Notes: generated by a model from the letters alone, not told the origin. Counted from the whole stretch's first letter, positions 1 through 61,265 are shown. The stretch is 61,265 nt of DNA, filler included, from 7 parts of 7 records of this genome joined end to end with filler, not necessarily neighbours in it; one strand, 5' to 3'. Numbers and translations: made by a program.

Positions 1-185
1 TTTTTTTTTTTTTTTCTTTGCTTTCATTCGTTCTTTGTTTCTTTATTTCTTTCTTTCCTTCTTTCCTTCTTTGGTTCTTTCTTTCTGAGAGTGTTTCTGT
101 CTTTTTTTTGTCTTTATTTCTGACCCTTGCTTCCTGTACCGCGGTTGGGTTGGGGCAGCGTCTTCACGTTGGTGTGGTGCCAACG

Positions 186-2831
186 ATGCCACACGTGGTT
201 CAACAAAAGAAGAAGGTGTCTGCAGGTCCCCAAAGACGTGCTGCTGCTGCCGCTGCTCCCAGCGGGCAGCGTCAGGTGGTGCAGCCGAAACGTGAGCGAG
301 GTGAGGGCGGCGACGCTTCAGGAGAAGCCCCTCCACGCCCTAGGTTTGTTCCGGGACAAGTCTGCAACGGCCTGCCTTACTTCAAGTTCTGGCCTGCTAC
401 CCGTGAAGACATGCGTGTTGAGGCGGCGACGGTGGCGGAGCAACGGCGGGCAAGGGAGGAGGACACAGAGCGGACGTTTTCAGGCATGCGAGTGGCAAAG
501 AAAAAATCCACCAAGGGTGGCCGTGGGCGCAAGGGCTCGTCGTCTGCGGGGGGAGGCCGGATGCTTTTCAAGACGGATAAGAAGGGGGTGAATCTTGTCT
601 CGGCGCTACTACACGCTCACGGCTTTGCAAGGACCAGCAACAGCAAGGCTGCCCATGTTATTTGGAGTTTCAATCGGCTGCAACCCAGCTTTCACAAGTC
701 TTTGGAGCGTGGCCAAAAAATAAACCAGTTTCCCAAAAGTATGGAAATCACGCGAAAGAGTGCTTTGTCGCAAAATGTGGCGTCCATGCAGCAGCGGTTC
801 CGCGGAGGCCACTTCGACTTCATCCCCAAATCGTTCATCCTTCCACGTGACGCGTCGACTTTCAAAACCTATTTTGCCAAGCATCCAGGAACGCCGTGGA
901 TTGTGAAGCCGGCCGGTGGCGCATGTGGCCGCAACATTTTCATCAGCGACGACGTCCAAGAGATTCTTAACGCGGGCATGTCGGGCACTTACCTCGTGGA
1001 TCAGTACATTGCCAATCCACTGCTCGTGGACGGCCTGAAATTCGATCTGCGAATATACGTCGGGGTTGCATCGTTCTACCCGCTGCGCGTCTATGTGTTT
1101 GAAGATGGGCTTGCGCGGTTTGCGACACAGAAATACTCAACGGACCCTGAGAGCTTTAAGCAGGTGCGCATGGATATACTCAATCTGAATCTTTTGTTTT
1201 GCTTGGGGTTGCTTGTTTCTCTCTTGGGAGTCACCGGCGCAACGAATTTTTTTTAATGCATTGCCGCGTTTTTTGCCAAGGCCTTTATTCATCTGACGAA
1301 TTACAGCGTTAACAAATACTCAGAAAATTTTGTCGCAAACGAAGGTGAAGATTCGGAGGGTGTGGGCACCAAACAAAGCATTTCTGCGTTAATGCCGAAA
1401 CTTGCAGCTCTGGGAGTTGATTGTGCCAAGCTGTGGCGGAGTATCGATGACCTCATCATCAAAACGCTACTATGCATTGAGCCGAAAGTGAAGCAGGAAT
1501 GCGATTTATCCGTCGGCTCTAGTCGCAGCTGTTTCCAGCTGTTTGGATTTGACGTGCTGATTGACGCGGCATTGAAACCCTGGCTTCTCGAGGTGAATTT
1601 CACTCCATCACTGGCAGTGGACGCCCCAATCGACATGCGCATCAAGGGAAATATGCTGGCTGACTTATTTACCATCGCCGGAATTCAGCCCCGTAAAGCT
1701 AGCGCAGGGAACTCCAAAAAGTCCGGAGGGTCTGGAGCTCCAAAAGCTGCTTCAGGACGAGGGATGATTCAGCCGCCGAGGGAGTCAGAGCGCCAAATGC
1801 GATCAGCCGGACTTGATGGAAACTTGACGTCTGTAGAACGGGTTGTTGCCGCTCGCACGGCCGACGAGAACGCACGCGCTGGCGGATTTCGTCGCATTTA
1901 TCCCAACGGGGAAGATGCGTTCTTCTATTCACAGTTTATGGAGCGTGACCGTGTGCTGAACTTTGCCATCACCAACTTTCTGTTCAAACAACGTGTGGAG
2001 GCAGAGCAAGACGCACATGTCGATGCGCTTGCGTTGGGAGTTATGCAGAAGCGATACTGTCGGCATCTTGAGGCGGAAGCTGCCGCTGCTGTGCGTGGTC
2101 GACAGAAGAAAAGCAGGGAAACTGACGTGGGCGACGGTCACTCCTCCACCCGGAATAGACTGACTAGTGCCAGCAGCAGTCGTTCAGGCAGCAGTCGTTC
2201 AGGTGGCAGTCGCGCAAGCACCTTGAGTCGGGATCCCAAGCCTGGGAGGTGGGAGGGTCATGTTGCTGTCGAAAGCAAAAATGAGCAGCCGCAAGATGTG
2301 TATCGAGAAGAATCCGCGCGCAGTGGTGACCGCCTGCACTCTCACACGCCAGAATCAGCAGCAGGTCGGCAATCCGATGATAGTGAGCCTGAGGCGGAGT
2401 TTAAAAGTGACAGCCAGGCGGAAGAAGACGACAGACGAGGGCAAGACGACGCGGGAAATGATTTTGGCAATGAATCGAGTCCTGACGACTCGGCTGGCGA
2501 TTTCTTGAACTACACGCAGTTCGACGACAACGCTGGCAACACTGCAAGTGTAACCGCGCAAGATGAGGACCTTCTCGATCAAGCAGGCTCTGAGAAGGAA
2601 GATATCGCTGCCGGCAGCAGTGGGGCGAAGTTCTGTGGTGTTGATGACGTCGACGCTGAAGCTGCTGACCGCGGCTTCACGCAGTCTGACATGGGAGTTG
2701 GAGATGAGACGGGTGATTATTCCGCTGAGTACGAAACGGAAGAAGAGCAGGACGACGATGAGGAAGAAAGAGACATCACTGATGACGATCTCGAAGATGG
2801 GGAGGCAGGATCGGCCCTCGACAATATGTAA
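186..2831 (+). CDS. Tubulin-tyrosine ligase-like (TTLL4/5-type) polyglutamylase; join(186..1163,1281..2831), ~842 aa
   Basis: Motifs KINQFPKSMEITRK, WIVKPAGGACGRNI, QYIANPLLVDGLKFDLRIYV, EDGLARFAT and FQLFGFDVLIDAALKPWLLEVN. A phase-0 GT..AG intron (1164-1280) restores FIHLTNYSVNK across the junction. Confidence 0.92.
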
Positions 2832-3085
2832 CACCACAACCAGAACGCTGCATCGTACTAGTTCCAAGACACTGTCCTTTCAGATTGTACACTATTTTGG
2901 ACAAAAATGCGCGGTGTGGCTGACCCACTGCGTGCAAAGTCATTGAATTTCCTAAGTATTATGACTACTCCACGATCCACGGCGACATGACACCACCAGC
3001 CGCAACCGCGACGGAATCTTTTGCAACACAGTACGCAAGATCAGAACACAATGAGGCACAGCAGAATGGTTCTTGCGTTGGAGAG

Positions 3086-5571
3086 TTAACACGAAGCACA
3101 AGTCAACCAACCCGCAAGAGGATCTCCCAGAAAGTAATCGAGCTCTGCCGGGGGAGCTTTGGGCATGGCAAAATCGGCCGTGATGTTGACAAGCATGTCG
3201 CGCATGGCTTCGACAACAAGCGGCTCTGCGTGTGCCACGTTGATGGTTTCACCTGGGTCAGTGTCTGGCATAAAAAACGTATAATCTCAAAGCTGTTATG
3301 ACGGAAAAGGCCCTGCAACACGCACAGAGCCACGATGAGTGACTTGAGGCCCAAGTACTTTCAGGGCAATGAACGCACCTAAATTGAACAATTCAACTTG
3401 AGAAAAGTACACTTGGGCAAGCATAGCAAAATCCATGCCACCGTCGCGAACGGACCACCCACTGTTCTCTACAAAACTGTGGACCAAACCAAAAACAGAG
3501 ATGATCAGTTTGAATGATCAAAACAGACCATTCCACTTGTGCAACAAAACCTATTCACGATACGTTTGGTAGCGTACTTGGTATGGAAAATCAACTTCCA
3601 TGGCCACGATATAAGCGCTGACCCTTCGTAGTGCGGGTCATGGTTCAGCAACAAAGTCCGATTAAAGCGCTTCGGTTTCGAGCAATAAGAAAATTGAAGC
3701 TGCCTCAAAGCCTTGTCACTGTGATCCAGTGGCCCACGCAATGGTTGTAGCGCCCCCGATGAGTCTCGCAAATGTGGTCGACTCGGACATGTTGCTCCGT
3801 TCTCCAGGTGCACCCACGCGTCGATGCCATCAAAATTCGTGGTTTCAATCGACGCGGAAAGCGGCTTGCCGTGCACTGCGCGCGGACTTTGTTTGGAGCG
3901 ATGCAAAATTCCCTCAATTGTGGGTCGCCAATCAGCAACGTGGATGGTTTCGACAGAAGTTCGACCGCGCCATTGAGGCGGCAACAATTGCTTGCTTTCA
4001 CTGAATAAAAACGCAGGAACGTGGACCCCACCTTCGTAGAGAGAACCTTTTTCTCCCCGAAAAGGAAAATTGGAAGCGCCACCTTCGCAACCTAAAAGTA
4101 CGGACAAATCACGGGATTAAGTGCTGAAGCTGGCGACTAATGCCGCAATTCTTCACGAGTGTGCACGACCGGCTGACACACGAAGAAACACGCCATTAAT
4201 ACCTGGTGCAAGGTCAGTGACGCAGCCCCCATTGTCGGAGGCAAAAATCAACAGCGTGTTGTCCTCCCACATTCCAAATTCTTTGAATAGTGCGATAACC
4301 CGGCCGATAGTCTCATCCATGTATGTCAGTAGAGCAGCATGTTGCTGTCTCATCCCGGGCACTTCGTACACTGACGAGGACTGCGCTCCACTATTGGTGC
4401 TTGACATTGGGGGGCTCGTGTGCACGCCATCCGATGGTTCGCTAGTCAGTGATGTGTTGCGAAAGCGCCCGTGCTGGCGGTAAAACTCGACATAGGGTCG
4501 GTCCGGAACCTCGTGCGGACTGTGGGGGCTCTGCAAAGCCAACATTAAAAACAATGGCTTGGCAGCGTGATTCTTTGAATGGCCCCTCAGCACTTCTCGC
4601 GCATGGGCGACGTAGAGCTCATGGCTGTGAACCCCAATAGCCGCCTTGTCTGGAGACGTATCAAGATGGTAGTCAAAATACTTGGCTTCGTGTGTAACAT
4701 AGGTTCCTTGCCCGCTGTAGTAGCCATGGAAAGAATCATACCCACGGAAAGTGGGTGTGCGTCGCCATGAATGATAGCCCAGATGCCACTTGCCGAGGAG
4801 GTGAGTCCGATACCCAAACTTCGTCTGAACAAGCAAGTACATGACACAACGTAAACATAGATACAAGGACAGACCAAATGACTCTTGCGCGCACAATGTA
4901 ACAAGCCAACGCAACGTATGACAGCAAGAAAACGCAATGTATCACAGCATGTGCACCTTCAACGACTGAGGCAAAGTTGTCTCATTCAGGTCCATTCCAT
5001 AGACTTGCTCGTCCAAAAGTACAAAGCTCTGCATGCCAAACCTCGCAGGATACCGACCAGTATTCAACGCTGCACGGGACGGAGAGCAAAGGCTTTGCGA
5101 GTAGTAGTTTTGGAGGTACAAGCCCCGAGATGCCAAATCATGCAACACAGGCATGTGCAGTAATGGCTGGTGAATGCTCAAGTCATCATTTCCGAGGTCG
5201 TCGCTGAGAATGAAAAGAATGTGTGGAAGTTGCGGTGTCACTGGAGCCCCGTTTTTTTTTTTTGCTGGGTCCGCAGCTGCTAGTCGGAGCATCGGGTTAC
5301 GAGCAGTTTCATGGTGCGACACATTTTGCTTAGCTTGCTCCAACCGTCGTAGAGACTCTTGAACTTCACGCATACGCTTCAATGTTTCGGCATCCATCGC
5401 TGGCATGTTGTCCAGCCCTGGCGCCAAAACAGCTGCAGCCTGGGCGCGTGTCGGTGGGTGGTGGTCAAGCACGACAGCGGGCCACACTGCGTTCAACAAC
5501 AGCGTTGCTATCACCAACACTCCTGCCATGGCAACTTTGTGGACGGATTTTATACGCCCAAAGCCACACAT
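3086..5571 (-). CDS. Arylsulfatase B-like formylglycine-dependent sulfatase, about 5 exons
   Basis: PHILFILSDDLG, CSPSRAALNTGRY (CxPxR), GKWHLG, SDNGG, NFPFRGEKGSLYEGGVHVP, ELFNL/DTDPGET. Introns at 4825-4956, 4092-4202 and 3265-3378; the junction near 3470-3577 is uncertain. Start at 5571 or 5529; hydrophobic N-terminus. Confidence 0.9.
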
Positions 5572-5682
5572 GGGCGCATGTGCTCAGGAAATCTGGCAAC
5601 ACAGTTGTAGATCCCACGTAATGCGAGGAGGTCAGCCAACTGTCGAACAGAAAACCCACGACCCCGTCACGCGTCTCTGCGG

Positions 5683-5711
5683 CAACAGCAACAGCAGCAG
5701 CAGCAGCAACA
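5683..5711. repeat. (CAA/CAG)n microsatellite at contig end
   Basis: caacagcaacagcagcagcagcagcaaca runs into the gap. Confidence 0.8.
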
Positions 5712-5811
5712 NNNNNNNNNNNNNNNNNNNNNNNNNNNNNNNNNNNNNNNNNNNNTTAATTAATTAANNNNNNNNNNNNNNNNNNNNNNNNNNNNNNNNN
5801 NNNNNNNNNNN
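5712..5811. other. Artificial contig spacer N44-TTAATTAATTAA-N44
   Basis: Six-frame stop linker flanked by 44 N on each side; identical at six places in the window. Confidence 0.99.
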
Positions 5812-6276
5812 CTCCCACACTCCGCACTCACTCACTCACCCTCCCACCCCCCCCACCGCTCACCGTCAGTCAGTCACACCAAGAACAACATGTACCCGAA
5901 CCCACACGGAGCCCCCCGCACGGAGACCGACACAGACTCGAGAACACACCCCACGTCACGTCACGTCACGCGCAACTCCGTGGTGTCGCGCGCACAACTC
6001 GCACTCACAAACATCGTGCTGCTGGTGCACGATCGGAGGAAAGAACTTTCGTGAATTGCACGCAGAACGAGGTGGTTGAAGGCGGAGGGGTGAGTAGGAG
6101 GCCGGCTGCGAGCGGCTTGAGTTTTGAAGGGCCACCAAAAAAAGAAAAAAAACAAAACTCAGAAACAACTTCTTTGTCCGGCACCCGTATTATTGTTGTT
6201 GCGTCTCAGCGAAGACTGAGGATCTGGGAAGTGTAAAGATCTTCCCGACCCTGGCTGTGCCGGGCCCGCGCGCGCG

Positions 6277-9200
6277 ATGTCGTCTGGTCCGCAGGAAATC
6301 ATTGACCTGGCCGATTCGGACAGTGACAGTGACAGCCAAGAGGCCGTTCCAATTGTTGTGCAAGAGTTGCCGTCGAACACGGGTCGCAGTTCTTCGAACG
6401 GCCACAACGATTTGAGTGACAGCCACTTGACAGCGTCCACTTCAAGTCGGATGAGGCCCCGCGGAAGAGGCTCTGGCGACCGTCCCTCGCAGAGCGCCGC
6501 GTCGCATGCACTCGCTGCTGCTATGTTTGGCCGCTCCGCTGACGGTATGACCGGATTTGCTTCAGACGACAGTAACTCTGATGAATATCGGGATTCCGAC
6601 GACGACGATGAATATGACGACGCAATCGGTTTTTATTTTGACGACGATGATTCCGAAGAAGATTCTGACGATGATGATTATAATGACACTGCCGGCGTCA
6701 TTGCTTCTCGTGGTATGCTTGCTTCTCGTGTGCTGGCGCAAGAGGCTGCCCAAACGGCTCGGGAAGAGGCGTGGCAAGGAATAATGCAGGTGCTCAAAGA
6801 CAAAGTGTTGCCTCGAAGAAAGCACGTTCCTGGACTTGACGTGGTGGAGCAAGAAGCTGATGCAATCAAAACCCCCCCATCGTCGATGGTTCGGAGAGTG
6901 CAAAAAGCGATGTCGAAGAGCACCACCGGGAGTGTACCTGGAAACTCCAACCACAAAGATGCACCCGTTTCTTTGCCAATCGAAGCCGTCAGTGCTGATT
7001 TTGTCCGCTTCGAACATACCCCTCAGAAGGGCCGTTCCCACCTGGGAAGTGTCACACACTGCACAACTCTGTTGTTCCAAGGCACTGGAGTTCAAGCTTT
7101 GTTCGACAAGATTTCGACTTGTTTCTACCACCATGACTTGCCAAAACTCAAAGAAACCTTGGAGAGCCTTCCAGACGGTGTGTTTAACACTAGCCATAAG
7201 TCAACTGACGTGTTAACGGTGACTTCAAGGTATGTCGAACGTCGCACGTCAACGACCCCAAGGCGCCTGTTTCTTGTCGCCGACCAATCATTCAGCCGTG
7301 GTGCAAGCAAACGAAAGTTGCGGACGTTTGGGATTATTGCACCAGCCGCCGACCCTGCATCGATTCCGGAGGCCGTCCGAGAGACACGCGCGAACGTGCT
7401 GGAAAGCCATTTATCGAAAGCGTACCGGTATGGCTCGAGATATGACAAGACTTGTGGTCGAGCCGTGATCAGGATTTGTGGGTAAGTGTGCAAGAATAGG
7501 TTGCTGTTGCACGAGTGGAAATTGAGCATGCGTCATCGAGTCGGGTCACTGTCTGCGCAAATTGGTTGTGGTGTGGAGTTTATTGTGCGTGCGTGCGTGC
7601 GTGTGTGTGTGCCTCGCTGTGGTAGAAACCATTTGACGAACGTTTACTTTTACAATTTGTCCGTCGCTGAGCTTGACGAAGCCAAACAGCACTGCAGAGC
7701 AATTAACATGACGGGGAATCTGGTCGAAGATGAAGTTCGTTGCTGCAGTCGTATTGCCCGTTTTGCTTTGAAAGTGTTTTTTTGATTACCATTCCTCATC
7801 TTCATTTTGTTTGTTCAATTGCGCTGCGGTAGCGCTTGGTGTTCGTACAGAACACCAGTTCTGCAACCACAAGCAATGGGAGTGGTCGGAAGGCGAGCCG
7901 GAGGGGTGGAGGTGCTCGCGGTGGAGCACCTCCAAGCTTATCACCTCAGCAAACAAGCTTCATGGTGGAAAGCCCGCTGCTCAAGGATCTTGCCCGCCTC
8001 CAAGACTGTGGCGGAGGCACAGGCCCAGTGCTTGGTCCGGATTGTGATGGAATTTTGAATTACAACAACATCACCAAGGACGAAGAGGCCGCTATTTCTT
8101 CCAAAAAACACGGGCAAGATCTATCAGACAACATCAACTCCCTTCTTGATGATATTGCCTTTCCAGACCCAAGTGCAGTCGTTAGTGTTGATGCTTTGGC
8201 TGCGCCAACGTCTACATCTTCTTCGACCAGCTCGTTGCCACAGCCACATCGTTCCAATCTGTCTCCACCTGCTGAGTCTACGAATTTCCGTCAGCGACAG
8301 CGAGAAATTGAGCTTCTCCTCGAAGGGTACCTGGCTCCCGGGATCAGCCTTAAGCGCTACCAGCTGGAAGGTGTGGCTTGGATGGAGGTATGGGTTGAAC
8401 GGCCTGTTGACCTCATCTGTGATTACGAGACTCAACCGTGCATGGCTGCATGGCTGTCGACCGGTTTGCACCAGAGATCACTTTGTTGATTCGCTTGCTG
8501 CTTTTTGTGTGGGAAGATGCGTGAGCGTGATCCGGCAGACATGAGGTTTCCAAAATTGCACCCCAACTGGAAGCAATGGACCATGCCTTCGGGCGACGAA
8601 TTGTTGTACACAAAACAGTGTGGATTCCATTTTCGTTGCTCAACGCAGTTTCCACTTGCTCCAGCTGCACCTGGGACTTGCGGAGGCTTCTTATGCGATG
8701 AAATGGGTTCGTTGCCGGTTCGGGCTGCGATACCGGTGGACTCAATCAGCTCAACTGGCCTTGCTCGCCAACTCGCCAAGTTGAGCAAGGCTTGCCTCAA
8801 TGCTTTGTTGCTTTTTGGATGCTGTTGTACCAGGATTGGGAAAAACAATCCAAACTTTGGCACTTGCTGCCGTGAACCAACCGCCTCAGGATTGGCTGGA
8901 CTCTCCTTTGTTTCAAAGGGGTGAGGCGAAAGCTATCAATGGTCGGGACATTACGTGGAGCCCTGTTGCCATACGATCAACCCTTATTGTCGCGCCAATG
9001 ACACTTATTGACCAGTGGACAAGTGAAATCGAGAAATTTTTCCAGCCAGGCACTCTCACCTACGCCATTTATCGTCCAAAGAAAGGCATGCACGCCTTTG
9101 CCGCCGAAGGACCTGCGCAACCGGTTAAGGAAACACCGGTCGCAGAGAAAGGGAGCCTGGACACGGGAACTCAGAAGGCTGGGCCTCGACGTGGGCGACG

Positions 9201-12200
9201 CCAACGACGAAGTGTGCAAAAGTTTACGTTTCCTGATCCAGAGACCGAGCCGCGCAAAAGTAGCACAAAATCTGCACCTTTGGCAACTGAAAAGTATTTT
9301 GCTCGCGTGATTGCGATCTCGGAAGGGAACATGCTTGCTGATCCGAGTGGAAATTTCATCTCTGCGGACAAATTAAGGAAACCAGAGGACTTTCCCCAAG
9401 TCATTTTCTGCTCGTACGTTTACATTTTCGCCAGCAACAAGCATAGCTCGTATTTCGCGTTCCTGATTCATCATTTTTTGCCTGCGTGCACGGGTGCTTT
9501 TGACGTGGTCGTGGTCCAGGTACGCAACGCTTCGCGCTGAATTGCGCGGATCAAACGCTTTTGATCCTAGCACGATGCATGGAGACGCGCAAACACTGCC
9601 TGGCAGCACGGGACGGTGCCGGTTGCCAATCCACATGCCGTTAAAGCAGCTCGGATTTTGGAGAGTTTGTTTGGATGAAGCCCAAATGGTAAACAACACA
9701 AATTCTGCCGCAGCAATTGCGGCGTCAGAACTCTGGCGCCGCTATGCTTGGGTGTGTACTGGAACTCCACTCAGTCGATGTTTTGACGAAATCCATGGGC
9801 TTTTGGAATTCCTTGATCACCGACCGTTTGGAAACAAGCATATGTTTCACAGTTTGGTTGCCAAGAATCCTCTGGCTCGTGCATCACTGCTGAAGCATGT
9901 CATGCTTCGTCGCAATAAGAAGCAAGCCTACATCGCGCGGCAACTGGACCTACCTCGATTACGGCGAGTGCAACGGCGTGCACCGTTTGCGGAGACGGAG
10001 CGTGTGTCATATCAACAGCTTCAAAACACGCTGGCAAAGTCTTACGAAGCCGCAAAGAAAGATCGTGAACGCCGAACTGAGGACGGTCCTCAAGCCAACA
10101 AATGGGGCGGCCCGAGAGAAGCTCGTGTTCCCCGTCAAGTTGCAGCTCGACCAACACAGGCCTCAATTGTCCGAAAACGTCAGCGCCTTGCCAAACTCGC
10201 AGCGGACTTAACCCGTCTTCGCCAAGCATGCTGCCACCCGTCTCTCGCCAAGGATTTCCTTGCGTCGGCAACGAGGCGAAAAGTTGCGAGCAACCCACGG
10301 GCCGGAGCCCAAGCCCTGTCCATGACCGAAATCACCCACGTTCTCTTGACAAGAGCACATGCGAAATACGAACTAGCTCTTCGGAAAGAGCTTCGGTGCA
10401 AATTGAACTGCGAGGTTGCATCGCTCATGCATTCGCTGCCACTGGTCCCGCCAGCTTTTCTGGCTCTCACGGGTACCAATTGTGGCCGCCTCCTTCGCCA
10501 GCACGTCAGTACAGACTCTGAGCAAGTCAACCTTTTTTCTGACGACTCCGTTTGCACCCAACCAGCCCCAGAGTTCCTGCTGCCAGCCAATGTCATTGAC
10601 TTCTCGCAAAATGTGCCACCATTGGTCGAAACTACCGAAAAAAAACTCGTGGAGCTGCATTCGACAATGTTGAAGAGGCATGATGAGGTGCGGAACGTTC
10701 GTGCTCGACTGCAGGGCATGCTCAAGGAAGATGACCGTGGAGGTGAGACCTTGAATGCTCACGACAACATTGAGGCCACCAACGCGAACAAAGCATGGGC
10801 CCGGACTCTGAGCCATGCTCAAGCCACCATTGTTTTTCTCTCGAAGTTGCGGCTTGCCTTCGACTCAACAACTCCTGGGCAGGACAAACACTCAGCAGCC
10901 GAATGTGTTGACGCGCTGTGCACAACTTATGATATTGGCACTCTGTACCACCAACACCGCCAGCGCCACGACACACGCAAGCGCAAAACACAAGCTTCAG
11001 CTGTGAACGCTCGGACACCGCACAAGAACTTGGCACCAGCAGCAAGGTTTTCCTTTTACGCACTGAAGCTTGAACGAGCTCGTGCTGCAGCTGGCGTTCC
11101 GCCCGATGTGTTGCTCTACGGTCGTGCCGACCAGCCTCCACAGAAAAAGATCGTGCGGGCCGATTGTGACGCAGCAAGCGCTGAACCGTCCTCGGATGAT
11201 GTGAAGGTGACGGGCATAAAGGTTCACCCTGAGTCATCAAGCGAAACCGGCAGCGTCAGTGTAGTTGCACGGAGCACGCCGCAGGCATCCTTTGTTCCCT
11301 GGCAGGCCGCAGCCGTTTCACGCTTGGCGACTGTAGTTGCCAAGATGGACGATTTCATGGACGAGGAAGGCCGACAATATGTCCGCGGCGCCATCAAGCA
11401 GTTTCTAAAGCAACCGGTAGGTCGAGTAAGATGCTTGCTCTCAGCATCAGGTTCGCTGCACGCGCTCTCGCGGCCTGACCGCTTGCAACAATTGTCTGAT
11501 TTGCGGTTTGTTTGCCTGCTTGCCCGCTTGAAGGAAATGCCAATATCCAGCTTTGTGCGTGACGTTGACAAAGCTGTTGCTTCGTCCGCAAGTACAAAGC
11601 GCGAGTTTGAAGTGAGTCAAAGCCGCATGCAGGCTCACCTTGATCAACAGGGCGAAGCAGCGGATGGCGGAAAAGCAAGCAGCACGTCGGGAGATACCGG
11701 TGTCGCTGACGAAACTGCTGAAGATGACACCGAGCCCGACGATGCAGCCAATGCTTGTCCAATTTGTATGGAAGCCTTTGGCGGAGAAAGTGGCGTCGAA
11801 GACTGGGTCGTGACGACGTGCAGCCACTCGTTTTGCCGCGACTGTGTACAGGTGCAACATTTCACTTTTGATTCAGTGCTTGCATGCTTGTGTACTTGCT
11901 TGTGTTGAATGTTTCTGTTTTGCTTGGTCGAACATTCTGGCAGTGGCATCTTGCTCGGCAGGGCGGACACGCCCCTTGCCCCATCTGTCGCAAGATCATC
12001 AGCAAAAAGGATCTCTTTCAAGTGTCAAACAAAAAAATTGACACATCTGCGACGAATGATGCTGAACAAGCTCAGAAAACCCCAAATAATGAGGGTACTC
12101 GAGGTGAGCTGGACGACGAGAATGTACTGGATCTTTTGACCGAGCAACTTGACCGCCCCGAGGACGACACGGATAAGGCAGAACGAGTATGTCTGCGCCT

Positions 12201-13338
12201 GACCGAAGCGAAGAACATTTTGCTGGTTCTTCCGTTGGTCCTCGCTTGGTGTTCAACGCGATTTACGTGGCATTCGTTTTGTGCAATGCAGGTCGTGGTG
12301 GAGGAAAACGAGCAGCTGCTTACTCGACAGGTACGAGAACTTTAGGCGTCGTTGAGCTCATGCACCGTTGATTTATTTTAAGTTGCTGTTGCAATGACGT
12401 CACTGAATTGCTTTGCTCGTCACAGCTTGAGGCCAGTGGCACGCGAAAATCTATTCTTGAAAAATTCGGGTCCAAAATGTACAGTCTCTTATTTGAAGTA
12501 ATGCTGTCAGCACGCTTGGAGGTATGGCGCCTCCCTTGATGTGTCCCATGACGTGTGTCTTGCGGAATTGACCGGTGTTGCAGTTATGCTTGCTGCTCGC
12601 TGTTCTCAAGGAAAACACTGCACTTTCACCTGTAGGCAGCAGGCGTGATTTCATCGCGAAAAATTGTTGTTTTCAGCGCGTGGGTTGCAGTATTGTCTCT
12701 GTGCGCCTCGATGCTCAATCAAAACGGCATTCCCTCGGCAGTATTTCGTGGCAGTGAAACGTGCAAAACTACTCTTCTTCGCCAATTTCGCCGTCCACTT
12801 GCTGCACACTTGAGGTCTAGTCGTGCAACATTCGTCTCGGAGTCCGAGCCATTGCAAGTTTTGCTCATTCCGTTGTCAACTGGACTTGGTGCTGCTGGGC
12901 TCAACCTCACAAATGCTGCAACAGTTTTGTTTGTGGAGCCACCCCTGAGCGAATCAACAGAAGCACAGGTAGGCACCATATGGTTGTGTGCCGTGTGGAT
13001 GTGTCTCCGAATACGGGATTGTTGTCATTTTTGCCGTGGTGTAGCAAGTCTGTTCTCAACTGTCCCGAAATTGCTGGCTTTTTCGGCAGGCTCTTGCAAG
13101 AATATATCGCATCGGTCAAATGTCCCCTTCGGTTCGCTCCGTCACGCTGCTTGTGGCAGACAGTATCGAAGAACGAGTCCTCCTGATTCGGCGAAAGGAG
13201 CGAGCTGCAGCACTCAAGAAAGTGCAAGGAGAAGTCAGCCAAGATGTGGATGACGAAGGCCAGCCGGAGGAAAGGTTCGGTGGCATGACTGAGTCAGATA
13301 TTGAGTCGCTCATCATTCACCACAGTGTGCGTGAGTGA
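6277..13338 (+). CDS. SNF2-family helicase with RING E3 domain (SHPRH/Rad5-like), multi-exon
   Basis: LKRYQLEGVAWME, GGFLCDEMG/LGKT (intron 8707-8833), STLIVAPMTLIDQW, WRVCLDEAQMV, WVCTGTP, RLRQACCHP, RING CPIC..CSHSFCRDC..CPICR (intron 11852-11943), KIVVFSAW, GAAGLNLTNA, ADSIEERV. Exons join in frame through GT..AG introns. Confidence 0.93.
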
Positions 13339-13571
13339 GTCATGAACTGAGCGATCGGCGACCGCCAGGCCAACCTAGGCAATGACGTGCTAAAGACGTT
13401 TTTTGAAAAACAAATAAGAAGTGAATTTTGAAATTGACGTTAATTAAGTAAGCATGGAAATTCGATCATGGAAGTAAGATCAATCAATACCAAATCAAAG
13501 CTCTTCGCGCCGTTTATCAAGGTCAGAGCGGCCATTAGCAAAGTTGGGATGCCTCTCGCACGCGCTTCTAG

Positions 13572-14789
13572 TCACGAAGCAAAAAGCAGCAAGTCTCCTA
13601 ATCGACGCGCCATACGCTTTTCCATCGGTGAATACACACAAAACGCATCCTTCGAAAGGGTTTCGTCTGGACGAGCAACCGCCACTTCGTGCGACAACTC
13701 GACAAGCGCCGCCTTGGTATGTGCAGGCAGCTGCGGGATGAGGACTTCAGTAACACTTCGGCAAACCAGCTGTAGTGCCAAGGATCTGCAGAAATGCATC
13801 GTCGATACCCATGAGTCTTGACTTGCCAACTTCGTCTTTACCACAGCCATGGCCGCTGTGTCTGTTAACGCCTTGCAGCATCGTCTATTGCCAAGGACAA
13901 GTAATCGCTGTGCGTCATTGCAATTGTCCAATAGAGTCGACAAAAACCGCAAGCAGGCTTCCAAGGTAACGACGTGCTCAGATCCAGATTCCCTGGCCGA
14001 TTTTGAGGCGCTTGATCGCAAAGCCACCGCACTTAAACATGCTCGAATGATAGCTGCAGACACGCTGATCATTTTTATGTTTGCAATAGCGCTAGTAAAG
14101 GTCTGCTTCTTCGCTGGGAGCTCAACTTGAAGCAAATCAAGGTACTTGTTCAAGAGAGCGGAGGACCCACTTAAAGTGCCTCGATGGGATCGCTTGCAGC
14201 CATTGCAATCGCAAAGTATTAACAAAGAGAGAAAATTGAATGTGACGTATGCCATCGGGGCACCACTTGCACATAAATCCGTGAGCACGGTGACAAGGGA
14301 CACCACCTTATCCCCCGACACACACGCAGATAAAATGGCTCCCAAATCTTCGACACCGTGTACGCGCTGTGAATTGGCAAACAAAACCTGGAAATCTTGT
14401 AGGATGCACACGCATTTTGCCAACGCGCGCTCCCGTTCATGGTCCGCAGCCCGCTCCGCCTCAAGGTCCAACGGCTCCGCCTCCTGGTCATCAGCAGCGT
14501 CGTCAGAAAAGCGCTGCCCCAGCCTGTAGATCTCTGCAAGACCGTCGCGAAGCTGTTCTTCCAGGGTTGGGCCTGACGATGGAGACGTCGCAGAAGAATG
14601 GAAAGGGGCAGGAGAGGTGGATGAAGACCTGGCCGTCGAAGGTAGTGACGAAAGAGGGATCGATGTGCTGCTGTTCCCGTCTCGTCCCGACGCAGTCGCT
14701 GGAGAGGAGCTTGTTGATGAAGCCAAAGACCGCGGCGGCGTTGGTCCCAAAATCGGCGAAGGTGTCGCCTGCATTCGGCCCCGCGACAT
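13572..14789 (-). CDS. Uncharacterised protein: Ser/Pro-rich N-terminus, then a Leu/Ala-rich helical region
   Basis: ~405-codon intronless ORF convergent on the helicase. An acceptor-like AG just upstream of the ATG suggests a 5' intron. No recognised motif. Confidence 0.65.
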   Translation of the reverse strand: MSRGRMQATPSPILGPTPPRSLASSTSSSPATASGRDGNSSTSIPLSSLPSTARSSSTSPAPFHSSATSPSSGPTLEEQLRDGLAEIYRLGQRFSDDAADDQEAEPLDLEAERAADHERERALAKCVCILQDFQVLFANSQRVHGVEDLGAILSACVSGDKVVSLVTVLTDLCASGAPMAYVTFNFLSLLILCDCNGCKRSHRGTLSGSSALLNKYLDLLQVELPAKKQTFTSAIANIKMISVSAAIIRACLSAVALRSSASKSARESGSEHVVTLEACLRFLSTLLDNCNDAQRLLVLGNRRCCKALTDTAAMAVVKTKLASQDSWVSTMHFCRSLALQLVCRSVTEVLIPQLPAHTKAALVELSHEVAVARPDETLSKDAFCVYSPMEKRMARRLGDLLLFAS

Positions 14790-15267
14790 GAACACGCCTT
14801 AGAAAATGCAAGCAAAACGCGCGCAATGCATCTTCGTCCTGCTCCAGTCCGACGTCTTCTCACGCAGCGATCAGCTCGTGGCTGCCCAAAAAGTGTTTTC
14901 AATGACGACCGCCATGAATTAATTTCAAAATCCCAAAAAATGAACCATTGGCGACAAAAAAATAGCAAAAAAAAAAATCAGCAGCCACAAGCGGAACTAC
15001 AAACACACCAGTCACATGGCTCTCCCTCACCCAGCGCGACTCTCTCGTGCCCCATTCTTCTCGTCTCAACGGATGTTTCGTGCACGCTGTGAGGTTTTTA
15101 GGGTCATCAACTGCGAAGACCCCACCGTTCAAAAACGGATGCTGCTCCCGCTCCTGCCTTTTGTCGTAAGATACAAGCAAACTACAACGCTTTTCTTTTG
15201 CTTTTGTACTTTTTTTCTTCCTTGTTCATTTTTTGTTTTTTTTTGTTTGTTTGTTTGTTTGTTTTTT

Positions 15268-15367
15268 NNNNNNNNNNNNNNNNNNNNNNNNNNNNNNNNN
15301 NNNNNNNNNNNTTAATTAATTAANNNNNNNNNNNNNNNNNNNNNNNNNNNNNNNNNNNNNNNNNNNN
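15268..15367. other. Artificial contig spacer
   Basis: N44-TTAATTAATTAA-N44; preceded by a (TTTG)n tract. Confidence 0.99.
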
Positions 15368-15560
15368 TCTTTAAACTACTTATTTTATGATAGTTAAAAT
15401 TTTGTCTTTGCTCTTTTTTCTTATAGCCAAGCGGCCTTGTATTATCCCTCGGACATTAATGATAAAAAAAGCATTTTAAACAAACTTAATTCCAACTTGC
15501 TATAACCATTCATTAATCATATTTTTAACGAAACTTATAACAAATTCAAATTTTTTTTAG

Positions 15561-17993
15561 ATGAAAAAAATCTTTCACCTCCTATTTCTTGTAACAGGAC
15601 TAGCTTTTGCGCAAGAGAAACTAACTTATCAAAAACCTCCATCGGAGATTTTAGAATTAGCAGACGTGCAACTAGCACCAAGCGTAAGAATAAGCAATAA
15701 TGGAGAATTTATGATTATGCTTTATAGCAATCGTTATAAAAGCATTGAAGAACTCTCTGAACCTGAATTACGCTTAGGAGGTTTGCGTATCAATCCAACT
15801 ACAAATATTGGAAGCAGAACTACCTATTACAATAAAATAACTGTTAAAAACCCTAACGAAAAGGAAGCTTCTGAAATTAAAAACCTTCCAGAGAAATTAC
15901 GCCTTTCTAATTACAAATGGTCGCCAGATGAATCAAAAATTGCTTTTACCAATACTGTCAAAAAGGGTGTAGAACTTTGGGTAATCGATCTAGAAACTAA
16001 AGAGGCTAAAAAACTTACAGAAGCTACTGTGAATGCTAACTTAGGCGACGTAATAAATTGGTTTAAAGACAGCAAGTCATTATTAGTAAAAATGATTCCG
16101 AATACTCGCAAGGAATTAATTAATCAAGCAGAAAGCATTCCTACAGGCCCAACTATTTCTACCAACAACGGAAAGAAAGCTCAAAACAGAACCTATCAAG
16201 ACCTTCTGAGCAATCCTAACGATGAGTTTAATTTTGAGCAACTTGCCCTGTCAGAACTTTATAAAATTTCATTAGACGGAACAACTACAAAATGGAAAGA
16301 AAGCAATATGTACCGCAGCATTAGCTTTTCGCCAAACGGAGAATATGTAATGGTTACCACTGTTAAAAAACCATTTTCTTACATTGTTCCTTACTACAGA
16401 TTCCCTTCAACTACAACTATTTACAAAAAAGACAACTCTTTAGTAAACGAAGTTCTTAACGCTCCTCTTTTAGAAGAATTACCAAAAGGTTTTATGGCTA
16501 CGGAAGAAGGAAGAAGAGATTTATCTTGGAGGAAAGACAAACCTGCTACATTAGTATATGTGGAAGCATTAGATGGTGGAGACCCTGAAAATAAAGTTGA
16601 ATACAGAGATGAAGTTTTCTTACTTGAAGCTCCTTTTGAAGGAAAAGGAACAAGCATCTTAAAAACAAAAAATAGATTCAGTGGGATTTTATGGGGAAAT
16701 AAAACAACAGCTATTGCTTATGATAGATGGTGGAATAATAGAAACACAAAAACCTACCTCTTTAACCCAGAAAACCCTTCAAAAACTCCTCAAATAATTT
16801 CAGACAGAAATTACCAAGACGTTTATAGCGACCCTGGAAATTTTGTAACTCATGAAAATGAAAATCAAGAAAGAGTTTTATTTATAGATGAAAATAATAA
16901 TGGTTATTTAATAGGTGATGGCTTTTCTAATGAAGGACAACATCCATTTGTAGATAAAATCAATTTTAAAAATCTTAAGAAAGAAACTTTATACACTTCT
17001 AATTTAGAAGGCAAAAAAGAAAATCTTCTAGATTACAACCCAGAAAAAGACCTATTATTAACAAGAGTTGAGTCTCCTAGCGAATATCCAAATTATTTTT
17101 ACAAACATATTAAACTAAGAAAAGGACCTCAACAGCTCACCTTTTTCGACAACCCTTTTGCAAGCATAAAAGACATCCACAAAGAAGTTATTAGTTACAA
17201 AAGAGATGACGGATTAGAACTTTCTGGAACATTATACCTTCCCCTTGGTTACGACACGAATAAAAAGGAGAAAATGCCAATGATTTTATGGGCATATCCA
17301 AGAGAATACAAAGACAAAAACAGTGCATCTCAAAACACACAAAACCCTAATGAGTTTACTTACCTTTCGTATTCATCACCAATATTTTGGGTTACCAAAG
17401 GATATGTTGTTTTAGACGATGCATCCTTCCCAATTATTGGAGAGAATAACGAACAACCAAATGATACATTTAGAAAACAATTAGTGGAAAATGCCAAAGC
17501 AGCTATTGATGCGGTAGATAATTTAGGATATATCGACAGAAATCGGGTAGCCGTTGGCGGACATAGTTATGGTGCTTTTATGGTTGCCAATTTACTTTCT
17601 CATTCCGATTTATTCGCAGCAGGAATTGCTAGAAGTGGCGCCTACAACAGAACCCTAACTCCATTTGGATTTCAGAGTGAAGAAAGAAGTTACTGGGAAG
17701 CTCCAGAAGTTTACAACACAATGTCTCCGTTTATGCATGCCGAAAAAATGAATAACCCTCTCCTTTTAATTCATGGGGAAGCTGATAATAATTCTGGAAC
17801 CTACCCTATGCAAAGCGAGCGTTATTTTAACGCCTTAAAAGGACTAGGCGCTACCGTAAGACTTGTAATGCTTCCAAAAGAAAGTCATGGATACAGAGCC
17901 AAAGAAAGTATTTTACATGTTATTTGGGAACAAGACCAATGGCTTGATACTTATGTAAAAAATAAAAAAGAAATTTCTGAAGACAGTAAATAA
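15561..17993 (+). CDS. S9 prolyl oligopeptidase-family peptidase (glutamyl endopeptidase-like), secreted
   Basis: Signal peptide ending AFA-Q; GGHSYG nucleophile; ARSGAYNRTLTPFGFQ; HGEADNNSGT; ESHGY. AT-rich Bacteroidota-style codon use. Confidence 0.92.
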   Translation: MKKIFHLLFLVTGLAFAQEKLTYQKPPSEILELADVQLAPSVRISNNGEFMIMLYSNRYKSIEELSEPELRLGGLRINPTTNIGSRTTYYNKITVKNPNEKEASEIKNLPEKLRLSNYKWSPDESKIAFTNTVKKGVELWVIDLETKEAKKLTEATVNANLGDVINWFKDSKSLLVKMIPNTRKELINQAESIPTGPTISTNNGKKAQNRTYQDLLSNPNDEFNFEQLALSELYKISLDGTTTKWKESNMYRSISFSPNGEYVMVTTVKKPFSYIVPYYRFPSTTTIYKKDNSLVNEVLNAPLLEELPKGFMATEEGRRDLSWRKDKPATLVYVEALDGGDPENKVEYRDEVFLLEAPFEGKGTSILKTKNRFSGILWGNKTTAIAYDRWWNNRNTKTYLFNPENPSKTPQIISDRNYQDVYSDPGNFVTHENENQERVLFIDENNNGYLIGDGFSNEGQHPFVDKINFKNLKKETLYTSNLEGKKENLLDYNPEKDLLLTRVESPSEYPNYFYKHIKLRKGPQQLTFFDNPFASIKDIHKEVISYKRDDGLELSGTLYLPLGYDTNKKEKMPMILWAYPREYKDKNSASQNTQNPNEFTYLSYSSPIFWVTKGYVVLDDASFPIIGENNEQPNDTFRKQLVENAKAAIDAVDNLGYIDRNRVAVGGHSYGAFMVANLLSHSDLFAAGIARSGAYNRTLTPFGFQSEERSYWEAPEVYNTMSPFMHAEKMNNPLLLIHGEADNNSGTYPMQSERYFNALKGLGATVRLVMLPKESHGYRAKESILHVIWEQDQWLDTYVKNKKEISEDSK

Positions 17994-18017
17994 ATAAACC
18001 AAGAAGTAGATAAAAAC

Positions 18018-18048
18018 AAAAAATCCCGATTTTCATCGGGATTTTTTT
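18018..18048. terminator. Bidirectional intrinsic terminator between the peptidase and tRNA-Gln
   Basis: AAAAAA-TCCCGAT-tttc-ATCGGGA-TTTTTTT. Confidence 0.88.
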
Positions 18049-18049
18049 G

Positions 18050-18121
18050 TTGGCCTACTAGGACTCGAACCTAGAACGACTGGACCAAAACCAGCTGTGT
18101 TGCCAATTACACCATAGGCCA
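18050..18121 (-). tRNA. tRNA-Gln (anticodon TTG)
   Basis: Minus strand: acceptor TGGCCTA/TAGGCCA, D arm GTGTAATTGGCAACAC, anticodon arm GCTGG-TTTTGGT-CCAGT, T arm CTAGG-TTCGAGT-CCTAG. CCA is not encoded. Confidence 0.96.
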
Positions 18122-18161
18122 TTAAACCTGCTTATTGAACTCTCATCCGTAAAAGCAGGTG

Positions 18162-18192
18162 CAAATTTAAGACAAACTTTGATATGCGCAAA
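18162..18192 (-). promoter_or_regulatory. Bacteroidota housekeeping promoter (-33 TTTG / -7 TAnnTTTG) for tRNA-Gln
   Basis: Minus strand TTTG (18192-18189), 19-nt spacer, TAAATTTG (18169-18162): matches the consensus. Confidence 0.8.
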
Positions 18193-18308
18193 CATTTTTT
18201 TAAATAATTTTTAAATCATTTAAAACTGTCGTGTTAACATTTATCAAAAGTGGGGTACTTTCATTTATAATTTATTAAATTCGCCTGCTATATACGAAAA
18301 ACAGTTAC

Positions 18309-21300
18309 ATGTCTGCAAATCAATTTAAAAAATGGGATACTATCCTTGGTTGGATCGTTTTTTTGATCGCATTAATCACTTATCATTTAACGGTTGAGCC
18401 TACTTCAAGTTTTTGGGATGCTGGAGAATATATTGCTACTTCAGCTAAATTACAAGTAGGACACCCTCCTGGAGCTCCTTTTTTCCAAATGATGGGGGCT
18501 TTCTTTGCCATGTTTTCACCAGATGCTGAAGCAGTGGCAGTTACCGTAAACCATATGTCGGTTTTCTCTAGTGCTTTTACAATTTTATTTATGTTTTGGT
18601 CAATAACCAATGTTACAAGAAAATTGGCTGCTAAATCTGGAGAACTTACATCTGCAAAATATATTGCCATTTTAGGAAGCGGATTTGTAGGCGCTTTAAC
18701 TTTTACATATACAGATAGCTTTTGGTTCAATGCAGTGGAAGCAGAAGTATACGCCATGGCTATGCTCATGACTTCTTTGATGGTTTGGTTAGGATTAAAA
18801 TGGGCAGACGAAATGCATACCCCAAGAGGAAATCGTTGGTTAATTTTAATCTCTCTTGTTGTTGGACTTTCTTTTGGAGTTCACTTTATGGCGCTCCTTA
18901 CCATTCCTTCATTAGGAATGATTTATTACTTCAAAAATTACAAAGACTATAATGCTAAATCCTTTATAATAGCAAATATTATTTCCATTGCTGTACTTTT
19001 ATTCTTATTTAAATTACTACTTCCTAATGTTCTAAAAGTATTCGGTTATCTGGAAGTTTTCTTTGTAAATAGCATCGGATTACCATTTAATTCTGGAACG
19101 ATTATCGCTGGAATTATCATTATTGCATTATTTTACTTCGGATTAAATTATACAAGAAAAAAGAATTATAAACTTCTAAATACAATTGTTTTAAGTGTTT
19201 TATTTATTCTAATAGGTTTTTCTACTTGGTTAATGGTTCCAATCCGTGCAAATGCAGGAACGGTTATTAACGAAAATAGTCCTACAGATGCACGACAACT
19301 TTTGGCTTATTACAATTTAGAGCAATACCCTGAGACACATCTTTTCTATGGACCAATGTATTCTGATGCCTTTGCTGGTCAGGATCCAGATAATCCTTAC
19401 AAAGATGATAAGCCTAAATACGAAAGAAAAGGCAACAAATATGTTATTGTAAACAATTATAAAAACTCTAGAGTTGCTCCAAATAGTGCTCAAGAAGGTT
19501 TTCTTCCTAGAATGTGGAGTAGTGAACACGCTGCTAACTACATGAAGATTACGGGACCTTTAAACATTACCGTAAAACCAGAATATAGAAGTGAAAAACA
19601 ATTAACAGATGCTGTAAGTCAGTTTAAACGCGACCTTGAAAATGGAGTTATTGATGAGGACGAATATTTAAACTTTATCAAGCAATTTAATGAATACCTT
19701 GTTATTGAAAAGCCTTCATTCCTACAAAACATGCATTACCTTTTTGAGTTTCAAATGGGATATATGTACTGGAGGTATTTTATGTGGAACTTTACTGGGC
19801 GTCAAGACGATATCCAAGGAAGACTAGACGACCATGGAAATTGGTTAAGTGGAATTAAATTTATTGATGAGTGGCGTTTAGGATCTCAAGAGAATCTTCC
19901 TTCGGATGTACTAAACAACAAAGCAAGAAATACCTACTTCTTCTTACCTTTAATATTAGGACTCATAGGTTTTCTATTTATTTTAAAATCTAGTAAACAG
20001 CAATTCTGGATTCTCTTTTCGCTTTTCCTTTTTATGGGAATTGCCTTAAAAATATACTTAAATGAACGTCCTTTTGAGCCTAGAGAAAGAGATTATGCCC
20101 TCGTTGGCTCCTTCTTTGTATTCTCTATGTGGATTGGAATGGGTGTTTATGCATTATTTGAAGAATTCAAAAAATATCTAAATCCAAAAATATTGGCTCC
20201 TGCCGTAACGGTTATTTGCTTTTTAGCCGTTCCTACAGTTATGGCTTACCAGAACTGGGACGATCATGACAGATCCGACAGATATACCGCACAATCGATG
20301 GCGAAATCTTACCTCGATTCTATTGAAGAAGATGCGGGTGCTATGTTATTTACAATTGGAGATAACGATACATTCTCCCTTTGGTATGCACAAGAGATAG
20401 AAGGATACCGTACCGATGTTAGAACTATCAATACCAGTTTGTTTGCTACAGATTGGTATATAGATCAAATGAAACGTGCCGCCTATGAAAGTGCTCCAAT
20501 TCCATCTCAACTCACACATGACAAATATGCCTTTGGAGTTCGAGATGCTGTTTATTACCAACAACTAACAGACGAGCGTTGGGATATTAAAAAATTCATG
20601 GATTGGATTGCTAATGACGATAACACCATTCGAAACCTCATCAAAAAAAGAGGCGGAGATACGAGTCAGTATCCAGAAAGTTACCTAAACCTTCCTTTCT
20701 ACCCTACCAATAAAATTAGAGTGCCTGTAAACAAGAAAAATGCCTTAGCAACAGGATTGGTAAAAGAAAAGGATTCAGCAGAAATTGTAGATTATATAGA
20801 CATTGATTTACCAAAAAGTGCTTTGCCTAAAAATAGGCTTTTAATGCTCGATTTATTAGCAAACAACGATTGGAAACGCCCAATTTACTTTACTGGTGGA
20901 AGTTTTGATCCTGCGGAATACCTATGGATGAAAGATTATTTACAACTAGATGGACTTGTTTATAAATTAGTTCCTATAAAAACGCCTATAGATAAAAACA
21001 ATCCTTATGAAATGGGTCGCATTGACGAAGATTTAATGTACAACATTGTAATGGATTGGGAATGGGGGAATTCTGAATCTCCAGATATTTATCACGATCC
21101 AGAGACACGAAAAAATAGTATTTCTTACCGTGGTAATTTAGCGAGACTTACAGGAAAGCTTATTAATACTGGAAAAGAAGAAAAGGCTAAAGATGTACTT
21201 GATTTAGCTATGGAAAAAATGCCTTTTGGGTATTTCGGGTATTATGTATTCTTAGAACCTTATGTTGAAGGTTACTACAAAGTAGGCGAAAAAGAAAAAG

Positions 21301-21689
21301 CAAGAGCTCTTTACAAAGAGGTTGCTAAAAAATATCAAGAAAGCTTAAACTATTATAGCAACCTTCCAATAGACACTCAATATAGTTATGCATCAGATAT
21401 AGTAAGCGACATTGAGCGTTACAGAAGTCTTCTCGACATTGTTGTTGCGAATGATGATAAGGAATTTGGATTACCAGAAACAACCACTTTTAATGAGTAT
21501 TTAGAGCGTTTTAGTCATTTCTATAGAAGACCTGGAAATGCAAGTCCTACAGAAATACCAGAAGGAGAACCTGTTATTGACGGTAATGCAATACCTGCAA
21601 ATATGGATTCAGCAGTGATAGAAAATGCTCCAGTAAATGGGAAGGCAATTCCTCAAACAGAGATAGATTCTATCCCTTTAGATAATTAA
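18309..21689 (+). CDS. DUF2723 polytopic membrane protein (TMEM260-like GT-C glycosyltransferase)
   Basis: SFWDAGEYIA..LQVGHPPGAP, FWFNAVEAEVY, ERDY, GDNDTF; many TM segments followed by a soluble C-terminal domain. Confidence 0.9.
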   Translation: MSANQFKKWDTILGWIVFLIALITYHLTVEPTSSFWDAGEYIATSAKLQVGHPPGAPFFQMMGAFFAMFSPDAEAVAVTVNHMSVFSSAFTILFMFWSITNVTRKLAAKSGELTSAKYIAILGSGFVGALTFTYTDSFWFNAVEAEVYAMAMLMTSLMVWLGLKWADEMHTPRGNRWLILISLVVGLSFGVHFMALLTIPSLGMIYYFKNYKDYNAKSFIIANIISIAVLLFLFKLLLPNVLKVFGYLEVFFVNSIGLPFNSGTIIAGIIIIALFYFGLNYTRKKNYKLLNTIVLSVLFILIGFSTWLMVPIRANAGTVINENSPTDARQLLAYYNLEQYPETHLFYGPMYSDAFAGQDPDNPYKDDKPKYERKGNKYVIVNNYKNSRVAPNSAQEGFLPRMWSSEHAANYMKITGPLNITVKPEYRSEKQLTDAVSQFKRDLENGVIDEDEYLNFIKQFNEYLVIEKPSFLQNMHYLFEFQMGYMYWRYFMWNFTGRQDDIQGRLDDHGNWLSGIKFIDEWRLGSQENLPSDVLNNKARNTYFFLPLILGLIGFLFILKSSKQQFWILFSLFLFMGIALKIYLNERPFEPRERDYALVGSFFVFSMWIGMGVYALFEEFKKYLNPKILAPAVTVICFLAVPTVMAYQNWDDHDRSDRYTAQSMAKSYLDSIEEDAGAMLFTIGDNDTFSLWYAQEIEGYRTDVRTINTSLFATDWYIDQMKRAAYESAPIPSQLTHDKYAFGVRDAVYYQQLTDERWDIKKFMDWIANDDNTIRNLIKKRGGDTSQYPESYLNLPFYPTNKIRVPVNKKNALATGLVKEKDSAEIVDYIDIDLPKSALPKNRLLMLDLLANNDWKRPIYFTGGSFDPAEYLWMKDYLQLDGLVYKLVPIKTPIDKNNPYEMGRIDEDLMYNIVMDWEWGNSESPDIYHDPETRKNSISYRGNLARLTGKLINTGKEEKAKDVLDLAMEKMPFGYFGYYVFLEPYVEGYYKVGEKEKARALYKEVAKKYQESLNYYSNLPIDTQYSYASDIVSDIERYRSLLDIVVANDDKEFGLPETTTFNEYLERFSHFYRRPGNASPTEIPEGEPVIDGNAIPANMDSAVIENAPVNGKAIPQTEIDSIPLDN

Positions 21690-21736
21690 TAACAACTTAT
21701 AGGAAGCTGACTAAAAAGCAATTTACACCTGTCAAA

Positions 21737-21765
21737 ACTGAGCTTGTCGAACTGAGCTTGTCGAA
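21737..21765. repeat. Tandem 14-mer ACTGAGCTTGTCGA x2, resembling a Flavobacteriaceae REP-like element
   Basis: Direct repeat at the contig end, downstream of the DUF2723 stop. Confidence 0.55.
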
Positions 21766-21865
21766 NNNNNNNNNNNNNNNNNNNNNNNNNNNNNNNNNNN
21801 NNNNNNNNNTTAATTAATTAANNNNNNNNNNNNNNNNNNNNNNNNNNNNNNNNNNNNNNNNNNNN
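21766..21865. other. Artificial contig spacer
   Basis: N44-TTAATTAATTAA-N44. Confidence 0.99.
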
Positions 21866-22245
21866 GGGTGAGTGGGTGAGTGAGTGAGTGAGTAAATGCG
21901 ATTTTCATGCATGGAGCTCACTCACTGTCTGTCGACAGAGGCTCGCGAGTCGGTGCTGAGGGAAAAACGTTCTTCGACTCGTCTCTGTGAGTTTGTTTCT
22001 TTGCTTCGTGTGTTCTTTGTTCGTTGCTGGACTTTGCGTGAACTGCATTTCCTCCGTTTTATGTTTTGTTGTTGTTGTTGTTGCGTAATTGGATTTGCGG
22101 GTTTCATTCGTGCGTGCATGCGGCTTTGAAATTTTCAACCGTTGCTGGAAGTCTTTTTTTGTTCTTACCCCTTCGGAGCGGGCAAGCGCTGGTTATTGAG
22201 TGAACGATCGAGCGAGTGGTCAGCAAGATTCCGGTGCTTGAAGTG

Positions 22246-25025
22246 ATGGATCGACGTACCGAACAAGCGAATGGCGCAGCAGTCGTGGGTCAGCAACCGG
22301 CACGTCGCACAGCTCAGATCCTCAGTCACTTAAAATGTGCAGCAGCGACGGCATCGAAGAATGCACCCCCCGCACCAATTGCTGTTCCGAGCACGGAATA
22401 TCTGCGCAAGTGGAAAGAGGCGTACACTGCGTATCTGCAGGAAGAGCCCGAGAAGCACGAAGTGACTCGCCGTTCTGAGAGTGCTATGGCGCACTTTGCA
22501 ACGACGGACCCTGAGATCTTGCAGACTTTTGAGGATGCGACCGCTGGCCTTGACTACAACGTTGCAGACTTCTTGCCAGGCCCGTTCCAAGATGTGGGCC
22601 CCGGTAAACGCTACCCCACGAAATATCATGTATGGGCGGAGTCTCAGTTCCACACTGGTCGCGGGAATAACCACGTCTACTTTCAGGAACTCCGGGAGCG
22701 ATACGGCAAACAAGGATACGCCTCCAACATTGTGGTGCCAATCGTGCGTTTTGAACGGACTGATGGCGGAGCTGGCAAGCTGTCGGGTCCCGTGCTCGCG
22801 CAGCAGGTTGTGATCGCGCACCCCGACGACTGCGAAAGAATTGCCCGTCAGCATGTCAAGAAGCAACCCAATTTCGTTGGAACACTGATGTCTTCACTTA
22901 TTTCTACCACAGACAACACAAATTGGCGGAACCAGCGCAACGAGCTGAACGAGGCCTTTCTGCCTGTTGCTGCCATTTCACAAACACTCCCAATTAGCCT
23001 GCGCCGGTCTCGCGAATGTGTGTCCAAGCTTGCTGCTCTTGCTGCGGAAAATCCTCGATCGGAGGTGCGTGATTTGGTGGCTTGTTGAGTTCTGCAGGAT
23101 ACGACACGCTTTTGACTTGTGTGTGTCTGGCCACCAATGCAATCAAGTGACGGCTGGGATTTGTGTTGGATACGATGGTGCAGGTTGAAGTAAATGATTT
23201 TTTTCTTTACGAGACGCAAGCACAGTTGCAGATGGCTATTTTTGGGAATTCCCCGAGCTTTATGCAAAGGACTAACGAAGCCATCCGAGGTGTTTTTGCT
23301 GGAACCGCCGATCCACGCTACGGTCGGGAATGGGGTCTTCAAGTGCTGGATGGAACAGCTGCTGGTCCTAATGTGCCCGTAGCGCCCGCTGATCTGGTGA
23401 GAATGATGTGCCCAGTCCATTGTTTTGGCGTCGTGTGCTCCGAATTCTGTCCGCTTCTTGGTTGGTCTTGACCAATTGTGCCTTCAAATGTGTCAAGGTC
23501 CCACCATCATGTGCGATGCATCGCTCGAAGCGCCCTGGTGCCGTCGCTGCTGCGGCTCGCAATGGCTGTCCCATGGCCCCGGCGGCGGCCAGCAGCGTGA
23601 AGGGACCCTTGACCCGCAAATTGATGGAGAGTGAAGCAAACTTTCCGTCTCGGTGGGGAAACACGATGCTGTTTGCGTTTGCAGGGCACGATACCACCGG
23701 CCACACGCTCACGTGGCTAGTGTTTGAGCTTGCTCGGCACCCTGAGCTGCAAAGTCGCCTGATTGCAGAAATTGATACTTTTTGGGCAGAAAAAGGCGAT
23801 TCTCCCATTGAATATACAGACTTTGCGAAATTGCCTTTCATGACGCGGTGTATCATGGAAACACTTCGCAGATGGCCTGCGGTTGCCAATGGAACTTTCC
23901 GTGAACTCGTTCGCGATGACGAAGTTTTAGGTGGTGGCTTTGATGGTAGTGAGCTGGTCCACCTTCCGGCCGGAACTTGGGTGCAGGTGCGCAGCTGCGC
24001 AGCTGCTATGTATGTGCATGTATTGGTAAAGCCACGTGTCCAGCCACCGCTGTTTCAGAGAACAAGTGTTGGTGTCCACAATTTTTAGCCTCCCAGATGG
24101 TTCAGCTTCATTGTGAGTTGCTGCATGTCCCTTACCATGTCCGTTCGTTAGGTCAGCACGATTGCCCGACATCACAATCCCGATTTGTGGGGCCCCACGG
24201 CAAAGCAGTTTGACCCCGATCGCGAGTGGTGAGTGGCGATCAGCGCACAGTGGGAGGCGTTTCGTCTTTGTTGTCGAATGGAGATGGAATGCAAATTTGT
24301 TCGTCGACTTCTCCTTCATCCTTAACTGTGCCATGGTGTGTGGTGTTGTGGTTGGCACAAGGCGTGAGGATGAGTTGTGGCATGGTCAAGTGTTCAAGTA
24401 CGTTTGTTTGTGTGTGTGTGAGCGAAAACAGCGCTGGCAACAATGCAATTGCGGTTTTTCCGATGCGTCTGTTTATCATTGTGTTTGTGACGGGGACTAG
24501 GGCATATAATCCGAGTACGACGCGATTTTCACCATTCACTTTCGCACCACGGGACTGTATTGGTAAAAATTTCGCACAGATGGAAGTACGTTCAAACAGG
24601 TGGTTGTGTTGTTGTCGTTGTTGTTGTAGACGGGGCGTTTGATTGCAGCAACGGAGTTGATGTGCCGGTCGTATGGTTGGCATTTAACGACAGATGAGAG
24701 CGATTTTGTTGCACATTCTGCGACACTTTCGCTTCGAGCTTGCTGCTGAAATGGCTCCCGGCAATCCAAGTGGATATGACCCGGAAATGATGCAAGGGGT
24801 ATGTACCGTTTTTCAAGTTGACTACCTGCAGTGGGTTCGCCTTTGTGTGTGAAACGCGACCGGCTTGCAGTGTAAATTTTTGGTGGCGCGTGGTGTTTGG
24901 ACCTGCAGGTCAACTACGGTACATTGGCACCGCTTGATATCTCACAGCCTGAGCCGGTGCCTCGAATTGGTGTGCCCCCGCGCATTATGAATGGACTTCG
25001 TCTCAAAGTTGTTCCACGTAAATGA
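22246..25025 (+). CDS. Cytochrome P450; join(22246..23064,23184..23396,23498..23986,24152..24228,24362..24397,24501..24585,24694..24798,24909..25025), ~646 aa
   Basis: C-helix WRNQR, I-helix AGHDTT, K-helix ETLR, FDPDR, heme loop PFTFAPRDCIG. All seven introns are GT..AG and frame-consistent. Confidence 0.93.
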
Positions 25026-25236
25026 CTGTTGAATCCTTCCGGTGTGTCCGCGAGTGATGGTTGATTACCCGCACACTCTATCTACCGGATGATAAAATAA
25101 GCTCCCAATTTTTCTCCTGATTTTTGTTACACATTAGTTTTTTCTTTGTTCCAGAGACTTGATGAAAACCGCGCGCAAATATAGAGCGCGTGAGCCAAGA
25201 CGTTTGCACCAGAACTCAGTTGATTGTTTCAGATTG

Positions 25237-27382
25237 TCACACCTCTTCGTTCCTTTCCATATTTCGCCATTTGTCTTTGAGATTGACGTTGGTACGCCTC
25301 GGATGAAAGTCGTAGCTCTATGACACACAAAACAGTTTCAACCAGCATGTTCACTCCAAACACAAAGGTACACGCAATCAGAATTATGTTTCGCGATGGT
25401 AGTCGAAAACACTTACGTCCAGAATTTTCTTCCAGTTGCCCTTGCCAAACCTGGGAGAACAAAGTTGGGGTCAACAAGCTTTTAGCAATGAGATCTTTCT
25501 ACCGTAAATCCGGTGCATGCCAAGTTTCAGACAAACGTACTTTTCCACTCCTGCGATCAAGTACTTGCATTCTAACGGAGTGAAAGGCACCCGCTTTGGC
25601 GTAGAATCCCCATAGTTCGGCACTTTTTTTCGTGATCGCCGTGGTTTCTTGCCACTACCCACATCACCTTCGGTGGCACCAGTAATTTCAGAGAGGCGTT
25701 TCTTCGCACGACGGGGGACGCTGCCAGGCGAAACACGGCGGGGTGGTCGATCTTCGATCGGTGTTTGGCGATCTGCACAACCAAGCAAAAGTTCAGACAA
25801 AACCACACCACCACCCGAAAGCAGCACAAAATGAAAAACACGTGCCAAAAACAATTCCAGCACGCCTCACCTTGAGAAGGGGCTGCGCTTTGACCCTGAC
25901 TTGCATCCCAAGAAAGAATCGTTGCATTTGGGTCTTCTGCACCCTCCTCACGCATGCGTGGGGCGCGCGCGGCTGCAGGGGCCGCACTATCTCTTGCTGT
26001 TTGCTGCAATGCTTGTGCCAATGGGTCTTCGCCGCCAGCCTAGAAAAACATGGTCCATTGCAATAATGATTTCACATTCCACGAAAATCTCATGTGCCAC
26101 TCACTTCTGCTAGCATGAGGAAGTGTTGAATGAAGAAACAGACCTTGTCTACAGCCTGCCTCGCAGAGCGAAGCTCGGCGCGGACCGTAGCGGCTGAACT
26201 GGAAGCCGCACCGGAATCTTGTTGGGTTGCTGCCGCTGCCACGGCCTCTTCCTCTTCCTCAACGTCTGTTGCACCGTCAGCATCTGGTTCCTCATCGCCT
26301 CCAGCAAAATTTTCAGCAGACTCTGTACATTGCTCAGCCGGCGAAACGCTTTGTGCCGAGGAATTCGAGCCGGCTTCAGCTGCAATCCGTTGCGAATCCA
26401 GAAATTTGCGCACGTCCGGGTGAGTGCGCTGTACAATGGCACCCCATTCATCTCCAGCAGCCCTCTCGAGGGCGGCTAAACTCACTCGCTTGGAAGAGCC
26501 ATAAGTCGTTGACTCTTCCACCACTTCAGCAGCATTGTTTGCTGCAGAGTTCACAACAACGGGCTCGAGTGCTTGGCTGCTACTTCCTGTAGCATTACTG
26601 GAACTAGAGGCGGCTGCCTCACCATTGTTGCGACTGCCACTGGATTGACCGAAGTTCACAGACAGCGGGTCGCGAATACCGTCCAGTGGATCTCGTTTGT
26701 CCATGATGTTAATAGCAAGCTGGCGCAAAAACGGTTTCCCAAGGCAAGATGTTTCGACTTGTTGGAGTGCAGCTTTGAATCGATCTGCAAACCACTCTGG
26801 CGAGCGGCGTGCGCAGATCGCTTTGCCCCGTTCATACAACGCTTTCCCTGCTGCCTTCGCGCTCTTCGGAAGGCCAACTGTTAACTCGAAGAACTCATCA
26901 CGCACGAGCTTGACCATTTGCTGGGCCATCATTGGCAAGGAATCGACCACAGCTCCAGCAGGAAACAAAGCGTCGAGTTGCTGGAGGTAAAAAGTGGCAC
27001 TGACATTCTCATCCCGAAGAAGGGTCGCAAGCGCCTGGCAGCGGATCAGCGTGTCCAAGTACTTGAGGTCGAAAAGGGAGGGACAGCTGTCCAAAGGAAG
27101 ATTCCCGCTCATAAGTTCCTGGACTTGATTGATGTAGTCGTCAAAGGTGGTTGCTTCCAGGGTACCCTTCCAGAACAGGTAGAAGTTAGTTCGGGCTACA
27201 AGCACCGAATCCTCGTCGACTTGCGACCCGTCTCGGTGAGGCGCAAGCTTTTGAAAAAACACGTCCACCAACTCGGTGTGCCTGGTTGCGAAGGCGTATT
27301 CCTGCATCCACAGCAACGGATCATGGTTGTCCAATTCTTCGTCCGTGGCCACAGCGCCAGCACGTCCGGAAGCAAGCGCCAT
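25237..27382 (-). CDS. Telomere repeat-binding factor-like protein with C-terminal telobox Myb domain; exons 27382-26144, 26039-25871, 25772-25541, 25450-25417, 25317-25237, ~584 aa
   Basis: Spliced C-terminus reads [51 protein letters not shown], containing the telobox LKDKWRN signature. Helical N-terminal domain. Confidence 0.9.
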
Positions 27383-27839
27383 GTTTCGAGCGAACACACG
27401 AACTTTCGAGACGCGAACAAGTCAATAAGGGACCGCAAGATGTCTGTCACCCCCTCTACAAAAGACCGCGAAAAAGGAGAACCAGACCTCGAATCAAGCA
27501 ACCAAAATCTCCAGTGCACTCCGTCGGCACACTCACACAGAACTCAACTCCACGCGCTCATCCAGCGTCGCCACCGCACGCACACAGGCGAACGACGCAA
27601 ACCAAAAGGAAAAACACCCACCACCCACCCAGGCACCCGCGCACACCGAAACCCAAGGAAGGAAAGAACACAAAAAACAGGAAAAGGCAGCAACAAACAC
27701 AACCACCCAACGTCCACCGGTTGAACCCCTGACGAAGCAACAGATCGCCCTCACCACGCCTCCGCGAAACGCGTCCGCTCAACGTCTTTCACAGAGGTTG
27801 CAAACAAAGCGAAGTCACTCACACTTGCCGCGGATTGTG

Positions 27840-27935
27840 AGTCTGTCTGTCTGTCCGTGTGTCCGTGTGTCTGTGTCTCTGTGTGTCTGTCTGTTTGTCT
27901 ACCCTTCTGTTTGTCTGTCTGTCTGTCTGTCTGTC
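27840..27935. repeat. (TGTC)n-rich microsatellite at contig end
   Basis: gtctgtctgtctgtc tract runs into the gap. Confidence 0.85.
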
Positions 27936-28035
27936 NNNNNNNNNNNNNNNNNNNNNNNNNNNNNNNNNNNNNNNNNNNNTTAATTAATTAANNNNNNNNN
28001 NNNNNNNNNNNNNNNNNNNNNNNNNNNNNNNNNNN
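27936..28035. other. Artificial contig spacer
   Basis: N44-TTAATTAATTAA-N44. Confidence 0.99.
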
Positions 28036-28460
28036 CACTCACTCACTCACTCACTCACGGTGCTCAAGCATTCACGCACTCAAGGAAACTCACGAAGCCT
28101 CACGAGTACTCGCGAACACGGACGAATGCTCACTCACAAAGACTCACTCACTCCCAATCTTTCGAAGTTCTTTTTTTTCCCACTTTTTCCTGTCTGCCCC
28201 TTTTCGTTCTTTCTGTGTCTTTGTTCTTGTTGGTAGTCCAGGTAGGTGGTGGGTGGGCGGCGTGTTCTAGAGTCTGGTCTGGCACTTGAACCCGAGCTTT
28301 CGCACGCGCGTCTGCGCAGCAGGTGCTGCTGCTGAGATGCCGACCTGCCAAGATGCTGCTGTGAGTGAAGGGGTGATATAAAAAAACAAAAAAAAAACAA
28401 AACAAACGGGTTTTCGTTTTTATCCTGCGTGGGCAGGCACAAGAAGAGCGGGTTCCCACG

Positions 28461-31400
28461 ATGCCCGCAGCTGGTCGCAAGGGCAGCAGCCCCGGCGCCC
28501 AGAAGTCGAAGCGGAAGAGCAGCAAGAATAAGAATGCGACTGCGAATAAGAAGAAGCGTGTTCGAATTGCCGGAGAGCTGCAGCGGTGGAATTGGATGTT
28601 CTTGCGCCTGTGGGAGTTCTGCGGGCCCGTGAACCCAGCGTGCATCCTCAACATTCCAGACACCGTGCTCTTCAAGTCGGCGCAGCCGAGCATGTGGCTG
28701 TGGACGCACCCGTCGGGGCGCATCGAGCGGCGCGAGTTTGAGTTCAAGATCAAGGCGGGCGAGACCCGGAGCCCGGCGGATGAGAAGATGCGGCTCATTC
28801 GCGAGCGGTTCCTGGAGATTCGACCGGAGCGACTGGCAGGGGGCGGAGGGCACTTCTGCGTCGCGTGGTATCGAGACGGCACCACTGAGCACTTGGACCT
28901 CCACGCGTTCACTCGGCTGCAAAAGCACAAGCAGTGGCGGGCGTCGTTGTTTGGCTTGCAAGCATACATTGCGCCCAAGGTGTCGAGCATGGGGCTCTAC
29001 TCGGTGTACGATGATGATACAGGCGCGGACCTCGTGCAGCCTGGGAAGGACGGACAGCCAGGGCCGCCCCTCCGGCGCAATGCGGCATTGGACATGCTCT
29101 GCAAGAAATTGGCGCTGCATCTTGAAGCGGCGTGCAAGTCTTACCCTTTGCGCAAGCTCATTCGAGTGTACCGACTGGTGGGTTCCTTCATTATATCCGC
29201 TGGCGACGAGAAGTTGTATCTTGTATTTGCACCCGAGCTTCGAGCACAGCCGCTCCAAGAGACATTCGCCACTCAGGCTGAGATTGAGGCAGAAGTGTTC
29301 AAGATCACAGTGGCCATCAACAACATCGTGCATGTGGCACAAAAGCGCGGCATGAAGATGCAGCAGGTGGGATTTAGAGCAGTTTTCATGATTTTGCTCG
29401 GCGGGACAGGGCCTGGCAATGCCGACTGTCGCCGTGTTGGCGGGGTTTTGTTTGTCTTCACATTTTCTCCTCCTGATGCAGGTATTCCGTTACTTTGATC
29501 AAAAGGCCGAAGGCCATGTCTCTCGTGAGCAATTCATAGAGAACCTTGTGCCACTTGGCATCGAAGTCGAGGAAGTTCATCAGTTGTCGCTACTGCGAAA
29601 AATTGGACTTAACAACGACGGCTTTATAGGGTTTCGCGAGTTCAAAAAATTCATTAAAACCACACGAAAGAATATTGCAGCGCACGAGACCGAGCAGCTG
29701 CGCCTTACAGGAGGAGGTGGTGGTTCGGGATCGGCTCGTTTCCTGGCCGGCGGCGACAGTCAGGCCACACCGGACTCAGTGTCTGGAAGAAGAGAACTCA
29801 ATTCCGCTGGGGATGTGGCAACGGGCCCGCTTGGACGATCTTCATCGTCTTCTCTTGCAGACGTGCGTTCCGCAGCTCGTCTTGAGTCCGCGGACGGGCC
29901 CAGAAACCGCACGAAACCTCGCGCAGCGGCTGGACCTGGAACATTGCGATCCCTTGAGGATGGAGGAGTTGGAAGTATGGATCGGGGAAATGCTGTGCAG
30001 CCGACACCGGAAGCAGAAGAATCTAAGCTGACACCATGGGCAAGGGAGTCAGCTCACGACACTCTGGCGGAAATGGAACGCCGATCGAAGCAGAAGGCCA
30101 CCTTACTTTCAACGCAAGCCGCCAGAGGAGTCAGAGACCGAGGCACAGAAGCTGCTGCCGACACATTTTCATTGGAACCGTCGTCTTTGACGACCGGCAC
30201 CATTTTAATTGCGGATGGAGTGGAGATTGGGTATGTGCTATAGAATCATTGGGGACTAATTTTTGACATTGGGCACGTGAATGAACGAAAACCTTGTTGC
30301 CCAATGTGCTATCATCCCGTGTGAACCAATGTGTTGTGAAGGTACTACTCTATGCCTCAACCCGCTGATGCCGAGTATCTTTCTGAGGCAAAGACCAGCG
30401 ATGACCTCGCTAATCCATCCGGGGCGCATGTTCAAGCGGTTCGTACATGTTGAAGCTCACGCATGCAACTTCTTGCCGTTGTCCCATCTTCAGCGGCTTT
30501 TCACGGCATTTGCATGTCAAGCACACATCCATAGAGTGCGCACATGCCATCCACAGCACATGTTCTCACACCAGGTTGTCATTTGTTGATGGGAATGTGA
30601 CTTGGCTGCAAAGGTCGCAAAAGCTGCGGAGCTGCGTGGGCTCAAACGACGAGCGGGGCTGGCATTTCGCTTACTTGTGCTGGCCGATTTTTTTCAAAAC
30701 CTTGAGAGTCTGCATGATTTCCTTCTGCCTTTAGCCCAACAGTTTCGAGATGCAAGCATTGTGGTGGCAAATTTTCCTGGACAATTGGGAGCGATTTGCG
30801 CACCTTCCCGAAAGAAGGTTGTGCTGAACAACAAGTAAGAATCCAGTTGAATTTGCGTCGGCTTTTCATCAATCTTGTCTCATGCTCGTTTTTACACAGC
30901 TTGTCACTCAAACGGTGCGTTGCTGCGAAATGCCATTAGATATCTGGCGAAGTGTACAGCCATTCTCATGCGTCATCTTACTGAGCCAGCCAGTGGTAGG
31001 TTGTGGGCTACGCATGAACTGGACGAAGCCCCTGTTTTTGTTCTGGGTTTTGGCAACGGCGGCAGTGTTGCCTCGTACTTAGTTGCCAATCTGGACGAGC
31101 TTTCGGACGTCGAGGCAATGCAGGCGGCACAATCCACAACTGACGCTGAGAACTCCAAAAATGGACCACCGGCAAAGAAACCGAAAAGCTCTGATGATGG
31201 CAGATTGCTCTCAGCACAGCTGAGGCATTCTCTGGAAGGAGTTGTGTTGGTAAACCCGCTGGTGCACGTGGACAAGGCTCGGCGCCAGTTGCTCCAGCGG
31301 CTATTGAAAATGCCAGAGGTTGCATCGAGGCAGGAACGTGTCCAACACCTGTGCTCCTTGCTATTTTCGCAGTCGCACCTCGACAGCAAGGGAAAATCAG

Positions 31401-34400
31401 CTGCCCTCGCTTCCTTTTTTGAGGCCCTTCATGGGTGGAGCCCTGACGCCGAGCTTGACGAGGGGGTTGAGTTGCTTGTCCGTGGAGCACTTCGACACTC
31501 TGACGTTCGCCGATGCTACACAGCAAACAATACCCCTGCCGTAAAGGTTTGTGGAAGTGGACATTTTTGGTGGAAGGGCGTTTGTGGTTTTTTGCGCGAA
31601 CTATTTCAGCATTGGGTTTTGCTTGTTTTTTTCTAACTGCATAGCACCTCCTGGTTGCTTCGACGGAGGATGATTTTTTTCCTGCAACTCAATCCAACGA
31701 GCTTATTGAAGCCTTGGGTGGCGGAAGGGTCATGGAGCCATCCGTTGAGGCTTGCTGCGCTCGAAAAGGCGAATTCGCAGCACATGTCGCGTGGTTCAAA
31801 TCGGGTCATTGCATTGACCAAGAACGACCAAGCGTACTTCTGCACTTGCTTGCGAATTTTTTCGAGCAGGTGCCCATTTTGTTTGTTGTGTTTTGCTGCT
31901 TCGTCGCCGTCCATGTTTGCGTCGCGGTGACTCCGTTGCGATGGTGCAACTGCTTAGGCTACAGAGAATAGCAAACCTTCCATGCATGCTGATAAGCCTC
32001 CTCCTGGCCTCATGGATGGTTTTGTGGACGATGGAACACCTGGTGCCCGTGCACGATTTCTGCGCGCGAAGCGAAAAGCAATGCTTGTTGCGGCACAAAA
32101 CGGTGGGGTGGGCTACAGTTCTGAAGGAGGGCTTCCCCCACAGTACCTTCAACGTGCAGGCACTGGCTCCACAGGAGACGATGCAGCGCTTTCGCAGAGA
32201 AGGTCAACTGACGATGCGTTTTCCGAAAAACTGCTGGAAATGCAGTTGCAGCAAGCAGCGTTTATTGAGCGCGATCTAGAGCGCGAAGAGGGCCTTCTTA
32301 TGGCCGTTGAAGACGAGCGCAGCCAAGCCCACCGGCTGTTTCTTGAGGCCCAAGCGAAGTGGGCAGCTGAAGCAGAGGGCACCCGCGCTGAAGTTGCCAA
32401 GTTTCAGAAGTTGCGCGACGAAACGCAAGCGCGAAAAGAGCTCGAGGCATCCCAGCTTGCAAAAGCTGAAGTCCGCGAAGAGTCACGTCTGCGAAAAGAG
32501 CAGCGCAAAAAAGAGATGAAAGAGAAAAGCTTTGCTCTTCATGATATTGACCTAGAAGGTCAAGAACTTGGATACGGACTCGACAGCAGTGACCCTGTGA
32601 CCACTGTCGAGGGCAGCAGGTACGCATTGGCCGGGGGCATGCTGCAGTTGCTTTGCTTGTGTTGAGCATGGCTGATGTGAGGTGTTGTCTTTCTTTTTTG
32701 GGTTCTAGGCGGCTCCGCCACGACATGGACCTCGTTCGATCAAGAAAAGCTCGTGCTTTGCGCAAACAAATTCCAATAGTAGAACAACAAGCGCGGATGC
32801 GTGCAACAGAGCGTTCGCTGACCAAAATGTTAGACGATGTTGTGCGGGCGCGCGTGTTGGCAGTGAAAGACAAGAAAAGTGGAAATCTCGAGGGTGAAAA
32901 GCTCAAGGCTTTGGAAGTAGAGTTGTCATACCTGAAGGTGAAGGAGATCGAGTTGAATCCAAAATTGGCCAAGCTGCAAGCACACCTTCGGCAAGTCAGC
33001 GAGGAAGCAGACTATTTAACGTCGGTGGTTCAGCAGGTGATCATTGTACAAAGAAACTTGTTCACCACAATGGAGCAGCTGCTTTCCAAGCTCCAAAGCG
33101 ACTACGATTTACTTCATCGGGCGAAATCGCAGATCATCCGTGACGCAGAAGACTCCACCGAGCGCTCATATCAGCTTACCAAGCTTGTCGGCCAGACCAG
33201 AAAGCGACATTTAAAGTTGACAGAAGAACTTGAGCGCTGTGCCATGTGGCGGAAAGAGTGGATTGACTCGGACGCTTATCAGGATGGCGTTCCGCAGCGT
33301 ATTCGGAAGAAGCAGCTCGTCAAATTCTGTAAGAAGGAGATTGTGGTGGTAGCACAGAAAATTCAAAAGTATGAGCAGGACCTCGAAGACTGCACAAAGG
33401 CCAAAACAGACGTCGAAGCTCGGCTTGCAAGCTTTGCGGACAACCTGGTGGCCTTCCAGGAAGAAGCTCGCAAGCTCAAAGAAAATTACGAGGTGGCGAA
33501 GGCAGAGCAAACGAAGGAACAACTGGCCCAGGCTGACGCAGAAGACTTGGCAAATCGCAAAAATGATGCTGCGGCCGAAATGGCCGCGCGCCACGCGGCT
33601 GTGAACGCTATGATGGGATTGACAAATCTTGCGTCGCAGTGTCGCGTGAAACCTGCAGATGAGCGAAGTACAGAGGAGCGCAACTTTGTTGCTCTTGATG
33701 TTTTGCTCCACCCCGAGTTGTGAGTTTTGCTTTCGCATTAAGTGCTGTTGGCTGGGGAATGCGTTTGAGTGCTTGTCATATTGACTCAAAGTGTGATTTT
33801 CTGTTAGGTACATGCACATCAACGATGAAGATCGTGAGGTCATGGAAGTCGACGAGGCATATCACACGAGCGTCACACAAGCAGGGGTGCGACGTATTGC
33901 CACGCTGCCTGCCGAACTCAACTTAGCGATGCCGCATTTGTACTCTGACGACGAGGTCAAGGCGCATGTGCTCATTCAGAAATTCGAGCATGCTCAGGGA
34001 CAGGAAGACCTGCGAAAAGCTGATTGCGAAGTTGATTTAACTCGTGCAGCTCGCAAAGTACAACGGCAACTCATGGCACAGGCCATTCGTGCAAAGCTAC
34101 CAGAAGAGCGCTCCGAGGAGGAACAAGAGTGGGTGAGCATTGATAAGCTTCTTCGCCCCCACCTGTATCCTTACGAAGATGAAAGCCCTTGTCTCGTGGA
34201 CCCGGAACTTGAGGCGCAAGACATTGTGAAAATTGCGTCGACGTGGCGTGCTGGGCTTGAACGCGATGCGCATCGCAGGGTGTGGGACTTGGTGTACCAA
34301 TATGCAGAAATTGGAGACTGCGAGGGCGAAGAGCCCTTGCCGCCATTTCCAACCGAGATTGTCTCTCGATTGTCTCAAGTTCCTGACAAGGTAACGATTG

Positions 34401-37400
34401 GACCGGTGCTTGTGCACACAGGAACACAATTGACCATCCTGCACACGGAACAGAACGAGCTCGCAATGCGAGAAAGACATGTTCACGAATTCCGAATCGA
34501 TTCCGACGGCCATCGACTTCCGCGCAATGTACGGGTTAATATCGTGTTCAAGGGTGTTTTTGACGTTCGGGGCTACAATCTCGGCCGAATTTCTGCTGCT
34601 CTTTTTTTCAAGCCTGAGAGCGGGGGAGCCATTGCATGTGGACATGCCCCTCTCGACCTGCTGTCGTTGTGCAAGCCTACACAGTTCGGGCGTTTGTGCA
34701 TTGTCCATCAACCTCAAGTTGCACCATTGGCAACCGGTGACTATGAGCTTGTAGTCATTGGCTGCTCCAAGACAGTATATTCCGTCCATGTCGACTGTGA
34801 AATTTTGCAGCCTGTTCGAGATGCCATTGAGGCGGTGGTGAAGGCGTCGGATCACGCACCTCGTATTGACAAGATCAAAGGTCAAATCATGGAGATTAAA
34901 ACGACAATACGGATCGGACAACGCAAGCTGCGGCTTGCCTCCGCGCTGCTCCGCCAAGCAGAAACGAAGTGCGTAGAATATTTGATTGCTTTGTTTGCAG
35001 GCCGTATGTCTTTTTTCTGTATCGTTGCGGACCTAACTTTTCCATGTTTGGTTTCTGCGGCAGATTTGACAAGCTCAGCAAGCACAGATTCAAATTCAAC
35101 GCACAGCTCACAGACCCAGAGGCGCATTACAAAATGAATAACGCGGAGCGACGGAAAGTTGAAACAACCGTTGCAGCTCTAGACCGTGCTATGGGAGACA
35201 CATCTGAGGTTGTGAAGTTGCGCCTTGATGAAGTTGAGGTAAGGAACAACTCCAGCCAGTTCGATGGGTTGACGTATGGCACATTCAAATATTAAACTTT
35301 GACTGAAAATCGTGTAACGAAGCCACAATGTGTTTGAATTGTAGTCTATCCGAGGTCCGCTGGCAGATTTACTGAATACCCAACGCCGTTTCGAAGCGGA
35401 TTTGTTGCGCCTAGAACGAGAGCTGCTTGCCATTCGCGAGTCGATCCCACCGGTCACGGCAGCAATCACAGGAGTTGCCCTCCCGATATTGGTCGGAGAA
35501 GCCCGCGACTTCCGTGCGTCTAGGATCTGCAGTACTTGCTAAGTCTTGAACAAAGTGCCAACGGAAGGTTTGTAATCTCACGCTTCAACACCCATTGGCA
35601 GGTACAATTAACTCTCTGAAAATTCCTGCGTGGGCAAAGCGTGCACTACTGGAGACAATGCCGTGAGTAGTTATGTTTTTGTTTTTATTGTGGTTCTTGC
35701 ACGCGGGCATAAGCTGATTTTCTCATCTTGGGCGTGTACCGAACTGTCAGATATTTAAAGACTCCTGCTCATGTGACACGCAGCAAGTCACAGGAACAAT
35801 GGACGGCAACTGAACGCGAATGGCGCAAGCTGGATTACATCCTACGCCCTGAGAAAAACCAGGATCTTGATGCCTCAAGCATGCTAGGCCTCGCGAATTT
35901 ACCTCCGTACTCACAACATGACTTGCAAATGTTGCTCGTTCGCCCAGTGCGGGATCTCTCTGACCAAGAAAAGTTCGTTTTTCACTGGTTCAATTTATCG
36001 CTTTTGCTACCTCGAGATGTACTGGCTGGAGATGAAGCGCATACGTGGATGATTTGGCTCTGTAGATATGACCGTGACCTTCTTCTGCAGTTCCACGATC
36101 GCATCCCATCAACAAAATTCCAAAGCAAGGTTCTTAGCGCCCGAAAATTCGGAAAACTGTGGAAAAAGAAAGCAGGTGAACGAAAGAAACAACGCAACCA
36201 AATGCCGGGAGCTGCGCGTAAGTTAGATATGAAATCGCAATCAAGTTGCAGAACTCAGTGTACTGTCGGAAGTGCTAACCCCACGTTTTGATTTGCCTGG
36301 CTCTCTCCGTCTCGTAGCCGAAAGAGTTCGAGTGGAAGTCGATGTTGATGCTCGAGCTAGAGAGTTGATGCACGATTTAGACCGTGCGAAGCTGTGTAAA
36401 AAAGACGACATTGACTCCCACGTACTGCACGGCTCCACCCAACGCTTTCCGACGTTGGTGCTTCGGCAGCAATTGAACATTGCTCTCGACCAAGTGAGTT
36501 TGAGGGTGTAAACCCGCTCAGTAAACCGCACCGGGCTGCTTTCACTAAGCGTAGCTAATGGTGCCTGCTTTGTTCTGTTTTTTCCCTGTTCTTCACGTCA
36601 CCTGCATGTTGCGCTGCCTCCTTCCAGTTGCTGATTTCACAGATTCGTGAACGTGAGCGCGCTGTTACAGATATGCGCGAGGAAAAGGACGACGTAGTTG
36701 AACTGAAAGTTGACGAAGCAGTGAGTCGCGTGAGTCACTTCGCTGGAATAGGACGAGTGAACATCAAAGACAGGAGACGCAAGCTCGCGAAAGTACGGCT
36801 TGGCATGACCTGCTGCATTTGCTGTGCATTGCGCCGAGTGGAAATGCTGAATGGTTGTTTGAGTTGTTGACTTATTTGGAGACGTGTCGTGCTGGTGTTG
36901 GATGAAAGGCGGCTGTACAGCAAGTAATGGACAGACACGAACAAAAGCACGCTGAGGGTGATGGTTCTACTTCCACAGACATTGTGGCGACTTCTTCCAA
37001 CTTGAGGCAGGCCGATACGTTTCGGCCAGTTCAAGACGTGGATACGGCAGATTCGGCAAGCGAAGATGCACGAAGGAGTATTGTACCAACAAGCTCGACC
37101 AAAGCGACTTCCCAAGATCCATCAACTTTGCCACCTTACAAACCGTACGCAAACGCTGCTGGCAGCAATCGGGATCGGTAGTGTCTGCACCGTTGATGTA
37201 GGAAAAGCACGTGATGATATCTGTTCAAAAAATTGTCAGGTACTTGGATTATGAGTTGATCAAGGACCGCTTGCGAGAGTTAGAGGAAGAACTCGAACTT
37301 GTTCGCTGCTCTTCCGCAGAGTATGTTGTCTCCAACGTCCCAGAGAGTGTTCAGCTTGGTGGCACGAATAGATTCTACCGCAAAGATTTGCAGCAAACAC

Positions 37401-39514
37401 TCCATCGTGAGGCGTTACGAGTGCGAATGGAGCTTCGCCTGCACGAGTGTGACCGTGAACTCTACCTTGCTTATGGGTGTGAAACGGATTTCTTCGAGAC
37501 CACTGCTCTTCATGGCTACGCTCAATTGCAACGGCGAGAAGGGGTAATATGCATGCCAAGTTTTTGAATGGTTGTGTGAAAGTATCGTTTCTTGCGTTTA
37601 TTATGTTTATGCACGACACTAGTCAGCCTTTCTCACAAACCACAATCTGCTGCTAGGCAATCGTTGCCTTGGAGAGGGAGTCTGTCACGCTCGTCGGGAA
37701 GACGGTCGCTCTTGAAATAGTCGACAGGATATTAGACACAATGCTGGATGGCTGGTGAGCAGTTTCGTCGGCACCGATATTTGACCGTTTATTGTTGACA
37801 GTGTTGTGTGTGTGGCGTTTACGAGCGCACGTGGTCCTTGGTTTGTTGCAGGTACTTTGGCGAGCGAGAGTCTGACTTTGCTGTTGCGGGATTCGTGCCA
37901 TCAATCAAACGCGAGGGGAAAATCACGCCATTTGATCCCCCAAGTGTTCACGAGACAAAACCTTTTCGCACCAAAGAGCAACGCAAAGCCCACCGACGCC
38001 GCGGCTTGCTGAAAAATAAGCAAGCGCCGATTCCCCAGCGCGTAAACCACGAAGTAGCTTTGCGGAAGGCAATTCGTGTTGGTTCTGACACTGAGCACGT
38101 GTTAAACGAGACTGAGCGTAACATCAAGTTTGGCCTTTTTGTTATTACGCTCATGTTTTTCCAGGTATGTTGTTGCCAAGCGTACAGCATGTTTCAAGCT
38201 TCAAATCAAGCGCGCCGGATTTTCATCATTTTTTGTTTGCGTGTTTTATTCTGTGCAGTCATCTTCAATGTTGAAGCGCGAGCAAAACACTTGGGGCGGT
38301 GTGTCAGATCCCCTAAAGGGAAGTAGGTCAAAAGGCAAAGCTTTGGATCGAAACAAGCAGAACGAGGAGCAAAAACGCCAGAAGCGTCAAAACGACAACA
38401 TTGCCAAACGAGAGCGCCTTGCGGCGCAGGCGAACGGGTTTGCGGCAGAGGGCCAGGCGGTTCGTTCATATTTTACAACGTGATTTTAGTGAGTGACGTT
38501 CAGATTCAGTGCCGCATCATCACGGGTTCATTTTGTGTTGTTGCTACTGACTGCAGAGAAAAGATGCACGAGCAAAAGCCGAACGCGACAAACGCCTTGC
38601 GAAATTGCGAGATGCCTCGAGGCTGCGAAATGCTCAAGTGAAGGCTGCACTGACCATCCAGGCAGGGTACCGTGGGTTTATGGACCGAAAGGTGTCCAAG
38701 GCATACGCAATTGAAAGGGCCGCAGAGGTTGCCCAGCATGCGCTCGAGAAAGCAGCAAGCATAAACGTCCAACGGTTCTGGCGTGGCTACGTTGCTCGTG
38801 AGATTGCGGGCGACCGTCGGGAGGAACTTTTGCTGTTCCTGGAGGCTTTGAAGCGCGAGGAAGCTAAAACGATGGAGGAGGAATACTACAAGTTGCATCC
38901 GATGGAGTTGCTAAAAAAGCAAATGCGGGAAGGCATGGTTCGTTGATGCAACGATTCTTTTGTGCAACGATTCTTTTGTGCCTGGGTCAGGCTGCATGAT
39001 TTTCAAACATCGTTCAAATTTCGAATCGCGTGTCTTGTGATTGTGCGCCATCAGAAAAAAGCTCAAGAAGACCCAGACTCTTTGGTATCAAAGTTGAATC
39101 TTCCGAACTGGTTCGATAAGCAATACGATCCGAAGCGTGATGGACGATCACGGGCTGGCAGTGAGGGTGACGATCGTGGGGAAAATACGTACGACAGCGA
39201 CGATGACGCGGAGGCGGCCATCAGCGGCGATAGTGTCGACGACAATGGTTCCCTGAATGAACCGAGACCACTTGGTGACGATGACGCGTATAGCGATGAG
39301 GAAGGTCCTGAACAAGAAGCGGAGGAGGTTTGTTGTGGTCGTGGATTGCTGGTGTTAATGGTTTCCAGTCGCCTGGGCTGACTTGTGTTGTACTTGCCTG
39401 TGCATGAAGGAGATCGAAGATGAAGAAGACGGCACGGGCCGAAGAACGAGACTTGAGCGGCGCTTGAAGTCGGCTGGGATATCGTCCGGTCTTGACACCG
39501 ATGATGAATTCTGA
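28461..39514 (+). CDS. Giant multi-exon protein: EF-hand pair, alpha/beta-hydrolase-like fold, long coiled coils, two IQ motifs, acidic tail
   Basis: FRYFDQKAEGHVSREQF and GLNNDGFIGFREF (EF-hands); VLGFGNGG..STEDD..SGH (hydrolase fold); IQAGYRG and VQRFWRG (IQ). Coding blocks are separated by ~100-200 nt GT..AG introns; last exon 39410-39514. Not every central junction was verified, so two genes cannot be excluded. Confidence 0.72.
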
Positions 39515-39621
39515 AATCAGCCGTCCGCGAATAATTTTAACGACACATCGTGCACCTACTCCATCTTGATTCGAATTGCTTCGCAGGCCCGTGTCGAAAG
39601 AACAATGTGCTTTGCCACAGC

Positions 39622-42600
39622 TTATTCAGCACTGTCATCTTTAACATTCTGAAATATACGCAACATATCAACGAGATGTTGGGCCTGCACACAGCGAAGC
39701 ACAAACGGGGTTATGTTAATTGCTCAATCCACTACGAACACAATTGGTGCGGCAGACTTGAACACATGTCAGCAACATCATGGTTTTCGCACACCTTCAG
39801 CTTGTCTGCAATGCACCGAACATAGACGACTTGAAACTGCCCCCGGGCTTCCAATTGAGCGACAAACCTTTTTGCTTCCCATCGCACTGCGCGGACTAAC
39901 GCCAGGTCGGGAATGGCTGCAGCACTTGCGATGACCTGCACACCACATGATTCCGTACGAGGTGAACTCAAAGGCATCGTGAAGCGCCCAGCTTCCGAGG
40001 GGAGAGCAGATATGTCAGGGAACCACAAAAGGTTCCCAACAATGCGCGTGGCTTGGCGCGCGCTCGGTCGTTGCGCAGGATCTGGCCGAAGAAAAAGTCC
40101 TGTGCGCAATGTTGATTAAGGCAATCAATATCGGCTGATTGGACATCAACCGTCAAAAATGAGATCTGCCAACAACAAACCAGCAATTTCCTCCAGTCGA
40201 GGGTATACGTCTGGCAGCAGGGGTGGGCGTGCTCTCGGAGCAAAAGACTGGCCGGTCTTGTCAACTTTCTGCCATAACCCACTTGGAAAGGGATGTTTTT
40301 GCCTCACCAAGTCGTAAAGCAAACAACCAAGCGCCCAAACATCAGCCTACATCACCAACAGTCAGACAGTGTCGAAAAGGGAGTTAGGAAACAGAATAAT
40401 TTCCGATCGACATCTCCAAGACACACGCAAAGACAATGACAAGAAATACCTTGCAGACTGCATTGAATCGGGCCTGGCGCGTCGCGTCGTCAAGGAGCTC
40501 ATCGTTTTTGCGAGCTGCTGCTGCGGCGGCGGCCTGGGCGGACAAGCCGAATAAGCCACGGCCACCTTTCGACTTGTTCTTCTTGTCATTGGTCAGATTT
40601 TCGGCAGCTTCTCTCTCCGCCGCAAGCTTGAGAATTTCTGGCGCCATGTTCAGAGAGTTGCCCCCAAACTCGTCACCCCGACCTAACGCAGTCGGACGCA
40701 GTTTACGAGAATGCTATTATTTGTCGATGCATCTCAAAAACTGCGCGCACACACAAACAAACACGTGCGGCAGCACCAACCATCGACAAGAGCCTCCCCA
40801 AAGTCGATAAGGCGAAGCTCGAGGTCGCTCCCTGACTTCACCATAATGTTGTCCAACTTCAGGTCGCGATGAATAATTCTTCGCTCCTCAAGCACGGCCA
40901 GGGCGTGTAAAATCTAATGAACAGCGGAATTGGGTCGCATGAGACGCTCAACATTTGGGCTGCATGCACTCCTCCGACTCTGCGCCATCAATCTACGCGA
41001 TACGGTACCATGAACGGACCTGAAGTACACACAACAGCAACACGCTCTCTGGCGGGCTTGCTCCATGCGCTTTGTGGTACCCATCGAGGTAATCCTGAAG
41101 CGCCGGAAATCGAAAACTGTGATCACCAGCCATGGGATGCAAGAGTCATTGTAAAATCCAACACAAGCAGCCCACGACAAACCTGGAGCGATTGCTTACA
41201 ACACTCCATGATGATGTATTCCGTTTTGCCGCGCCCAAGCTCGGCTTCCATAGGTGTGGGGTTAATGGTCTTTGCAACCAGGTGTGTGTAGCATTGCACG
41301 ATGTGACTCAGTGCCTCATCGCTGGACCGCAGTGAAACAGGAATACGGAAATCACGTAAAAATTTGTCTTTTTGGTGTTTGATAGCCTATCGATTCATGC
41401 ATTGAGTGTTTGCGATTCATTCAGGGCATTGTGTCCGTCACAAAGGCGAGAGAAGCAAACGGGGCAATGGCGGGCGCCCATAGACTGATGCACTCGCCAC
41501 AATACTGATTCGGGCTGGCGTACCTCGGCTTCCGATGCTCCTGCAAGGTCGTACAGTTTTTTCATGGCAAAACACCGACGCGCAGAGTCCGTGCGGCAGT
41601 GGACTTCGTAAACTTCAGCCGAGCAGCCACCGCCAATCTTCTTTCGTACATATAAATCCTCAAACCGACATTTCTTCAGCATACTCAGCGACAAGTTGTC
41701 ATACTCGCGGCAGCTGTTGAAAAGCTCCCTGTTGGACAAATATAGTATACAACCAAAAACCACATGACTGCTTGTACAGTCTGTCCACACACCCATAATG
41801 CTCCCACAGCCTGAGTTAACAAATTGCACAACAAACCTCAAAAATTGTGTAAGTTTGAATTGAACCATTTTTGTGTCTGCTGCAGAAGCTGTGGCTGGCG
41901 TTGGAGGTACAAGTTCAATCTCGGAAAGATGATCGTGCAAAGAAACTGCACCGTACAGAATTTCCGTACGATCAGGAAGATTTGAGAACGCCACTCCTAC
42001 CAAAATCAAAGTTCCGCCATTTAGCCAAAGACTCTCATTCCATGGGTGCTCCCATGAAAGAGGTGCAGCAAGCACCACATACGACTCTCACCTGCGTTGT
42101 GCCCATCGACGATAAAGGACAGCGTTTTAGCACGACGATCGGCCTCAACAGTTACAGTGCTGCCGGGTCCAATCCCGTGTCTGAGGTAAATCTGTTGTGC
42201 AGGTCCACCGTGCCCGACTTTGCCGTCACGTTGGAATATGGCCCAGCCGTTTTCCGTCTCGTTGACAAATGAATGCTTATCCACTTGTGCCGTTGCTACG
42301 CCCAAAGAAGCATGCTTCCCAGCGTGAATTTTGAAAGTCCATCGCTGAACTCCTGGTTGCCAATCACCATCCTCATCAAAGCCGCTTCCTCCAGGCGTCA
42401 AAAGCTCATCAATATTTGCACTGGGACTAGCTCGTTCGAATGTCTGGAGAAGAGGCCGAAAAAGCACGAGGCCATCGCCCCACGTCGGCCGCTGCCCACG
42501 AGGAACAACTTTTTGGAAACGAAGAGATTCCACGGAGGGATCCAGGCTTGGAACGATTACGACGGATGGATTTCGCCAAACCACAGCACCGGATGTCAGG

Positions 42601-44324
42601 GACGGCTGAACAGACTTTGGCACAGCCGGTGGAGCGTGTGCAGGACGAGGTGGCGGGCGAGTCATTGGCAGAGATCGAGCAGCCGAGGCAGACGTATTTC
42701 CAGGTGCAGTAGATTGGCTCATTGATGGGGTCCATGCGTCTTTGTCGTCGCAAACTTCAACTGCCAAAAGACGAACACGGTCGTCAGGGTCGCGCAATGA
42801 GACCGCACCATGCAGCACGAGCAGGTCCCCATTGCCTGTTGTCTGTGGAATGTTGCTGAATGCGACACCTAAGTCAAGCCCGTTCACACCGAAAGACAAC
42901 TCCCCTTTTGCGCGATTTAGGTGCACGCTGACGATGTCCCCCGCAGAATAAGCGCTACACCCCAAATAGCAAGAATAACTTGAGTGAGGTAAGTGCAGGG
43001 TGGCCTTCGTCTGATTGACGCGCAGTGGGGTAATGGAAAGAACGGCGTCCAATACGTAACTCACGGTCGGTGATAGGCAGTGGCCGCCGGGCCTCCATGG
43101 CCAACACATCCGCTTCGCTGGTAGAAGCCCCACCCCCCCTGTGAGGCGCTGTTGAGAAAGTCGCCATCGGGGTTGGAAAGGGCCTGCGTTGCTGGCATGA
43201 CTCCTACTGTGATGTGTGTTGAGGTCGCCGAGAGAATTTCAAAGTACCTGAGCATAATAACGTTGCATCACCAACGGACCATCACGACACGAAAGCGAAA
43301 GGGGCACTCACTGCCAGGCCACTCCCTATCCGCACAAAAATAACGGACCAAACTGCAGTTCCAGACGAAATCCCTCTGGCAGCAAGGACAGTGCGACAGT
43401 GCCAAGAAGGCTTCGCAGCCTCGCAGCGAGCAACGACTCTGTCTGGTCCGCTCAGAACAATGTCACTGCCACAGCACGCTTTCCAGAAACCATTGTGGGC
43501 GGGGTTGATTGGGCTATGTCCACCGCCATGGCTCTTGGCAACTGGTCGTGCGGGCGAACAGGCTGCAGCATGAGCTTCAATTTCGGCGGACACGCATGCA
43601 GACGAAGACTCCAGGACATGACCAAAAGTTGCTTGGCCCAAGGATGCAATTTTCTCCAACGGTGGCTTCGATAGCACTCCCTCCAGTCGCGTCATTCCAC
43701 GGTATCTAACAGCGACATGCAAATCAGCAATACAGGACCTTCCTGTGAGACAACGTGACAAGCACAAGCAAACGCACGCGACAACAGTGCTTCTTTAATG
43801 TAAAATTCACTCCAACCACGAACGCACTCGACAATATCGCCGGCTTTATAAAGAGTGAACGCGCCATGATATGCATTGCCCGTCGGCATGTCGCGGAACG
43901 CCACGCCAACAGAGCGTCCGTTGACAAAGTACTCGAGGGTTCCCACGTCTGCATTGACCTCAACTGCAATCTCATCGCCTTGGTTAATGCGACCAACTCG
44001 AAAAAACGGAGTCTCTGCGGCTCCTTTGTGGCCAATGCACCCAGTGAGGGCGAACAGGCCCCAACCATGCTCCGTCTCGTTGAGGAAGGTGTCCCACTTA
44101 ATCATCGGATGACAGACTCCAAAAGTGGTGGAGCGTCCACGCACAAGCACGAAGGAGAAGCGCGCACAGCCCTGGCGCACAGCGTCTTTCGTGAGCACCA
44201 GGCCGTTTCTCCACCCAGTTTCATTCTTGGTTGCAGAATAGTAGCGCCCAGGTTGACCAGCAGCGCCAATACCCACTGGCTGGATGTTCACAGCGCTCCC
44301 ACCGAGGCTGAGAAGTGACGCCAT
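39622..44324 (-). CDS. Three SPRY/B30.2 domains fused to a PINK1-like Ser/Thr kinase, multi-exon
   Basis: Three SPRY units (GW..F...G.VGH.G; F.VNG...GVAF..P; HGAVSL). Kinase motifs IGGGCSAEVYE, AMKK, HRDLKLDNI, IDFG, GGNSLNMAPE, KADVWALG, RPSAR, reconstructed across GT..AG introns. Stop TAA at 39624-39622. Confidence 0.88.
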
Positions 44325-44702
44325 TCCTTCTTCCCTGTCTCTCTGTCTCTGCCTCTCTCGCTCTCACGTCCTTTCACCGTCGCTGTCTTTGCCTCCTGGA
44401 TCCGTTTCTGCCCGTCCTTCGCTCGCTCTGAGCGGAAACGCACGTGGTGAGAGAGTAGTGAGTAAGTGAGTTCCAAAACACCCAGAGGCTCGAGACTGTT
44501 CTCGGATTCTTCCTGGTTCTGAGAGTTCAACCCTGCTCTCTGAGCTCCACAGCGTTACAGAGAGGCGGGAGTGAGGCACACCGGGAGATTTCAGGCTTGC
44601 GCATGTTTCCGGCGACCGCGCTTGCGTGCGAGCCACAGCGAAGTGCAGTCACATTCTGAAGGCACAAAGAGTGCAAGCAACAACAACCACAACAACAACA
44701 AC

Positions 44703-44802
44703 NNNNNNNNNNNNNNNNNNNNNNNNNNNNNNNNNNNNNNNNNNNNTTAATTAATTAANNNNNNNNNNNNNNNNNNNNNNNNNNNNNNNNNNNNNNNNNN
44801 NN
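44703..44802. other. Artificial contig spacer
   Basis: N44-TTAATTAATTAA-N44; preceded by (CAA)n. Confidence 0.99.
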
Positions 44803-44803
44803 C

Positions 44804-45202
44804 CTGGAAACCGCCACCGACTGGGACAACGTCGACAAACTCTTAATCCAGATTGAAGAAAACCTCCGTAACCAACTGAATGAAAAGAAAGAGCTGGTTC
44901 ATGTTTTCACCCATCTTTCGCATTTCTATACCCAGGGCTGCAGCCTCTACACCACCTATGTGTTCCGGGTGGCCGACAGCTACGAGGAAACCCTGGCGCG
45001 CTGGAAAACCCTGAAAACCAGCACGTCGGACATTATCGTTAACAACCGGGGCACCATTAGCCATCAACATGGCGTTGGCAAGGATCATGCGCCCTTCCTG
45101 CCCGTCGAAAAAGGCGAGCTGGGCATGCTGGCCATCGGATCTCTTTGCCAGACATTCGATCCCGCCGGCTTGATGAATCCACAAACACTGGTTCAGAAGT
45201 AA
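44804..45202 (+). CDS. FAD-linked oxidase C-terminus (alkyl-DHAP synthase-like), 5' truncated
   Basis: LETATDW..THLSHFYTQGCSLY..GTISHQHGVGKDH..FDPAGLMNP; TAATG overlap with the next gene. Confidence 0.85.
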   Translation: METATDWDNVDKLLIQIEENLRNQLNEKKELVHVFTHLSHFYTQGCSLYTTYVFRVADSYEETLARWKTLKTSTSDIIVNNRGTISHQHGVGKDHAPFLPVEKGELGMLAIGSLCQTFDPAGLMNPQTLVQK

Positions 45203-46830
45203 TGCCTCTAACGCGCGAACAAAAGCTTGACCAGCTGGCCCGTGGCGACGCCGCCTTCGATGTGGTTGTGGTCGGCGGGGGCATCACCGGAGCGGGCATC
45301 GCTCGCGAAGCCGCCGGCAGCGGCTTGAGCACCTTACTGGTGGAGCAACGGGACTTCTCCTGGGGGACCTCCAGCCGTTCTTCGAAAATGATCCACGGTG
45401 GTCTGCGCTACCTCGGCAGCGGGCACTTTCGCCTGACACGGGACGCGGTGCGGGAACGGGAGCGCCTGCTGGCAGAGGCGCCGGGGCTAATCGACCCCCT
45501 GCGCTTCATAATGCCTCACTACCAGAAACAGTTCCCCGGCCCTAAGCTGTTCCAGCTGCTGCTGCGTCTGTACGACCGACTTGCGGGCAAGCCGTCCAGG
45601 CAGCGACTCAGCCCGGCAGACACATTGCAGTGGGTGCCGGGCCTCTCCACCAGCCATCTGACCGGTGCCAGCGGCTTCACCGATGCCGTTACCGACGATG
45701 CGCGTCTGGTGCAACGTGTACTCGAAGAAGCCGAGGCCGATGGTGCGATCTGCCTGAACTATATGCAGGCGCAGGCAGTTCTCCGCAACAGTGAGACCAA
45801 CGCCGTCACAGGCGTTCACCTTCTGGACACCAGCGCGGATTCCCAAACGCCGGAAATGACCGTCAACACCCCACTGGTTATTAACGCCACGGGTGCCTGG
45901 GCGGGCCAGTTGAAGCAGACCGATAGTAGTGACACCCGAATACGTCCCCTGAGGGGAAGCCACCTGGTTGTTCCCTATTCGCGGCTTCCGGTGTCCTGCT
46001 CGGTGTCGCTGTTTCATCCGGAGGACCATCGGCCTGTATTTGCCTTCCCATGGCAAGGCACGACGGTGCTGGGGACCACGGACCTCGACCACACAGAGTC
46101 GCTGTCCCGTGAGCCGGCCATCAATCGGGAGGAGCTGGACTACCTGCTGCAGATCTCCTCAAGGCTGTTTCCCGCCAGTGCCATCACCGAGCGCGACGTG
46201 ATCGCAACCTGGGCGGGAGTGCGCCCTGTCGTCACCCAATCACCCGTGCTTAATCAATCAAAGGGAACGCGAAAACCCTCAAAGGAGAATCGGGAACATG
46301 TGATTTGGTCCGACAATGGCCTGATCAGCGTCGCCGGTGGCAAGTTAACCACCTTCCGGTTGATTGCCCGGGAAGTACTCGAACGGGGGCAAATGCCGGG
46401 TTTTCACCTCAGAAACAATGCGCTGCCGGTATTTGCATCGCCCCCGGACCTCGAACGTCCTGACGCCATCAACCATCAGAACTGGCATCGTTTGCAGGGC
46501 TTCTACGGCCCTGCTCTGCCAGAGGTCCTGCGTGCCGGCACTCATGAAACCGTTGCCGGCACCGACACCCTGTGGGCGGAGTTGGCCTGGGCGGCCGCCA
46601 ATACCGGCGTGATCCACTTGGATGACCTGATGTTGCGCCGTACCCGGCTCGGGCTGGTGCTTCCAGAAGGCGGTGAAGACCTGCTCCCGGACATACGTTG
46701 CCTGTGCAAGCCCATCCTGGCCTGGGACGACACCACCTGGGAACGGGAAGAGGCACGTTATCTGGAGCTCTGGCGATCTTGCTACTCGCTTCCGGCCACA
46801 TTTCCGGCCAAACAAGAGGCCACTGGATGA
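45202..46830 (+). CDS. FAD-dependent glycerol-3-phosphate dehydrogenase/oxidase-family protein
   Basis: VVGGGITGAG, GTSSRSSKMIHGGLRYL, DDARL, GGKLTTFR. ATG at 45202 overlaps the upstream stop. Confidence 0.92.
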   Translation: MPLTREQKLDQLARGDAAFDVVVVGGGITGAGIAREAAGSGLSTLLVEQRDFSWGTSSRSSKMIHGGLRYLGSGHFRLTRDAVRERERLLAEAPGLIDPLRFIMPHYQKQFPGPKLFQLLLRLYDRLAGKPSRQRLSPADTLQWVPGLSTSHLTGASGFTDAVTDDARLVQRVLEEAEADGAICLNYMQAQAVLRNSETNAVTGVHLLDTSADSQTPEMTVNTPLVINATGAWAGQLKQTDSSDTRIRPLRGSHLVVPYSRLPVSCSVSLFHPEDHRPVFAFPWQGTTVLGTTDLDHTESLSREPAINREELDYLLQISSRLFPASAITERDVIATWAGVRPVVTQSPVLNQSKGTRKPSKENREHVIWSDNGLISVAGGKLTTFRLIAREVLERGQMPGFHLRNNALPVFASPPDLERPDAINHQNWHRLQGFYGPALPEVLRAGTHETVAGTDTLWAELAWAAANTGVIHLDDLMLRRTRLGLVLPEGGEDLLPDIRCLCKPILAWDDTTWEREEARYLELWRSCYSLPATFPAKQEATG

Positions 46831-48389
46831 ACACGACCGAACCGCTCATCCTGGCTATCGACAACGGCACCCAGAGCGTGCGGGCCCTGCTGTTCGACAC
46901 TCAGGGCAATCTCGTTGGCAAGGGCAAACAGGAGATTGAACCCTACTTCTCCGAGCAGCCGGGCTGGGCGGAACAACATCCGGAGTATTTTTGGGAAAAC
47001 CTCGGTAAAGCGTGCCAACTGCTCTGGAAAAACACCGATGCCTTGCCGGCGCAAGTGGCCGGGGTAACGCTGACCACCCAGCGTGGCACCGTTGTAAATC
47101 TGGACGAACATGGCAAGCCACTCCGGCCAGCCATCATCTGGCTCGACCAACGTCACGCCCGTGTTGAAGGGCCTGTGCCCGGTTTATGGGGCTGGTTGTT
47201 CAAACTGCTTCGTCTGGAATCCACCGTTGACCGCTTCCGAGAAAAAACCCAGGCCAACTGGATTGCCCAGAACCAACCCGAGATCTGGGCGGCCACCCGG
47301 CATTACCTGCTGCTGTCGGGCTACCTGAACTACCGTCTGACAGGCCAGTTCAGAGACTCTGTGGGCAGCCAGGTGGGGTATATCCCGTTCGACTACAAAC
47401 GCCACCAGTGGGCCGGCCAACGTGATTTCAAGTGGCTCACCATGCCCGTTCGCCGTGAGATGTTGCCGGAGCTGGTTAAGCCCGGCGATAAGATCGGCAA
47501 CCTCACCGAAGACGCGGCCAGGCACCTTGGCCTGCCGGCGCCACTGCCAGTGATTGCTGCGGCATCGGACAAGGCCTGCGAAATACTCGGCTCCGGTGGC
47601 CTGACACCAGATGTCGGCTGCATGAGCTACGGCACTACCGCTACCATCAACACCACCAGCAAGCGTTACCTGGAACCGGTTCGCATGATGCCGCCCTATC
47701 CCTCCGCCCTGCCCGGTCACTATTCCACCGAGGTGATGATCTACCGGGGCTTCTGGATGGTGAGCTGGTTCAAGCGCGAATTCGGTCTGCGGGAACGGAA
47801 ACTGGCGGAGCAGAAAGGCGTGGAGCCGGAAGTCCTGTTTGATGAACTGGTTCGGGCCGTTCCCGCCGGTTCGATGGGGTTGATGCTGCAACCCTACTGG
47901 TCACCCGGGGTTCGCCAGCCGGGGCCGGAAGCCAAGGGCTCCATTATCGGGTTTGGCGACGTCCACACCCGCTCCCACATCTACCGAGCCATACTGGAAG
48001 GCTTGGCCTACGCCCTGCGCGAAGGCAAGGAGCGGATCGAGAAACGCAGTGGCGTCCCTATCCGTAGGCTGAGAGTCGCCGGGGGCGGTTCTCAGAGCGA
48101 TGCTGCCATGCAACTGACCGCCGATGTTTTCGGACTGCCCGCAGAACGGCCTCATACCTACGAAACGTCCGGTCTTGGCGCAGCCATCGACGCCGCTGTT
48201 GGTCTGGGGCTTCATCCGGATTTCGAGACGGCGGTGAACGCGATGACCCGAGTGGGCGATGTCTTCCATCCGCAGGCCGACACCCAGAAACTCTACGAGA
48301 GCCTGTATCGTGAGGTGTACCTGAAGATGTACCCCCAGCTTCAGCCGCTGTACCGAAAAATCCGCGATATTACCGGGTATCCCAATTAG
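46827..48389 (+). CDS. FGGY-family carbohydrate kinase
   Basis: LAIDNGTQSVRA, IIWLDQR, SYGTT, RAILEGLAY, AGGGSQS; ATGA overlap with the GlpD-like gene. Confidence 0.93.
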   Translation: MNTTEPLILAIDNGTQSVRALLFDTQGNLVGKGKQEIEPYFSEQPGWAEQHPEYFWENLGKACQLLWKNTDALPAQVAGVTLTTQRGTVVNLDEHGKPLRPAIIWLDQRHARVEGPVPGLWGWLFKLLRLESTVDRFREKTQANWIAQNQPEIWAATRHYLLLSGYLNYRLTGQFRDSVGSQVGYIPFDYKRHQWAGQRDFKWLTMPVRREMLPELVKPGDKIGNLTEDAARHLGLPAPLPVIAAASDKACEILGSGGLTPDVGCMSYGTTATINTTSKRYLEPVRMMPPYPSALPGHYSTEVMIYRGFWMVSWFKREFGLRERKLAEQKGVEPEVLFDELVRAVPAGSMGLMLQPYWSPGVRQPGPEAKGSIIGFGDVHTRSHIYRAILEGLAYALREGKERIEKRSGVPIRRLRVAGGGSQSDAAMQLTADVFGLPAERPHTYETSGLGAAIDAAVGLGLHPDFETAVNAMTRVGDVFHPQADTQKLYESLYREVYLKMYPQLQPLYRKIRDITGYPN

Positions 48390-48498
48390 CGCGAGAAACC
48401 GAACAATCTCTTGAATTTAGCCGTCACTCCGGTAAAACTCTGGATCAGTCACAACAACAATCACTCGGTTCCACCCCCAGAGCACAAAGGCAAGCCCG

Positions 48499-49341
48499 AT
48501 GTCGGCCTTAGACTACCTCGTACCCTATGACTTCTCGCCGCTCACCATATTGAGTTTCGTGCTCGTTCTGGCGTTATACGGGTACGGCCTGGTCAGGATG
48601 CCTGCTGACGACCGGCCCGGAAGCGGTCGGATACTGGTGTTTGTGGTGGGCGTTATGCTTTGCTACGGCGTGATGCAGACCCGTTTCGATTACTACTCCC
48701 AGTACATGTTCTTTGTTCACCGGGGCCAGCATCTGATACTGCACCACCTTGGGCCGATCCTGATTGCCCTGTCTAACCCCCTTCCGGTGATGCGTTTCCT
48801 CTACAGCCTGATCAATCCCGGCGTACGGCGAGCGCTAATACCGCTGGGGTGGATTTACCGTTTTCTCCAGCACCCGGCGATTGCCTCATTCCTGTTTGTG
48901 GGGCTGATCTACTTCTGGCTGTGGCCGCCAATCCACTTCGACGCCATGCTCAGCCGGGATCTGTACTGGATCATGAACTGGAGCATGCTACTGGACGGTA
49001 TGCTGTTCTGGTGGTTGATCTTTGACCCACGTTCACCCGTCATCAGCGACGCTCTGGGCTACGGCAAACGCATCCTTCTTCTGGCCCTGGTTGCCATCCC
49101 CCAGATGATTCTGGGCGCCACCATCGTGTTCTCAAGGGGCATGGTGTACGACGTGTACGAAGTCTGCGGTCGTGCCTGGCCAATGCCGCCAGAAACGGAC
49201 CAGTTGCTGGGCGGATTGCTGACCTGGATTCCCCCGGCGATGATGAGCATTCTCGGCATTCTGATTATCCTTCGACGTGCCATGCGTGAAGATGGCAAGG
49301 TGTCGCCCTATAACGAAAAGCTGAAGGCCAGCCATTCATGA
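48499..49341 (+). CDS. Cytochrome c oxidase assembly protein (Caa3_CtaG family)
   Basis: Multi-TM; FFVHRGQHLILHH, DQLLGGLLTWIP. Confidence 0.85.
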   Translation: MSALDYLVPYDFSPLTILSFVLVLALYGYGLVRMPADDRPGSGRILVFVVGVMLCYGVMQTRFDYYSQYMFFVHRGQHLILHHLGPILIALSNPLPVMRFLYSLINPGVRRALIPLGWIYRFLQHPAIASFLFVGLIYFWLWPPIHFDAMLSRDLYWIMNWSMLLDGMLFWWLIFDPRSPVISDALGYGKRILLLALVAIPQMILGATIVFSRGMVYDVYEVCGRAWPMPPETDQLLGGLLTWIPPAMMSILGILIILRRAMREDGKVSPYNEKLKASHS

Positions 49342-49955
49342 AAAACCGGTTCCTACCCTGCAGTCATAAAGCGATCTCTACCATGGCACTTTTGGCGTCC
49401 CTGGTGATGCTCGGTGGGTGCTTTGGCGACGATGAAAACTGGAATGGCAAAGACATCAGCGGCCTGATGCCGGAACTTGCCTTCGAGCTGACTGGCACCT
49501 CCGGCGACACGGTGACGGCCGAGCAAACCGACGGCAATATCCGGCTGCTTTTCTTCGGCTTCACCTCCTGCCCTGATATCTGCCCCGCCACACTCCAGAA
49601 GTTGTCCAGAGCGGTGAAAGATTTACCGGAAGCGTTGCGGACGGACACGCAGATTGTCTTTGTCAGCGTGGACCCGCAACGGGACACCCCAGAACGCATC
49701 GACAGCTACGTAAGCTTTTTCAGCGACCGGGCCATCGGCCTGACCGGCGAGGAACCGGCGCTCAGGGAACTCAGTAAGCGTTACCGCACCACCTTTGGTT
49801 ACGACGAGCCAGATGCGGAAGGCAACTACAACGTCTCGCACAGCGGTGCCGTGTATGTGTTCGATCGCGAAGGCAAGGCTCGCCTGTTGATCCGTCCAGA
49901 GCTGAGTGTGGAGGATATCCGTACGGATTTGGTGGCGTTGGCTGAGGAAAGCTAA
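49338..49955 (+). CDS. SCO/SenC copper chaperone, probable lipoprotein
   Basis: FGFTSCPDICP (CxxxC), VSVDPQRD, conserved His in VSHSG, lipobox LGGC. Alternative start at 49383. Confidence 0.93.
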   Translation: MKNRFLPCSHKAISTMALLASLVMLGGCFGDDENWNGKDISGLMPELAFELTGTSGDTVTAEQTDGNIRLLFFGFTSCPDICPATLQKLSRAVKDLPEALRTDTQIVFVSVDPQRDTPERIDSYVSFFSDRAIGLTGEEPALRELSKRYRTTFGYDEPDAEGNYNVSHSGAVYVFDREGKARLLIRPELSVEDIRTDLVALAEES

Positions 49956-49967
49956 CGCAACACCAGA

Positions 49968-51191
49968 TCACGAGACTATGCCGCGCTCCCTTAGGCTCTC
50001 TATTTCGCCAGAAGAGAGGCCAACAATAGTCTCAAGGACTTGTTTTGACTGTTCCCCCAACAGCGGAGGCGCCGTCCTGTAACTTACCGGTGTCAGCTTC
50101 AGCCTGATCGGATTGCCAACCGTCGGGACATCGCCCAGCGATGGATGTTGAACAGACTGTTTCATTCCCCGCGCAAGAACCTGTGGATCCTCAAATACCT
50201 GATCCAGGGTGTTAACCGGCCCACAGGGCACCCCTGAACGCTCCAGAATCTGCACCCATTCCTGGGTTGACCGCATCACCGTGGCCTGCCGCAGCCTGGG
50301 AATCAATTCCTTTCGATTCGCCACGCGAGCCCGATTTGTCGCAAAACGCTCATCGCTCGCCCACTCCGGATGCCCGAGCACATCGCACAAGCGGGAGAAC
50401 TGCTCATCGTTACCGACCGTTAGCACCATGTTGCCGTCTGCGGTAGGGAAATCCTGATAAGGGACGATATTGGGATGGGCATTACCCATCCGCCCTGGCG
50501 CCTTGCCCGTAGTCAGGTAATTCATGGCCTGATTCGCCAGACAGGCTACCTGCACATCCAGCAGCGCCGCCTCCACATACTGCCCCTCTCCCGTACGGTC
50601 ACGGTGACTGAGCGCAGCGAGCACACCAATGGTGGCATACAGCCCGGTCATGATGTCTGTCAGTGCTACACCGACCTTCATTGGCCCGGCGCCGGGCTCG
50701 CCGTCCGGTTGCCCGGTGATGCTCATAAGCCCGCCCATGGCCTGGATCAGGAAATCATATCCGGGCCGATTCGCGTAAGGGCCATCCTGGCCAAATCCGG
50801 TGATCGAGCAGTAGATGAGTTTGGGGTTGATACGTTTCAGGCTGTCGTAATCCAGGCCATAACGTTTGAGGCCCCCGACCTTGAAGTTTTCAAGGATGAC
50901 GTCCGACTCTGCGACCAGTTTTCGGATCAGTTCCTGCCCTTCGGGATGGGCGATATCGACCGCAAGGGACTGCTTGTTTCGATTGGCGGTCAGGAAGTAG
51001 GCAGAGAGATCTGCATTACCATCAGCCCCCTGCAGATATGGTGGCCCCCAGGAGCGGGTGTCGTCCCCGGATTTTGGGCGCTCAATTTTGATAACCTCTG
51101 CGCCGAGATCCCCAAGGATCTGCCCTGCCCAGGGACCAGCCAGCACTCTGGAGAGATCCAGGACACGCAAGTGAGATAGGGCACCAGTCAT
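49968..51191 (-). CDS. CaiB/BaiF class III CoA-transferase
   Basis: LRVLDLSRVLAGP, NRNKQS, ENFKVG, PGYD; RBS AAGGAG upstream. Confidence 0.95.
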   Translation of the reverse strand: MTGALSHLRVLDLSRVLAGPWAGQILGDLGAEVIKIERPKSGDDTRSWGPPYLQGADGNADLSAYFLTANRNKQSLAVDIAHPEGQELIRKLVAESDVILENFKVGGLKRYGLDYDSLKRINPKLIYCSITGFGQDGPYANRPGYDFLIQAMGGLMSITGQPDGEPGAGPMKVGVALTDIMTGLYATIGVLAALSHRDRTGEGQYVEAALLDVQVACLANQAMNYLTTGKAPGRMGNAHPNIVPYQDFPTADGNMVLTVGNDEQFSRLCDVLGHPEWASDERFATNRARVANRKELIPRLRQATVMRSTQEWVQILERSGVPCGPVNTLDQVFEDPQVLARGMKQSVQHPSLGDVPTVGNPIRLKLTPVSYRTAPPLLGEQSKQVLETIVGLSSGEIESLRERGIVS

Positions 51192-51222
51192 TTAATTCTC
51201 CTTTACTCAATCAATTTAGCTC

Positions 51223-51849
51223 CTATCCCCCCTCATACTCCCGGACCAGTGCCTCCAGAAAATAGAGACCAGCGGAGCTCAAAAAGCAGCGATCAGCTCC
51301 GGCGCGAAACAGCAGATTGCGTTTATCCAGATAATCCAGGGCTTCCGGCACCCCTTTTTCAAAGCGTGCCGCCCTGAGAATCTCCTGATACTCCTCATCG
51401 CCCGCCAACGCCGCCAGGTCCTGCTCATTCAATCCGGCATCGGGCCGGCCAAGGTATTCGAGGTCTCGACCGCTGCGCGCGAAATAACGCCCGATCAGCA
51501 GCAAGATCACCTGCACCCGGAAGGCGTTCTCATCGTGCTCTTCGTTCTCTTCGTCACTGCTTTCCTTGAGAAAGAAAAACGCGCCGCGTTCGTTAAACAC
51601 CAGCTCGCTGCCCAAGTGCTCGTAGAATGTCCGGAAATGGGACAGGTGGTTGTACAGCAAGTTGTAGAGCGGATTCGCCCGCAGCTCGGAGCGGTTGCTG
51701 TCCCACACATCCCGCACAATCACCCGGCCGGCCTGAAATTCCCGGTAGATCGCGGCGCTGTGGGCCGGCAGGATCTGCTCGAAGCTGCTCGAACTTTGGG
51801 ACTGGTCCGGGGATTCGGTGGTGTCTATCGCGTCAGAGAATTTAGGCAT
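51223..51849 (-). CDS. mksE: MksE-like KITE subunit of an Mks/Wadjet-type condensin
   Basis: ~208 aa; IYREFQAGRVI..LYNLL...FRTFYEHLGSELVFNERGAFFFL resembles the MksE pattern as I recall it. ATG at 51849 overlaps the upstream stop. Confidence 0.65.
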   Translation of the reverse strand: MPKFSDAIDTTESPDQSQSSSSFEQILPAHSAAIYREFQAGRVIVRDVWDSNRSELRANPLYNLLYNHLSHFRTFYEHLGSELVFNERGAFFFLKESSDEENEEHDENAFRVQVILLLIGRYFARSGRDLEYLGRPDAGLNEQDLAALAGDEEYQEILRAARFEKGVPEALDYLDKRNLLFRAGADRCFLSSAGLYFLEALVREYEGG

Positions 51850-51983
51850 GGTGTTGCTCCAGGCGGCGCTTTCGGTAGACAAACTGTTCGCTGTCGGATG
51901 ACTGGTCCAGGATTCGGAAACGGTTGGTGGTCACCACTTGCAGTCCCTCCGGTGGCGAATTGACCAGCCGGTTCAGGGCTGCC
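51842..51983 (-). CDS. C-terminal fragment of the gene upstream of mksE (possible kleisin-like subunit), 5' truncated
   Basis: Open frame AALNRLVNSPPEGLQVVTTNRFRILDQSSDSEQFVYRKRRLEQHHA* with an 8-nt overlap onto the next ATG. Identity is inferred from position only. Confidence 0.5.
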
Positions 51984-52083
51984 NNNNNNNNNNNNNNNNN
52001 NNNNNNNNNNNNNNNNNNNNNNNNNNNTTAATTAATTAANNNNNNNNNNNNNNNNNNNNNNNNNNNNNNNNNNNNNNNNNNNN
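51984..52083. other. Artificial contig spacer
   Basis: N44-TTAATTAATTAA-N44. Confidence 0.99.
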
Positions 52084-52084
52084 C

Positions 52085-52105
52085 GGCATGGGCGGCATGA
52101 TGTAA
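52085..52105 (+). CDS. groEL: Last codons of chaperonin GroEL (GMGGMM*)
   Basis: ggc atg ggc ggc atg atg taa is the typical GGM-repeat tail, and a strong terminator follows. Only 6 codons are visible. Confidence 0.75.
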   Translation, partial: GMGGMM

Positions 52106-52145
52106 ATCACGCCGTAGGGTTTTCGAACCCTTCGCTGACAGAATT

Positions 52146-52176
52146 AAGGGGCGCATCTTTTGATGTGCCCCTTTTT
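52146..52176 (+). terminator. Intrinsic terminator after groEL
   Basis: AAGGGGCGCATC-tttt-GATGTGCCCCTT-TTT. Confidence 0.85.
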
Positions 52177-52214
52177 CGTTGGCACGTCCCGCGCGGCTGG
52201 CCTAAGCAGTCGCT

Positions 52215-53063
52215 ATGCGTATTTTCCTTTTGACCGCCCTTGTGATGATCGCCTTTGCCGCGAACTCTGTTCTGACACGCTTTGCCATTGCGGGCGGGCA
52301 TATCGACCCGACGGGCTTTGCCGTGGTGCGGGTCATATCGGGTGCGGCGATGCTGTGGCTGTTCCTGACGCTGCGCGGCGGGCGCTTGCAGATTTTCAGC
52401 CGCACACGTGCCTTTGGCGCACTGACCTTGGCGGTGTATATCATCGGATTTTCGCTGGCTTACCTTACGCTGGATGCGGGGCTGGGGGCGTTGATTTTGT
52501 TTGGTGTGGTGCAGATTGCGATGTTTGCCCATGGCGCATTGTTCGGGGTCACGCCGACCCCGCGCAAGATGATCGGTGCGGCAGTTGCCTTTGCCGGGTT
52601 GGTGCTGGTTCTATGGCCAAGCGCCGCCGTGCAGGTTGATCCCGTTGGTGCCGTGCTGATGATTGCCGCCGGTCTGGGCTGGGCCGCCTATACGATCATC
52701 GGCAAAGGGTCTGATGATCCGCTGGCGAACACTGCGGGTAATTTTCTGATCTGCGCGCCCATCGTCGCGTTATTGATGCTGGTGCAGAACACGTTTTACA
52801 CCCCCACGGGGCTGATTGTCGCCATTCTGTGCGGCGCTGTGACATCGGGGCTGGGCTATGCCTTGTGGTACGCGGTTTTGCCGAAACTGATGCAATCCAC
52901 GGCGGCCGTTGTTCAATTGTCTGTGCCGGTGATTGCGATCCTTGCGGGTGCCGCGATCTTGGCCGAACCACTGGACCTCAAGGTCATTTTGGCGACCGTG
53001 CTTGTCCTTGGCGGGATCGGTTTGGCGGTCAGCGGACGATCAACTCAAGCGGGTCGTAGCTGA
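52215..53063 (+). CDS. DMT/EamA-family transporter
   Basis: About 10 TM helices; AFAANSVLTR, VTSGLGYALWY, QLSVPVIA. Confidence 0.92.
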   Translation: MRIFLLTALVMIAFAANSVLTRFAIAGGHIDPTGFAVVRVISGAAMLWLFLTLRGGRLQIFSRTRAFGALTLAVYIIGFSLAYLTLDAGLGALILFGVVQIAMFAHGALFGVTPTPRKMIGAAVAFAGLVLVLWPSAAVQVDPVGAVLMIAAGLGWAAYTIIGKGSDDPLANTAGNFLICAPIVALLMLVQNTFYTPTGLIVAILCGAVTSGLGYALWYAVLPKLMQSTAAVVQLSVPVIAILAGAAILAEPLDLKVILATVLVLGGIGLAVSGRSTQAGRS

Positions 53064-53481
53064 TCGGGGCATCGCCGAATGCAATGCCGATCAAGCTGTC
53101 GGGTTTGACCCGCAATTCCGCCATTTGCGCGTAGGTAACCCACCGCCGGTCTGATACGATATTCTCGACGTCTTGCCATGCGGGTGCAATTTCCGTTGAT
53201 CCGATGACCGTACACCGAAAATAGAAATCGACCTGATGGAAGCCGGCTGTCGGATCGTGGAATTCATTGACCAGACACGGCGCGCCGACATCAATCCGCA
53301 GGCCTGTTTCCTCAAACACCTCGCGGGCGAGGTTATCAGGCAGGGACGCGCCCAGTTCGACCCCGCCACCGGGGGCGCACATCAGATCGCTTTGACCATT
53401 GGCATAGGCGTTGACCAACAGCAGCCGATCGTCGTGAACAATCACAGCTCGTACCGCCAGACGCGGGCCATTTTTCGCCAT
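53029..53481 (-). CDS. NUDIX hydrolase
   Basis: Nudix box GGGVELGASLPDNLAREVFEETGL. Confidence 0.92.
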   Translation of the reverse strand: MAKNGPRLAVRAVIVHDDRLLLVNAYANGQSDLMCAPGGGVELGASLPDNLAREVFEETGLRIDVGAPCLVNEFHDPTAGFHQVDFYFRCTVIGSTEIAPAWQDVENIVSDRRWVTYAQMAELRVKPDSLIGIAFGDAPISYDPLELIVR

Positions 53482-53552
53482 TTGTTGGTCTTTCCTTTAT
53501 CGCTGCCGTCAAAGCATTTCACATGTCGGAATTTCAGTCTATCTGATCACAC

Positions 53553-54362
53553 ATGAAAACCGTTCTTTCCTCCTTTATCCTGTCCTTCGCGTTGAATGGC
53601 TACGCTTCTGCGCAATCCGATCTGACGCAGGCAGGCGAGGGGCGCTGCGTTGTGCTGTTGCATGGGCTGGCGCGTACGGAAACGTCCTTTGCCGTCATGG
53701 AATCGTCGCTGGAAACCGAAGGCTATAAGGTCGTGCGCCCCGGCTATCCCTCGACCGAGGCCCCGGTAGAAGAGTTGACCCGGCGTACCTTGCCTGATGC
53801 CGTTGCAGCCTGTGGCACCGCCAAAGTGGATTTCGTAACCCATTCGATGGGCGGTATCCTGCTGCGGCAATGGGTATCGGAAGTGGGTGATGAACAGGTG
53901 GGCCGCGTGGTCATGCTTGCCCCGCCCAATCACGGCAGCGAGGTCGTAGATGAATTGGGCGCTATTCCTGCATTTGACTGGATGAACGGCCCAGCGGGCG
54001 CGCAGATGGGGACAGGTGAGGATTCGCTGCCCCGCCGGTTGCCGCCAGTGACGTTCGATCTGGGGGTGATTGCGGGCACTCAATCGCTGAACCCCTATTT
54101 TTCGTCGCTTTTACCGGGCCGCGACGATGGCAAAGTTTCCGTGAAATCCACGCGCATTGATGGCATGCGGGACTTTCTGATGCTGCCGGTGACCCACACG
54201 TTTATCATGATGAACCCCACGGTGATTGCGCAGACGATGATCTATCTGAATACGGGCAAGTTTGATCGGTCGCTGACTTTTGTAGATGCGGTCCTTGATT
54301 CCATTGGCTGCCCGGAAGGGGATTGCCTGCCCGGAGCGGAGGATAAAAATGCTAAACCTTGA
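53553..54362 (+). CDS. Secreted alpha/beta-fold esterase/lipase
   Basis: Signal peptide; [15 protein letters not shown] nucleophile, DDGKVSV, VTHTF. Confidence 0.88.
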
Positions 54363-55491
54363 CCTGACAGGCGGGCAAATCTTGGGCGAGGGCGGGCTGG
54401 TTCCGCGCGTTCTGTCGATCGCGGATGGGCTGGTCGTTGACGTCCGTCAACAACGCTCGGTCGATCTGAGCGGTTATATGATTTTGCCCGGTATCGTTGA
54501 CGTGCATGGTGACGGGTTCGAGCGTCACCTTGCCCCGCGACGCGGTGCGATGAAGACACTTTCCGAAGGGTTGGTCGCCGCCGAAGCAGAGCTGGCCGCG
54601 AACGGGATCACCACTGCGGTGTTGGCGCAATTCGTCAGTTGGGAAGGCGGGCTGCGCGGGCCAGAATTTGCCAAACAGGTGTTTGACGCAATGCGCAGCA
54701 CAGCGCCCGGATTGGTCACGGACCTGCGCGGACAGTTGCGGTTCGAGACGCATATGCTTGATCTGTATGATGAAATCCCACAGCGGATGGCCGAGTGGGG
54801 ATTGTCATATATCGTGTTCAACGACCATCTGCCGCATGAACGTCTGTCCGAGGGGCGCGTGCCAAAACGTATGGTGGCGCAGGCGCTTAAGGCCGGGCGA
54901 AACCCGGACGCGCATTTGAAGTTGATGCAGGAACTACACGCCAATCGCGACGCGGTGCCTGCCGCGCTGGACGATCTTTGCAGCACCCTTGCAGCCCTTG
55001 GCATTCAAATGGGCAGCCATGATGACACCACGGCGCAGGGCCGTGCGGCATGGCGCAAGCGTGGTGTTCAGGTGGCCGAGTTCCCAGAGACATTGGAAGC
55101 CGCCGAAGCCGCAGCAGAGGCCGGTGATCTGGTGGTGCTGGGGTCGCCTAATGTGGTGCGCGGCGGGTCGCATAACGGCAATGTATCGGCAGTGGACCTG
55201 ATCGCGATGGGCGTCGGCGCGGCGCTGGCATCGGACTATCATTACCCGTCGCCCAGACGTGCCGCGTTCATGCTGGCCGATAGCGGCGTGATGCCGTTGC
55301 ACGATGCGTGGCGGCTGGTTTCAGCAGGCCCAGCGGATGTTTTGGGTCTGGCTGATCGCGGGGACCTGAGCCTTGGCAAAAGGGCCGATCTGGTGGTGCT
55401 GGATGCAAAAACGCGCCGTGTCGCGATGACGATGTCAGGCGGGCGCGTCAGCTATATGTCGGGTGACATCGCGATGCGTTTTACCGCTTGA
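54349..55491 (+). CDS. PhnM-like amidohydrolase (alpha-D-ribose 1-methylphosphonate 5-triphosphate diphosphatase family)
   Basis: [59 protein letters not shown] before ATG 54349. Confidence 0.85.
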
Positions 55492-56548
55492 TGATATTGA
55501 CGTGGCCCATTTTACGGCCCGCTTTCACGTCGACTTTGCCATATAGGTGGAGCGCTGTATCGTGTTGCTTGGCCAGTTCTGGCACGCGGTCCATGTCGTC
55601 ACCGATCAGGTTTTCCATCACCACATCGGCATAGCGGCTGCCATCGCCCAAGGGCCAGCCCGCGATGGCGCGAATGTGCTGTTCGAACTGGTCAATGGCG
55701 CAGCCGTTTTGCGTCCAATGGCCGGAATTATGCACGCGCGGGGCGATTTCATTCACGATAAACCCTTGCGGTGTCACGAACAGTTCCACACCCAGAACGC
55801 CGACATAATCAAGCGCGTTCAATATCTTGGCTGCCATCAACACGGCATCCATTCGCAAAGAGCCGGACAAATTTGCAGGCACAGTCGTTGTGTGGAGGAT
55901 GCCATCACGGTGGACGTTTTCGCCGGGATCGAAACAGGAAACCTCGCCCGAGGGGCTGCGTGCCGCGATAACGGAAACTTCGGAGGTGAAGTTGACGAAG
56001 CCTTCCAGAACCGCAGGGCTGCCAGCCATATCATCAAGCGCTGTCTGCGCGTCATCGGCAGAGCGCAGTCGCGATTGGCCTTTGCCGTCATAGCCAAACC
56101 GGCGGGTTTTCAAGATCGACGGCGTGCCGATGGTTTGCATCGCGGCATCAAGATCTCCGGCGCTGGCGATGTCAGCAAAGGGGGCGACGCGCAGGCCCAG
56201 CCCCTCAAGGAATGTCTTTTCGGTCAGGCGATCCTGACTGGTGCGCAAAGCCTCGCGATTTGGATGGATCGTGCGGATGGTTTCGATCACGTCCAACGCT
56301 TCGGTCGGGATGTTCTCGAATTCATAGGTGACAACATCAACGGCATTGGCAAACGCTTTGAGCGCTTCAACATCGTCATAGCCCGCAGTGGTGACGCGGT
56401 GGGCAACATCCGCGGCGGGCGGGTTCGCGCCGGGTTCAAAGATATGCGTGCGAAACCCCAGACGTGCGGCAGCGACAGAGAGCATCCGCCCCAACTGCCC
56501 GCCACCCAAAATACCGATGGTCGCACCGGTTGCCAAAGGATCAGTCAT
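55481..56548 (-). CDS. purK: N5-carboxyaminoimidazole ribonucleotide synthase
   Basis: [44 protein letters not shown]; start overlaps the purE stop. Confidence 0.97.
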
Positions 56549-57029
56549 CGGAAGGCTCCTGCGGGATTGAGGCGCTGAGAGCGTCGCGCCAGTCGTCGAG
56601 CCGTTTGGCAAGTGCATCATCCTGAAGCGCCAGAATGCTGGCGGCCATCAACGCCGCATTGGCAGCACCCGCAGCGCCGATTGCCATCGTGGCCACGGGA
56701 AACCCGCGTGGCATTTGCAAAATAGAATACAGCGAATCGACACCAGACAACGCCTTAGTCTGCACCGGAACGCCAATCACAGGCACGCGGGTTTTTGACG
56801 CCATCATGCCGGGCAAATGTGCCGCCCCGCCAGCCCCTGCGATGATCACCTGCAATCCGCGATCTACCGCCGTTTTGCCATAGTCCCACAACCGGTCGGG
56901 GGTGCGGTGGGCCGATACGATCTTGGCCTCATAGGCGATGCCCAATTCATCTAGCAAACTCGCGGCCTCGCGCATCGTGCTCCAATCGGATTGAGAGCCC
57001 ATGATGATACCGACGGGGGGATTTTCCAT
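56541..57029 (-). CDS. purE: N5-CAIR mutase
   Basis: [37 protein letters not shown]. Confidence 0.98.
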
Positions 57030-57100
57030 ATTGGATATGCCTTTACTAGATCGCCTAAGAAAGGCGTACTATAGCCATCATGGGTGGGGTGGCAATCGGA

Positions 57101-57325
57101 TCAGGCCGTTATATCGGGTGTTAAACGGTCTTCGATCTGGGCAATCAAATCTTTCAGGCGCAGCTTGCGCTTTTTCAGACGTTGCAGCGTTAATGCATCT
57201 GCCGTCCCTTTCTCAACAAGGGCTTGGATCGCATCATCAAGATCGCGGTGTTCGCGACGGAACACAGCTAGCTCGACGCGCAGGACGTCGTCGTTTTTCA
57301 TCGACAGGTCAGTTGGGGCATTCAT
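57101..57325 (-). CDS. DUF465/YdcH-family small coiled-coil protein
   Basis: EHRDLDDAI..LQRLKKRKLRLKD..PDITA. Confidence 0.88.
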   Translation of the reverse strand: MNAPTDLSMKNDDVLRVELAVFRREHRDLDDAIQALVEKGTADALTLQRLKKRKLRLKDLIAQIEDRLTPDITA

Positions 57326-57392
57326 ATGGCTGGGCGATTCTTCCTTTGATCAGGTCTTATAACATAAGCGTTAGCCAATCATTGGCATAGCC

Positions 57393-57421
57393 CTTGCTTA
57401 TGCCACGTCTGCTCCCCATAT
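57393..57421 (+). promoter_or_regulatory. RpoH (sigma-32) promoter of the Hsp20 gene
   Basis: CTTG-N17-CCCCATAT directly upstream of a small heat-shock gene. Confidence 0.8.
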
Positions 57422-57429
57422 TTAGGGGG

Positions 57430-57491
57430 TAGGTCGCCGATATAGGGGCCTGAATGATTGACTGTCGCTTGACTTAAGGACGTGTCTTATG
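57430..57491 (+). promoter_or_regulatory. ROSE-like RNA thermometer in the Hsp20 5' UTR
   Basis: GTCGCTT (UCGCU motif) pairs with the SD-containing AAGGAC, leaving one bulged G; a second hairpin lies upstream. Confidence 0.7.
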
Positions 57492-57905
57492 ACGAAATTA
57501 ACGCTAGCTTCTTACCCGCATATGTTGGGTTTTGAGCAACTGGAACGAGTGTTGGAGCGTACTGCCAAGGCAGGAAACGAAGGGTATCCCCCTTTCAACA
57601 TCGAACAGACATCAGATTATAGCTACCGCATAACGCTGGCGGTTGCAGGATTTGCAGAAGAAGATTTGGCAATCACCGTCGAAGATCGGCAATTGGTGAT
57701 ACGAGGCCGCCAAACCGATGGCCCGGATGACCGGATTTTCCTGCATCGCGGGATCGCAGCGCGCCAATTCCAACGGTCATTCGTATTGGCCGACGGGGTC
57801 GAAATCGGCGAAGCCTTGATGGAAAACGGTCTGCTTCATGTGGATCTAAGCCGTTCGAAGCCGGAAAAAGTAGTTCAGACGATTAAAATCAGAAAAGGGG
57901 AATAA
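57489..57905 (+). CDS. Hsp20/IbpA-family small heat-shock protein
   Basis: YPPFNIE, YRITLAVAGF, FLHRGIAARQFQRSF, ENGLLHVDL. Confidence 0.95.
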   Translation: MTKLTLASYPHMLGFEQLERVLERTAKAGNEGYPPFNIEQTSDYSYRITLAVAGFAEEDLAITVEDRQLVIRGRQTDGPDDRIFLHRGIAARQFQRSFVLADGVEIGEALMENGLLHVDLSRSKPEKVVQTIKIRKGE

Positions 57906-57906
57906 A

Positions 57907-58125
57907 ATGCACAATACAGAAACGCATCTTAAGGACCGGACCGTATACGTGAAAACGATTGCTGTCTCGGACCTGCCCCTTGAAGTGCGCGAACAGGCCG
58001 AAGGGCTTGAGCAGCTTTATGCGGTTCATGATGCAAAGGGCCAGCAATTGGCGCTGGTCGGTGATCGGAAGCTGGCCTTTAGCTTGGCCCGCGACCACGA
58101 TTACGCGCCGGTGATGGTACACTAA
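57907..58125 (+). CDS. DUF1150-family protein
   Basis: VYVK..DLP..LYAVHDAKGQQLALV.DR..AF..AR.HD..PV.VH; usual Hsp20 partner in Alphaproteobacteria. Confidence 0.88.
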   Translation: MHNTETHLKDRTVYVKTIAVSDLPLEVREQAEGLEQLYAVHDAKGQQLALVGDRKLAFSLARDHDYAPVMVH

Positions 58126-58149
58126 GACCTCACCGGTAAGACGAATACG

Positions 58150-58178
58150 AAAGGGCCGCGCATCAGTGCGGCCTTTTC
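58150..58178 (+). terminator. Intrinsic terminator after hsp20-DUF1150
   Basis: AAAGGGCCGCGC-atca-GTGCGGCCTTTT. Confidence 0.82.
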
Positions 58179-58229
58179 TATTTTTGGTACTGTGGTTAGG
58201 AAGACAGTGATTTATCTAGAGGTGCCGCG

Positions 58230-59090
58230 ATGACTGAACCTGCGATAGCTGTTTTGCCCTACGGTAGTAAACTGGGCAGACGTTTGGCAAAGCGTAACCT
58301 TGATGATCTGGTTTGGCCTTTGGGGCGGCCTGACCGGCTGGCACAGGGCACAGTGGCATCGCTGGACAAAAATGATCACCTGATCATTTTCCCCAAGACC
58401 AATATGCATTTTTTGCCAAATTTGGGGACGAAGGCGCATGTTTCGCCACTTGTGATCGAGCCGGCAATCATCCACGCGCGTCATCTTCGTTGGTTGCGCT
58501 GGACATATCGTCGCTTTTTCAAGGTCTTGGCATTTAATCAGGACCTGTTGCAGCGCATTCCAAACGGATTGTTTTTGGCGTTCGGAACGACGTGGGTGCC
58601 GGAATACAAAGATATATCAGTCGCCAAAAGCAAACATATGTCACTGATCGCCTCTGGAAAGCGCGACCACGAGGGGCATATTTTACGCCACAGCCTGGTT
58701 GAATATGTGCAGGCAAAGGGCCTTGATGTGACGGTTCTGGGTCGGGGCTATGCCCCGTTCGACGCAAAAAGCGAGGGGCTGGCTCCCTACCGTTTTTCGG
58801 TTGTTATCGAAAACGTCCGTGAACCCAACTATTTCACCGAAAAGCTGGTTGATGCCGTTCTGTGCGAGACGGTCCCGATCTATTGGGGCTGCCCGAATAT
58901 CGGCGATTTTTTTGATACCGACGGGATGATTATTTGCGAAACCCAAGAAGAGCTTGAGCAGGCCGTCGCTACAGCATCCGAGGCGCAATATGAACGGCTT
59001 GCCCCCGCTTTACGTGCTGCGAAATCACAAGCCGCGTCTTTTGCCGACGTCGAAAAGCGCGCGGCAGAAACGTTAAAGGCTAGCCTGTAG
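58230..59090 (+). CDS. Glycosyltransferase family 10-like (alpha-1,3-fucosyltransferase motif) protein
   Basis: YRFSVVIEN..NYFTEKLVDAVLCETVPIYWG. Confidence 0.8.
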   Translation: MTEPAIAVLPYGSKLGRRLAKRNLDDLVWPLGRPDRLAQGTVASLDKNDHLIIFPKTNMHFLPNLGTKAHVSPLVIEPAIIHARHLRWLRWTYRRFFKVLAFNQDLLQRIPNGLFLAFGTTWVPEYKDISVAKSKHMSLIASGKRDHEGHILRHSLVEYVQAKGLDVTVLGRGYAPFDAKSEGLAPYRFSVVIENVREPNYFTEKLVDAVLCETVPIYWGCPNIGDFFDTDGMIICETQEELEQAVATASEAQYERLAPALRAAKSQAASFADVEKRAAETLKASL

Positions 59091-59103
59091 CGGCTAGCCT
59101 TTA
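59074..59103. terminator. Bidirectional hairpin between the GT10-like gene and sat-cysC
   Basis: TAAAGGCTAGCC-tgtagc-GGCTAGCCTTTA: a 12-bp stem that spans the GT10-like stop codon. Confidence 0.75.
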
Positions 59104-59132
59104 CGGTTTTCGTTCGACCGAATTAACGTTGA

Positions 59133-60845
59133 TCAGCCCTTGATCAGCCCCATGCTTTCAAGCTTCAAAAGCACTTGATGGGCGCAGTTGTCGACATCGA
59201 CGTTTTCAGTCTCAACGGCCAGTTCCGGGTTTTCAGGCACATCGTAAGGGTCTGAGATGCCTGTGAATTCCTTGATCTTGCCTTCGCGGGCCAGCTTGTA
59301 CAGACCCTTGCGGTCGCGGCGTTCGCATTCCTCGATCGATGTTGCGACGTGGATTTCCACGAAAGCGCCGAACGCTTCGACGTCTTCGCGTACCGCGCGG
59401 CGGGTGGTCGCATATGGCGCAATCGGCGCGCAGATTGCGATGCCGCCGTTTTTGGTGATCTCGGACGCGACATAGCCGATGCGGCGGATGTTCAGGTCCC
59501 GGTGTTCTTTGCTAAAGCCCAGTTCCGACGACAGGTTTTTGCGCACGATGTCACCGTCCAGCAGCGTTACCGGACGGCCGCCCATTTCCATCAGCTTGAC
59601 CATCAAGGCATTGGCGATGGTGGATTTTCCCGAGCCCGAGAAACCGGTGAAAAACACGGTAAAGCCCTGCTTGTTGCGTGGCGGGCGGGTGCGGCGTAGC
59701 TCGGCGACGACCTCGGGGAAAGAGAACCATTCAGGGATCTCAAGACCTTCTTGCAGACGGCGGCGCAGCTCGGTGCCCGAGATGTTCAGGATAGTGATGC
59801 CATCTTTGTCTTTGATCTCGTCGATGGCCTCGTATTGGGCGCGTTCTTGCACCCAGACCATGTGTTTGAAATCGACCATTTCGATGCCCATTTCCTCTTG
59901 ATGCTCGCGGAACAGGTCCTGCGCATCATAGGGGCCATAGAAATCTTCGCCTTTGGAGTTGTTGCCGGGGCCAGCGTGATCGCGGCCGACGATGAAATGG
60001 GTGCAACCGTGGTTTTTGCGGATCAGACCGTGCCAGACGGCCTCGCGGGGGCCGGCCATGCGCATGGCTAGGTTCAGCAGGCTCATCGACGTGGTCGCGG
60101 CGGGGTATTTGTTCAGCACCGCCTCGTAGCAGCGCACGCGGGTAAAGTGATCAACATCGCCGGGCTTGGTCAGGCCGACAACGGGGTGGATCAACAGGTT
60201 GGCCTGCGCCTCGCGGGCGGCGCGGAACGTCAGTTCCTGGTGCGCGCGGTGCAGCGGGTTACGGGTTTGGAACGCCACAACTTTACGCCAGCCCATCTTG
60301 CGGAAATAGGCGCGCAATTCGTTTGGCGTGTCGCGACGCGCCTTGAAATCATAGTGAACAGGCTGCTGGATGCCCGTGATCGGGCCACCCAAATAGACGT
60401 TGCCAGCCGTGTTGTGCAGATAGTTCACGGCAGGGTGGGCGCTGTCATCGGCACCGAATACTTTTTCCGCCTCGTTTGCCTTGTTGGGTGTCCAACGGTC
60501 GGTGACGGTCATGATGGCAAGAATAACGCCTTCTTGATCGCGCAGGGCGATGTCTTGGCCAATCTCAAGCCCTTCGGCGAATTTATCGGACACATCCAGG
60601 TTGATCGGCATCGGCCACAGCGAGCCATCGGCCAGACGCATGTTTTCGACAACGCCATCATAGTCTTCTTCGGTCAAGAAACCCTTAAGCGGGTTGAAAC
60701 CGCCGTTCATCAGCAGTTCAAGATCGCAAATCTGGCGCGGGGTCAGATCATGGCTGACCAACTCGCCCGCCTCGATCTTCAGCTTTTGCGCCGAATCGTA
60801 AGAGACATAAAGTTCGGGGATCGGGGCTAGGTTCGGCGTCTGCAT
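59133..60845 (-). CDS. sat: Bifunctional sulfate adenylyltransferase / adenylylsulfate kinase (Sat-CysC)
   Basis: AFQTRNPLHRAH, VGRDHAG, P-loop GFSGSGKST, LLDGDIVR, FTGISDPY. Confidence 0.96.
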   Translation of the reverse strand: MQTPNLAPIPELYVSYDSAQKLKIEAGELVSHDLTPRQICDLELLMNGGFNPLKGFLTEEDYDGVVENMRLADGSLWPMPINLDVSDKFAEGLEIGQDIALRDQEGVILAIMTVTDRWTPNKANEAEKVFGADDSAHPAVNYLHNTAGNVYLGGPITGIQQPVHYDFKARRDTPNELRAYFRKMGWRKVVAFQTRNPLHRAHQELTFRAAREAQANLLIHPVVGLTKPGDVDHFTRVRCYEAVLNKYPAATTSMSLLNLAMRMAGPREAVWHGLIRKNHGCTHFIVGRDHAGPGNNSKGEDFYGPYDAQDLFREHQEEMGIEMVDFKHMVWVQERAQYEAIDEIKDKDGITILNISGTELRRRLQEGLEIPEWFSFPEVVAELRRTRPPRNKQGFTVFFTGFSGSGKSTIANALMVKLMEMGGRPVTLLDGDIVRKNLSSELGFSKEHRDLNIRRIGYVASEITKNGGIAICAPIAPYATTRRAVREDVEAFGAFVEIHVATSIEECERRDRKGLYKLAREGKIKEFTGISDPYDVPENPELAVETENVDVDNCAHQVLLKLESMGLIKG

Positions 60846-61012
60846 AAGAATCTCGCAATATATTAGTACAAATGGCGGTTTTGCCGGGGTTTAGACCGGT
60901 GCGTTTGGGCTAATCAAGGCTTGCGTCCTGTTTGCGGTAAATTACGGACAATGACGTGATTTTTGCTGGGAAATGGCAATTCTTTCCCAACAAATCATCG
61001 TCAGCCCGAAAG

Positions 61013-61265
<253 letters not shown>

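Follow-up and report, generated by a model that had tools for sequence, protein, structure and literature searches.

A marine-protist gene that joins three SPRY domains to a divergent protein kinase

A 13-exon gene of a marine protist joins three tandem SPRY domains to a divergent protein kinase in one polypeptide of 1147 aa. It lies on the minus strand of one contig piece (28036-44702) within a window of 61,265 nucleotides, in which seven contigs are joined by N/TTAATTAATTAA linkers. All positions below are counted along this window, and every feature of the gene is on its minus strand. The reading we favour, and think probable, is that the gene encodes a soluble SPRY-kinase with conserved segments flanking the kinase domain, which would dock through its SPRY domains and phosphorylate, and whose kinase would be classed by family as 'other'. 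A first-pass annotation of the same DNA had placed the kinase in the PINK1 family, a proposal we weigh toward the end of this article.

A spliced and transcribed gene

The SPRY-kinase gene is genuine, spliced and transcribed. Public sequencing runs were aligned to window positions 38000-44702, and a single contig of run X2, 12,842 nt long, holds all 12 joints of the gene, without the introns. The stretches that this contig skips have CT..AC ends on the plus strand, which is to say GT..AG on the minus strand. Eleven of the 12 joints were tabulated directly from X2 and the twelfth, between 43705 and 43828, was derived from the alignment of the same contig; each joint was moved by 0-2 nt to the sole equivalent canonical position. 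Over the same region, contigs of the DNA run X1 retain the introns. We infer that X2 is cDNA because introns are missing from its contig; X2 is recorded as RNA only by guess, and none of the runs listed as containing window sequence is recorded as RNA.

The X2 contig also continues into a convergent neighbouring gene on the plus strand (38000-39500), which has GT..AG joints of its own. Since it covers this neighbour too, the contig is an assembly rather than a single molecule, and is no proof of a single transcript.

Removing the 12 GT..AG introns leaves one open frame that runs from an ATG at 44324 to a stop at 39622-39624; a further stop lies in frame 5' of the ATG. The ends of this frame are exactly those (39622-44324) that the first-pass annotation had given the gene, and all nine of its hand-spliced peptides occur in the translated product, including three that cross exon junctions. 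Splicing and translating, the check it had proposed, yields 13 exons and a single 1147-aa frame whose joints the X2 contig supports. It had also remarked that the ORF track hides the kinase, and so it does: ORF-based annotation misses the kinase because it is cut into eight short exons.

The SPRY part occupies the first five exons. A 5'UTR, extending 5' to at least 44672, leads into the coding part of exon 1 (43828-44324; aa 1-165 plus 2 nt), which holds SPRY1, a Pfam match at aa 63-161 (43842-44138). Exon 2 (43349-43705; aa 167-284) encodes a linker and the start of SPRY2, and aligns to SPRY2 of P0001, a truncated protein of the ortholog described below; exon 3 (43065-43247; aa 286-345) supplies the middle of SPRY2. 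Exon 4 (42092-42954; aa 347-633) carries the end of SPRY2, a Pro/Ser-rich linker and most of SPRY3, and exon 5 (41837-41996; aa 635-686) completes SPRY3 and begins a conserved pre-kinase segment.

That segment continues into exon 6 (41524-41728; aa 688-755), together with the glycine-rich loop, Lys743 and Ser752. Helix C, extra residues around beta4 and the hinge follow in exon 7 (41183-41386; aa 756-823), helices D and E in exon 8 (41020-41094; aa 824-848), and the HRD catalytic loop and DFG in exon 9 (40781-40913; aa 849-892). Exon 10 (40450-40682; aa 894-970) spans the activation segment as far as APE and then a low-complexity insert of about 60 aa (aa 909-968; 40456-40635). Helices F-H are in exon 11 (40181-40346; aa 971-1025). 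The kinase domain ends at about aa 1051 (position 40023) within exon 12 (39795-40099; aa 1027-1127), which also encodes most of a C-terminal extension; the remainder of the extension, aa 1128-1147, and the stop (39622-39624) are in the coding part of exon 13 (39622-39684).

A counterpart in a second marine protist

An ortholog of 1075 aa with the same architecture is present on two seawater-metagenome loci, L001 and L002. It has 8 canonical introns and none in its SPRY part, and 7 of the 7 introns within its kinase and extension part match the positions of introns in the window gene. Its first exon is an uninterrupted frame from Met1 through SPRY1 and SPRY3 to the pre-kinase segment, ending at the splice site that the window gene uses in that segment, in the same codon phase. 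Compared across the two species, then, both the SPRY-kinase architecture and the intron positions are conserved, and the arrangement is therefore to be taken as functional and not as an accident of annotation.

Identity between the two proteins varies by region, over a span of about 40-77% for the most part, at 50-60% in the SPRY domains, 50% in the pre-kinase segment, 58-77% in the kinase and 57% in the extension. Identity is low in the linker between SPRY1 and SPRY2 (24%) and in the activation-segment insert (34%), where 28 residues of the window protein face gaps in the alignment and, of the 32 that do align, 11 are identical. Among single exons it is 57% for exon 6, 76% for exon 7, 93% for exon 9 and 63% for exon 12.

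Other relatives are few. Searched against longer proteins, exon 4 matched one of 7801 candidates, P0001, which is a truncated form of the ortholog (43% identical), and the C-terminal exon gave no match among 670 candidates at E<=1. At E<=10, exon 9 matched 4 of 17 candidates: P0002, which comes from the ortholog's organism, and P0003, P0004 and P0005, which have only the catalytic-loop region in common with the window kinase. A profile of exon 7, run against 1.84 billion representatives, returned three matches, namely P0002, a fragment (P0006) that represents a third organism, and P0007. The last of these, a 4795-aa bacterial repeat protein, we rejected as an artefact of repeats and composition. 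A correctly spliced full-length relative was not found in the protein collections searched by exon.

Three SPRY domains and no apparent leader

The SPRY profile of Pfam (PF00622) matches exon 1 with E 8.9e-7 and two stretches of exon 4 with E of about 4.6e-12 to 5.1e-12. SPRY2 of the window protein, which spans exons 2-4, was recognised through its 54% identity to P0001, an intron-free fragment of the ortholog in which the profile matches three stretches (E 1.4e-35). The three SPRY domains of the first-pass annotation are thus borne out, by Pfam in the window and by the three stretches of P0001. Against the PDB, P0001 finds 11 sequences at E<=0.01, every one of them a SPRY domain; they are those of HERC1, SPSB1/2/3, GUSTAVUS, TRIM9 and RanBP9/10, and they match SPRY2 with E 2.1e-5 to 3.8e-3. 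The likeness to these proteins is one of sequence in SPRY2, as seen in the ortholog. The setting differs: the SPRY domains of E3 ligases and scaffolds sit beside a SOCS box, RING, HECT or LisH/CTLH, whereas here there are three, in tandem, ahead of a kinase.

A transmembrane segment had been described as missing, with SPRY domains in its place, and our hydropathy analysis agrees. No hydrophobic segment precedes the kinase: 19-residue Kyte-Doolittle windows of at least 1.4 are absent from aa 1-835, and just two stretches reach this value, aa 836-841 within the kinase core and aa 1076-1079. The first 40 residues include 3 basic and 1 acidic, and the N-terminus, which is kept in the ortholog, runs straight into SPRY1. 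Judged only from hydropathy, charge and N-terminal conservation, the protein appears to have no mitochondrial presequence.

The kinase domain and its flanks

The kinase belongs to the ePK superfamily, in which it is divergent; it is of Ser/Thr type and predicted to be catalytically competent. Pfam Pkinase (PF00069) recognises exon 9 (E 3.4e-9) and exon 11 (E 2.4e-4), the remaining kinase exons, taken singly, falling below the Pfam reporting level. The ePK motifs follow one another in canonical order, with the glycine-rich loop at aa 719-724, the catalytic lysine at Lys743, HRD at 863-865, DFG at 885-887 and APE at 906-908, and the ortholog keeps all the catalytic motifs, either unchanged or with conservative substitutions. 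The acidic residue of helix C is Asp762 in the window protein, at Lys+19, and Glu in the ortholog; Asp in this role is unusual for an active kinase. The residue at Lys+21 (764) is Phe. By a count from an alignment to STK33 and general kinase spacing, rather than from a PINK1 alignment, about 11 extra residues precede beta4, the stretch from beta4 to beta5 is longer by about 14, and none are added between beta2 and beta3.

The C-terminal extension that follows the kinase is 96 aa long and conserved. AlphaFold, given the C-terminal exon in isolation, returned a model with a mean pLDDT of 40.6, which is unreliable, with one 20-residue helix in the conserved part. In the ESM Atlas, the C-terminal exon and exon 6 fell only into unnamed or generic kinase-fragment clusters.

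Comparison with solved kinases

We compared the kinase with the PDB through 8 exon or exon-profile queries, covering exons 6, 7, 9, 11 and 12 and a combined profile of exons 7 and 9; as single exons these queries are short and of low power. The combined profile was built through P0002 (alignment A3). A further alignment with exon 8 added (A4) was discarded, exon 8 having been stacked on exon 7.

The best-matching families vary by exon, and none leads throughout. Exon 6 is closest to the N-lobes of NEK7, GRK2/3 and ROCK1; exon 9 to a mixed set of kinases headed by a tandem EGFR construct, STK33, CDPK1, Aurora B and ASK1; the profile of exons 7 and 9 to STK33, a CDPK, CaMKIV and DYRK2; and exon 11 to GAK, NEK1, PDK1 and PLK1. 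There was no kinase among the 9 PDB matches of exon 7. Its match to Photorhabdus lectin repeats we put down to chance, the best E of 0.0013 being a sum over stretches that are each insignificant. The C-terminal exon found one unrelated PDB match as a single sequence and none as a profile, hence no relative, PINK1 included.

What NEK7, GRK2, ROCK1, STK33, CDPK1, CaMKIV, DYRK2, GAK, NEK1 and PDK1 have in common with the window kinase is the canonical catalytic core, and the catalytic-loop and helix-F exons score better with such generic Ser/Thr kinases than with PINK1. Unlike the window protein, these generic kinases have neither SPRY domains nor its C-terminal extension. For now the most sensible label is that of a lineage-restricted 'other' kinase, PINK1 being one of the candidates for a distant relative; this assignment is a default, drawn from comparison exon by exon.

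A distant PINK1?

PINK1, or PTEN-induced kinase 1, is the ubiquitin Ser65 kinase of animals. It carries an N-terminal mitochondrial targeting sequence and a transmembrane segment, and its N-lobe has three insertions (Ins1-3), the third of which is needed for ubiquitin phosphorylation. The Glu of its helix C lies at Lys+21 (196/217 in the Tc protein, 219/240 in human), and its C-terminal extension is helical and lies packed against helices E, G and H. The first-pass annotation reached PINK1 by setting its nine hand-spliced peptides against what it took to be the corresponding human strings, which were not tool-derived. On that proposal the kinase is a PINK1-family member that has lost its leader and transmembrane segment or never had them, that is aimed by SPRY domains, and that phosphorylates ubiquitin or a ubiquitin-like domain. 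We consider this unlikely.

The activation segment is one place to begin. The residue after its unusual Gly-Gly-Asn, which we tentatively equate with position 411 of human PINK1, is Ser in the window protein and Ala in the ortholog, much as in some animal PINK1s; PMC10262784 reports that position 411 is a Gly in mammals, a Ser in zebrafish and an Ala in both fly and worm. Ser752, retained in the ortholog, lies at Lys743+9, which is the offset of the PINK1 autophosphorylation site, a Ser needed for ubiquitin phosphorylation (Lys196/Ser205 in Tc, Lys219/Ser228 in human; PMC5679756), although a Ser there is by itself weak evidence. The two sets of extra N-lobe residues, about 11 ahead of beta4 and about 14 on the way to beta5, fall where PINK1 has its insertions 2 and 3, but they are much shorter than the 33 (Ins2) and 29 (Ins3) residues of TcPINK1 (PMC5679756), and insertion 1 is absent. 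Nor does helix C fit, its acid being at Lys+19 in both window protein and ortholog and not at Lys+21.

The 96-aa extension compares with 84 aa in TcPINK1 (PMC5679756), and the conserved segment before the kinase is reminiscent of the NTE-CTE pairing described for PINK1 (bioRxiv 10.64898/2026.09.05.749644), but the extension has no detectable similarity to PINK1 chains. The likeness to PINK1 is therefore that of a divergent ePK with a Ser at Lys+9, extra N-lobe residues at two insertion positions, a conserved pre-kinase segment and an extension of similar length, set in a protist protein with three SPRY domains instead of the mitochondrial leader and transmembrane segment, both of which are absent.

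Structure-database searches also count against kinship. As a single sequence, exon 6 did draw PINK1 chains as 3 of its 6 PDB matches (E 1.1-1.4), but with the exon 6 profile PINK1 ranked 35-37 of the best 60 (E 0.19-0.24), behind NEK7, GRK2/3 and ROCK1. It was not in the best 60 of the 1610 PDB matches of exon 9, the 319 of exon 11 or the 1214 of the profile of exons 7 and 9, and neither exon 7 nor the C-terminal exon matched it. P0003 was considered as a bridge, since louse PINK1 is its PDB match over the longest stretch (E 1.6e-6), and was rejected: PKC-eta scores higher, and P0003 matches the window family significantly only over the catalytic loop. Part of the string matched to PINK1 after the catalytic Lys is, moreover, not conserved in the ortholog. 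Of the original proposal, then, the single gene, the three SPRY domains, the lack of a leader-like hydrophobic segment and the conserved C-terminal extension have stood, while membership of the PINK1 family is not supported so far, PINK1 never being the top-scoring solved kinase in 8 short exon or exon-profile queries.

The stronger form of the proposal is that the kinase is a true, very distant PINK1, the first outside animals and the first not anchored to mitochondria, delivered to its targets by SPRY domains. This we rate as slightly more doubtful still. A ubiquitin-kinase function for the window protein is purely conjectural. The one evolutionary survey of PINK1 that we found sampled Metazoa only.

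A fusion artefact, in which the transcripts of adjacent SPRY genes and a kinase gene were merged in the X2 contig, is very improbable even though that contig demonstrably merges the SPRY-kinase gene with its convergent neighbour, because the joints between SPRY3 and kinase (41996 to 42092 and 41728 to 41837) are canonical and keep one frame open for 1147 aa, the ortholog runs in one frame from Met1 through SPRY3 to the pre-kinase segment with a same-phase splice to the kinase exons, and neither species has a stop or a start signal between the two parts. That SPRY domains and kinase belong to one gene, as first proposed, is upheld by the X2 contig, the in-frame joints and the ortholog's uninterrupted first exon.

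What the architecture may mean

Kinases gain specificity largely through accessory domains. By analogy with HERC1, SPSB, TRIM9 and RanBP9/10, the SPRY modules of our soluble SPRY-kinase may tether it to a partner protein or peptide motif, or to several, and the kinase would then phosphorylate whatever partner is bound, or proteins next to it. The conserved pre-kinase and C-terminal segments probably pack on the kinase core, where they could stabilise or regulate it. Among the papers listed by full-text searches of the main text of openly available journals, none describes a SPRY-kinase fusion or a PINK1 outside the metazoans, and our verdict is that a tandem triple SPRY ahead of a kinase is a new architecture.

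If the PINK1 link is true, the protein would be a soluble relative, lacking a leader, of a kinase of Parkinson's disease, and would hint at how ubiquitin phosphorylation arose. A true distant PINK1 would mean that the scaffold (Ser at Lys+9, an Ins3-like loop and flanking segments) predates the mitophagy pathway of animals, and that in the cytosol of marine protists it can be directed to new targets, ubiquitin or ubiquitin-like proteins possibly among them. If the link is false, the gene is still a clean case of a lineage-specific kinase hidden from ORF-based annotation.

A thirteen-exon gene joining SPRY domains to a kinase

The minus-strand gene in contig piece 28036-44702 is expressed and conserved, and its architecture is three SPRY domains plus a protein kinase. 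Its stop-to-stop frames (39622-44363) show SPRY-like and kinase-like peptides in short pieces. Three public sequencing runs were aligned to window 38000-44702. Run X1 is DNA, possibly the source of the assembly, and its contigs cross the region without skips, introns kept. The label of run X2 as RNA was only a guess. One X2 contig of 12,842 nt omits twelve stretches of 81-137 nt, every one CT..AC on the plus strand and hence GT..AG when the gene is read on the minus strand. Of the joints, eleven were tabulated directly and the twelfth, 43705/43828, was deduced from aligned pieces of the contig; at each, exactly one shift of 0-2 nt keeps the joined sequence and yields canonical ends. Counting four in a neighboring gene, sixteen introns kept by the DNA run are absent from this contig, from which we infer that X2 is cDNA-derived.

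Joined, the thirteen exons make one open frame of 1147 codons, from the ATG at 44324, with an in-frame stop 5' of it, to the stop at 39622-39624. These are the ends that the first-pass annotation had proposed (39622-44324), and all nine of its hand-spliced peptides, junction-crossing ones included, can be read in the spliced translation. Its placing of SPRY and kinase in a single gene also holds, because the frame is unbroken over the canonical joints from SPRY3 to the kinase and an ortholog has the same arrangement. The X2 contig itself was assembled from overlapping transcripts and is no proof of a single molecule, because it also enters the convergent neighbor. At 43133, in a coding C/G homopolymer of exon 3, the X1 contig is one base short, probably a homopolymer error of that contig; the X2 contig and the window agree there, and the frame is kept.

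The convergent neighbor, on the plus strand at 38000-39520, has four GT..AG introns (38161/38256, 38458/38556, 38936/39054 and 39325/39408) and an IQ-motif-like basic region. Since the stops of the two genes lie ~105 nt apart and a single X2 contig spans both, their 3' ends overlap or abut.

An ortholog from seawater

No spliced full-length relative was found in the protein collections searched. A search with exon 4 for longer proteins gave one match among 7801 candidates, the protein record P0001 (660 aa, 43% identical, SPRY three times), whose DNA lies on two seawater-metagenome contigs, L001 and L002, with 28 differences in 5405 positions. One of these differences falls where the intron preceding the C-terminal exon has its acceptor: L002 (13399-13401) has the canonical AG, L001 (4135-4137) has AT. 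Splicing L002 by homology guidance gave an ortholog of 1075 aa with nine exons and eight canonical introns. Its entire SPRY part is a single exon, and the window gene shares the positions of the seven introns within the kinase and extension. The two proteins are 50-60% identical in the SPRY domains, 50% in the pre-kinase segment, 58-77% in the kinase and 57% in the extension; lower values occur in the SPRY1-SPRY2 linker (24%) and in an insert in the activation segment (34%). Judged from identity by region, the three SPRY domains and all parts from SPRY3 to the C-terminus are under constraint. A third organism is known from a 77-aa fragment, P0006.

Anatomy of the protein

Pfam matches SPRY at three places, one of them in exon 1 and the other two in exon 4; these are the three domains originally described. 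Pkinase is found in the HRD and helix-F exons; the remaining kinase exons, each alone, gave no Pfam score, being too short or too divergent. The catalytic motifs are complete and in canonical order: glycine-rich loop (aa 719-724), Lys743, an acidic helix-C residue (aa 762), HRD (863-865), DFG (885-887) and APE (906-908). The catalytic apparatus is complete. Between APE and helix F lies a low-complexity insert of ~60 residues that includes an alanine run (aa 909-968, window 40456-40635); the ortholog's version has ~28 residues fewer and is poorly conserved, and the insert is probably a disordered loop. The kinase domain ends near residue 1051, leaving a C-terminal extension of 96 residues.

The first 40 residues, which hold three basic residues and one acidic, run directly on towards SPRY1. 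Hydropathy windows of 19 residues reach at least 1.4 only at 836-841, where the kinase has its buried core helix, and again at 1076-1079. None does so within the first 835 residues, which agrees with the earlier view that no membrane segment precedes the kinase.

Is the kinase a PINK1?

The first-pass annotation had assigned the kinase to the PINK1 family. We compared exons 6, 7, 9, 11 and 12, singly or as profiles, with all PDB sequences, including human, louse and beetle PINK1. Exon 6 alone had six matches at E<=10, three of them PINK1 (E 1.1-1.4), the best being a PKR/NEK7 chimera and NEK7. With a two-species profile of exon 6, PINK1 ranked 35-37 (E 0.19-0.24) in the best 60 of 81 matches at E<=10, led by NEK7-type kinases (E 0.0022), GRK2/3 and ROCK1. 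Exon 7 alone had nine matches at E<=10, none of them PINK1 or any other kinase; the best, Photorhabdus lectin repeats, we dismissed as chance. PINK1 was absent from the best 60 of 1610 matches of exon 9 alone at E<=1 (best: a tandem EGFR construct, STK33, CDPK1, Aurora B and ASK1), from the best 60 of 319 of exon 11 alone at E<=10 (GAK, NEK1, PDK1, PLK1), and from the best 60 of 1214 at E<=0.1 of an exon 7+9 profile tiled via P0002, a protein record from the ortholog's organism (the tandem EGFR construct, STK33, a CDPK, CaMKIV, DYRK2). None of the tested exons or profiles, then, singles out PINK1 among PDB sequences. Because the queries span 44-139 positions and PINK1 is a divergent kinase in its own right, these searches speak weakly against the PINK1 reading and do not refute it.

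The C-terminal extension is conserved, at 96 residues versus 84 in PINK1, and shows no likeness in sequence to PINK1's extension among PDB sequences: exon 12 alone had one match at E<=10, an unrelated protein (E 0.83), and its two-species profile had none. A structure model of the isolated C-terminal exon is unreliable, with a mean pLDDT of 40.6.

The available text of Kumar et al. 2017 (PMC5679756) gives as PINK1 hallmarks three N-lobe insertions and an 84-residue helical extension packing on helices E, G and H, with Ser205/Ser228 at catalytic Lys+9 and Glu at Lys+21. Ser752 of our protein is also at Lys+9 and is kept in the ortholog, whereas its conserved helix-C acid is at Lys+19. The position of insertion 1 is empty, and PINK1 insertions of 33 and 29 residues compare with ~11 and ~14 extra residues here. 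In the available text of a 2026 preprint, PINK1's extensions at the N- and C-terminus together stabilize the kinase; our kinase too is flanked on both sides by conserved segments, by analogy only. The originally noted PINK1 match after the catalytic Lys carries less weight because part of it is not conserved in the ortholog. PINK1-family membership is not established, and we consider it unlikely.

Other contigs of the window

The window, 61,265 bases in all, consists of seven contigs separated by six artificial linkers, each 44 N + TTAATTAATTAA + 44 N (5712-5811, 15268-15367, 21766-21865, 27936-28035, 44703-44802 and 51984-52083), and neighborhood across these points carries no meaning. The last two contigs (44803-61265) have a GC of 55-61% and long, uninterrupted frames of bacterial type, among them a DAO/GlpD-like oxidoreductase (45145-46827) adjoining an FGGY sugar kinase (46698-48386), a CoA-transferase III (49971-51191) and, at 59136-60845, an ATP-sulfurylase/APS-kinase fusion. 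It seems that a protist and bacteria are mixed in the assembly. Contig 15368-21765, with a GC of merely 34-35%, is probably from a further, different organism. Its two uninterrupted frames, 810 and 1126 aa long, encode a prolyl-oligopeptidase S9 family protein and a TMEM260-like O-mannosyltransferase. Other eukaryote-type contigs carry a tubulin-tyrosine-ligase family frame and an SNF2-helicase frame whose C-terminus bears a RING/U-box finger (1362-2828 and 9494-11905).

What the fusion may do

All 11 PDB matches of the P0001 SPRY are SPRY domains of HERC1, SPSB1-3/GUSTAVUS, TRIM9 and RanBP9/10, substrate-recognition modules that are its closest solved relatives. The SPRY domains probably act as docking modules, which would deliver the kinase to partners, and the conserved flanking segments would support the kinase fold. 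Ubiquitin as a substrate, which hangs on the PINK1 link, is speculation. In the main texts of the literature searched (supplements excluded), no paper described a SPRY-kinase fusion or PINK1 outside animals. The available text of the one evolutionary survey found samples Metazoa alone, and that of a Phytophthora kinome paper, supplements excluded, makes no mention of PINK, NKF or SPRY. The SPRY-kinase is a new accessory-domain variant of protein kinase.
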